This document shows positions 1 through 64,000 of a DNA stretch of 64,000 nucleotides, piece after piece. Within the stretch, counting starts at the first letter, position 1; every line of letters starts with the position of its first letter. The stretch lies in the NCBI RefSeq assembly GCF_963921235.1, contig NC_086108.1, positions 55,306,001 through 55,370,000 of the forward strand, given 5' to 3'. This DNA comes from Mobula hypostoma. Its lineage: Eukaryota. Below the pieces are notes generated by a model that saw only the letters and a program-made list of their open reading frames with translations, was not told where the DNA came from and ran no database searches. The position numbers were made by a program, and so were the translations under genes.

Positions 1-2150
1 CATAAATCCTGCCTCTCAGGATCTTCTCCAACAACTTGCCCACCACTGAAGACAGATTCATTGGTCTATCATTTCCTGGGTTATTTCTACTCCCTTTCTT
101 GAACAAAGGAACAACATTTGCAACCTTCCAATCCTTTGGAACCTCTCCCATCCATATTGATGATGCAAAGCTCATTGCCAGAAGCTCAGCAATCTTCTCT
201 CTCACTTCCCACAGTCGCCTGGGGTACATCTCATCAGGACCTGGTAACTTATCTAACTTAATGCTTTTCAAAAGCTCCAGCACGTCCTCTTTCTTAATGT
301 TTATATGCTCGAGCATATAACTCTATCAGTTCCTAGCTTCTTGAACCTTTTATAAGCTTTTCTTAACTAGATTTTCTGCATCCTTTGTACCATGGTTCTT
401 TTATCCTACCATCCTTTCCCTGCCTCAATGGAACATACCTATGCAGAACTCCATGTAAGTATTCCCTGAACATTTGCCACATTACTGCTGTGCATTTCCC
501 TGAGAACATCTCCCAATTTATGCTCCCAAGTTTCTGCCTAATAGCGTCATATTTTCCTCTACACCAATTAAATGTTTTCCCAAATTGTCTGCTCTTGTCC
601 CTCTCCAGTGCTATGGTGAAGGAGATAGTTGTGATCACTACCCCAAAAATGCTTTCCCACTGAGAGATCCGACACCTGACCAGGTCCATTTCCCAATACC
701 AGATCAAGTACAGCCTCTCCTCTAGTTGGCTTATCTACATATTGTGTCAGAAACCTTCCTGAACACAACTGACAAACTTCACCCCATCTAAACCTCTTGC
801 TCTAAGGAGATGTCAGTCAATATTAGGAAAGTTAAAAATGTCCTATCACAACAACCCTATTATAATTGCACCGCTCCAGAATCTGCCTCCCCCATCTGTT
901 CCTCAATATGCCTGTTACTATTGGGGGTCTATTTATATTAAAAAAAAACCACCCCAGAGAGTTATTGCCCTTTTCCTGTTCCTGACTTCCACCCACAATG
1001 ACCTAGTAGATAATCCCTCCATGACTTTCTCCTTTTCTGCAGCCATGACACTATCCCTGATTATCAATGCCACGCCCCCACCTTTTTTGCTTCCCTCCCT
1101 GTCCTTTTTGAAACCTCTAAAGCCCAGCACACTCAGCAGCTATTCCTGCCTCTGAGACATTCCAAGTCTCTGTAATAGCCACAACATCATAGTTCCACGT
1201 ATTGATCCACGATCTAAGTTCATCCGCCTTGTTTATGATACTCCTTGCATTAAAATAGACACCTCTCAGACCATCAAGCTGAGTGCATCTTTGCCTGCTT
1301 ACCCTTCCTCATAAACTCCCTACAAGCTGCCTCTACTGCCTACCAACTGCCCCATCTCTGCCTCTTCACTTTGGTTCCCACCCCCCTGCAATTCTAGTTT
1401 AAACCCTCCCCAATAGCCTTAGCAAACCTCCCCGCCAAGATATTGTTCCCCTCAGATTCAAGTGCAACTGCCCTTTTTGTACAGGTCACACCTGTCCTAG
1501 AAGAGGTCCCAAAGATCCAGAAATCTGAAACCCTGCCCCCTGCTTCAATCCTTCAGCCAAGCATTTATCTGCCACTTCATTCTTTTCCTAACCTTACTGT
1601 CTTTGGCACAAGCAGCAATCCCGAGATTACAAGGTCCTGCTTCTCAGCTTCCTTCCGAACACCTTGTATTCTGCTTTCAGGACTTGCTCCGTTTTTCTAC
1701 CTATGTCGTTGGTACCAAAATGTACCAGGGCTTCTGGCTGCTCACCCTCCCATTTCAAGTTATTGTGGATACATTCAGAAACATCACAAAGCTTGGCACC
1801 TGGGAGGCAAACTACCATCCACTGCCATCTTTCTCATTCCCAATGAATCACCTATCTGTTCCCCTAACTATAGAGTCCCCTATTACTGCTGCTATCCTCT
1901 TCCGTTCCCGACCCTTCTGAGTCACAGGGCCAGACGGTGTCAGAGGCATGGCCACAGGGTTGCTCTTCACTACCTGAAGCTCTCCCTTCCCAGTCACCCA
2001 CTTATTTTTCTCCTTTGACCTTGGTGTGACTACTTACTTCTAGCTCCTATCGATCATCTCCCCACTTTCCCTCGAAGGTCATCAAGCTGCAGCTCCGGTT
2101 CCCTAACCTGGCCTCTAAGGGGCTGCAGTTCAATGCACCTGGCACATACT
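1..2150 (-). mobile_element. Decayed CR1/HER1-type LINE, 5' part (ORF1 SGNH esterase and ORF2 AP endonuclease fragments)
   Basis: Minus ORFs 1627..1818 (VVCLPGAK..VHFGTNDI), 933..1130 (GFRGFKKDREGSKKGGGVALIIRD), 568..768 (PTRGEAVLDLVLGN); stops and frameshifts. Confidence 0.9.
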
Positions 2151-2159
2151 GGAAGTTCC

Positions 2160-2890
2160 TCTCAACCCTATCCTTCTGCCTTCTCCCATAACCTTTGGCA
2201 CCATTACTAATCATGAACTTATCAGCCTCTGCTTTAAATATACCTAATGACTTGGTTTCCACAGCCAACTGTGGCAATGAATTTCGGAGATTCACCACCC
2301 ACTAGCTAAAAAAAAAAATCCTCCTCTCTATTTTAAAGAGATGTCCAATGCCAGCTCATCCATTCTTAGATATGGGACCTAAAATTGCTCACAGTACATT
2401 TAGAGCAATTTGATCAATTCTTCATAAAGTCTCAGCATTGCATCTGTGCTCTCAAAATGAATGCGAACATTGCATTTATCTTCCTTACCACCGACTCAAC
2501 CTTTAAGATAACCTTTAGGGAATCATGCACTAGGGCTCCCAAGTCCTTTTTGCATCTCTGATCTCAAAGTGCTTTCCATTTAGAAAATGCCTTTATTCCT
2601 TCTACCAGAGTGCTTGAGTATTCCATATGCCATTTCTTTGCCCAACTCCTAATCTGTTCACATTTTTCTGCAAGCTCCTTGCTTCCTCAGCGTTATTTTC
2701 TTCCACCCATCTTTGTATCATCCACAAATTTGGCTACAAAGCTATAACATCAGTCATCCAGACCATTAACATGTAGCATGAAAAGCAGTAGAACTAACAA
2801 CAACCCCTGCAGAATGCTACTGGTTAGTGCCAGCCAAACAGAAAAGGCCTCCTTTATTCTCCTCGCCACATTTTCTAAAGGAAGATGAGA
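2160..2890 (-). mobile_element. CR1 LINE 3' fragment (RT C-terminus)
   Basis: ORF 2047..2298 (VNLRNSLPQLAVETKSLGIFKAEADKFM) and 2750..2935 (LQGLLLVLLLFMLHVNGLDD) resemble the CR1 ORF2 C-terminus. Confidence 0.8.
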
Positions 2891-2899
2891 CAATCGTGA

Positions 2900-4135
2900 C
2901 TGACAAGTCAAAGACAGCATAAAGGCAAAAACCAACAGAAGGCAACTAAAATAGGAATAAGGCGAGAAAAGATGAAATATGAAGGCAAGCTAGCCAATAA
3001 TATAAAAGTTTTTGAGGAAGTGATGAAGGTAATTGAAAGTAGAGTTGTGGATGATGTCTACATGGATTTTTACTAGGGCTTTTGACAGGGTTCCTCATTG
3101 GAAGCTCATAGTGAAGATCAAGATGCATGGGATCCGCAGTGAACTGGCTGTTTGCATCCAGAATTAGCTTTCCCATGGAAGGTAAAAGAAAGGGCATACA
3201 ATATACCAAAAACTAGTGGAAAGCTGGATGACTAGGAAGCATTTAAAAACTAACAGAAGGCAACTAAGAAAGGAATAAGGAAATAGAGGATGAAATATGA
3301 AGTTATATCAGATGCACATATGGGTGAAGGAATGGCAGATGCTGTTTAACCCAGCCAAGTGTGATGTGTTGAAGGGTTGCACCTTGACAGGTCAACAGTC
3401 TACTATTAATGGCAAGGCCCTTAACAGTGTTGTTGAGGGAGACAGTTAAGTAAGTGCAGTGAGATCTTGGGGTCCAAGTCCATAGGCCCCTTGAAAGTGG
3501 CCACACAGGATGATCTGGTGATAAAGAAGACATGTGGCACGTTGCCATTATTAGTTGAGGAACCGAGTTCAAGAGTCAGGAGGTTGCAACTTTATAAAAC
3601 TCCTGTTTGGCAGTGTCAAAGGTACTGTGTTGAGTTCTGGTTGCTCCATTTTAGGAAGGAGGTTGCAACTTTGGAGAAGGTGCAGAAGTGGTTTATCAGT
3701 ATGCTGCCTCAGTTGGAGAGCATGTGCTAAAAGGAGAGGTTGAACAAACTTGAGCTGATTTCACTGGAGTGGTGGAGCTGAGGGAAGTTTATAAGATTGA
3801 GAAGTATAGATGGACAGCTTTATCTTATTCTCCAGGTTTGAAATATCTAATGAGGCGAGAGGGCGAGGTTTCACATTTAAGGTGAGAAGGGAGTAAGTTC
3901 AAAGGATATGCGAGAGGCAGGTGTTTTTTTTCTACAGAGTGGAGTGTTCCAGGAATGTGCCGCCTGGGGTGTTGGTGGAGGAAAATATAATAGAAGCTTT
4001 CACAAGGTTCTTAGGCATCTGAATCTGTAGGAAATGGAATAATTTGGACATTTTGAAGGCAAAAGTTGGGCATTTAATTACTGATTAGTTTGGTACAACA
4101 TTGTGGGCTGATGGGCCTGCCCCTGTGCTGTAGAA
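2900..4135 (+). mobile_element. Rearranged CR1 LINE fragments (RT to 3' tail)
   Basis: ORF 3467..3730 (LQLYKTPV..YCVEFW..LEKVQKWF); tail 'gggcctgcccctgtgctgtag'; segment 2934-2985 recurs at about 3252-3303. Confidence 0.8.
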
Positions 4136-4695
4136 CTGTTAGTTTTCTTGCATTTTTCATGTAGTTTGACTTCCATATGCTTGCTTAATATTTTAAACAA
4201 TCACCTATATATGTGTAATTGTTGAACAAAATTTCTGGTAATTACTATAGTTTATTCTGTACTTTCTAGAAGCTTCTCAGTTTTTCTGCAGCAGGTCTCA
4301 TGCCACTTGAATCTGGTTATTTTATGGGTTTACTGTCATCACTGGAATGTTGTTATCTCTAGTTAGGGTCAGAGATGAATGAGACTTCTTTTTCTTTGTT
4401 TATTCTTTGTTTTTATAACACTTAGTAAAATGGCTGTAACTACTGTGTTTTATGCCTCATCCTTGACTTTCTAAGAACCTCTGATTGGTATCACCAGACC
4501 CAATAGCAAGCAGCATCCTTTGTTAGTTTTGTTGACTCTTTAGTTATTCATTGGGTGTAAGAATGATTTGGGTATGAATGGGCTGCAAGTTTGATACTAA
4601 ATTAGAGGGTCTTGTTAGTATAGCAAGTCGCAATGAATTGCAAAAAGATCTTAGTCAATCCCTGACCTCAGACCTCTGCTGTCTTGCGGCTATAC

Positions 4696-5480
4696 TGTTA
4701 TAAGGATCTATCCCTTAGTAACGATGATCAGAGAGGCACAGAGAGAATTCGTATTTACCGACAAGTAACCTTTATTGTCGCAACTAAAAAGCATGTGGGT
4801 TCTCAAGCTAACTAGCTGTGTTCACCCCCACTAGTATTCCCTGACCCTCCATGAACAGAAGAGAAAAGATATTACCCAGAAAAGGAGTCTGCGCTGGCTT
4901 GGTGTTCCTTGTGCTTCCGGTCTCCATGTGTATGTGGGGGGGGGGTCCTCCTCATCCATGGTGGTTGTCTCTAGTTTCTGAAGAGTCATTGCTGTTACGT
5001 ATTTGGAAATTTTGACACTTATGGTGCTCTCATCAGGTGAACTGATGGATTCTATTCGCCTGACCTACCTGGGTCACCACCTTACTGGCTCCAGTCCAGA
5101 GCTACAACCAATATCGTTCTATGGCTTCTGCACCACCCCCACCCCCCCAACCTCGTTCTACTCTGACTGGTTCAAACTAGTCAAAACGAGGTGACACTGA
5201 GTCAAACGAGATTACAGATCACTTCTCTGGTAAGTCTGGCACTTTACAGAGTAAATAACTACTCATCTGAGAATGGTCTCTGGTTTAGCAGGTCAGTAGT
5301 TAAAGCTCCTTGTGTCCACATTCAGTTGCCCTGATTAGATTATCTCGGAGCAAGAATCAATTCAGAGTGCAGAAAATGGAGGGTGGGGGGGTGGGAACAG
5401 ACAATTGATTCGTCTGCTTCCTCTGTCCATGTTTCATCTAAATCCACTCATTTGTGAACAGTGGTTCCTCCTGGCCAACA
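4696..5480 (-). mobile_element. Probable solo LTR (TGTT...AACA) nested in an older interspersed repeat spanning about 4640-5770
   Basis: TGTT at 4696, AACA ending 5480; flanks ctatac/gaatac (imperfect TSD); minus-strand AATAAA near 4770. Confidence 0.55.
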
Positions 5481-5774
5481 GAATACACTCACAGAGGAGG
5501 CTCCGGGGAGTAAGCTCCAAGAGAAAATTCTGGAGCCGGGGCCCCTAAGGCAATCTTGTGTTGAGTGCAACGCTGACTGGCAACTCCTGCAAAAAGCTGC
5601 TCGTGCCAAACTGTATCGGTCTCTGCCATTCCTCTGGATTCATCGGCTGTGTAGAGAGGGGGCAGCCTGCCACATGGGCAGCTGGTTGGTCTCCATTTCA
5701 TACTGCTTTGGCTTGCGTATCAAGTAGGCGGCTGGGGCACATCATCCATGGTTGATGCTGACAAATGGAGGAGC

Positions 5775-6500
5775 CTTTTGGTCATTTAGGAAGATGGGCT
5801 AAGGAATGGCAAATGGATTTCAATTTGGATCAGTGTGAGGTGATCCGTTTTAGACATTCAGTCGAGCGTAGGATTTGTATGGTGAATGCCAGGGCACCAA
5901 CAAGTGTTTTGAAGCAGAGGGATCCGCAGAGTGCAGGTGCATAGTTCACTGAAAGTGGCCGCATGATTAGACAGGGTGATGAAGAAGGCCCTTATTTGCT
6001 GGCCTTCAGTCAGGGCATCATGTTTAGGAAGAGATACATTATGTTACAATTATAAAGGTCATTGGTGAGGCCACACTTTGAGTTGTGTCACCCTTTTCGG
6101 TTTTGGTCACCCTTTTAAAGAAAATATATTGTCAGGCTGGAGAGGGTGCAGAAGAAAATTGAGGCTGTTTCTTGGACTGGAGGGTCGGAGTTGTAGGGAA
6201 GTTGGCCGTGCTGGATCTTTATTCTGTGGAGTTACCTCAAAGTTTTAAAAAAAAAACAAAAATCATGAGTGGAGTGGATGAGTGAATGGGCATAGTCTTT
6301 CCCCCTCTGTCCCCCCCCCCCCCGCAGAGTTGGGGAGTCCAGAACTGAAGGGCACAGATACAGGAAAAGGGGGAAGAAATTTAACAGATCTGAAAGGTAA
6401 CTTTACACAGTGGGTAGTGAATACTTGGAATGAGTTGCCAGATGAAGTGGTTGAGATGGGTACAATTGCAACATTTTAAGAGGCATTTGGATAGGTCTAA
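5775..6500 (+). mobile_element. Decayed CR1 LINE 3' fragment
   Basis: ORF 6282..6479 ends FTQWVVNTWNELPDEVVEMGTIATF. Confidence 0.85.
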
Positions 6501-8224
6501 ATTCGGCATAGCAATTTTAGAATCACTTCTTCAAATCACTTCCTCAATTGTCATCACATAAATTATTTCTTGCAAGATAATGAAACTTTTTGAGCATCAT
6601 TGCTGACATTTTCAAATTTTAATTGTTAACTGAAATTTTCCTTCTGAGCCGTAAAAGTTAGTCAACTTGCCAGCAAGACTTTTTTCTTCAGATGAGATGC
6701 CTTTGGGAGCTTGGGTGAGTGGGATTGCTGAATATTCATTTTATTTTAGTCTGGTTTTCTGTGTAAATAGTTATTAAAAAAACGGCTAAGGAAACGTGTT
6801 TCAGGAAATGGCTGATGCTCATACATGGCATTAATATTGATAGAAACAAAGTTCAAGTGTGCCTGCAATTTCCCAAAATGTGCTTCTTTGGCTTTTTCCA
6901 CTGGGAATAATCAGATTTTGCTGAATGTAAAGCTATAGATACTTAAACTGCAACTAAATTCCTGCAGACAGCTAAGAAGGCGGCCAGCAAGAACTTTTTT
7001 TTTGGTTTTGCAATGTATCACTTAATTCTCCTAATGGTAAAAAAGACTTTGCTTTATTCATTTTCTTTTGGGGTGTGAATGTTGCTGGCCAGACAATTTA
7101 TAGTCATGCTGTAATTACCCTACGTCATTTTCGATTTCTTTCCACAACGGTAAAAAATGAATGCCTAAGCTCATTCTAATGCAGAAAGCAGTATTCAAGA
7201 CAATATTTATAAGGATTTGAAGCACTAGTTGGTTAAGGGGAATTAATTTTACAGTGTTGGAAATCGTATAATTTCAGGGAAAAGAGTAGCACGAAAATAC
7301 ACAGACTACATTTCTCAAATCTCATTGCAAATAAATGGACAAAAACAATTACTGCCCTCATTTAATTATTAAATATAAAGTTAAACCTAATATTTTTCTG
7401 TGGGGGATGTCTGTTGTTCTGTCTGACATTGCTCAAGATAATCCACTCACATGAAATGTGAACAGATCTTGAAAGATTAAATCAGCAAAATAGTAGCTGC
7501 TGGACCAGAGAATTTGAACTGTGTTGGATTTTCAGGATTGTAGATTGTTTACTAAAATTTGATGTAGGTACTTTTTTTTTGTAAGAAGTGTGGAATATAC
7601 TCTGCTGTTTCACCTTCCTGAAGTGCTGTGTTAATGTGCCATTCATAATCACTGTATACTGAGAACAGCTGAATAATATTACATCTTGTAAATCTGTTAA
7701 GTACCTCAGATCTTTTATAGGCAATCAAACCGAACTATCATTGAAAAGGTGATGGTGAACCAGATTCCAGAGATTGCTTGGTGTTGTTTGGTAGGGTGTT
7801 TCGAGGTATAGACAGACTAAAGCAATGTGTTAGATTTGATGTTGGGTAACATGAAAGTGAGCATGCAGCCTTATCCTGCTGCATGATTTTAATCATACTT
7901 GGTGTTGCCCTAGCACTGAAGTAGGATTGGTATTCCAGGATGATAACAATAGGGCTAGGCAGGGCCATTTGATTGCAGGTTTGGAGGAAGGCATTTCTGC
8001 TAAAGTTTAGAACTGGGAAATTTCTGCAGGACAACTCTCTTAATTGAGTTTCAGTCTCCAAATGATTGAGATGTATCACTATGGACTGTATGTTGTTTTA
8101 AAGTAGTGTTTTTACAAGTATCCGATAAGATCAGCACTTATTAAACTAGTGAAAAGTAATAGGATGAAATATGGGGGTGGGGGGAGGGGAAGCAAGAGAC
8201 AATTCAGAGGGGTACTTTCAGGTA

Positions 8225-8460
8225 GACATAGACCAGACAAGAAGAAAATAGCAGATTTCCTTCCCCGATGGCCTTGTTGAACTGGATGGGTTCTTACAAT
8301 AATTCGGTTGTTTCTGATGTCTTTATTGCTAATACTAGTTACTCCTGATTCCATGTTATGAGCTGAATTTAAATTTCACAGTTATCGTGCTGTGATTGGT
8401 ATTCTGATTTCTGGTTGTTCAGGTTTCTGGATTACAACTGGAGTAAGTAATTTCACCACC
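8225..8460 (-). repeat. Possible old DeuSINE/SacSINE1-like SINE fragment
   Basis: 'gcagatttccttcccc..gaactggatgggttcttacaataa..ctgaatttaaatttcacag' resembles the recalled shark DeuSINE consensus; degraded. Confidence 0.4.
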
Positions 8461-8704
8461 ACCAGCATACTGATCTTCAGTAAGAAGATTGGATTTTGTC
8501 TCGGTGAGGATTGTGTAGTGATTACTCTTATCAAAACTGTCAGTGACAAGTGCAAATGACATTAGTGTGGGCAGGGTAACTTCCTTTGTATTGATGTATT
8601 TGCCAAATGCAACTGAATTTGTTCAGCTTGGTGGTGCTACGTCCGCTGCTAAACGATTCTTGGTAAGAAACTTTGAAGTCTCCAACCTAGAGTGCATTCT
8701 ACAT

Positions 8705-9680
8705 CAAATTTCAAATTAACATTTATAATCAGAGTACATACGTGTCACCACATACAGCTCTGAGATTTTTTTCCTGTGGGCATACTTAATAAATCTATAG
8801 AACAGTGTCTGTAAACAGGATCAATGGAACTCAAACTGTGCAAATACAAATATAAATAAATCACAGATAAAGAGTCCTTAAAGTGAGATTATTGATTGTG
8901 GGAACACCAAAAATATAATGTGTAGCTATCCCCTTTTGTTCAAACACCTGATGTTTGAGGAGTAGTAACTATTCTTGAATCTGGTGGTGTGAGTGCTGAG
9001 GCACCTGCACCTTCTACCTGATGGCAGCAGCAAGAAAAGGGCATGGCCTGGATAGTGAGCATCTTTTGATGATTGATGCTGCTTTTTTTTTAAGGCAGTA
9101 TTTCATGTAGCTGTGCTCAGTGATTGGGAGGGCTTTACCTGTGATATACTGGGTCAAATTCACTATCTTTTGTAGGATTTTCTGTTCAAAGGCCTTGGCA
9201 TTCCCATACCAGGTTGTAATGCAGCCAGTCAAAAACTTTCCACCACAAATCTATCGAAGTTTGCCAAGGTTTTTAATTCCATGTCAAATCTTCATAGACT
9301 CCTGAGGAAGTAGAGGCACATTTGTATGATGTGGCCAGGACGGTCCTATGAGATGGTGACACCCAAGAATTCAAAGTTACTGGCCCTCTTCACTTCTGAT
9401 CCTTTGAGTACTGCGTTATGGACCTCTGGTTTCCCTCTCCTAAAGTTTGCAGTCAGTTTTTTTGATCTTATTGACATGAGTGTGAGGTTGTTGTTATTAT
9501 AACACTCAGCCAAATTTTCCATCCCCCTCCTATCTGCTGATTCATTACAACCTTTGATACGGTCCACAGCAGTGGTGTCATGAGAAAACTTGTATATGGT
9601 GTTGGAGCTGTACTAAGCCGCACGGTTTTTAGGTGTAAGGTGAGTAGAGCAGGGGGCTAAGTACACATCCTGTCCTGCTC
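8705..9680 (-). mobile_element. Rex1/Babar-type LINE 3' fragment
   Basis: ORFs 9014..9232 (TGCITTWYGN..LQKIVN) and 9346..9567 (ENLAEC..NNL..FEFLGVTIS). Confidence 0.85.
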
Positions 9681-11379
9681 ACATTGTTTCCTACAAGAGT
9701 GGCTCAGGATAGAGAGCACTAATTCATCAGATGTGAAATGATTGGAAGTACCAACTGGAACTTTCCATACCGTGTTTAATCTGATGCTATGAGACATTGA
9801 TGTTTAGATGTGAAGGACCCCTTCTCCTCTCCCCAGCTTCATTTTATGCTAACTGCCCTATATTGTGCTGACTCCTCTGCGGTCTATCCTGCTCATCATA
9901 CAGAACTTGCCCAGAAATAATAATGAATTTTGGACATGGTCTGAAATATTATATCATACCTTTTAAGTATGACTATATGAGGCACTTGATTAGTCTTTTG
10001 AACACCGATCCCAGGTGACTGAGAAGAAAACTTTAGAAGGCTGTCCTACTTGGTTACAGTTGCACTATTAGAAATTTAAAGCCTTCAGATGCACTTTTAC
10101 CTTCAGCAAATGTATCTAAAATTAAAAGTAGGAAACAATCTTGCTCAAGCTGATTCATGAGCAGTAAATAGTTGAGGACAAAGGGAAATATAATTTGACA
10201 CAACTGCTGGCATACAGCCATGGGACAATAATGACTTTTATTACAACTTGTACACAACATGACATGAAGATCACATGATTCTAACTGACTTCAGATGTTA
10301 TAAAACCTCTGGGTTATTTAGTCAGCATTTATTCTAGGCTGTGTATGAAGAATAAGCAAAAAGAAAAGGTGGTTCAAGTGATTGTTGGTGTGCTGTATAC
10401 CAATGGCAAAGTGTTCAATTTGCTTGTAGCAGCTGATTTAAGTATTTTGAGACTTAAGCAAGGTCAGAAAACTTATAAATAAAATAACATGACAACGGTT
10501 TATTTTAACCTTCCTACTTTAACAAGCTGAATTTGTGGTTTAAACCCAGCCACATTTGGTTTGACAATAAATGGTCAGATCCATAAACTTGCTCTTTGTT
10601 CCAGAATTTAATTTTCTGTTTTTAATGTAATCCACCTGACTGACAATCCACCATTCCAGCTGGGAAACAGCAGAACAACAGCATTGGGAAGTTGATCGCT
10701 GCATACATAGCAGCTTTTCAGCGGCAGCTTCAACTTGCAAATAAGTATACCTATTGAATTTTTAAAATCTCGAAGCATGAATGTACCTGGACGCAAGAGC
10801 CGCCTGTCATTCAGTAAAATCGTCTATGATTACCAATATTGTATCAATTTACTCAGTAAGTGTTAAATTTCCTGTTTTCTTAATTTAAAAAGAATCTACC
10901 AATCTCTGTGTATTCACGTACTTCCTGGGAAGAGATTCCAAAGATATGCAACATCGTTCTATTCCTTCTCGGGTTGCAATAGCGTATCTTTTCTCATGAT
11001 TTTCTGCCCCAGTTCTGAATTCGCCACAATGAAGAAATAGCGTAACGCTGTAAATACTCTTCAGAGGAAGGGGTAACTAGGTGGTCAGAAAAGATTTTAA
11101 AGATGTCATCAAGGCCTTGATTAAAATAGAAGATCTTCAGGAATCACTGGCCCATGGCCACTTGAACTGGAGAAGGTATATCTGGGATGGTATTCAGAAC
11201 CTGGAGGTCATGTATTGGGAGCACAGAGGCCCAGTGTAACTGTTGCAAGGATCAGACACTCACAGGCTATGCACCCTCCCACACCCTTGCCTCGTTTTGT
11301 TCCATTTCTGATAGGGCCTGTGTTCTCACATTGGTCTCAGCCATCAAAAAATCTTGAGTAGTCAAGTTATTCTGAACCT

Positions 11380-12230
11380 GAAATATTGCCTGAGAAAACT
11401 TAGGAAGACTTCTCATTCTTCTAGGTTCCTTTTTAGTATTGGCAAATTTTCCTCTCCCTTCTCACAAAACTCCTTTATCCCAGGAATAAATCTCTTGAAT
11501 CCAAGCTGTACCACAAAGGGAAGGCTGTCATTTCCTAAATATGGAAATGAATAGTGCGCATGATTTTCCAAATGAGATGCATAATCCTCAGAATAACGGT
11601 GCTTGTTCTCAACATACCTACTGATTAGAAAGTTGATGGACAACAGAAGTTGGTGGAATTGCTTATAGTGAGGAAGGTTTTCAAAAGATACATGGGGTAT
11701 AGGTCAGTTGGAGATTTTATAGTTTAATTCAGACATGTCTGAGACGATGCACTTTGGGAGGTCAAATGAAAGAGGCAAGTATAGTCAATGGGAGCATTCT
11801 CAGGAACATTATACAAAGTCATGCAATGGTATTCTCCACTTAGGGAATATTCCCTTGGGAGAACATATGTGACTCAAGTGATTGCACTACCTTAGGAACG
11901 CTGATGTAGAAAGGGATCTTAGTATGTAAGTGCATAGCTTTCTGAAGGTGGCAATACAAATAGATAGGTTGTAAAAGCTGTTGTGTATGGCATGATTGCT
12001 GCCTTAATTTGGAGCATTGAGAATAAAAGCTTAAGTTATGATGCAAGTGGTAAAACTTTCATTAGGCCACATTTGGAGTAGTGTGTGGCATTTTGGTCAC
12101 CACATTAAAGAAAGATGCAGAATGGGTTCAGTGAGATCTTCCCTTGATCGTTGAGTATTAGCCATACGGAGAGGTTGGATAGTCTTGGATTGTTTTCTCT
12201 GGACCATTGGTGGTTTAGGGTTTTTATTTA
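11380..12230. mobile_element. Old CR1 fragments in both orientations
   Basis: Minus ORF 11413..11643 (VQLGFKRFIPGIK); plus-strand 'attaggccacatttggagtagtgtgtg' (RPHLEYCV-like). Confidence 0.65.
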
Positions 12231-12494
12231 TCCCTAAGTCATTCTCAGTATTTATTTCCATGCTTCCAGCTCTGGGTAAACTTTGTTTTTTCCTAATTCC
12301 TGATGATCTGTGCATTTGCAAGTCATTATTAGTTGCCTGGACTTTTTGCTCTGGAAATCTCTAAACCTTTCCACATCCCTCCTCTTCCCCATTTAAAAAT
12401 TACTTTGTCCATGATTTTGATCAAACTACCAAATATTTTCTTCTTTGTATGAGCGTCAATTTACTTTCTAATGCTTACTTAACAATAATAAATC

Positions 12495-15071
12495 GCAAAA
12501 GGTTTGCGGAGGAGAAATCTAAATGGGAATGCAGAAAATGCATCTTTAGTGACATGTTGCACTTCATAGTTTTGTATGCTTCAAGCATGCTGTCAACCAG
12601 CTGCATGTGGTTTGGTGCTCTGTAGTTGCCATGAAAAATGTTAACATCCATAAATGCCTTCCATGCGATTTATTCCGGTCCCACCAGAAGTTCCTCAAAT
12701 TGCCTGTCATTGATGCCCTGCTTGATTTGTGGACAAACAAAAATGCCTTCTTTCATAATGGCATCAGTTATTCTGAGAAACATATGTCTCAAATATCAAA
12801 ATCCTTCATGGAAATTTTTGTGTCTGGTAATGGCAGATTCTATCCTTAGAGTCTTGAACCCAGTCTGGCCTTTGACAAACTCAAGTCTCTGACCAGGTCA
12901 TTTAACTTAGATTGAGTTATCAGGAAGGAAAATCCTGCCTGGCTAACTGACTGAAATTTTTTGAGGAAATTACAAGCGGTATAGACAAAGGAGATGCAGT
13001 AGATGTGCTGTACTAGGATTTTCAGAAGGCCTTTGACAAGGTGCTGCCCATGAGACTTAGCAAGGTAAGTGCCCATGGAATTACAGGGGAGTTGCTGGCA
13101 TGGGTGGAGCATTGGCTGATTGGCAGAAAACAGGGAGTGGGAATAAAGGGATCCTATTCTGGCTGGCTGCCAGTTACCAGTGGAGTTCCACAGGGGTCGG
13201 TGTTGGTACTACTGCTTTTTACGATGTATGTCAATGATTTGGACTGTGGGATTAATGGATTTGTGGCTAAATTTGCTGATGATGCAAAGATAGTTGGAGG
13301 AGTGGGTAGTGTTGATGAAACAGAGAGCCTGCAGAGAGACTTAGATAGTGTAGGGGAATGGGCAAAGAAGTGGCAAATGAAATGGGTAGACTATTATTTA
13401 GTTAGGGAGAGAATTCAAAATGCAGAGATGCAAAGGGACTTGGGAGTCCTTGCGCAGGATACCCTAAAGGTTAACTTCCAAGTTGAGTTGGTGGTGAAGA
13501 AGGCGAATGCATTGTTGGCATTCATTTCTAGAGGTATAGAATATAAGAGCAGGGATGTGATGTTGAGGCTCTATAAGGCACTTGTGAGACCACACTTGGA
13601 GTATTGTGTGCAGTTTTGGGCTCTTTATTTTAGATAGGATATACTGACATTGGAGAGGGTTCAGAAAAGATTCACAAAAATGATTCTAGGAATGAAAGGG
13701 TTACCATGAGGAATATCTGGCAGCTCTTGGGCTGTATTCCCTGGAGTTCAGGAGAATGAGGGGGGATCTCATAGAAACATTCCAAATGCTAAAAGGCCTG
13801 AACAGGTTAGATATGGCAAAGTTATTTCCCATGGTAGGGGACTCTAGGACAAGAGGCATGACTTCAGGATTGAAGGACGTCCATTTAAAACAGAGATGTG
13901 GAGAAATTACTTTAGTTAGATGGTGTTAAATCTGTGGAATTTGTTGCCGAGAGCAGCTGTAGAGGCCAAGTCATTGGGTGTACTTAAGGCCGAGATGGGT
14001 AGGTCCTTGATTAGCCAGGGCATCAAAAGGTATGGGGGGAAGGCAGGGGAGTGGGGATGACTGGAAGAATTGGATCAGCCGATGACTGCATGGTGGAGCA
14101 GACTTGATGGGCCAAACGGCCTGCTTCTGCTCCTATATCTTATGGTCTTATGGCTCACTTGATCTAAAGGGTTCAACATCTGTATCCGTACGTGTCGTTT
14201 TCCATTCCTGACTTGTGCATCATGGCACCTTCATCTGTCTCCTCTAAACTCCATGTCTTTGGTGGCTTTGGTACTGGAAGACCATCATCATGTGGTGAAC
14301 ATCTCGTGGCTGAAGGGAGATTGGGGGTTGTCAGTAGATTTCTTGTTTTTAGCAGAGAAACCAGACACACTGGTCAGACATAAGTAGCAGTCTGTCACAT
14401 GATCCTCCTGCTCTCACCATATCATTGGGATAGCGAACATCATTGACTTCTGAGTACCTCTGAGAGAAGCCCTAAGATGGACAGCCGATGTTATGCAACA
14501 AATGTGAGGAGCCCAGGCTTTGTCATGGTCATCAATTTTACATTCAAAGTAGAGCCCTTAGGCTTTCTTAAGAGGAGTCGTGCTCCATCTTTTAGAATTA
14601 AGCGTATATTCGCCACAAATATAACAAAGTACTGTAGTTATTATAACATTAACAAGACATTTTGCTATCACAATGCTCCTGAAAGTACGATTACTTTATT
14701 ATAATGAGTATACCCAATATGATATTCTCATAGAGTATGTGCGTCAACATGATCACAAACTGATATACATGTAAATACAATGCATAGAACAGTGTGTGCA
14801 TGATGCTTTTATAGCCTTTCTAAAGCGTGTCCTGCCATGCAGCATCTGCCCTGCCTGAGCATACACAGGCATGCCTGGACAAGATAGAAAACTTTTCAGC
14901 TGACATCGGCAAAATTTTAATTGACTTTAATAATGGGTTGAAATAACAAATTTAGGCTTTTTTTTAATGGTGCATGATAGAGAAATTTCACAGTGATTTT
15001 CCAGTCGGCAACCCAAAATCCATAAGATACACCTAAATATATTCAGGAAGCACAATCTTTATTGTCCGATG
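12495..15071 (-). mobile_element. Chapaev3-type (CMC) DNA transposon remnant with transposase pseudogene, internal deletion and CR1 insertion
   Basis: Manual minus translation: CYICGEYTL..LYFECKIDDHDKAWAPHICC..FAIPMIW*EQEDHVTDCYLCLT..PNLPSA (14660-14153); ITQSKLNDLVRDLSLSK, KEGIFVCPQIK, GNYRAPNHMQLVDSMLEAYKTMKCNMSLKMHFLHSHLDF (12923-12500); terminal sequence 14983-15071. Confidence 0.85.
12924..14152 (+). mobile_element. 5'-truncated CR1 LINE inserted in the Chapaev3 transposase
   Basis: ORF 13041..13637 (SGVPQGSVL..KFADD..LVRPHLEYCVQFW); tail 'atcttatggtcttatg'. Confidence 0.95.
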
Positions 15072-15199
15072 TTAAAGGAAATTATTAACTTTATAACAGT
15101 AAAGTACAGAAAGAAAAATGATTAATAAAGTAGTAAAAGAAACAAAGTAATACTTATCAATAAATTACGAAGCCATGGCACACTGGAGGGGACTTCTTG

Positions 15200-15814
15200 T
15201 GTAGGTAACGCTCAGTTATATTGGCTCGTATATGTCCAGGGGAAATCCCATCCAGCACCTGCCTCAACACTTCCCACGGAGTCGGTTACCACCCGAATCA
15301 ATCCCAAACATCAGTCATCAGCCAGCACACCCAATTTGTTTTACCAAGTACACTTTATAGATATTACTAATCCTATGACATTAATATAAATTCGATACAG
15401 AAAAGGAAGTAATGAAAAAAAGGCGCCAAGACTTATCAAAGTCCAAGTTCTTCGCGTGCATCCGTTGGAGCTCAATTGATTCCTGACGACCACCCGAATC
15501 CTGTCGACTCACGGCTCGGGACCACCTGAAGTGATCAACCGGAGCCTTTCCGCATGTCCGCCGTCCTCCCCATCTCTCCTCCGACTCCCCGCCAAAACCC
15601 CGTCCCCAGTCATATGATACGGCATTATCATCCGAAAACCAAATGGTACATGAACACCCATTGGCTAATACCATCCTGCTGTCTGTATTAACCCAAGCAA
15701 TTGTCTAGCTAGAGACTTTCTCAGCATTTAACATAACAAAGAAGCATTCCCCAGTATAACATAACAAAGAAGCCATTTTAAATTTAACTTACAAAAAAAG
15801 AAAGACCCCATACA
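15200..15814 (-). mobile_element. Probable solo LTR related to 28713-29311
   Basis: TGTA...TACA termini; shares 'gtgca..gttggagctca', 'ctcagca.ttaaca' and 'aagaaa..ccc.taca' motifs with the 28713 copy; no clean TSD. Confidence 0.6.
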
Positions 15815-18565
15815 TGTATTTGATATTTTAATAATATTTGAGTAATCATATATACTGTTTATTTGATTAAGCATGCTTGTTTTTAATTTATTGCAGGTTA
15901 TATGTATAAATATATTAATTGCATATGTCATCATGCTACTACGTGATATGTGCACACAACGTTTAAAGTAAACTGAAGTTAAACCCGTATTACTAGATTC
16001 CTGTACCTTCCTTTGAATTAATTTATCTTTTGAAATTACGAACACAAATGGTGACAAGGTATTTTTTAAAACAACCCCAAGAGAGATATTGCCCTCTTGA
16101 AGTGCAGTGAAGCATTTGAGTTCTTAAAAAAAAAGCAGTGAGGAATGGCAAGTGAAAATTGCAGCCCAGCACGTGTAGTGATGGTAGAGTGTTTTTTTTA
16201 AAAAAAGCATCACAGACTATGTTCTTTGAAAAGGAAGACATGATCGAGTATTAAAATAAATCGGAAAACATAAGAATTTATAGGTTTATAAAGAGTGAGT
16301 GCAGGGTGATAATCATAAAATCACAGCAGAATTGGCTGGCTATGCTTAAAAAAAGATGGGTTTCATTACACAAAAGATAACTTGATTTCATACACTGGGC
16401 AAATAGAACAGTATTATGAAGCAAATGAAATAGCCAATGCGAAACAAATACCAAATTTGTTAAGTGCATTGGGATTAAAGGCATACAGTTTGCCTAGAGA
16501 TTTAACTGCTCCAACCAAACAAGCAGAAATTAGGTTTGCTGATAATTGTCAAAGTAATTCAGGAGCATTTAGAGCCAAAGTCATTGTTGTTTGCAGAATG
16601 TGTTGGTTTTCGTAAGTGGAATCAAAAACAAAGGGGAGTTCATTTCAGCAAATGTGGCTGAATTAAAGATGTTGTCAGAGCATTGTCAGTTTGAAAATGG
16701 CCTTAATGGTGTACTGAGAGATTGTTTAGTTTCTTGAATCTCACAAGAAAGGATTCAAAACCGGCTTCTAACTGAAGCACAACTTGCATTTAAAAAAACA
16801 ATTGAAATTGCTGTTTCAATGAACCACAGACAGATGAAATTGAGATGCAGTCAGGAATTAAAGTGAGCATGAGTAAAATTGCAGTGTCTAAACAGAAACC
16901 AGCCTGGCTGAAGACATTGTTACCACTGTGGCAGGGGCTCACATACACCAAACAAATACTGGGTTAAGGGTGAAACTTGCAGGAAATGCAATAGAGTAGG
17001 CCACATACAAACAGAATGTCAGGCAGACAAAAGTAAGTGGACTGCACAGAGAAGAGAAAAATAAAGTCAAGTTTTGCAGTTTCAAAGAAGGCGCTAATCT
17101 GCACGCTGTTGATGAAAAATATAATAATGATGAGACAGACAAACGCCACTGTATATAACCTTGAGATTTGCAATGTGATAACTAACAATAGACCAGCAAT
17201 ATGGATTCTGCTGGAGATTGAATGACAAAGCCTCCTGGTTTGACTGTTTCAGTCATTCGAAAAAAAATGAGTTTGAACAGCATTTCAAAGATACCAAAAT
17301 GTAGCCTGTAGATTTCCAACCAAGAACCTGTACTGGAGAAGAAATAACTCCTTGGGATGACATTAGTAACAGTGAAATATAACAACCAACAAACAACATT
17401 GAGCGTTGTGGTAAAAACAGCATTGTGGGGGATAATAGGCTGAAATATCTACAACTTGATTGGAAATCCATCCATCATCTGTAAGCCACATCCTCTGCAA
17501 CAGTCAACTGAAAGTGAATTAAGAAAGATGCTGGATGATGCCACAACTGCCTCCATGCTGTACACCATGAACTGTTGCCCAACAGAGGATAAACAGGTGT
17601 TGATGCCAACCCCTGTGCCTCTGGTTTCGGAAAGCATATTGGACCAAGGAAGGATCTTGCTCAGAGGAATTGTGCAAGTAATGAAAGCAGTCATCAGAAA
17701 ACAACAGTTTTTGTAGGCAACATATCTGAAAAAGCTTCTGCTAGGTTAAGCCGGAGTTTACTTGCGAAATGTAACTTGGTTTTAAGCTGGAAGAGAGTTC
17801 AAGGAGTTTCAGGAAAGTTGCAAGCATTCGACTTTTGTGAGTATAAAGAACCAGAATCTATTCTGCGTGCATTAAGGTTATTGTATGCAAAGACCAAAGC
17901 CCAGCTGGATGAATGGCAGGCCAAAAAGAAAGTAGTCAATGGAAATAGGAAACAGAGGATTCATCAGATGATGTTGTGGATGTGGAAACCAAGAGGAGAG
18001 ATCAGATTGTAAAGGGAGCAATAGATGGACTAATAAGAGAATATTCCAGTGATCTAAATGCACCTTCCCAAGATCAAGATGCAGAAACTAGAAGAAGAGA
18101 AAGGAAAGTGAAGAAAGGTATCCTGAACTGTCAGAACCATTTCCTACTGTCTCAGAATGAACTCCTACAGCCACTATGGAGGACGCTGTAGAACCTGAGA
18201 TTGCTTCAGTCGCAAATCTCACCTGCCAAGCAATGACCTCCACCCCCTTGTCAGGAAAGACATTATCCCACAAGAGTAAGAAATCCTCCTCAACAATTAA
18301 TCTTTAGGCCTAAATGGGACAATCTAAAGTTTACTATACTGTGGACGTCTGTGTATAGTAGTTGTATTGTGTGTGTGTATTTACATTCATGTATTCTGTA
18401 CATGTAACATGCATATATTATATGTATAAAGAAGTAAATTGCATACTTCATCACACTGCCACGTGGTATGTGCATGCCTTGCTTAAAGTAAACATGAAAT
18501 TTGATCAACCTTCTCAGACTCCCTTCTCTTCCTTTGAATTAGTTTATGTTTTAAAGTTACAAAAT
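15815..18565 (+). mobile_element. Decayed Ty3/Gypsy LTR retrotransposon (two LTRs, PBS, gag and zinc knuckles, most of pol deleted)
   Basis: LTR-like repeats at about 15815-16046 and 18360-18565; PBS-like TGGTGACAAGG at 16049; gag ORF 16382..16615 (IEQYYEANEIAN..LLSALGLKAYSL..LTAPTK); CYHCGRGSH and CRKCNRVGHIQTEC knuckles at about 16920-17020. Confidence 0.85.
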
Positions 18566-18569
18566 CGTT

Positions 18570-18895
18570 GAAATTTTCTCTGCACTCGAGCATCTATCTT
18601 TCCTGTAGGTAGGTGACTAGAACTGAACAGAATTATCTAAATTTGGTCCTACCAATGTCTTCAAAACACTTTGCAATCAATGAACATTCCTGATGAAGGG
18701 TCTTGGCCTGAAATGTCAACTTCTTTAACTTTTACATAGATGCTGCCTGACCTGCTGAGTTCCTTCAGCATTTTGCGTGTGTTATTCCTGTACTCTGTGC
18801 CCTGATTTATGAAGACCAATATGCTAAATGCCGCCTTTACTACCCTATCTGTATTGTCATTTTCAAGGAATAACGGATCTGTATTTCCAGGACAT
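18570..18895 (-). mobile_element. CR1 fragment interrupted by a short Penelope terminal-repeat piece (18689-18784, +)
   Basis: Antisense CR1 RT C-terminal sequence flanks 'cctgatgaagggtcttggcctgaaatgtc..gatgctgcctgacctgctgagttc'. Confidence 0.7.
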
Positions 18896-19493
18896 AATTC
18901 TGGAATTGTGGTTTGTTATAACTAATGACATAGCCTAGATGAAAGTTCTGTCCCACGCCACATCTACTGTTCCCTGAAGCTTCCATGAGATTTTTGGGTC
19001 CATTAGTTTTTAAACATTTTCAGAGCGTTAGAAAAGTTTGTGGCTGCATTAAATTTGTGAAGCAACAAGTCATACTCAGATGCAGATGAAGAAACAGTCA
19101 GCTATTGGACAAATTTAAATAAAGATCTTTTTAAAAATAGTTAGGAATCCTTGTTAATGGGGAAACTAAATATTTACAGAGGTGCATTTCATACAGATTT
19201 GAACAATGATTTCAATTACAAGAGAAAAATTAAAGGTTCTTGTACAACTTTACCAATTAAAAATTTTGCTTCAGTAACATTTTGTGTTAATTTACCTTGA
19301 CTTTCATTTCCTGGGTACTTAAGTTCCAAATTCTGTTTAATTCTGGATAAAATGTTCTTCAGCTACATATGTGAATATTATTACCTTTGAGTGTATTATT
19401 TTGTCCAATGTGGATGTTAAGTTTTGTGAGGAAGTGATAGAAAAGATGTTCTCTTCCCCTCACCCCCCACCCCCCAGCCTCAACTTGCATATA

Positions 19494-19662
19494 CAGTGCC
19501 TATAAAAAGTATTCACTACCCCCTCCCCCCCCCCAGAAGTTATAATGTTTTATTGTTTTACAACATTGAACCAGAGTGGATTTAATCTGGCTTTTTATGA
19601 CACTGATCAACAGAAAGACACTTCCTGTGAAAACAAATCTCTCCAAAGTGATTTAAATTAAT
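19494..19662 (+). mobile_element. Tc1-like transposon terminal fragment
   Basis: TA followed by CAGTGCCTATAAAAAGTATTCAC, a typical vertebrate Tc1 TIR start. Confidence 0.65.
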
Positions 19663-19671
19663 TTTTTTTGT

Positions 19672-19868
19672 GCAGTTGTTAAGTCGAGTCCAACTCTTCG
19701 TGACCTCATGGACCATAGGGTCCATGGGGTTTTCATGGTAAGATACGGAAGTAGATTGCCAGGTCTTTCTTCCACGCAGATACTGCTACTGCCCAGGCTG
19801 GGACCCGGCTGGGTTTGAACTCAGGACCATCTGCCTTGAAGTCGTGTGCTGATGCTGCTACAGCACCA
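19672..19868 (-). mobile_element. tRNA-derived SINE with RTE/Bov-B-like 3' tail
   Basis: Minus-strand head with B box GAGTTCAAACC; tail 'agtcgagtccaactcttcgtgacctcatggac..atacggaagtagattgcca' resembles the antisense RTE/Bov-A end. Confidence 0.65.
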
Positions 19869-19879
19869 GAAATTACTTT

Positions 19880-22800
19880 CTTTTCTCCCCCCTTTTTGTA
19901 TTTGCAGTGTTTGTTGTTTGCACATTGGTTGTTGTCCATCCTTTCGGGTGTGGTCTTTCATTGGTTTTATTGTGCTTTTTGTAATTACTGTGATTGTCCG
20001 GAAGAAAATCAATCCCAGGATTGTATCTGGTGACATATACCATAGAAACTACAGCACAGAAACAGGCCTTTTGGCCCTTCTTGGCTGTGCCGAACCATTT
20101 TCTGCCTAGTCCCACTGACCTGCACACGGACCATATCCCTCCATACACCTCCCATCCATGTATCTGTCCAATTTATTCTTAAATGTTAATAAAGAACCCG
20201 CATTTACCACCTCGTCTGGCAGCTCATTCCATACTCCCACCACTCTCTGTGTGAAGAAGCCCCCCCAATGTTCCCTTTAAACTTTTCCCCCCTCACCCTA
20301 AACCCATGTCCTCTGGTTTCTTTCTCCCCTTGCCTCAGTGGAAAAAGCCTGCTTGCATTCACTCTATCTATACCCATCATAATTTTATATACCTCTATCA
20401 AATCTCCCCTCATTCTTCTACGCTCCAGGGAATAAAGTCCCAACCTATTCAACCTTTCTCTGTAACTGAGTTTCTCAAGTCCCGGCAACATCCTTGTAAA
20501 CCTTCTCTGCACTCTTTCAACCTTATTTATATCCTTCCTGTAATTTGGTAACCAAAAACTGAACACAATACTCCAGAGTCGACCTCACCAATGCCTTATA
20601 CAACCTCATCATAACATTACAGCTCTTATACTCAATACTTTGATTAATAAAGGTCAATGTACCAAAAGCTCTCTTTATGATCTAGTTACCTGTGACGCCA
20701 CTTTTAGGGAATTTTGTATCTGTATTCCCAGATCCCTCTGTTCCACTGCACTCCTCAGTGCCTTACCATTAACCCTGTATGTTCTACGTTGGTTTGTCCT
20801 TCCAACGTGCAATACCTCACACTTGTCTGTATTAAACTCCATCTGCCACTTTTTTAGCCCATTTTTCCAGCTGGTCCAAGTCCCTCTGCAGGCTCTGAAA
20901 ACCTTCCTCACTGTCTACTACACCTCCAATCTTTGTATCATCAGCAAACTTGCTGATCCAATTTACCACATTATCATCCAGATCATTGATATAGATGACA
21001 AATAACAATGGACCCAGCACTGATCCCCGTGGCACACCACTAGTCACAGGCCTCCACTCAGAGAAGCAATTCTCTACCACCACTCTTTGGCTTCTTCCAT
21101 CGAGCCAATGTCTAATCCAATTTACCACCTCTCCATGTATACCTAGCAACTGAATTTTCCTAACTAACCTCCCATGCGGGACCTTGTCAAAGGCCTTACT
21201 GAAGTTCATGTAGACAATATCCACTGCCTTCCCTTCATCCACTTTCCTGGTAACCTCCTCGAAAAACTCCAGTAGATTGGTCAAACATGACCTACCACCC
21301 ACAAAGCCATGTTGACTCTCCCTAATAAGTCCCAGTCTATCCAAATGCGTGTAGATTCTGTCTCTTAGTACTCCCTCCAATAACTTACCTACTACCGACG
21401 TTAAACTTACTGGCCTATAATTTCCCGGATTAATTTTCAATCCTTTTTTAAACAACGGAACAACATGATCCACTCTCTAATCCTCCGGCACCACACCTGT
21501 AGACAGCGACATTTTAAATATTTCTGCCAGGGCCCCTGCAATTTCAACACTAGTCTCCTTCAAGGTCCGAGGAAACACCCTGTCAGGTCCCAGGGATTTA
21601 TCCACTTTAATTTTCCTCGAAACAGCAAGGACCTCCTCCTTTTCGATATGTACAGTTTCCATGATCTCACTACTTGTTTCCCTTAATTCCATAGACTTCA
21701 TGCCAGTTTCCTTAGTAAACACAGACGCAAAAACCTGTTTAAGATCTCCCCCATTTCCTTTGGTTCTGCACATAGCCGACCACTCTGATCTTCAAGAGGA
21801 CCAATTTTATCCCTTACAATCCTTTTGCTCTTAATATACCTATAAAAGCTCTTTGGATTATCCTTCACTTTGACTGCCAAGGCAACCTCATGTCTTCTTT
21901 TAGCCCTCCTGATTTCTTTCTTAAGTATTTTCTTGTACTTCTTATACTCCTCAAGCACCTTATTTACTCCCTGCTTCCTATACACGTCATACAACTCTCG
22001 CTTCTTCTTTATCAGTATTGCAATATCCCTTGAGAACCAAGGTTCCTTATTCCTATTCACCTTGCCTTTAATCCTGACAGGAACATACAAATTCTGTACT
22101 CTCAAAATTTCTGCTTTGAAGGCTTCCCACCTACCGATCACATCCATGCCAGAAAACAACCTGTCCCAATCCATGCTTTTTAGATCCTTTCTCATTTCTT
22201 CAAATTTGGCCTTCTTCCAGTTAAGAACCTCAACCCTAGGACCAGATCTATCCTTGTCCATGATCAAGTTGAAACTAATGGTGTTATGATCACTGGAACC
22301 AAAGTGCTCCCCTACACAGACTTCTGTCACTTGTCCTAACTCATTTCCTAACAGGAGATCCAATATTGCATCCCCTCTAGTTGGTCCCTCTATATATTGG
22401 TTTAGAAAACTTTCCTGAACACATTTTACAAACTCTAAACCATCTAGACCCCTAACAGTATGGGAGACCCAATCAATATATGGAAAATTAAAATCCCCTA
22501 CCACCACAACTTTATGTTTCCTGCAGTTGCCTGCTATCTCTCTGCAGATTTGCACTTCCAATTCTCTTTGACTATTGGGTGGTCTGTAATACAATCCCAC
22601 TAATGTGGCCATACCTTTCCTGTTTCTCAGCTCCACCCACAAGGACTCAGTAGACAAGCCCTCTAATCTGTCCTGCCTGAGCACTGCTGTAATATCTTCC
22701 CTAACAAGCAATGCCACTCCCCCACCTTTCATTCCTCTGCCTCGATCACATCTGAAACATCGGAACCCTGGAATATTAAGCTGCCAGTCCTGCCCCTCCT

Positions 22801-23705
22801 GTAGCCAAGTTTCACTAATTGCTACAACGTCATAATTCCACGTGTCAATCCACACCCTCAACTCATCCGCCTTCCCCGCAATACTCCTTGCATTGAAATA
22901 TATACACCTCAGAAGATTTTTACCACCACCCACAACCTTTCTATTAGTGGATTTGCTTGAACTTTTAACATAATTTATTTTCACCCCAGCCACACTGTCA
23001 GCTCTGGTACTGTGGTTCCCATCCCCCTGCAAATCTAGTTTAAAGCCCCCCCCAATAGCATTAACAAACCTCCCTGAAAGGATATTGGTCCCCCTGTAGT
23101 TTGTGTAACCTGTCTCTCTTGTACAGGTCCCACCTGCCCCAGAAGAGGTCCCAATTATCCTGAAATCTGAAACCCTGCTCCCTACACCAGTTCCTCAGCC
23201 ACTTGTTCATCCTCCAGAGCATCCTATTCCTACCCTCACTGGCACCTAGCACAGGTAGCAATCCTGAGATTACCACCCTCGAGGTCCTGCTTTTCAACTT
23301 CCTACCAAGCTCTCTATACTCACTCTCCAGGACCTCCTCACTCTTCCTTGCTATGTCATTGGTACTGATGTGCACCATGACATCTGGCTGATCACCCTCC
23401 CACTTCAGAATGTCATGCAATCGATCAGAGACATCCTTGACCCTGGCACCTGGGAGGCAACAAACCATCCTGGATTCTCTGTCACGACCACAGAACCTCC
23501 TATCTGCACCTCTAACTATTGAGTCCCCTATCACTACCGCTCTCCTCTTTTTCCACCCTCCCTTCTGCACTGCAGAGCCAGACCCAGTGCCAGAGATCCG
23601 GCTACTGCAGCTTGTCCCAGGTAAGTCATCCCCCCCCCCCCAACAGTATCCAATGCAGTATACAGTATGTACTTTGATAATAAATTTACTTTGAACCTTA
23701 AGATA
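19880..23705 (+). mobile_element. Rex1/Babar 3' tail (19880-20040 and 23664-23705) split by a CR1 insertion
   Basis: 'gattgtatctggtgacatatac' rejoins 'tatgtactttgataataaatttactttgaac'; same tail is intact at about 53280-53340. Confidence 0.7.
20041..23663 (-). mobile_element. Near full-length young CR1/HER1 LINE (partial ORF1 esterase, ORF2 endonuclease and RT, 3' tail)
   Basis: ORF1 23061..23723 (VVIGDSIVRG..VHISTNDI); ORF2 in frameshifted pieces 21698..23032, 21477..21773, 20832..21473 (YRPVSLTS..KAFDKV..KFADDTK), 20675..20911, 20204..20566. Confidence 0.97.
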
Positions 23706-26257
23706 TGAAGAGTGTTTGTTCAAATGGTTACAAGGGCTGTTTCAAAGTTTTTGATTATGATGAAACTATGTAATAGTAAATTGTTATATATTGACCATCA
23801 TTCCTGATTTTTAAAAAAATCTTTTCTATTTACTGTGGTGACAAGGAATATTGTAATGTATACACAATGGAAGCTACTACTTTTGATCTTTAAATATTTG
23901 TCAAAAATCTAGCTGTTATTTCATCTATCACTGTGTGATTTGTTTCACTAATTTATGCCCCCTAAAGGCTTAAATTCTCCCTCATCAGAACTATCTCTGC
24001 TACCACCACGTACATGTTTAGTTTGCGAGGGATCAATTGGGCATGAAGAAAATATCTCTCCAGTTCGTTGCTTGATTTCTATATGCAGGTTTGAATCTCA
24101 CAGACTGACTCGACCATATAATCTATTTTAATCTCATGCCTGCCATCAGCTTGTGAAAGAAAGAAAGGAAATTCTCTGGAATATTAGAACATAGAAATTC
24201 CCCGAGAGCTAGTTTATCAGTGGAAACAGTGTGTGGGGGTGGGGGGGTGTTGGGGTGGGAGAGTCATTGTAACATTATGTAAAGAGAGATGCATTTCGGA
24301 CAGACTGCTGTCTCCTGTCCTCTCTATTGCTGTGCCGAGAAGTTAGTGAGGAGTTAGCTGCTAGCTCATGCTCCCACGGTTAAAATGATCTCATCACCAT
24401 GTGGTTCATTGTGGAGTGAAGCACAGAGGTAATGTGTGGAAGCTGTCTGGGAGATCTGATATTAATTAGGCAAATTAGGATGAGCAGTTTGGTGACTAAC
24501 CTGTGAAATCCAGTGCTCACAGCTGTGGCCTAGGTAGTTTACTGAGTGAGGGTGTTGCTCAGAATTAACAGCAGCTGCTCTATATGTTGCCCAGGTTCTA
24601 GAATTTCTCACACCTTTTTGGATGTGATGCCAAATACTCCTTTTTCTTTGGCTGCACAGTGCTCCCCAGCACACAAATGACTCTGTGAGAACCTTCTTAA
24701 AGGCAAGTAACCACTGGTAAACTTGTCCCCATGTAAAGGCAGTGCTGCGAAGGCCTACGATCATTTTGCCAGTCAGAAAGCATCTCTGAGCACCATGTAT
24801 TAGTGTTGAGCAGCTGTACCACTCACCCTAGCTTGCCCTCATGGGCAGCCTCTGCATATTGCCTGGGTGGTTCAGTGAGTCATGTATTGTTACATTTCAT
24901 GTATTGTTCCATTGCCTCTGGAGAGACAACAGAAGGCAAGGGTTAATATTACGTTCCAAGCACAGTAGCACACAGACCTAGCAGTTGTCTTTTTTTAAGT
25001 GTGGGGCTGTTTGCAATCCAGGACCCAACAGCACTGTAATAAATCAATGGCTTGTATGATTGTGCTACATGGGGAATCAGTGAATTTCTAATACCTTTCT
25101 TCTTATTTTATTTTCTGTTTTTTAGGTTTCAGTATCATATTTCATCAAATGTATCCCCAAACTCATGTTCATAACTAAACTGTAGTGATTCATCGAACAT
25201 TTATTCAAATAACATTTCAACATTACTCTTGACCTAAAGTTATTTGTTTGTTTAGTTTTTATCCCCTTGGCTGTCCTCGCTGGCTATATATTAAGCTGTC
25301 TTTTTCTACCATTTCTTCAAATTGTGAAAACTAACCAAAGAAGGAACATTATTTATCAAGTGTAAGTTTAAGTTTACACCACCAATTGAGTGATTGTGGG
25401 ATTAAGCCAAGTATAAATTGCTTTGAGAAATCATGTATATTTTCGTTTTTGAAATCTCAGCCAAAGTCAATCTACCCTTGAGTCTGGATGATACTATCAG
25501 CCAAAAAGGCTTTTAGGAAATTTTATTGGAAGACTTTAGGAGAGTAAGATTTTCTTCCTCTTTGCACTGGTAGTGCATCTTCAAAAGGGAGGTGCAATTA
25601 ACCCTTTCCAGACTCGCTTAGAGTAATCACATAATAAGGAGATGGGGCAGGGATATGATTTCATTGGTCATGGTCTTATTGAACGGTGAAGAAATTTGAA
25701 TGACTGAATAGCCAATTCTGCTTTTATTTCATGTTCCTTGTTCGAGTGGAATGATTCGTTTATACAACAACATAAAGCTTCTGGTTCATTTGTTCACTTA
25801 AATAAGATTTTTAATATTAAATTTGTAGTTTTAGCAATAAATTAGAGGCCTATAAAAGCACTGAATTTGGGTGGGGGGGGGTGGGGAGAAGAGCTACCAC
25901 TTCATCTTTTCAGAATCCTATTCCCTTAAACCATTCAGTAAGGTTGTGACTAAGAATGTATAGGCAACCTTTCTGTCTGATCCTCATATCCCTGAATTCC
26001 GTTGAGGAAATTTCTTTGAGTCTCATTTTATCGCAAGGTAATCAAATGAGTGACTGGATTCAGTGAGCACTCAGTCAATCTATTACATTCACATTTGTTG
26101 AACATGCAAAATAGAGGTGCGCATTTTTTAATGAATAATTCCTATATTAGTTTTATAAATTGTAGTGATAAATCAAGGCATCAGAAGGTTGCTATTTTGT
26201 TACCTGTCAGATGAAATTTTCATCTCCTCATGTTCAATTTTCTTATAAATTACACAC

Positions 26258-26545
26258 GGGCACCATGTTATCATAGCAGTGAGTGTGACGCCATTACAGC
26301 TCAGGGTGTTAAAGTTCAGTCCTGCCATGCTCTGTAAGTACTGTAGTCCGTATGTTGTACCTGTAGAATGCATGGGTTTCCTCCAGGTGCTCCAGTTTCC
26401 TCTTATGGCCCAAAGAATAGTTAGTAGGTTACAGTAATTGAAAATTGTCTCAAGATTAGGTTAGGATCAAATCGGGGGTTGCCAGGCAGCATGATTCAAA
26501 GGGCTAGGAGGGCCTATTGCATGCTGTGTCTCTTAAATATATAAA
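26258..26545 (+). mobile_element. HE1-like V-SINE
   Basis: tRNA-like head; V domain 'gggtttcctccaggtgctccagtttcctc'; CR1-like tail 'gggcctattgcatgctgtgtctct'. Confidence 0.8.
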
Positions 26546-27396
26546 ATGGAAGAAATTTGACAATTAAATAGGATGTGATACGATTTAAATGCCAAACAAA
26601 TCCAGAGAATGTTCACTTCCCTATATATTGAAATAAGTCTTCAGAGTAATATAAAGAAGTTAGGATAGATGACCCAAGGTGGGGAAGATGCTTACTTAGC
26701 ACAAATACTAACAAAACCCTGGTGGACATGTTTGTTTTGCTGATCCTGTAAAATTCAATACAAAAAAAATTACTGCAATGTTCTTTAATAAAATCCCCTA
26801 CTGAAGGTTCAGTTTTAGTCATGCTGATTTGACAAGTGTGTTTATATTCGATTTATACAGGTTCAGGCCATCCTTGTGTCTGAAGTAGTTAAATTTATAA
26901 TTGTAATATCTGGCATGAAATTAGTTTCATGAATTTTATTATGTGAACATTTGCCATAAATGCATACATTCAATGAGATTCAAATAATTTAAGCTTTTCA
27001 GGCACAGCATAATTTCAAACCATTTCTTTTGCAATTCTTTAGAGGTGCCAAATCATTTTGATCAGAAGTATAGAGTGTGTGCTGTTCATTGTAATACCAG
27101 CATACAGTTATACAGTTCCATCGCAGAGACAAATATAGTTGTGATCATTTGCTGCTGCAAAGGACACTGGAGTTGTGGGCAGGTTGGTCCAGGTCATGGG
27201 TGGTTTTCATGAAGGAGAGCAGTAGTTAAGTAGCTGATTGACAGATCGGAACAAATACGGCTTTGAGTGCCAGGTTGGAATGTAGGAAACAGGTCTTGCA
27301 TTGTGGATAAGCTTTTTATGGAAAGGCAGATGGTTGTGAGAGGCAAAGGTGCAGGTTTGACAGTGGAGGAAATTGGATTGGGTAGATCCAGGTTGT

Positions 27397-27486
27397 AATT
27401 TCATGGTGATTTTCATGATCAGCAGCCCGAAATCTATAAGATAAACCCAGAAGTATTCAGGAGGCAAAAATCTTTTCTTTTTGTCC
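27397..27486. repeat. Isolated copy of the Chapaev3 terminal sequence
   Basis: Aligns by eye with 14983-15067 (aatttca..gtgattttc..aaatc.ataagata.acc..tattcagga.gca..ttgtcc). Confidence 0.75.
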
Positions 27487-27549
27487 TAAGTAATTTAGTA
27501 CTATGTTTGGGGAAAAATAGCTGATGTGTAATCTACAAAATATCAGCAC

Positions 27550-28615
27550 AAGATTCTGCAGGTGGTGGAAGTCCAGAGTAACACACACACAATGCTGGAG
27601 GAACTCAGCAGGTCAGGCAGCATCCATGGAAATGAAGAAACAGTTGATGTTTCGGGCTGAACCCCTTCGTCAGGACTGGAAAGGAAGGGAGACAAAGCAG
27701 AATAAGAAGGTGAGGGAAGGGGAAGAAGTACTGCTCCAAGGTGAAGCCAGGTGGATTGGGGAGGAAGGACAAACCTGGGAGATAATAGTGGAAAAGGTAA
27801 AGAGAAAGAAATTTGATGGGAGAGAAGAGTGGACCATGGGAGAAAGGGAAGGAGGAGGGCCCCCACGGGGATGTGATAGGTGAGGAGAGGAGGAGAAGAA
27901 GTAAGATGAGAGCCAGAGTGGGGAATGAAAGCAGAGGGAAAGGAAAGAAATTACCAGAAGTTGTAGAAATCAGTGTTCATGCTATCAGTTTGGAGGCTAA
28001 CCAACTGCAACGTGAGATGTTGCTCCTCCAACCTGAGGATGGCCTCCTCGTGACAGTAGAGGAAGCCATGGATCAATGTGTTGGACTGGGAACTGGAGTT
28101 AAAGTGGTTGGCCATTGGGAAATCCTGCTTGTTGTGGATGGAGCAAAGATGGTCGGCAAATTGGTCCCCCAATTTTTGGCGAGTCTCACTGTTGTAGAGG
28201 AGAATGCATCGGGACCACTGGCTATGACCCCCAGCAGGCTTGCAGGTGAAGAGTTCCCTCACATGGAAGGACTGTTTTGGGACCTGAATGGTGGTGAATG
28301 GGCAGGTGTGGCACTTCCGTTTGCAGGAATAAGTGCCAGGAGGGAGATTAGTGGGGAGGGACAAGTGGACAAGTGTCGGGAGCGATCCGCACAGAAAGCA
28401 GAGAGTGGGGGTGGGAGGTGAAGATGGCGGAAGTTGCAGCAAATGTGCTGGATTCAGAGGCTCCTGGGTGGTAGGTAAGAACAAGAGGAAGATGGTTAAG
28501 GTGGTGGGAAGATGGAGTGAGGGCAGATGTCCAGAAAATGGAGGATTTGCGACATTAATGGTGGAGGAAGGAAACCCTATTCCTTGAAAAAAGGGGACAT
28601 CTCTGATCTCTGACA
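27550..28615 (-). mobile_element. Penelope-like element (Neptune type): GIY-YIG endonuclease fragment and terminal repeat
   Basis: ORF 27951..28616 (PGTYSCKRKCHTCP..LYNSETRQKLGDQFADHL..ANHFNS..LRLEEQHL); hammerhead-bearing repeat 27550-27680. Confidence 0.9.
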
Positions 28616-28712
28616 TATTGAAATAAGTAAGATGGGTTGCAACTAAACTGAGAGGGGAACAAATACCCAGACTGGGAGGTTTGCTGGTGCTACTCGAGAG
28701 GGCTTAAACTAG

Positions 28713-29311
28713 CGTAAGACTCGTTGCATCTAGTGGCATGATCTCGGGGGTGGCTCCCCCTCCCTGACCAAACTTTAGCACTCTTGTTTGGGTAGATGCT
28801 GCGTGTTGTGTCCCCTGTGTAACATCAGTACCCCGAAATAACGTTCTGTCTACAATGTGAGGTTAAACGATTAAGATTTCATATTGAAGTATGGGGTTAG
28901 TAGAGAAACAAAAGAAAAAGAAAACAAGTAAAAGATGCCGATAATCTCATCAACATGTCCAGTGCACAAATGTTGGAGCTCATGGACTCCCTTTCGCTGA
29001 TCCTCCTTCGCTAGTCGGCCCCTGGGCTCTCACCCCGAGCCCAGGCCCAGCGGATCTGGCAGCTGTCTCCTCAAGCCACGTCTGCTCTCTTCATCCTCCT
29101 CATGCCTTCTCTTCCAAGCCCATGCAAACTGACAGCTTTCACACAGAAAGTATAACATCTATCCCAATTGGTTAGCAAATGAATACAAGTCCAGTTATCA
29201 CTAATTATAACCCAAACATACTGCTATAGAGAACCACTGTCTCAGCAATTAACAGATCAGAGAAACCATTTTATTCACCTTAGCAGTAACATAAAAGAAG
29301 AAACCCTTACA
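28713..29311 (-). mobile_element. Solo LTR with 4-bp TSD inserted in a small CR1 fragment
   Basis: CGTAAG (TGTAAG variant)...CTTACA termini; CTAG at 28709-28712 and 29312-29315; flanks rejoin to the CR1 ORF1/ORF2 junction 'aaactagtttggctgggggatgggaaccagag'. Confidence 0.85.
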
Positions 29312-29379
29312 CTAGTTTGGCTGGGGGATGGGAACCAGAGCATCAGGTCAGAAGAATGAGTGCAGCAGATGAGAGGTAC

Positions 29380-30150
29380 AGTACATCAAACTGACGTACC
29401 TACTGAATCAGAAGTAATCCAGCACTACTATTACCTTTGAACTCTCAGAAGCCACTGGAACCCAAATACACCCCTCTACAGTCTGGAGAAGGCTTGCCAG
29501 AAACCAAGCCTTGCCACTTGGAAGAAACTCTTCCAAGTGGTCTTTGTGGAAGAGTTTCTGGCCAAAAGACATTCCTCTGAAGTGGAAACAAACCCAAGAA
29601 ACTGACCTACAAAACACATGAACTGGGGTGCTGGAACAATGGTAGCAAGTGCTCTGGATTGACCAGTCAAAATTTGGTATTTTTGGCTATGAGGCAGTTT
29701 GTCTGTAGAAGAGATAAAAAGCACTACATGGATGAGTGTCTGCAGCCAACAGTGAGGCATGGCAGAAATTCCCTACAGGTTTGGGGCTGTATTTCTGCAA
29801 ATTGAGTTGGTGATCTGGTCAGAATTAATGGAATCCTCAATGCTGAAAAATACAAGCAGATTCTCATCCATCACACAATACCACCATGGAAGCATCTGAT
29901 TGGTCCCAAATTCATCCTGTAGAAGGACAATGACACAAACACAAACCAAGACCATAAAGAACTATCTTCAGTGAAAAGGAGAACAAGGAATTCTGCAACA
30001 GGTGGTATGGCCTCCAGAGCCCTGATCTGAATAACATTTGAGGCTGTCTGAGATTAGCTGGGGAAATAGAAGCAAGCAAGACAGCCAAAGTCTGCAGAAC
30101 CATGGCAAGTTCTCTAAGATGCTTGGAACAACCTAACAGCCAACTTTTGA
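29380..30150 (+). pseudogene. Tc1-family DD34E transposase remnant
   Basis: Manual translation ECLQPTVRHG..LQVWGCISAN*VGDLVRINGILNAEKYKQILIHH..FIL*KDND. Confidence 0.85.
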
Positions 30151-30249
30151 AGATTGATCCTTTTTTAAACATCTTAAAACAATGTTGCTTACTGAAATAC
30201 CCTTGGCTGTGACTGTGGATTTCAGCAGTAGTAGTCCTAAATGGGACTA

Positions 30250-31054
30250 TAGTGGATTACAGTTAATTGGGACACATTGGGACCAGTACATTTTGGGCCA
30301 ATTAAGCAGCTGTCGCAATGAACCAAAAATTCATGGAAATGGTTAAAAATGTACAAAAAAGGATAAACTATCATTTAACTAAATATCAAATTATGTATTT
30401 AAATAAAGTACAAAACAAATTAGAACACTACCAGTACTTCTACAGAAACATAAAACTCTGTATTAGTTCCTAATATCTGTCAGTGGAGGGATTCATCCAG
30501 TGCCTTGTTCTTTTGATTGATTGTAAATTAACAAAATCGGTGCGAGTAATGGATAATCTTCATTTTCATTGTAACATTCAAGATGATTGTCAATATCTTC
30601 AAATTCTTAGTTCTTAACTTGTTGAAGTCATGAAATTATTTCATTTCCACTCCTAGCAGTTTCTGGCATTTCCAAACCAGAATGCTTGAAACCACAGTAA
30701 GAAAACAGTTCTGTATTGTCTTATACAAACTTCTTGCCAACTATCAAAGACAAATTGTACAGTTTGTACTGAGTTTTGAATTGGTGTCTGTCAGCCCAAA
30801 GGGATAACAAACATAAGTGCACACAACTGATACAATTTAACTACTGTTCACTCTAAGCATGGTAGTGTCCATCCACTACACAAGTACACGTGACTGATGC
30901 TAGTTACAAACTGCTCAGCAACAGTTTCCTGTCCTAGTTCAGCGGCATAGTGTCCCAAATAAATAAAGAAAATCCCGGCTGTTTACTTGATTAGGTTTTA
31001 TTCTTTAAGAGTTGTCCCAGGTAAGCAGCTGCCCCAGTTAACTGGAATCCACTG
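30250..31054. mobile_element. Non-autonomous pogo/Tigger-like DNA transposon
   Basis: TIRs tagtggattacagttaattggg (30250) and cccagttaactggaatccactg (ends 31054); TA on the left flank, TG on the right. Confidence 0.7.
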
Positions 31055-31902
31055 TGTTTGATGATTCCCTTCGGAGCTGCACGTGAGTCATACTTATTGG
31101 CGCCACTTTGAACTTTTTGATCAATATTATGTGGAAAATACTCAGCTGGTAAGGCAGCATCTGTGAAAGAGAAAAAAGTTACTCTTTCAGATCCAAGAAC
31201 CTTTTGGTAAAACTGAGGAAATGGAAAACAAATCAGTTTGTTGCAGAGTTGCTGAAGGAGAAATTGTGGAACAAAGTGAATCATTTTCTGTTAGGGTGAG
31301 GCCACATGAAGTGTTAATTATTGCTAACAGCAAGGCTGTATGGCATTGCCATGTGCAGTTTCATGAGACTGACATTATGTTTTAGGGCTTGCTGTTGCTG
31401 CAATTAAAGTTTTTGCTACCCCTAGTCCAGCTCTAAAAATCCTTTATTTTTGAACATGAATCAAGGATAGATTGCTTTTGTGGTAATATCTGTGGAATGA
31501 GTGTGAGACTTGGCTAAGAATATATGACAGAGTAAAATTCTGGGGTTGTGGTGGCGCACAGCATCAAGAATGCCTTACCTGATGTTCACTGGTTATGGAG
31601 CTAAATGGAAGATGCTCTCAGTGTGAAAACTGGGCATTGCCTTCGTCAAAATTGCATGGAAGTCACTGTTCTTAAAGATGAAAGATCCTGGCATAGGTCG
31701 GCTGTGTTGATCAGGTTAACTGGGACTTAACAGTGTTGTTTCTCTAACCACCATGTGCTACGTGCCTGATCTAACAGTTGTGTTATATGGATCTTGGGGA
31801 GGTTGTTTAGTATCGGTGCTATTGATCCTCCGATGGTAATGGACATTGACGTCCCTTAACTGGTCTATATCTTGCTACGTCAAACTAGACAGGACTGAGA
31901 TA

Positions 31903-32899
31903 ACAACACACATAAAAGTTGCTGGTGAATGCAGCAGGCCAGGCAGCATCTCTAGGAAGAGGTACAGTCGACGTTTCGGGCCAAGACCCTTCGTCAGGAC
32001 TAACTGAAAGAAGAGCTAGTAAGAGATTTGGGAGGGGGAGGGGGAGATCCAAAATGATAGGAGAAGACAGGAGGGGGAGGGATGGAGCCAAGAGCTGGAC
32101 AGTTGATTGGCAAAAGGGATGTGAGAGGATCATGGGATGGGAGGCCTAGGGAGAAAGAAAGGGGGAGGGGTGAAGTCCAGAGGATGGGCAAGGAGTATAG
32201 TGAGAGGCCTTCTGTATATTGGTGAGACCCGGTGCAGAGTGGAAGACCGTTTCGCTGAACACCTATACTCTGTCCGCCAGAGAAAGCAAAATCTCCCAGT
32301 GGCCACACATTTTAATTCCACGTCCCATTCCCATTCTGATTTGTCTATCCACGGCCTCCTCTACTGTAAAGATGAAGCCACACTCAGGTTGGAGGAACAA
32401 CACCTTATATTCCGTCTGGGTAGCCTCCAACCTGATGGTATGAACATTGACTTCTCTAACTTCCATTAATGCCCTCCTCCCCCTCGTACCGCAATTGTTA
32501 TTTATTTACTATTATATTTGTATATTCTTTTTCTCTCTCTCGCCTTTTTCTCCCTCTGTCCATTTTGCTCTACTCCTTGCCCATCCTCTGGGTTTTTCCT
32601 CCGCTCCCCCTTTCTTTCTCCCTTGGACTCCTGTCCCATGATCCTCTCATATCCCTTTTGCCAATCAACTGTCCAGCTCTTGGCTCCATCCCTCCCCCTT
32701 CTGTCTTCTCCTATCATTTTGGATCTCCCCCTCCCTCTCCTACTTTCAAATCTCTTACTATTTCTTCTTTCAGTTAGTCCTGATAAAGGGTCTTGGTCTG
32801 AAACGTCTTCCTAGAGATGCTGCCTGGCCTGCTGCATTCACCAGCAACTTTTATGTGTGTTGCTTGAAATTCCAGCATCTGCAGATTTCCTCGTGTTTG
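31903..32899 (+). mobile_element. Young 5'-truncated Penelope-like element with inverted terminal repeat
   Basis: GIY-YIG half in ORF 32137..32469 (LYIGETRCRVEDRFAEHL..QPDGMNIDF); inverted arms of about 300 bp; 12-bp TSD aggactgagata at 31891-31902 and 32900-32911. Confidence 0.95.
31965..32002 (-). ncRNA. Minimal type I hammerhead ribozyme motif (intact core)
   Basis: UAGUC-CUGACGA-A-GGGU(CUUG)GCCC-GAA-ACGU-C-GACUG: helix I, core, helix II, palindromic helix III. Confidence 0.85.
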
Positions 32900-33821
32900 A
32901 GGACTGAGATAGAACAGCAACTAGTAGTCTGCTGGAGGATTCCTTGTGTTTAAGTTTAATGTGTTGAGGTTTCCCACCGTTCTGTCTCCTGGCTGACGGA
33001 GATGGAACTTACATCTTCTTATAACACATGAAGAGCTTGGAAGATTGAGTGAAAGGTACTATATTCTGAGTAAGACTCTGTATGGTTTTTGAGTAGTCTA
33101 CAAGACAGCTCTTGTACTTATACCATATCCTTTGTTTAGTTTTGAATTTGATCCTTGGGTTTATGCCAGATGTCTTGTTAAAGTGTTATTTTCATATTTT
33201 TGTAGTGTCTTAATACAGCTGAATGGCATTTCAGAGTAGACATTTGTCTGGGTATAAAATCAAAACCTGACCCAACACATGAGCTTAGGGACTGGTAGGT
33301 GTTTTGACGCCGAAGCTCAAAGATGATTCTAAATACTATCATGGGGTTTTATTTTTAATGAAAAGATTTGTTTATGAAACCAATGCCCTAAGTTAACCTT
33401 ACACACTTCTAAGCTGTCATCTCTACTTTTAAGGTTTGGTGACCTAATTTTGACTTTAGATTTTTATCAGACTAGCAAAGTTGCTGCTTAAATTGTTAGA
33501 TCAGAGTCTAGGCAAAGACCAAGATAACGAGAAAGAGTAGCAGCCTCATTAGCTGCTTGCTGCTCTCAAGAGGCTGAAAGCAGTGTGCTTGTGAAGGATA
33601 AGCTTAAATAAAATGTTCGAATGATAGCATCCTGGGTGGTTCAATATGTTGCAGTAGTTGGAGATATTTGTAACCTATCAAAACAAGGCCTGATGCCTCG
33701 GGTCTCAACTTTCTCATCTTGATCTGCCAGAAATGTTATTGGGATTTCACAAATGGTAACCCTAATGCATCAGTCAAGTAATTTATCAAAATATAAAAAC
33801 TTTGCTTTCAAAGTCAATTTG

Positions 33822-34487
33822 CAGACATCCCACCTCTCCCGTAAATTCCGGGAGTCTCCCGCATATTAATAGTGGCTCCCTGATGCCCGCAAGTTATATA
33901 CAATGTCACCGAAATCAATTTTTTTGAGAGCGAACGAGAGAGCGCGAGAGAGAAAGCAAAAGAGAAAGTGCAAGAGTGACCACGAGAGAGAGAGCGAGAG
34001 CAAGCAAGCGAGAGGGAGGGAGGCAGAGAGCGAGAGAGAGCGCGCGCGAGAGAGAGAGCGAGCGCGGGAGCAAGCGAGAGAGAAAGTGCGAGAGCGACCA
34101 CGAGAGTGAGCGAGAGAGACAGCGAGCGAGCAAGAGCGCGCCATGGGAGAGTGTTCCAAAAAAAAGAAAATATAAATAGTACATCACCCCAGACTACACT
34201 AAAGTGTAACCTTGCCTAATAGGGGTCAAAAATAATGACAGTGTTGCTCGCTGCGCTGTTTGCAACAATGACTTTTCTATTGCCCATGGTGGGTTAAGAC
34301 TGTGAAAGACATGTTGAGGTGAGTTTAGCAGGTGTCATTCATTCATTAGCATAGCTAACGTTATTTAAACTAGCTGGCCTGCTGCTAAGGAGCCACTCTA
34401 TTGCGGACATCCCACCTCTCCCGGAAGTCTCCTGCAAATTGATGGTGCTGCCTCCCTAAAATGAGTTTTTGCAGGGTGGGATGTCTG
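33822..34487 (+). mobile_element. Non-autonomous hAT-like element with transposase N-terminal zinc-finger remnant
   Basis: Perfect 13-bp TIR CAGACATCCCACC/GGTGGGATGTCTG; remnant PKKRKYK..PDYTKV..VARCAVCNNDFSIAHGG..RHVE at about 34150-34318. Confidence 0.7.
33926..34140. repeat. Degenerate (GA)n/(GAGC)n microsatellite
   Basis: Directly visible; produces the low-complexity RERE/LSLS ORFs. Confidence 0.95.
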
Positions 34488-34599
34488 CAGTATGTGTGGA
34501 TGCTCATGTCTGCACTGGCCATAATGATGGTAGTGTACCATGTGTGTGCCCAGTATGTATGTCTGTCCTCAACTCAAGCAGGTGGCAAGCCCCTTTTCT

Positions 34600-35945
34600 A
34601 ACTGTCAGAAATGCTGACGTTTAGTTTGAGAAATTCCCTGGATCGATAGGATTTATACCAACCTGCTGAGGGAGGCAAAGAAGGAGATTGCTGTGGCTCT
34701 GAGACTCATGAGTTTTCATTGGCTGCAAATAAGGTACAGGATTACTGGAGGACGGCAAAATGGTTCACACTTTTTCAAGAAACCCAGCAGGGATTGCTGT
34801 GGTCCTGCAAGGCTAACATCAGTAGTAGGGAATTGCTGTATGCATGTGTTTTGACATAGAGTATTAATGATCAGATAGAAAAGCAGGGACTAATCAGAGG
34901 TAGGTCCTGTATGACAACTTAAACTGAATTCCTTGAATTTGTGATGGTGTATCAATGCAAACAAGGCAGTAAATTGTGATTTACATGGTAAAGTCTATTG
35001 AAGACCCATACATAGAGATTGCTTTAAAAGGTTAGAACCCACAAAAGAAGTTGACCAACAGGATCCAAAACTGGCTTGGCAAAAGGAGAAGGAAACTGAT
35101 ATTTGAACATTGTCTTTGGTAGCAGAGTCTGAGAAACAGAGTGGCCTCAGTACAAGTCCATAGATCCTTAATGATGGCAATGCAGGTAGACAACTTGGTT
35201 AGGAAGGCATATTAGGATACTGGCCTTGAAACACACACAAAATGCTGGAGGAACTCAGCAGGTCAGGCAGCACCGATGGAAAGGAGTACAGTTGACGTTT
35301 CAGGTCGAGACCCTTCAGCAGGACGGCATTAGTCGGGACAGTAAATGAGAAGCGGGGAAGTTATGTTCCAACTTGAGGGAAAAGACCTTGGTTGGACTTC
35401 AGTTAGTACTGTGTGCCAATTTGTCACCAAAATATAAGGATGTGATGGTGCTAGACAGGGTGCAGAGAGGATTCACCAGGATGTCATCTGGGGATGGAGT
35501 AGTTCAGTTATAAAGAGAGGCTGAAGAAGCTTAGTCTCTTTACCCTGCAGCAGAGGATAATAAAAGGGACCATGATTGAGGTATATAAAATTGCGGTGTA
35601 TACTGTAGGTAAGATAGAAAGCATAGAATTAGGGTAAGGGAGAAGAGATTGAGAGAGGGTATGAGTGGGGCCCCACCTTCACCCAGTAAGTAGTTAAAAC
35701 TGGATCACTGACAGCGTGTGAAGTATTATCCAGATCAGGGGTTCCCAACCTCGGTTCCACAGACCCCTCGGTTAATGATAGAGGTCCATGGCACGATAAA
35801 GGTTGGGAACCAAAGATCTAGATGGACACTTGAATTATTGGGACATAGAGGGCTCTGGGCCAAGTGTTGGATGATGGGGTAAATGCAGGTTGGCATAGAT
35901 GAGTTGGAGAAAATGGCCTGTTTTCATGCAGCGTGATTCTTTGAG
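34600..35945 (+). mobile_element. Heavily decayed CR1 carrying a Penelope terminal-repeat insertion (35228-35326, -) and an hAT MITE
   Basis: 'gggtgcagagaggattcaccaggatg' (VQRGFTRM), 'catgattgaggtatataaaatt'; inserts visible. Confidence 0.75.
35736..35815. mobile_element. 80-bp hAT MITE
   Basis: CAGGGGTTCCCAACC...GGTTGGGAACC; 8-bp TSD atccagat/atctagat. Confidence 0.85.
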
Positions 35946-37374
35946 TGTGAAAATAAGGAAACAGCTATTCCGGACTGGTGTGAAGACATTTATTTAGCCC
36001 AAGAGAAATGAACCTTTGAAATTCTTACCCCAAATTGGCTTTGGTGGTTCAGTTAGTGAGTATAATAGAGATAAATCAATAGTTTTTTTTTGTCAGCAAG
36101 GAATAGTACAGGAGAGTGCCAGAGTAGTAGAAAATCAGCCATGATATAATTGAGTGGAGGACTGGCACAACAGTCCAAGAGACCTCCTCTTCAAGTTCTT
36201 CAATTTTTTTTATTGTTATGAGCTTTCTCCTTGTAACTTGGGTTTTTGCTGTAGGCCATTTCTTGCAGTGCTGTGAGCTGCGTTCAAAACAACAGATTTA
36301 GAATTGTGAGTCAGTTGGGTAAGAGTAAATGCAAAAAGAAGAATTTTTGAAAGTCTGAAGCACTGATTAATTTTAAAGAAAGAAACAACTCCCTATAAGT
36401 AAACTTATTGAAATGTTTAAACCTAAAATCATGCTATATTTTCCAGCAATTCAGCTTGAGATTTTAGGTTCAATCTAAGTTCAGAACCTTTTGACACACC
36501 CATGAATTTCTCTTTCATTTATGACATATGATGCTAGGTCAGTTTTTAATATCAGATCAGTTTTATTGATTTTCATTTATCCAAGCTTAGTAAGGATGAG
36601 AGATGAAAACTCTTTGAACAAAATTAGGTCAACCCTGATCTAATTGAATGATGGAACAAAGGACAAATAGCCGATCCTCTTTCCTGTGGTAGAACTTTTA
36701 AGTGGATTATTCATTCAGGTTAATATTCCCATTGTATGTTACTTCATTTTGTCTTCTATTCTATATTCCCAATGAAGCCTTTTTTTTTCAAAATTAGATT
36801 TCTTTTATTAAAAATATAGATCACATTAGAGTGACAGTAATAAACTATTTTTTTCTGGTAATCTCATCTGTTTTTCCTCTATTAGATCTGTTGTATTAAA
36901 AGTGTGTCGTTAGCATCGATCCTTTCTAAATGTTTACACCACAGATGCTCCTAGCCATAGACCAAATGACCTCAGTATAACAAATTGTCTTTTATAACAG
37001 AATAATAAGAGCAAGATGCCACAAATTACTGCAATCTTGCTCTGGAGCACAGGTATACAATAGGCTCAGCACACAATTATTAGTCTGTTCTAAGAAACTG
37101 GGTTACGCCAAGGCTGTTATACATGACTTGTTTACTAAAATCTATTGTATGTCTTTGTACAAGTGAAAAATTGGCCTTTTGATCTATTTGTTATCAAACA
37201 TAGATTTCACTTTCCTGGTACAGCTAACCCATAAACACTGCCACATTTGTCACTTTCTGTTTGATTGGATCAGCTGCATGAATTTGCATTTAGTATTTGG
37301 AGATAACAAAGGCATTACTGCAAAAAATATTCATTAAAATTACTGTCAGGTAAATGACCATATTCCCAAAAGTA

Positions 37375-39450
37375 ACTTTTATTAATGTATTTATCTAATG
37401 CTTTTCATACAAACACTGTAATTCAAAGTGATTTCCAATAGGATGAAATGAGACTGAAAATAAAAGATGACACGATGTTAGTCAAAAGCAAGGTTAAATA
37501 CTGTAAATAAGTTTTGAGCTGGCATTTAAAAGATTCAACTAAATCTGCATCACTTATAGTTTTAGATATCGAGTTCCACAGTTTAGGAGAGTAGTTACAA
37601 AAAGCTGACCTGACAGTTATCGTTTGAGGAGATTGCTTAAGTTCAAGAGACCAGCAGAAGAAGACTTGAAAGCTCAAGCAGGGTTATAAAATGAAATTGA
37701 TTCTGTGATGTACTGCAGTCCCAGACCATTGAGAGCTTTAAAACAGGTAAGAGAGCTTTAAAATAAATTCCTAAAAGATATGGGAAGTCGATGCAGAGTA
37801 GTTAGAATGTGAGTGATATACTGTCTCATTCCCGGTTTTGGTTAAAAATCTAGCAGTAGCATTCTAAATAAGTTGAAGTTTGCCAATAGGTTGCTTTGTA
37901 AAGCCAGTAAAAAGTTGTAGTAATCTAGTCTATTCAATATAAAAGTGTGGATTAGTTTTTCTGCTTCATTACATGACAGAAACAGATGCCTTTCTAATAT
38001 TTCTTAAGTGTAGAAATGCTGCCCTGGTCACTTCCTTTATCTAGGATTTAAAGCTCAAATCTGAATCAAGGATAACACCGAGGCTTGTTACTAATTTTAC
38101 AGGGAAGCTAAGTTCCCAAGCTTATCAAGAATATGATCTCTTTTTGGTTTTGGGACCAACAGAAGTATTTGTTCTACCTCCATTTAGTTTTCAAAAATTA
38201 CTGCTCATCCGGAAGTCAGAGAAAATGGGATATTATCATTATCAGGTTCAACAAAGATAGCCAATTGTGTGTCATCTGCATAACTGTGGAAATCAAGGTT
38301 GTACTCTCTTATGACATCTCCTAAGAAGAGCATGCGTAAGGAGAAGAGTAGTGGCCCAGGTCAGCTTCCCTGAGCAACATCAAAAGGTATGTTGTATGTC
38401 TTAGAAAATTGGCTCCAAGACAGACAAAGCTTTTTCTGTCCAAGATAAATCCAACTGAGGGTGCTACCAGAGTGGCCAATCCAGTTCTCAAGGCAACCTA
38501 GGAGTATGTTGTGGTCAATTGTGTCAAAGGCATCACTTCGATCTTGTAGAATTAGAACAGAGACCCTGTTGGCATCAAGATTGCTGACAATTTTGGTAAG
38601 AGCCATCTCTGTGCTGTGGTTTGCTCTAAAAGTTGACTGAAACTTTTCTAGAATATTGTTCTTATTCAGAAAGTAGAGTTGGCTGAAGATGACTGGCTTA
38701 AGGATCTTGTGTAGGAGACTTTATGTCTTACTTTGTGTAAGATTTTATGTAGAACAGTGGTCAGTGAGTACCTTACTCTCAAGGTTTGTCTATTTAAGTA
38801 GAGGTCTGCCAGCCACCATTTTGAAGGCATCTGGAAAAACTCCAGTTTCAAGGGATATGGTAATGAATTTTCCAGCAGAATTGAAAACTCTACTAAAAGA
38901 GTCTTTCAGAAGTGTGGTAGGGACAGGGTTAAGACAGCAAGTAGATGGTTTACTCTTTATTACAATCTATGTATAGAGTTCTGAATCGGACATACCTGTC
39001 TATGCTGTCTTTTTACAAGGTTGGCTATAGAGGTTACCAGTATCTGTAGTTTATACTCTCCCTAATGGAGTAATTTTGTTGATTTAAAAAAAAAAGAAAT
39101 ATTGTGAATTTCTCACATTTTATGGCAGATGCTTGACTGAGGATACTGTAGGTTTGGACAGGGCTCAACAGTTGGTTTCTAGTTGAGAATAATACTGTAT
39201 TCCTGAATTGCTGCTATTCTTTCTAATGATGTGGGAAAAATGGGCTCTTCTTACAGAGAGTGCAGCAGCGTTAAGAGGTTAGTTTTTCCTTGAAAATATT
39301 ATGGTGGACTTCTATCCCAGTTTTCCTCCATTTTCTCTCAACACTCTGAATGATCTTTTGAGCCTGCAGATGGAATTATTTAACTGTAGTGATGCTTCAC
39401 TAAGTGATTTTTTAATCCTAAGTGGGTTAATGGTCTGATAAACTGCACAT
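37375..39450 (-). mobile_element. L2-clade LINE (RT region to 3' end)
   Basis: ORFs 38361..38606 (VSVLILQDRSDAFDTIDHNILL..VAQGS) and 37423..37677 (SAFCNYSPKLWNSI..FKCQLKTYL). Confidence 0.85.
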
Positions 39451-40789
39451 GTTTAATGCTTTTTCTGACCATAAACCACAAAGCATATTGACCAAATTAG
39501 AATTATGTCTTTCTACTGATATAAAACTTAACAATAAAACTCATAACAGCTATTTATTTGGCTTAATTTAAAATACTTTTGGAAAATGTAATTAACATAA
39601 ATTGAAAGTTCATGATAGTCTGTTGCTTGCCATTTTTTTTTAAAAGCTATTATTTTGTGGATCTTGTCATTGACAAGACAGCATTTGTTGCTAATCGTCA
39701 CCATTCTGTTAAATACTTTTTGGTGAGGAATATATTTGCTCTCACATCAGCACATTTTCCCACTTTGCATATATTAGCATATTCTTTAAAAATTATTTCA
39801 AAACGTCAGTCATTCTAGGATTGGATTTGATGCAATTGGGGGGAAAAGTCTGATTATGCTATCCTTCATAATTTCATCATCAAAATAAAAATTAAACTTC
39901 AATACCCAATCATTCTTCATTTTGAACACTTCCAACATATCAACCTTCATCAAACTTGTGTACTAATAGCAGATGCTGAAAGATGCCACTAAAATCTTTC
40001 CAAAATCTTCAAAATCCACTATGAAGATGATCAAATTGACACCTACATCTTCTTCTAAGCCAGCATCTCCATTATTGAAGTTCCTGTTGTATTCAGCTCT
40101 GTCAGGCTGACTATATTGAATATGTAGTATAGGACTTCAGAAGTGGACACTATTTGGAGCCCTGATTTGGAAAGTTGTTTTCATCTGTCCAACTGAAAAT
40201 ATTCATGGATATTCTCAAAGCCTACCAAAACTGCAATATCTCTACTAACTGCAGATTCCATGACCCAAATGGAGAGGGTACTTTCAGCATGGTATCAAGA
40301 GCCTCAAGATTGTTCATTGTCTACCAGAACGAGTTTCAGCTTACAAGCTACCCATCGGCCTCTGAAGTCAGGCACTTCCTGTGAAAGATTCTGTGGTTTC
40401 TGCACTGGCCTCATCAGTAATCCCCAAATCCACAGAAATGGGATGAAAGAGTCATGCTCTATCCTGGAAGGCTGCATAAGAACAGTAGAAGTATTATTTT
40501 TAACTTGATCTTGCTGTAGCCATTTTAAGGCCTATGAGGTTTGGTATTTTTATTCTATGTGTTTGGTTGAATAGACAGATCCAATTTGCACTTGATACTT
40601 TGACCTTTGTTCATGGTTCCAGTAAGCTGTTGAACTGCAGAATGCAACAGGGTGATAATTGTTCACACGAGAATGAGTATCCCGTACTGTGGTGCCAGCA
40701 ATATTCCTTGGGCATGTGAGGGAGTAAAAGCAAATAATGGAGTGTAATGTCATATGAAAATGTAGCAATGGTGGGAGTTCCACAAATGT

Positions 40790-41490
40790 ATAGAAAGAAG
40801 CACCTGCATGTAGTGTAGGTTGAAGGGATCAGTGACAAATCATATTCTCATTTTATGCATTGGGCAAATTCCAGCTCCAACCAGAGAGTTCAGACGTCTG
40901 TGCTTATTGCACAATTGCATCACAATTGCCAAATACCCCATCATTAATGTTCTTTCTTCATCTAGCAACCATCTTCATTGATATTTTAGAAACCTGCCTG
41001 GATCTGCTGCGGAAGTACTTTAGCTTCAGTCGTTTTCTTGGAACCAGTCAGAAACATGATGTAAAATCCTCTACTTGTCTGAATAATTGCAGCTGAACCA
41101 AGAAACAACAATATTTATACAAAACAACCTATTTCAATGACACAGTAGTCCCTTGCCTTAAAACCATGTAGTCTTCCCATCAAGAAACAACATGGCTGTA
41201 TTGCACCACTTACAAAATACTCGAGCACAGCAAGCAGCTCCCACATCATCGGTTAGGACAACAGGCTCAAAGGAACATCTCACCTGATTTCCTTCCAAGT
41301 TGCCCAGTACGCCAACTTGGACATATCACTTGTTTCTTCTTTGGTCATGATCAAAATTCTATAACCTCCCATCTAGTGATGTTGTTGAAGAACCTTACAA
41401 TTGGAACTTGGGGCAGTTTAAGAAGGTGGGAATCCACTGCTTTTTCAAGGAGTAAATGGTGAGACATAAATATTAGCCTTTCCAGCAGCA
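40790..41490 (+). mobile_element. Ancient LINE 3' fragment; a related copy lies antisense at about 45225-45655
   Basis: 'tcaaaattctataacctccc' near 41350 versus 'gagagtttcaggattttgacc' near 45300; highly degraded. Confidence 0.45.
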
Positions 41491-42403
41491 GGCAAACCTA
41501 TCAATGTAGTAAGTTTTAAGTTTCTTTCCGTCAATGGATGAATTTTTGACAGGTGTGTGTGCTTGTTATGCAGTATTCAGCTTTGTTTGCAGTGAATGTG
41601 AGAATATTGGACACAAAATGCAGTACAAAATAGATTTACGTTTTACATAACATTGGCAGTTACTGCAGTTGATTGTGATATAATTGTCAAGTGTGGAACT
41701 CTAATCATTTTGGTTTTGACATCCTTCAGTTTAAGCTGAACAAAAGAGTTTACTATGATAAAGGAAGCAAGTATTCAGGTAAAAACAATGTAGGCTGGAT
41801 GAAGCAACTTTGATATATTTGATCTGCTACAGTAGTTATTAATGCACAGACAAAAGCCACAAAATTGTAATCATGGGGTTGAAAATTTATTAGTCTTTGA
41901 CAATTGCCTTGTGTCTCATTTATTTTACTATAATACTTTACAAGTACAGTTTTGGATGTACCATTTGCAGGCTTGTGGTTGACACAAATTGATTGCATGT
42001 TTCAGACCTGTGATAAGGACAATAAATAGCAGTTGGTTGTGTATGAATTGCTATAATTGGCCAATTCTTAAAGATTGATTTATGGATAAAAAATGATATG
42101 ACGTGCACTGAGTGGAACACGGAATCCATATGGGGTTGAGGGCAATCGCCCTGGATGTGTATAATGCAAAGAGTTTGGAATATGAGAACAAAGGGGCAGG
42201 AGTAAGCCAAATTATTGATCAAGCCTGCTCAGCTTCTTTTCAAAATCATGCCTGAGTTTTTAAACCTCAGTGCCATTCTTACAGCATCATTGCCATATTA
42301 ATCAATTCCTTTAATATCTGGAAATCTATTGATTTATGTTTTAGTGGCTGAGCCTTCTCTGCATACCAGAGTACGAAACTTCATTGATTGACACCCTCTA
42401 AGT

Positions 42404-42482
42404 CAGGGGTTCCCAACTGGGGTCAAATGACTGCTTGGTTAATGGTAGGGATCCATGGCATAAAAAAGGTTGGGAACCTCTG
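42404..42482. mobile_element. 79-bp hAT MITE, same family as 35736
   Basis: CAGGGGTTCCCAAC...GTTGGGAACCTCTG; 8-bp TSD ctctaagt/ctctaaat; sits in an antisense CR1 3' fragment (about 42180-42850). Confidence 0.85.
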
Positions 42483-42864
42483 CTCTAAATGAAGAAATTT
42501 CTCCATATCTCAATCCTTCTGAGGCTGAGCCCGGATTGGGATCCGTGAGTTGTCCTATATCCAGCTTGTCGGTCCTTGTAAGAACGGGGCACGTTCCAGT
42601 GATCTGTCCCCCTCATTCTTTTCACCACAAGAAAATATAGTCCTCATCTACTCAATCTTTTCTCGAAGAGCATACTTGGCATCCCAGCAGCTTGTCCCAT
42701 GAATGCACCGTTCAAGTATATAATTTTTTTAATAAAGAGTCCAAAGTTACATATTGTAGGTGTGATGTCGGCAAGCCTGTATAGACTGCAGGACATCTTT
42801 ACTCCTGTTTTTTAATCTCGTGTAACAGAAGTCAACATACCGTTTGCCTTGATAATTGATTGCT

Positions 42865-43135
42865 CTGCAGTAGTGTAGCCAGCAAAACTCGTGCCACACA
42901 GCTTAAGCAAACTTGATTGCTGCTCTGTCTGTGTGGAGTTTGCAGGTTTTTCCCCGTGGCTGCATGGTCCATTGATATGTTAATTGACCTATTTTGTGTA
43001 GATATGCTGTGGAACCTGGGGAGACTTGAGGGGGATGTGGGTGAATTAAACAGAAATAATGGGATTATTGTAAATGGGCATTTGATGGTTGGCACAGACT
43101 GGCCAAAGATCCTGTTTCCATGATATGACTCTGAC
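42865..43135 (+). mobile_element. Degraded HE1-like V-SINE
   Basis: 'gtctgtgtggagtttgcaggtttttccccgtggctgcatgg'; tail 'ggccaaagatcctgtttccatgatatgactct'. Confidence 0.7.
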
Positions 43136-46100
43136 CTGTGTGTTGGTTTTCAGCAATTTGTCTCTTGGGCACCTAGGTTACTTTGAATCAATCCTACTTA
43201 ACCTTTCCCCATTCTGCAGAAAATTCTGCTTTCCTATTGTTTTGCCTCACAATGGATAACTTGATATTTTTGACACTGCATTGCTTTAGTCATGTTCCTT
43301 CCCACTCGGTTAGTTTATGTACATCTCCTTGAAGCCTCATTGCATCCTCCTCCATACTTGCGATACCACCTAGCATTGTATTATTAGCGAAGTTAGAATT
43401 ATGGCATTTGATGTCCTTGGCCGAACTGATGATTGTAGTTCATGAATAGTTGTGGTACAAACAGCTATGTTTGTGGTATTCTACCAGCCACAGCCTGCAA
43501 ACCTGAGTACATTGATTTGTCCACTCTGTTTGCATCTGATAATAATTCTTAGCCTGTGCCAATATATTACCCTAATTCTGTGTTCTCTGACCTGTTTGGG
43601 ACATAGTAAAATTGCATCTAATTATATCTGCGTTTTCCTATTGTTGCATCCTCAAAGAATTCCAGTAATTAGTCAAATGTGGAATTCCTTATGTAAATTC
43701 ACACAGCATAGTAATGAAACAAAGTTCAAAGCACACTTAATATCGAAGTGTATATACTATATGCAACTTGATCTTCATCTCCTTACGGAAGATGACCATT
43801 GATAAATGGATAAATGAACCATTTAGATGTACCATTTAACCACCTTCTCTATGTCAACCATCAAATAGCCACCTGTTGCATTTATCAGCATTTGTTCCAT
43901 AGCCTTTAGATGTCTTGGCAATTCCAAGCCTCCTGCTCAGGCAGTACGGTACAAATTGCAATCACCTGGATGATTTTTTTTCCCCCTCAGATTTCCCCAC
44001 TGCCCTCTGCCCTCCCCCACAAGCCTACTCCCAACACCCTCCCCCCACTCCTCATTGTAAAACTATGCCCCTGGTTTTAAACAAATGTTATGGGAAAGGA
44101 TTTTGGTATCCACCCTATTTAAGCCAAAGGGAGCTGCATGCAGAAAACTTGATCTCCTATTGAGGTTTGGAATTAACCTTCAATGCAAGTTATGAATTTC
44201 TCCCAGTTTTTTTTTATCTCTGACAGTTTACTGGGTCATGTTTTAAGGTCTAGGGATGGATTTTCCAGAGACTTTTGAACTAATCATAGTAAGTTTTTAA
44301 TATTTTCTCAAACGCAGGTCAAACGGAACAGATGTGATTTGTGGTGTGCAGAAATTGAGCTGTGGCAGTAAATAGCAGATGTAAGGAAGTCTGGGTTTAT
44401 AGGTTGGAGCTTAATATCTAATCCGGAACTACTGTCATTTAAAGACACCAAAACCTAGATTTTTGCGCATACATTGCGAAATGTGATAATTCCTGAAGTT
44501 ACTGACTGGTTCAGAGAACCAATTTTGTCATTTTGCTCTGTTGTTGGATTGTACATGCTAATGACTGAGCCTAGTCTTTCTAAGATAGCTTGGTGTTAGG
44601 CTGGTGGCCCAACCTGGGGTATAGGTTTCAGGAATTTGTTAATTTTGATGGGAATTGTTGGGTTTGGGATTAGGAGGCCAAAAGAGAAAGTTATTTTTGC
44701 TTTCGATGCTAGATTAATAGTTATAATTATTTTGAGTTCTTATTTTGTTTATAAAGATTCTTCAGTTTGTATTCCATATAGGTTATAATATCTCAATGTC
44801 AGGGACTTGAATACATTTAGAATCCCTTGGTGTCTTTTACTGCTGGCAAAACTGGGAGTGAAGCTTTGTTACCAGTCGAGTTTCTCAGTAGCAGTGAGAG
44901 AATGAGGTCTCCTCACTGCTCCACTGCTATTGCTGAATATGTGTTGCTGAAGGTCCAGGATACTTTGAACTGGTACGATTAGCACACTTCATGTAGGCCA
45001 GCTGAATCCTGGTGGGGGGAGATTGCAGTGCTGGGAGAGCATGATCTAGCCCGTAATCTGACACTCCACTACTGTGGTGTTTCAGTATTCATCTTTGATC
45101 AGAGGAAATTTTACCCACTCTACTGGAATTTGAGGGATGTTTGACACATACCACTCCCAATGAATGTAGTTGCATAATTTTTATATAAATGTGTGCATAT
45201 GGGTTTAGCAGATTGACTATTAAGAGGGTGGTAATGAGCTACTGCCTTGAATCGCAGCAGTACTTGAGTGTAGGTATGCCTACAATGCTATTGGAGAGAG
45301 TTTCAGGATTTTGACCTAGCAATGGTGAAGGAATAGTGAAATATTTAGAACTCAATATGGTGTGTGGCTTGGAGTGCAACTGTAAGATTGGTGGTATTCA
45401 CATGCACTGGTCCTATGAGCTGATAGAGGTTGTGGTTGGAAGAGGCTATCTGAAGAGTTTGAGGGAATTGCTGAAATGCATCCTGCCAATGCTGTGTGCA
45501 GCCTCTACTGTGCATCAGTGGTGTAGTGAGTGAGTGGTTGTGGATGGGATACTGTTGTGCTCTGTATGATTTGAGTGATACGTGTTCTGTATATACAGCC
45601 GCTTGAATGTTGAAGCTGGAGTCATCCATGAAGAGTATTCTATCACATTCCTGACTCGAAGTTAAGTCAAAACTAAGTTGATGTTTTCTATTATAGAGAT
45701 AAAATTTCTTTGGGTGTAAATTGGGAAAAATCTGGTTAAGATGACACTGTATGCAGAAATAAATAGCATTAGTTGTGTTGGTGTTTCTAAGATTTTTATT
45801 AAAGAAATTGCAGAGGTGATACTATAATTGTCAATTCCCTGTCAATGGAAGAAAATTTTTAACTTGCATGTTATGGGAGAGCACTGGAGCTGGGGCGTTA
45901 CTGGTTGTAAATTATTTGAAGGGAACTACAGAAATTGTAGTTTTCCTTTTAAAATTTTCATTATTCACTAAAGTGGACGTTTTAATACAAACTTCAAAAA
46001 TATATGTTTGTGTAATTACAAAGCTGTGGTTATCTTAGCAAAACATGCCCACTGATGCCACTAATGTAATAAATACCAAAGCTGAAGTGTTTATGATCTG

Positions 46101-46364
46101 TTTTTCATGTTGAAAGATATTACTGTTTTTCAAAGTAAAAAGATTAAATACTTGAATTAAAAACAATTGTGAAAAGATTGCCAAATCTGACTTAACATAT
46201 GAAGAAGAGTCCTAAGTTTAAATTTGGATTTTGGACTTGGATTAATATTTTATTTATATACTTAAATTTATAAGTAATTCCTTAAAAACAAGCACTGCCA
46301 TGTAACTTACTTTGACTGTTTCAATATCAATTGTTTTGTGTTTTACTGGCTTGTGTTACTTTTC

Positions 46365-46990
46365 ATTCATAGTCATACTTTATTAATCCCGGGGGAAATT
46401 GGTTTTCGTTACAGTTGCTCCATAAATAATAAATAGTAATAGAACCATAAATAGTTAAATAGTAATATGTAAATTATGACCAGCCTATTGGCTCAGGGTG
46501 TCTGACCCTCCAGGGAAGGAGTTGTAAAGTTTGATGGCCACAGGCAGGAATGACTTCCTATGACGCTCAGTGCTGCATCTCGGTGGAATGAGTCTCTGGC
46601 TGAATGTACTCCTGTGCCCACCCAGTACATTATGTAGTGGATGGGAGACATTGACCAAGATGGCACGCAACTTAGGCAGCATCCTCTTTTCAGACACCAC
46701 CGTGAGAGAGTCCGGTTCCATCCCCACAACATCACTGGCCTTACGAATGAGTTTGTTGGTGTCTACCACCCTCAGGCTGCTGCCCCAGCACACAACAGCA
46801 AACATGATAGTGCTGCCCACCACAGACCCACTCGTAGAACATCCTCAGCATCGTCCGGCAGATGTTGAAGGACCTCAGTCTCCTCAGGAAATAGAGACGG
46901 CTCTGACCCTTCTTGTAGACAGCCTCAGTGTTCTTTGACCAGTCCAGTTTATTGTCAATTCGTATCCCCAGGTATGTGTAATCCTCCACC
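46365..46990 (-). mobile_element. Young Rex1/Babar LINE 3' end
   Basis: ORFs 46741..46989 (YTYLGIRIDNKLDWSKN..SRLYFLRRLRSF) and 46485..46823 (HPLH..TERHRKSFLPVAIKLYN). Confidence 0.92.
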
Positions 46991-47244
46991 TTACAACCTT
47001 AAATGTTTCGTTACAAAAACTTACAGAAATCAAGTTAATTCAGTACTTCTGCTTGTACAGTGGGGAACTCTAAAGGAAGTCAAAGTCAGAGTGTAAGGAT
47101 TGCTTTTATTGGCTCTGTTCTAAACCAATGGGTTTTGAGTGTAGCTACTTGTTGCGTACCTTTGGATTAATTCTGAAGCATTTTCTCCACTGAGCACTGG
47201 TTGATTCTTCTTTCTTGTTTTTTATAATATCTGACTCAGATAGA

Positions 47245-47585
47245 AGTATAGTGTTCCCTATAGTGGGGAGGTGTAGGACCAAAGGGCAAAGCCTCAGTGT
47301 ACAGGGACGTCCATTCAGAATGGAGATTAAAAGGAATTTCTTTTGCCAGAGGATAGTGAATCTGTAGAATTTGTTGCCATGGGCCGATGTGGAGACCAGG
47401 TCATTGGTTGTACTGTTTGTATTTAAGGCAGAGGTTGATAGGTTCTTGATCAATCATGGCGTGAAAGGTTACAGGGAGAAAGCAGGAGAATGCGTTTGAG
47501 AGGGAAAATGGGTCATCCATGATGAAATGGCAGAGCAGACTCAATGGACTGAATGGCCTGATTTTCCTATTCATTGTGGTCTTGA
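47245..47585 (+). mobile_element. CR1 3' end
   Basis: 'ttctttTGCcagaggatagtgaatctgtagaatttgttgcc..tttaaggcagaggttgataggttcttg'. Confidence 0.85.
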
Positions 47586-48813
47586 GTAAATTCAGATATT
47601 TGCTATCTAGTGTTATAGAGAGATGCTAATGATTCAATAATTGACAGGGCAAATTTATACCAGCTGTGCTATTTTATTTTTAGGATTTTGGAGTGTCTAT
47701 GAAAATTGTTCCACATCAGTATAATGTTCTACTCTCCAATTCCCACCAATGAAGTGAAGACCAATACTTATCACTATTCACTCTTTAAATACCCAATTTA
47801 ATTATAATTTTCCAATGCATTGCCTTTGTTTTGAAATGTAGACTAGTAATGCTTTTGCTTATTGCATGCGAATTAGTTCTTTGCTGTTGCACTTACTTTC
47901 ACTATTTTAATACATCTGTATCTGCACCTGAACTGGAGGGAGGTGGGGCTTGTCTCCATGTGGGAAGGTTTGCTTGTGCTGCACGGGGGCTTTAAATTGG
48001 AGTTGCAGAGTGAAGGGAGCCAAAGTGCCAGAGCAGATAGTGGAGTGGATGGGAAATGTGTTGCTAAGCCTACATGTGAATTTATGATTTGAAAGATTGA
48101 GCATGGTAGGACTGAATTTCACAGTTGTGTATATTTCAATGCCAGGAGTATTGTTGGAAATGCAGATCAGCTTAGGACATGGATCAGCACGTGGAATTAT
48201 GACATTGTAGACATTAGTGAGACTTGGCTGCAGAAGGGACAGGACTGGCAGCTCAGCATTCCCGGGTTCTGTTGTTTTAGACATGATAGAGCAGGGGAGA
48301 ATAAAGGGGAAAGGATGACATTACTAGTCAGGGAAAATATCATAACACTACTCAGATAGGACAGGTTGGAGAGTTCATGTGCTGAGGCTGTATGGGTGGA
48401 ACTGAGGAATAAGGAAAGGATGACCATATCAATAGAATTCTATTATAGACCATCCAACAGTCCATGGGATTTAGAGGAGCAAATTTGTAGCCAGATTGCA
48501 GACTGTTTCAGAAAACATAAGGTTGTGATAATAGCTGATTTTTAACTTTCTACCTATTGACTGGAACTCCCACTCTGTGAAAGGACAGGATAGGACAGAG
48601 TTCATTACATGTGTTCAGGAAAGTTTCCTTCATCAGTACATAGAGGTCCCAACTAGGGGGCATGTGATACTAGATCTCCTGTACCCAGGGCTGACATGCT
48701 GTTACTTGGACCCTGTGGGAGGCAAGTTCAGAAATTGCAGGAACCCTGCAGAGACATTTAGAACATCCCTAGTCACTGGTGAGGTGAGAGAAGATTGGAG
48801 GACACCTAATGTT

Positions 48814-49733
48814 GTCCCGAATAACTATTCTTGGGCTTCCAGCTGGGTACAGGTATTGAGTTTAAACGAAGTTTCGATGACAACCTCTGCCATCTTCATC
48901 AGGGCTGATGCCTGGGTATGTCTAATCTGGTGGTATTTATACCCCTGTAGTCCATCCCCTCACTTGGTTAGTCCTGATCCAATCAGGTTTCTGCTGTCCC
49001 ACCTTGTTTACAATCGAATTCCAGTTCTTGCTTGGAGTGAGACCTTCATTTTTGTGAAAATTCTTATCCTCTAGTTTTATTTCAATGGCTTCCTTCACCA
49101 GGTGGTCCCAAAAACCATTGGCGCAGCACATTAGTTTTTTTGCTGTTGAGGTCAATCCCATGACCATTGCGAATTCAATGTTTTGCTACCTCCAATTTCT
49201 CCGGGTAACCCAAAACGGATACACTTCCTGTGATCCTTGATGCAGGTTTCCACCGTCTGTCCCATCTGTCTGTTGATACACTGCTCCACATTCACAGGGA
49301 ATCCTGTAAATAGCAACATCCTGATTCCCAGGTCATCTTTGACCTACATAAGCTGTGATTTGAGTTTCCTTAAGGGTTTATGGGTGGTATTCATCCAGTA
49401 TTTCTTCAGAATCCTGGTGATCCTTCCAAAAACCATGGAAATGTCGGGGAAGACAAGCAGTATCAACAGGTTCTTCCTAATTGTTAAGTTTCCTGGTTTT
49501 TCCATCAGACCTTTTAAGAACCCATTTGATTTTCTTCACCTTGTTGTCATTCTGATTGGACAAGGACTAACCAATCAGGAGCAATGAACAACAGGGTATA
49601 AATACCACCAGACTAGATGTGTCCAGGCATCATTCCTGATGAAGATGCAGTTTGTCATCGAAATGTCGGTTGAAATCGATACCTGTACCCAGCTGGAAGC
49701 CCAAGAAGAGTATATGCTGTGAAAGCACTAGAT
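48814..49733 (-). mobile_element. Second Penelope-like family (Penelope/Poseidon type) with inverted terminal repeat
   Basis: ORF 48937..49167 (LVKEAIEIKLEDKNFHKNEG); inverted arms about 48825-48990 and 49550-49712; duplicated cctaatgtt at 48805-48813 and 49734-49742. Confidence 0.88.
49631..49672 (+). ncRNA. Hammerhead ribozyme motif, family 2 (partner copy at 48863-48907, -)
   Basis: CAUUC-CUGAUGA-A-GAUG..CAUC-GAA-AUGU-C-GGUUG; the minus copy has a 7-bp helix II GAUGGCA/UGUCAUC. Confidence 0.7.
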
Positions 49734-52104
49734 CCTAATGTTCCATTGTTTAAGAAGGGCTCTAACAATAAGCCAGGAAAGTAGTGGGTAAATTATTGGA
49801 AGGTATTCTCAGGGACTGGATATATAATATTGGATAGCCAGGGACTGATCAGGGATAGTCAATATTGTTCTGTGCATGGTAGGTCATGTCTAAGCAATCT
49901 TGGAGAGCTTTTGAGGTATGTTACCAGGAATGTTGTTGAAGGCGAAGTAGTGGATGTTGTCTACATGCTCTTGAGAAAGGCCTTTGACAAGGTGCCATAT
50001 GGGAAGTTGGTCAAGAAGGTTCATTCGCTTAGCGTTCAATATGAGATAGTAAATTGGATGAGACATTGGCTTCACGAGGGAAACCACAGGGTGGTAGTAG
50101 ATGATTGCCTCTCTGACTGGAGGTCTGTAACTAGTGGAATGCTGCAGGGGTGGGTGTTGTTGTAATCTATATCAGTGATCTGGATGATAATGTGGTAAAC
50201 TGGATCAGCAAATTTACAGATCACAACAAGCTTGGGGTGTATTGGACAGCAAGGAAGTTTATCAAAGTTTGCAGTGGGATCTGGACCAGCTGGAAAAATG
50301 GGCTGAAGAATGGGAGATAGCATTTAATACAGAGACAAACTAGGGGAGGACTTGCATGGTAAGTGGCAGGGCACCGAAGAATGTGGTAGAACAGAAGGAT
50401 CAATAATTCCTTGGAAGTGCCATCACAGGTAGATAGGGTTGTAAAGAAAGCTTAGTTGGGGTGTTATGTTGAAGTTGTATAAGATGTTGGTGAGGCTTAA
50501 TTTGGAGTGCTTTATACAGTTTTAGTCATCTACCCCCATGAAAGACATCAATAAGTTTGAAAGAGTGCAGAGAAAATTTACAAGAATGTTGCCAGGACTT
50601 GAGGATCTGAATTATAGGAAAAGATTGAATAGGTTGGGATTTTATTTCCTAAAGCCTAGGATAATGGGAGTTTTGATAAAGATATGCAAAATTATGAGAG
50701 GTATAGATTAAAAGCAAGCAAGCTTTTTCCACTGAGGTCTGGTGAGACTAGACATCATGGGTTAAGGTTGAAAAGGGAACATAAGGGGGAACTTCTTCAT
50801 TCAGGGTGATGAGAGTGTGGAATAAGCTGACAGTGGAAGTGGTAGATGCAGGTTTAATTTCAACATTTAAGAGAAGTTTGAATAAGTACATGGATGGCTG
50901 GGCTATGTACTGGTGCAGGTCAATGGGACCAAGCAGGTTAATGGCTTGGCATGGACTAGATGGGCCGAAGGGTGTTCTTCTGTGCAGTAGTGGTATGTGA
51001 CTTTGACTATGACAGTATAGTGTAGATCAATTATTGTTTGGGTGGCTACCATTGCAAGGATGATTTAATTTTCTTTTGTGGCCATGGAATCTTCTATGTC
51101 AGTGTCTTCATTAACATTTAAGTTTCAACTTGTAAATGTTCTAGATATTAAACATTAGTTTTTATTACCTGATTAGAATATACCCAGTAATGTAGTTAAC
51201 CATGCTAAATATTACCCCTTGCAAACCTTTGTTCAAAATTGTTAAATGTTTCTAAAATAGAGTATAGTAATTTCTAAAAGGAGATTTGGAAACAGGATGA
51301 GGAGTGGAGTGTTCAGTGCATTTGAGTGTTATGCCATTTAGCTCAATCAAGGCTGATCGCATACATTGCATTCCTGTTGTCTCTCTCTTTTGACGTCTTG
51401 TTTAGTTGATCCAATCCCTCCTTAAAATTAAGCTCTGTCACCTTGTATATTATTGATGTTTTTTAAATAAATTACTGAAGAGGGAATGTATTTGATATTA
51501 TATTTCATAGTGAAGCTAGGTTAAATGATTTCCATGTAAATAGATACCCTCAAACTTTAACTGAGTAATACATTAACTATTTACAACAGGCACTTGTTTT
51601 TGTTTCTATCATTTATCTGAGGTATGTTCAGGATATAATGGACTCTGAGGATGAAAAGGTATTAGCTGATGTTTGTCAGATGGTTCAAAGAGGGACTTTT
51701 TGTGTGTACATGAGAACTCCTCTTGTGTCTTTGAATGATTCCCTATAGGTGAAGTGCAAGGAGTCAAAGGCCAGAACCCTGATGAACTTGACAGACAATG
51801 GTGATTGTAGAACGAATATAACAGCTGTAAATTTAGTTGTGATCATTGATACCAGTTTGAAATACCTGATTGGTGCCTCATTAATGTGAAGTGTTGAATC
51901 CCATTTTGGGAAAATTTGTGTTTTGTGTTTCTATGGCAATAATTTCAAGTTGATGTGTTCAGCCATTAGAATAGTCTAGTGAAGATCCAGGTATGTTTTA
52001 ATTGTCTGTGTTCTCAAGTGTTTTACAAATACCAGTAGTTTGATAACATTCAAACTAGTATGAGTTTAGATTTTGAGTTAACTTTCTAAAGTAGAAATAA
52101 ATTG

Positions 52105-54290
52105 AGTCACTCCCAGATGAACTCAATGCATTTTATGCTCAGTTTGACCGTCACAACATGGAGGCACCTTCACGAGCTGCCACAGCTCCCAGTGACCCTG
52201 CTCAAAACTAATCAACGAGGTTCAAGGCCTTGCACTCAATGCCTCCTTGTGCAATTGGATCCTCTATTTCCTCACTTGTAGACCCCATTCAGTTCAGATT
52301 GGCAACATCTCCACAATCTCAATCAGCACAGGTGCACCACAATGCTCTGTACTTAGCCCCCTGCTCTATTCGCCTTACACTTATGACTGTCTGGCTAAGC
52401 ACAGCTGCAATGCATATTCAGATTTAGTGACAACACTACTGTCATAGTCTGAAACAGAGGTGGTGATGAGTCAGCATGTAGGAGGAAGTTTGAAAACCTG
52501 GCTGAGTGGTGCTATATCCACAACCTCTCCCTCAATGACAGCATGACCAAGGAGCTGATTATTGACTTCTATAGGAGGAAACCAAAGGTCCATGAGCCAG
52601 TCATTGGAGGATCAGAGGTGGAAAAGTCAGCAACGTTAATTCCTCTGAGTTATTATTTTGGAGGACCTCTCCTGAGCCCTAAGTGAAATTACAAAGGAAG
52701 CACAGCAAGCGCCTCAACTTCCTTAGAAACTTGTGAAGATTCAGCATGGCGTCAAAAACATTGACAGACTTCTATAGATGTGTACTGGAGAGTATTTTGT
52801 ATCATAGCCTGGTATGGATCTATCAACTCCCTTGAATGGAAAACCACACAAAAAGTGGTGGATACGACCCAGTGCCTCGTGAGTAAAGGCCCCCCCACCA
52901 TTAAGCACACCTGTACAAAGTGTTTTTGCAGAAAAGCAGCATCCGTCGTCGGGGACCCCCACCACTCAGGACATGCTTTCTTCTCAGTACTGCCATCAGA
53001 AGGTACAGAGGCCTCAAGGCTCACACCACCAGGTTCAGGAACAGTTATTACCTCTCAACCATCAGTCTGTTGAGCCATCATTGGAATGTTCCCAGAACCA
53101 ATGTACTCACTTTCAAGGCTCTTCATTTCATGTTCTCAATGTTTTTATTATTTCCTTTTTGTATTTGCAGAGTTTTTTGTCCATTGCACACTGGTTGAGC
53201 CCCACGTTGATGTGATCTTTCACTGATTCTGTTATGCTTATTATTCTATTATGTGTTTATTCAGTAAGCCGGTAAGAACATTAATCTGTAGTAATGGTGA
53301 CGCACATGTCCTTTGATGATAAATTCACTTTGTACTTTGACCCTGTGATTTCACTCTCTGAAGACTTTGTGTGAGCATCCTTCAGGAGCGCACACCCAAG
53401 AAAAGCTTCCAGCCCAGACAGGGTATCTGGATGAGTACTGGAGACCTGTGATGATTCAGTGATATCTTTAACCTCTTGTTTTGGCAGTCTGAGGTAACCG
53501 CGGGCTTCAATTATACCGATGCCTGAGAAGAACATCTTGATCTGCCTCAATGACCATCATCCAGAAGCACTTACAGTGCATCCACTGTGATGAAGTGCTT
53601 TTAGAGGAAGTGATGAAACTTACCAATTCCTGCCTCAGAATCAACTTGGATCTACTGCAATTTGCCTACCGTCACAACAGGTCAACACCAGATGCTATTT
53701 CATTGGCTCTTCACTCAACCCTGGAACCCTGGACAGGGAAGGTGCATACATCAGGATGCTCTTCATTGGCTACAGTGTGGTATTCAATACTATTATCACC
53801 TCAAAACTCCTAAATGGACATTGAAGCTTTGGATACTACCTCACTTATATAAAAAATATACAGTATTTCCATTTTTGCACATTAAAAAAAATCTATTCAA
53901 TGTACATAAAAAGTAAATCAATTATGTTTTATTTTTATTATTATTTCTCTCTCTGCAAGATTATGTTTTGCATTGAGCTGTTGCTGCTAAGTTAACAAAT
54001 TTCATGTCACACGCTGATGATAATAAACCTGATTCTGATTCTGAAGACCTAGGCCTCAATACCTCCTTGTTCAACTAGATCCTTGACTTTCTCACTTGCT
54101 GGCCCCAGTCAGCTTGGACTGGCAGCAACAACTCCTCCATGATCTCCATCAGCACAGGTGCGCCACAAGGCTGTGTGCCTAGCCCCCACTCTAATCATTG
54201 TATTCTTATGACTGTGAGGCTAGTCACAGTTCCAATGCCATATTTAAGTTTGCTGATGACACCATTGTCGTTAGCCAAATCAGTCTAGTT
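52105..54290 (+). mobile_element. Cluster of nested Rex1/Babar LINE fragments
   Basis: ORFs 52247..52447 ([25 protein letters not shown]), 52780..53073, 53550..53813 (LQFAYRHNRSTPDAISLALH); KFADDT at about 54245. Confidence 0.9.
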
Positions 54291-55259
54291 GGAGTCAAGT
54301 GGCATTTCAGCAGCTGTGTACAAATGAATCCTTTGACAGATGTAAAAGTTTAAGACCCAGCTTAAGAGAGAAATCAAGAGGGCCAAAAATGTAAACGCAT
54401 ACTCATTCTATTTATCACTGCAGAAGACAAAAACATTTTTAGCATCTGTGCACTTGAACTAACTTGAATTGACCACAGTTGTCACGGGCCAAGAAGTTTG
54501 TGAATCTTTTTGTGCCAGATGTGCAACTGATTCTTAGTCAGGTCTTCTTGGGCAGCCGGGCTTTTCTTTGAAATCCTGAATTACTGTTCATTTGACAAGT
54601 ATTTGTATGTCACCAAGACAGCTGAGGTATTTGTATTCAAGTAACCAAATACACATGGAATGAAAAGCTATTGTCAGTAATAGTGAGCACAAAACCTCTT
54701 GACTATCACTTAAATATCCATCCCATTCATTGCAAGTTCTCAAGGAAAAAAACTAACATTCTTGCCTGGTGTTTCCTCAGCAATATGATCCACTCTATAC
54801 TGCTGTTTGAAATAGTCATACAATTCATTTGAGGACAGTTAGGACTGGGCAATAAATGTTGTTTCCCCCCCCACACCTCCAATGACATCCACAATCTAGG
54901 AATAACATATATGAATTAATTTTCATTTTCATGTTAAGTGCAAAGTGATTAATTTTGGTCTAAAAGTGTAGAATTAAGGGACTGAATCAGGAGTTATAGG
55001 TCAGTAACTCTCCAAAAATGATGCAAGAAATTGAAAAAGTGTAGTGGCACATGAGATCCATCTTTCTCTGTTTTTATAGAGTTAGGGTACAAAAAAGGTA
55101 AACGTACTAAACTTCTGCTATGATACCACAGCTGGAATAGTTTCTGGACTTTGCATTTCTAGGAAAGTTGTAACACTCTGTTTGGATTGATAAGGATGAA
55201 AGTTGTTGTCAATTAAAACACCTGTGTCAGACTTTTATTTATTGACTACAAGCTCTGGA

Positions 55260-55510
55260 CCCTGGGTGTCTCAGCAACACTGCCCTGCAATTAGATCTTT
55301 GACTTCCGAACCAACAGACCTGTCAGTAAGAATAGGAAGCAACACTTCTGGCAAGATTACTCTAGATGTTGGTGTTACACGTATTTGCTTCCTCAGCCCT
55401 CTACTCCCTGTATATTCATGCCGGATTATGCTATAACTCCATCTACAAGTTTGCGGATGAAACACCACCATAGTGGGCCATATCTCAAATAATGATGAAT
55501 TAGAGTCAGA
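55260..55510 (+). mobile_element. Rex1/Babar RT fragment
   Basis: 'cagacctgtcagtaagaataggaagcaacac..ctacaagtttgcggatgaaacacc'. Confidence 0.65.
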
Positions 55511-55524
55511 GTCCAGAATCCCTG

Positions 55525-57035
55525 TTCCTTTCCAATCCCGATGAAGGGTCTCTGCCTGAAATTTTGACTGTTTATTCATTTCAATAGATGTTGCCTGACC
55601 TGCTGAGTTCCTCCAGCATTTTGTGTGTACGTGTGTTGCTTTGGATTTCCAGCATTTGCAGACTTTCTCGTGTTTATTCTTTCTAAGTTGTTGGCAGTTT
55701 TATTTTTGCTTTTCAGGTTCTAGTGACGGAATTTTGAAGATAGCTCATGTTATTCCTGGTGTCTTTATAATTGAACTTCATCCATTATAATATGTTACCT
55801 ACCACTACCAACCCCATCTCTATGATGAGCATAAAAGGTTTTCCAGATATTTTGGAAATCTTGAGCAGTGCAAACAAAATGCTGGATGATATCAGTAAGG
55901 CAAGCAGCATCTATGGAGAGGAATAAACAGCAAACATACAAAATGCTGGAGGAACCCAGCAGGACAGACAGCGCCTATGGAAAAGAGTACAGTCGATGTT
56001 TCGGGCCGTGATCCTTCAGCAGGACAGGAGAAAAAGAAGATGAGGAGTCAGAGTTAGAGGGTGGGGGGAGGGAAGAGATAACTACAAAGTAGTAGGTGAA
56101 ACTGGGAGGGAGGAAGTAAAGAGTTGGGAAGTTGATTGGTGAAAGAGATACAGGGCTGGAGAGGGGGGAATCTAATAGATGACAGAAGGCTACGGGAGAA
56201 AGAAAAGAGGGAGGAGCACCAGGGAGAGATGGTGGGCAGACAAGGAGATAAGGTAAAAGGGGGAAAAGGGGATGGAAATGATGGGGGGGGGGGGAGGATG
56301 TTCGAGAAATCAATGTTCATGCCATCCAGTTGGAGGCTAACCAGACAGAATATAAGGTGTTGCTCTCTCCAACCTGAGTGAGGCCTCATTGTGATAGTAG
56401 AGGAGGCCATAAACTGACTTGTTGGAATGGGAAGTGGAAATAAAGTAGGTGGCCACTGAGGAATCCAGCTTTTTCTGGTGGATGGCACGTAGGTAATTGG
56501 TGAAGCAGTTTCCCAGTCTACATTGGGTCTCACCAATACACAGAAGGCAGCACTGGATACAGTAGATGACTCCAACAGGACTCATGGGTGAAGTGTCAAC
56601 TCACCTGGAAGGACTATCTGGGGCCCTGAATGGTAGTGAGGGAGGAGGTGTAGGGGCAGGTGTGGCACTTGTTCTGCTTGCAAGGCTAAGTACCGAGAGG
56701 GAGATCAGTGGAGGGGGTGAATGGACAAGGGAGCTGCGTAGGGAGCGATCCCTGCGGAAAGCAGAAAGTGGTGGGGAGGGAAAGATCTGGTTGATGGTGG
56801 TATTCTGCTGGAGATGGCCAAAGTTTTAGAGAATTATGTGTTGGACCACAGTTGATGTCTTGGCCAGGACTAGAAAGGAAGGAGGTAGAAGTCGGAATAA
56901 AGTGGCGAGGAGAGAGAATGAGTACATGCTGGAAGGTGATAGGTTGGGGGGAAGGTGGGTGGGGAAGTAGAATGAAATAAGAAGCTGTAAGGAGATGGGT
57001 GGAAAAAGTAATGGGCTGAAGGTGAAGGAATATGA
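55525..57035 (-). mobile_element. Penelope-like (Neptune) GIY-YIG fragment and terminal repeats; a + strand terminal-repeat piece lies at 55525-55675
   Basis: ORFs 56337..56585 (GVIYCIQC..CIGETQCRLGNCF) and 56054..56575 (EQHLIFCLVSLQLDGMNIDF). Confidence 0.88.
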
Positions 57036-58135
57036 TAGTCATCTCTAAAATACCAGGATGAAAACCATTAACATCACTGATATTTTGGGCTTTTGCTTTT
57101 TTTACGTAACATACTTTCTCATTTTTTTTCCCCTTTCTTCATTCTCTTTATACCTTTGGTTCTCCTCAATTTCTGATGTGTTTATATAACTTCCATGAGG
57201 ATTGTTAAAGATGTTGGTTTAAGGAATGAGCTATTCTCTTGATCCAGTTGCTTTACTTGCCTGTATCTCTTGGGCGGGCCTATGTACTCTATAGTTTCGT
57301 CATTATCTCTTGCTTGCAGAAGCTCTCAGTATCCTTTTTCATACTTTTTATATTTCTTTGCTTTCTTATTCTATGTCAGAACTATTATCAACTTTATCAT
57401 CCTCTTTTGCTCTTCTAGTTCCTTAGCCTTATCGGGGATCTCAATCAGCTCTGTAAGCAGGCTGAGGAAGGCAGAAGGCATTCAATTTAGATGAGCGTGA
57501 GGTTTTTTGCATTTCAAGAAGCTGAAGCAGGGTAGGACGGTCACGGTGAATGGAAGGTCTCTGGAGGGTGTTGGACAGAACAAGTATTGAGTTTGCTCTT
57601 CTGAATCAATCAGACTGCTGTGTGTATTTAGATAAAGGATTTTTAATTGGAATTTTTGACCATGGGTTGTTGGTTTCAACTTATTGCACTGATCCCTGAT
57701 GTAAGCAGGGTCATAGTGAAAGGTGCCATGAATAAAATTGGAGATTAGAGCTTTTGTTAATCTATTTTTCAAGGCACAAACTGAAACAGCTGAAGGTCTG
57801 AACTCAAGTATTTACTAAAGGTTGCAAAGAATATGACCAAGGAGGACAGTATGTGCATTGTTATGAACCTTTGCAGTATATTTATTTTATATCGAAGAAT
57901 AAATAGACATGAGTATTTAAAACTAATTTTTAAGCATATGTACTTAATGTTTTTCAATTAATTTCATCACAGAAATCACAAATCACAGAACGTATCTTAA
58001 TTTTTTTTTGCTCCTTCAAATATTTTCTGGTAGTTTTTATCTTTCCTAAAGTTTCAAATTTAACTTGGAAATATTAAGCCTTAATATGATTGATAGTAAT
58101 TTTATTCTGATGTGTTTATTGTTGCTTTGTTACAG

Positions 58136-58261
58136 GGGATACATGAACTTGTAAGGAGCTGGCAATCTGCTTCTCTGAAATAGAAGTGCTGGAACTGTAG
58201 AATCCCAGTTATTTTCATAATGAAAAAAAGTAGAAGTGTCTTGGCAGTAAGTGCGGAAGAT
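58136..58261 (+). other. pde4b: Exon of cAMP phosphodiesterase 4B long isoform (84 nt 5' UTR plus first 14 codons)
   Basis: Acceptor ttgctttgttacag ending 58135; donor GAT|gtaagt at 58262; lies in TE-poor AT-rich sequence. Confidence 0.85.
58220..58261 (+). CDS. pde4b: PDE4B1-type N-terminus MKKSRSVLAVSAED (partial CDS, phase-0 intron follows)
   Basis: ATGAAAAAAAGTAGAAGTGTCTTGGCAGTAAGTGCGGAAGAT; compare recalled human PDE4B1 start MKKSRSVMTVMADD. Confidence 0.85.
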
Positions 58262-58769
58262 GTAAGTCAACAGTATGGGTTGAATACCCAATTTAACAGT
58301 ACAAGTTCAAGCTTTATTTACTAAAATGTTTTTCTAGATGTACTGTGTTAACTTTTTAAAAAAAAAATTCTTAGTTATTAGTGCTAAACTTAATGCTCAT
58401 ACTACTTCAGGATTATTGGATATCGCATAGATTTGGATGTGATCCTCAGTCCTGGAAAATTTCCTTCTCTCTTACTGGATTCTAATCCTCCCTTACTGAA
58501 AATGATTTAGAATCTCCTATTTTTTTTTTGCGGTCATTATTCAACACATTGAGTACATGAAATGTTAGTATATTAAGTAGATTCTTGTGCTTTCACACAT
58601 GGTTTGGAGTGGAGTGAAGTGTTCACCTGCCATAAGAATGTACACTTAAGCGGATTTCTAGAACTATGCACTTAATTGTACTTTAGCTTCTTTGCTAGGG
58701 AAGTTTGGTTAGGAGTGGTATTGATGAAAATGTACCCTCTCCTCTAACGCCACCAATTCTCTTTTCCCA

Positions 58770-60395
58770 CCCCCTCCCCATCCCTGCATCCAGCTCTAAT
58801 CCCTGCTGGCTTCTCCATCCCCCCTGACTTTCTCCTCTCTGAGATGGAAAGTTCTGTCCTCAGCAAGGGCCTTTGCCTGCACTTCAATGAGTTCCTCATC
58901 CACCATGATACTGAGCTCCTTGTCTGTTGCCCTAGCTCACTTCTTTGGCAAGAATTCCCCACCCTGCATTGATAATCTCTTTACCCATCTCAAAGTCTCC
59001 TCCTCTTCTGCTCTGGACTTCTTTTTATCTCTGTTGTTGATGAGATATCAACCAGCTTGACTTTAGCACTCCTCTCTTCTCAAAAATTAATCTCTCTGAA
59101 CACTTCCCTTCACCCTCTCCACACCAACCTTACCATCATTATCAAACCCGCAGACAAAGCGTGTGCTGTTGTAGTGTGATAGACTGACCTCTACCTTGCT
59201 AAGTGCAGGCAACAACTCTCAGACAGCTCCTCTTGTCCCTTGAAGAGGACCCTGGACCTCACTCAAGACCATCAGAAAATTGTCTCCAACTCCGTTGCCA
59301 AGCTCATAGCTGGAGACTGTCCATCCACGTCCACCAAGCTCATAGCTACCTTACCCAACACTGCTCGTTCCTACCTCCTACCGAAGATCCACAAATCAGA
59401 CTGTCTGGGTAGGGCCACCGTTTCTGCCTGCACCAGTCCCAAATGAACTTCTGTCCATATACTTTGATTCCATTTTATCTCCCTTGGTTCAGTCCCTTCC
59501 GACCTACATGCGTGACACTTCACATGCTCTCATTTCCTCAAAAACTTTGAATTCCTGGGCCCTAATTGACTCATTGTCACCATGGATGTCCAGCTCCAAT
59601 ACTCTTCTTTCTCCCCCATCAAGAAGGCCTTAAAGCTCCCTGCTTCTTTCTCGACAACAGACCCGACCAATTCCCTTCTACCACCACCACCCTCCAGCTG
59701 GTGGAACTGGTCTGCACCCTCAACAATTTTTCCTTTGGCTCCTCCACTTTCTCCAAACTTAAGGTCTAGCAATGGGCACTCACTTGACCCCCAGCTATGC
59801 CTGCTTTTTCATTGATCCAATGTAGATTGGGGGCAGTTTTGTTGAGCACCTTTGCTCCATCTGCAAAAAGTGGAATTTCTTGGTGCCCAATCATTTCAAA
59901 TCCTATCTCCTTTCCCTTTCTGGGGTGTTGGTCCATGTGCCATGATGAAGCAATTGGGGGTTGAAGGAGAAACACCTCATGTCTAGTCTCGGTAGCATTC
60001 GACCTGATGGCATGAACATTGATTTCTCCTTCCAGTAATTCCCACCCTCCCCTTTGCAGTTTTTCTGTTCTCTTGCTCTGGCCTCTCACCTCTTCTCCTC
60101 AACTGTCCATAACCTCCCTCTGGTGTCCTACCTCCTTTTTCTGACAAGATCCACTCTTCTCTCCTATCTGATTCCTTCTTCTCCAGCCCTTTAGCTTTTC
60201 CACTTATCACCTACCAGTTTCTTATTTAATCCCCCATTCACCTGGCTTCACTTGTCACTTTCTAGGTTGTCCTCCTTCCCCTCCCCCGACCACCTTATTC
60301 TAGCTCCTTTCCCCTTCCCTTGTCATCCTGATGAAGGGTCGACTATTCATTCGTTTTCATAAATGCTGAATTCTGCCAGCATTTTGTGTGTGTTG
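58770..60395 (+). mobile_element. Decayed Penelope-like (Neptune) element: RT, GIY-YIG remnant and terminal repeat
   Basis: LSEMESSVLSKGL, IIIKPADK..AVVV, ORF 59240..59446 (TARSYLLPKIHK), 59566..59769 (ELVCTLNNFSF). Confidence 0.9.
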
Positions 60396-60754
60396 ATGAA
60401 GAAATACTACTGAAGTTCCCCAAGCTGTCAAAGCTTCCTGCAATGCATCTCTTTGGGAATTTCCTGAACAGTCAAACGAGGAGTGAATTGGTTTTAATGT
60501 AGTTATTTTCTTGAAATTACAAAGTTGAGGAGATTTTATTTTACTTTCATTTGGGAGATTTAACATTCAACTACTTTTGCCACTCTTTGAAAAGTGAGAT
60601 GCTCAAACATTCTGTATGATGCAAATGATGGGTTATTTGTCACATAATTTATTTATATATTTCTGTGTACCTATTATATCTACCCTGTACGTTAGAACAG
60701 TTAAATGAAGTACATATTATTAGCTCCAAACCAATTTCTCGTAATAAAGTCTTA

Positions 60755-61550
60755 ATCAGGTTTATTATCACTGTCTTGTATGATGTGAACTTTGGTGTGT
60801 TGTGGCAGTACTACTAAGCTTTCTATATAAATTACAAAATAAACGAATAGTATAAAAAATCAGAAATGAGATTGTTTTTATGGACCATTCTGAAATCTGG
60901 TGATGGAAATGAAGAAACTGTTCCTAAACTGTCGAATATGAGTCTTGAGACTTTTGTATCCCTTCCCTGATGGTAGTAACAAGACGAGAGCATGACCTGA
61001 TGGTGAGGAACCTTAATGGTGGATACTATGTTTCTGAGACACCTCTTCTTGAAGCTGTCTTCCATGGTAATGAGAGTAGTGTCACTGTTTAAACTGGTTG
61101 TGTCTACAACTCTCTGCAGCCTTTTGTGATGCTCTGCATTAGAGTCTCCCCACCAGGCTGTAATGCGGCCTGTCAGAATGCTTTCCACCATACATTTATA
61201 GAAACTTGCAAGTGTCTTTGCTGACATACTAAATCTCAAACAACCAACAAAGTAGGACTGGTGTCATCCCTTCATGATTGCATCAATACGTTGACCCAGG
61301 ATAGACCTTCAGAGATGTTGACACCCAGAGACTTGAAGCTAAGAATGATACATCAGTTCTCATTGAGGGGTCATCCCTGGTCTTGTTATTGTCAAGTGTA
61401 AGGTGTCTGTTGAAACACCACGCAACCAGTCAATCCATCTCATTCTTGTATGCCTCCTTGATGGCATCTGAGCTTTTACTGACAACATGTGGTGTCATCT
61501 GTGAATTTATAGATAGCATTTGAGCTGTACTCAGCACATAGTCTTGAGTG
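60755..61550 (-). mobile_element. Rex1/Babar LINE 3' fragment
   Basis: ORF 60832..61239 (FYKCMVESILTGRITAWWG..RLQRVV). Confidence 0.88.
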
Positions 61551-61597
61551 CTATGATCAATTTTTTTCCCAATTACCTGGCGAAAAAATTCTATAAA

Positions 61598-64000
61598 TGA
61601 GAAAATCTGCAGATGCTGGAAATCCAAATCAACACACACTAAATGCTGGAGAAACTCAGCAGGTCATGCAGAATCTATGGAAAAGAGTAAACAGTCAATG
61701 TTTCGGGCTGAGACCCTACTTCAGGACTGGAAAGGAAGGGGAAAAATAAGTAAGAAGGTGGGAGAGGGGAAAAAGAAGAACAAGGTGGCTGGTGGTGGGT
61801 GAGACATGGAGGGGGGAGGGGGCAAAGTAAAGAGTAGCATTACCAGAAGTTCAAGAAACAGGACTGGTGAAAGTCAAGGGGGGAGCATTACGGTAGGCTT
61901 ATTCAGAAAGTCAGAATGCATGGGATGCAGGGAAGTTTAGCCAAGTGGATTCAGAATTGGCTTGCCGGCAGAAAGCAGAGGGTCGTGGTGGAGGGAGTAC
62001 TTTCAGATTGGAGGGTTGTGACTAGTTGTGACCAGAACCACAAGCATTGGTTCTATTACCTCTACTTTTCGTGATTTTTATTAACGAGCTGGATGTGGGG
62101 GTAGAAGGGTGGGTTGGCAAGTTTGCAGATGACACAAAGGTTGGTGGTGTTATGGATAGTGTAGAGGATTGTCAAAGATTGCAGAGAGACATTGATAGGA
62201 TGCAGAAGTGGGCTGAGAAGTGGTGGATGGATTTCAACCCGGAGAAGTGTGAGGTGGTACACTTTGGAAGGACAAACTCCAAGGCAGAGTACAGAGTAAA
62301 TGGCAGGATACTTGGTAGTGTGGAGGAGCAGAGGAATCTGGGGGTACATGTCCACAGATCCCTGAAAGTTGCCTCACAGGCAGATAGGGTAGTTAAGAAA
62401 GCTTATGGGGTGTTACCATTCATAAGTTGAGGGACAGAGTTTAAGAGTCGCGAGGTAATGATGCAGCTCTATGAAACTCTGGTTAGGCCACACTTGGAGT
62501 ATTGTGTCCAATTCTGGGCGCCTCACTATAGGAAGGGTGTGGAAGCATTGGAAAGGGTACAGAGGAGATTTACCAGGATGCTGCCTGGTTTAGAGAGTAT
62601 GCATTGCAATCAGAGATTAAGGGAGCTAGGGCTTTACTCTTTGGAGAGGAGGAGGATGAGAGGAGACATGATAGAGGTATACAAGATATTAAGAGGAATA
62701 GATAGTGGACAGCCAGCGCCTCTTCCCCAGGGCACCACTGCTCAGTACAAGAGGACATGTCTTTAAGATAAGGGGTGGGATGTTCAAGGGGGATATTAGA
62801 GGAAGGTTTTTTACTCAGAGTGGTTGGTGCGTGGAATGCACTGCCTGAGTCAGTGGAGGCAGATACACTAGTGAAATTTAAGAGACTACTAGACAGGTAT
62901 ATGGAGGAATTTAAGGTGGGGGGGGGGTTATATGGGAGGTAGGGTTTAAGGGTTGGCACAACATTGTGGGCTGAAGGGCCTGTAATGTGCTGTACTATTC
63001 TATGTTCTATTACCAGAAATTTGAGAAATCAGTATTCATGCCTTCAGGTTGCAGGCTAACCAGACAGAATACAAAGTATTGCTCCTCCAACCTGAGTGTA
63101 GCCTCATCCTTGGAGTAGGCCATGGAATGACATGTTGGAATGTGAATGGGAAGTGGAATTGAAATTGATGGCCACTGAGTAAAGGTGTTTGGCACAGTGT
63201 CCCAATCTACGTCAGGTATACAGGAGGCCACACCGGGAGCACCGGATACAGTAGATGACCGCAACAGACTCTCAGGTGAAGTGTCACCTCATCTGATGGT
63301 TGAGGAAGGGAATCTACTTTCTTTGAAGAAGGAGAATATCTCAGTTGTTCTGGAATGAAAAGCTTTGTCCTGAGAGCAGATGTAGAGAGGGAGGAACTGA
63401 GAGAAGGAAATGGCATTTTTACAAGTGACAGGGATGGGAGAGGTATAGTTCAGACAGTTGTGAGAGTCAGTGGATTTATAAAAGATGTTAATAGATAGAG
63501 TGTCTCTAGAGGTGTATACGGAGAGTTTGGGAAAGGGGATACAGTTGTTGGAAATGGATCAAGAAATTTGAGGGTAGGGTGGAAGCTGTAGGCAAAGTTG
63601 ATGAAATTGATGAGCTCAGCATGGGTGCATGAAGCAGCAGCAATGCCATCATCGACGTAGCATAGGAAGAGTTGGGGAGAGATGCCGGTGAAGGCTTGGA
63701 TCATGGACTGTTCCACGTAGCCGACAAAAAAGCAGGCATAGCTGCGACCCCTGCAAGTGCCCAGGTCTACACCTTTGGTTTGAAGGAAGTGAGAGGAGCT
63801 GAAAGAGAAATTATTGAGGATCAGTTCCACCAGAAGGAGGAGAAAGGTGGTAGACAGAAACTTAATTGGGTCTGTTGTCCAAAAAGTGGAGAGCTTTAAG
63901 GCCTTCTTGATGGGGGATGGAGGTGTATAGAGACTAACTATCCATAGTGAAAAAGAGAGGACTGGGGCCAGGGAACTTAATCAGTGAAAAGATCAAAACT
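61598..64000 (-). mobile_element. Penelope-like (Neptune) element interrupted by a CR1; runs off the window end
   Basis: RT ORF 63450..63830 (NNFSF..FLQTKGV..LFLCYVDD); 63010..63264 (LRLEEQYFVFCLVSLQPEGMN); terminal repeat 61598-61890. Confidence 0.9.
61891..63008 (+). mobile_element. Young 5'-truncated CR1/HER1 LINE
   Basis: ORFs 62047..62430 (KFADDTK) and 62458..62766 (LVRPHLEYCVQFW); tail 'ttctatgttctat'. Confidence 0.95.

Follow-up and report, generated by a model that had tools for sequence, protein, structure and literature searches.

A Neptune-type Penelope-like element hammerhead motif in a very high-copy repeat family of the ray Mobula hypostoma

Minimal hammerheads in the pseudo-LTRs (pLTRs) of metazoan Penelope-like elements (PLEs), including the fish Xena, Poseidon and Neptune elements, were described in 2014 (PMC4209133). 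Cervera and de la Peña (2014) already reported solo copies and opposite-strand pairs, and the metazoan PLE hammerheads studied there cleave weakly, as dimers (PMC4209133). The hammerhead of the anole Poseidon element cleaves only with the element's protein, and mutants of this ribozyme still insert in vitro (PMC11167929). The function of PLE hammerheads has been called unclear (PMC8557442). The vertebrate PLEs sampled by Li et al. (2026) are Neptune or Poseidon elements, and the same work reports hammerhead retrozymes in one cartilaginous fish (10.64898/2026.07.22.740005). No shark or ray name appears among the files of the PMC4209133 supplement that were searched. A search mainly of the open literature found no published description of the ray family treated here, a lineage that Lünse et al. 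may list, and no published peak of 5' ends at helix I.

An intact motif of this kind lies on the minus strand at 31965..32002 of the window, by which the whole 64-kb stretch of DNA that was analysed is meant. The minimal PLE hammerhead is a kind known since 2014, and the ray family joins it. We read the motif as the pseudo-LTR hammerhead of a Neptune-type PLE, in a probably inert, truncated insertion that was probably reverse-transcribed from uncut RNA; the probability of this reading is put at about 0.88. The motif itself is ordinary. The parts worth pursuing are a peak of 5' ends at its front edge and a lineage with a changed core (A6C). Tens of thousands of near-identical insertions are available for reading in this genome. 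Copies run through the cut site and halt at the front edge of the motif, and the A6C lineage was amplified as well. Should transcription start at the front edge, the PLE RNA would have fixed ends, and the formation of pseudo-LTRs could be tested directly.

The intact motif and the insertion that carries it

Reading the minus strand of 31965-32002 gave the same letters as the initial annotation. In 5' to 3' order these are the helix I 5' strand UAGUC (31998-32002), the core box CUGACGA (31991-31997), an extra A (31990), helix II with GGGU (31986-31989) and GCCC (31978-31981) closing the loop CUUG, then GAA (31975-31977), the palindrome ACGU (31971-31974), C17 (31970) and the helix I 3' strand GACUG (31965-31969). 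Helix I has 5 bp and helix II has 4 bp, three of them G-C and one U.G, and the ACGU palindrome stands as helix III. The predicted cut is between 31970 and 31969. A strict descriptor requiring the core boxes, a helix II of at least 3 bp, the palindrome, UH and a helix I of at least 4 bp matched once in the window, at this motif, and in 0 of 100 shuffles. An Rfam scan gave no hammerhead match at 31965-32002 at E values up to 5. The descriptor, together with a match to the published consensus (PMC4209133, supplement Fig S3), bears out the minimal type I architecture that had been proposed.

The comparison with the published minimal hammerheads is close (PMC4209133). The ray motifs have in common with them the CUGANGA box followed by an extra nucleotide, the pair G10.1-C11.1, and GAAA-C-G-U-C with a palindromic 15.2-16.2, as well as a short helix I, a U-rich 5' flank, a location in the pLTR and a population of mostly solo or opposite-strand copies. 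The boxes CUGANGA and GAAA...UH are present in the 31965 copy and are the majority letters in 202 genome copies, 94% of which have the extra A between A9 and 10.1; a pyrimidine tract lies 5' of the motif. Two features differ from the published set. One is the shortness of helix II in the ray (4 bp). The other is the pair 10.1-11.1, which is G-C in the window copy but G.U in most of the youngest copies (38 of 57).

The motif sits in a 997-nt insertion (31903-32899) between 12-bp target-site duplications (31891..31902 and 32900..32911, plus strand). The insertion consists of two 5'-truncated PLE arms in opposite orientation. The inverted arm (31903..32207, minus strand), 86% identical to the tandem unit L047, holds the pyrimidine-rich 3' UTR, the intact hammerhead and about 65 nt downstream of it, without the optional tail. 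The direct arm (32206..32899, plus strand; 84% identical to L047) holds the end of the endonuclease, the 3' UTR, a broken hammerhead and a tail of about 37 nt. Its endonuclease piece (32206..32469, plus strand) is the C-terminal part of a GIY-YIG domain, beginning shortly ahead of the YIGET motif and ending with the stop codon; the Pfam GIY-YIG match (E 0.008) falls short of the curated cut-off. The broken hammerhead, with approximate boundaries 32773..32804 on the plus strand, reads CUGAUAA in the core, and 11 nt are deleted from it across the cut site and the 3' strand of helix I.

The repeat family and its parent element

The initial annotation had named eight further sites in the window as variants of the motif. 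All are copies of the same repeat, and none passes the strict descriptor. Apart from the broken hammerhead of the direct arm, they comprise an older solo copy at 18683..18783 (plus), with the core kept, the palindrome lost and 2 of 5 helix I pairs left; an older copy at 27579..27684 (minus), with the core kept and the palindrome lost, behind a decayed fragment of the reverse transcriptase (RT) end and endonuclease (27957-28603); an older solo copy with the CUGCUGA (A6C) core at 35230..35329 (minus); an older copy at 55528..55628 (plus) whose core is broken to CCGAUGA; a second older CUGCUGA (A6C) copy at 55934..56031 (minus), behind an endonuclease fragment (56296-56847); an internally deleted copy at 60325..60395 (plus) with the 5' half of the core only; and an older copy at 61630..61735 (minus) with the core broken to CUGAAGU. 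Beyond that list are a very decayed partial copy at 31137..31203 (minus), a partial tandem copy of the region downstream of the hammerhead at 55870..55935 (minus), and a decayed RT-to-endonuclease fragment of an older PLE subfamily at 63016..63991 (minus). The window also contains several decayed LINE-type copies (20204-23741, 47907-50666, 13017-13637 and 62032-62766). Their translations read as RT and AP endonuclease, and one copy has an esterase-like ORF1. An ORF at 17593-18012 (plus) resembles a fragment of an RNA-binding (RRM) protein and is possibly, on our assumption, a processed pseudogene of RBM25.

Copy number was estimated from 160 stretches of 10 kb (1.6 Mb), taken from large contigs at round coordinates. 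In this sample a profile search gave 357 repeat matches, with 0 in the reversed control, which extrapolates to about 780,000 genome-wide (bootstrap 680,000-880,000); 202 of the 357 cover the whole motif. Strict motifs number 31 in the 1.6 Mb (1 and 1 in the controls), or about 67,000 genome-wide. Searched for as an exact 35-place pattern, the intact motif is matched 44,267 times in the genome and 0 times in the control. A very high copy number had been proposed from the window, and these counts confirm it. Since only 31 strict motifs stand against 357 repeat matches in the sample, most copies are decayed relics. The 44,267 exact motifs exceed the published figures of about 9,000 for Xenopus tropicalis and about 4,000 for the coelacanth, obtained by different search methods (PMC4209133).

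The parent element was found by using the RT fragment of the window as a genome query, which gave 47,816 candidates; 150 were scored and 20 with long open frames were read. These 20 show RT, a CX4CxxC linker and YIGET. RT and, at the C terminus, a GIY-YIG domain are encoded in one ORF. It has about 1,015 codons and is interrupted by frameshifts in the copies that were read, with domain scores (RVT_1 E 3e-4, GIY-YIG E 0.01) that are both below the curated cut-offs. Three of the 20 candidates are tandems with units of 3505-3523 nt, in which the stop codon lies about 295 nt before the next C3 and the ATG of the next ORF is at +166 nt from C3. In the 1.6-Mb sample the repeat is found within 520 nt downstream of 57 of 63 endonuclease C-termini, and endonuclease sequence is found upstream of just 65 of the 357 repeat matches. 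The RT/GIY-YIG ORF, the tandem units and the position of the repeat downstream of endonuclease ends establish the PLE origin that had been suspected.

The linker reads CKRNKCYTC in L047, and a CX2-5CxxC linker is present in 101 of 106 homologs bearing YIG[EQK]T, in agreement with the earlier assignment to a Neptune type. The Neptune clade as described (PMC8557442) likewise has one ORF with RT, a CX2-5CxxC linker and, C-terminally, a GIY-YIG domain, and likewise forms partial tandems, inverted 5'-truncated copies and an optional tail of 30-40 nt. These traits of endonuclease-bearing PLEs, and target duplications, are all present in the ray family. Nematis elements have the same linker and structure (PMC8557442), and Neptune-type is meant here in the sense of the linker. 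Among named proteins the closest come from rays (77-94% identity) and from sharks (56-71%). The gene models P0002 and P0004, named as kinase-domain and chitinase-domain isoforms, consist largely of the RT and endonuclease of this element, an exonisation or an annotation artefact.

The anole Poseidon element PAc, of the Penelope/Poseidon clade, offers a second comparison (PMC11167929). It shares with the ray element a tail defined by two internal 3' end points, an uncut motif in the insertions and a hammerhead at the junction of pLTR and ORF. The PAc ORF, however, starts inside the hammerhead, whereas the ray ATG lies 166 nt downstream of C3. An ATG-less open frame of about 64 codons (SPDEGSRPETST...; L047:1990-2190) passes through the hammerhead in each of the three tandem units that were read.

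Possible ribozyme capacity of the motif

Ribozyme activity of the ray motif is plausible by analogy, because the motif fits the consensus, its subfamily changes are tolerated and PLE hammerheads elsewhere are weak or aided by protein. Among 208 clustered copies the subfamilies vary at N7, in loop II and at H17, and two pairs have turned to G.U; these changes preserve the fold. Covariation in helices I and II has been reported across families of minimal PLE hammerheads and would be a supporting trait. In the ray family the helices are conserved, and the changes that keep pairing are one-sided; no two-sided compensatory change was found among the subfamilies of these 208 closely related copies, in which there is little divergence. 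A T-to-A change in the 3' strand of helix I (L047:2046) makes up 79% of the depth in run X17 and 48% in run X18, contigs of two other organisms whose RNA origin is guessed, with no partner change among those listed.

Individual inserted copies decay neutrally. In young copies the core was changed at 6 of 490 positions and the downstream region at 47 of 2069 (p 0.16), and in old copies at 168 of 1414 and 768 of 6148 (p 0.56). Selection on individual inserted copies was therefore rejected, as the core decays like downstream positions.

An older lineage has the core CUGCUGA (A6C). It accounts for 27 of 219 copies, none of them young and 8 with endonuclease upstream, and the change is linked to a downstream letter (p 4e-4). 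A9C occurs in 17 of 219 copies, and A-to-C changes occur in 2-4 copies at each of six other A positions. The youngest subfamily keeps the canonical core, with A6 in 56 of 57 copies. Natural hammerheads with the same A6C core retain cleavage, which improves with Mn2+ (Naghdi et al. 2020, PMC7151607). Those described are Bcep176 and a mutated mouse-gut type II hammerhead; in the ray it is an older subfamily that carries the change.

Folding predictions favour an inactive structure. The lowest predicted energy (-12.9 kcal/mol) belongs to a rod that spans -5..+32 and in which the core is paired, with a z of -2.0 and with 6 of 200 shuffles equally good. The hammerhead scaffold has -8.9 kcal/mol and a probability of 0.07%, in a folding model that cannot score the catalytic core, and the best predicted dimer is a plain duplex (-35.9 vs -16.7).

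The motif might then be dead as a ribozyme in the ray lineage and be retained as a promoter or protein-binding signal, its hammerhead look being inherited. The amplified A6C lineage, the A9C copies, the favoured inactive fold and the absence of covariation point this way, as does the stretch of 60 nt downstream of the motif, which is about equally conserved between subfamilies. Against this stand the canonical core of the youngest subfamily, the natural C6 hammerheads that cut, and the tolerated changes at N7, loop II and H17, which are positions free in hammerheads. A dead ribozyme is accordingly doubtful, though a serious candidate. The odds are slightly better than even that, in an active master element, slow cutting by the motif processes the transcript. 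The motif would cut as a dimer through ACGU and with help from the protein, and insertion would not depend on this cutting.

Ends of the insertions and the route of copying

The ends of the insertions were mapped in the genome sample, in which 75 young copies were found, or 72 after 3 at stretch edges were removed. The 3' ends of young copies cluster at about +95 and about +130 from C3. At the other end, 16 of the 47 young copies that reach the front edge of the motif stop at -8..+1. In a second young set, taken from the first places listed, 6 of 20 stop at -8..+1 and 7 more at -23..-12. The pooled count at -8..+1 is 22 of 67, where 3.2 are expected from the downstream rate (p 3e-13). Of the older copies with identity of at least 85% (134 of 243), 38 of 78 stop in the same interval, with less exact alignments. 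The peak is common to both 3'-end classes (9 short and 7 long copies) and is therefore set by position, not by length; a length-dependent stop was rejected on this ground.

The cut site (+28) has no excess of 5' ends (3 of 81 copies, 3.1 expected). Of 72,844 matches, the 100 listed all continue across it, and nearly every inserted copy examined retains the uncut junction. One solo copy flanked by target duplications, L247, begins at the cut site; as a general mode, starting there was rejected, the stops being at background level. A 5'-end peak without an excess at the cut site, and the amplified A6C lineage, suggest copying from uncut RNA. If the anole element is a guide, RT would prime internally at the two 3' sites and copy through the intact motif.

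The chances are about even that the 5' pile-up marks the 5' terminus of the element's RNA. The start would then be a YYAGTC sequence whose AGTC forms the 5' strand of helix I. We take YYAGTC at the pile-up to resemble an initiator. If the RNA starts at helix I, priming close to the start yields mini-copies of 100-135 nt. Mini-copies of about 100 or 135 nt flanked by target duplications, and fold-backs of about 230 nt, do arise at the 5' pile-up (e.g. L047:2011-2150); where a copy stands solo, 0-7 nt separate its target duplication from the -4 A. Transcription of D. virilis Penelope begins 46 nt ahead of an intron whose end is at helix I (PMC2377424, PMC4209133).

The letters before the -4 A show no excess of G (47 G and 53 A in a hand count), and a cap-derived extra G at -5 is unsupported by this count. 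Six of 7 solo copies with extra letters end in G, a small set that had been pre-selected for purines. The lack of a G excess before the -4 A and the broader peak of the second sample, with its 7 stops at -23..-12, argue against one capped start. A non-T letter stands at -5 in 2,912 matches across the genome; of the 100 listed, only 8 continue as template (hand count). Thirty copies were selected by their purine at -5, and of these 24 share a flanking word of at least 10 nt and 18 are fold-backs.

Alternatively, the pile-up could be no RNA start but an RT stop or a fold-back, brought about by the hairpin of the motif itself or by a bound protein. The motif folds as a single rod over exactly -5..+32, head-to-head fold-backs make up 34 of the 72 young copies, palindromes of this sort have been taken as self-priming (Arkhipova 2013, PMC3846280), and the broad peak of the second sample would fit. 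RT, however, reaches the rod at +32, where 5' ends show no excess, and the hairpin in the cDNA is weak (-2.8 kcal/mol). A snap-back at helix I has 67 matches genome-wide against 2,912 for the comparable pattern with a non-T at -5, and as a main route it was rejected as rare; of the 17 copies that stop in -14..+1, only 6 are inverted. A stop of this kind is thus possible, with the odds against it.

Splicing, in which the pyrimidine tract and AG before helix I serve as a 3' splice site and spliced RNA is copied, would agree with the YAG-ended tract adjoining helix I and with the D. virilis intron (PMC4209133, PMC2377424), but it is quite unlikely given that no common upstream exon occurs among 100 listed of 1,466 or 100 of 2,912 matches and that the target duplication of solo copies lies so near the -4 A. 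Least probable is a self-propagating non-autonomous family (retrozyme or SINE) arising from ribozyme-cut circles: the scarcity of upstream endonuclease and the target duplications of mini-copies speak for it, but there are no short tandem arrays, the 5' junctions vary, the starts are not at the cut site and the subfamily letters are common to short and long copies. The non-LTR retrozymes of Li et al. (2026), whose type I hammerhead also derives from PLE pLTRs, form short tandem arrays with a hammerhead in each repeat, unlike the ray copies (10.64898/2026.07.22.740005). The latter are dispersed solo or head-to-head truncations, or 3.5-kb coding tandems.

Returning to an RNA that starts at helix I, a more speculative and rather improbable extension is that this RNA is terminally redundant and that RT priming 95-130 nt in produces a cDNA resembling a strong-stop product. 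Such a cDNA would either insert as a mini-copy or jump to the ribozyme-trimmed 3' repeat, and a retrovirus-like strand transfer would build the pLTRs. Inverted pLTRs, palindromic junctions and initiator-like motifs have been reported in PLEs (Arkhipova 2013, PMC3846280). If this were true, the cDNA intermediate would have left its record in the genome as some 780,000 relics.

Downstream of the hammerhead, at about +63..+80 from C3 in L047, two arms UGCUG and CAGCA are conserved across subfamilies while the loop between them varies. They form a possible recognition hairpin close to the first 3' end point.
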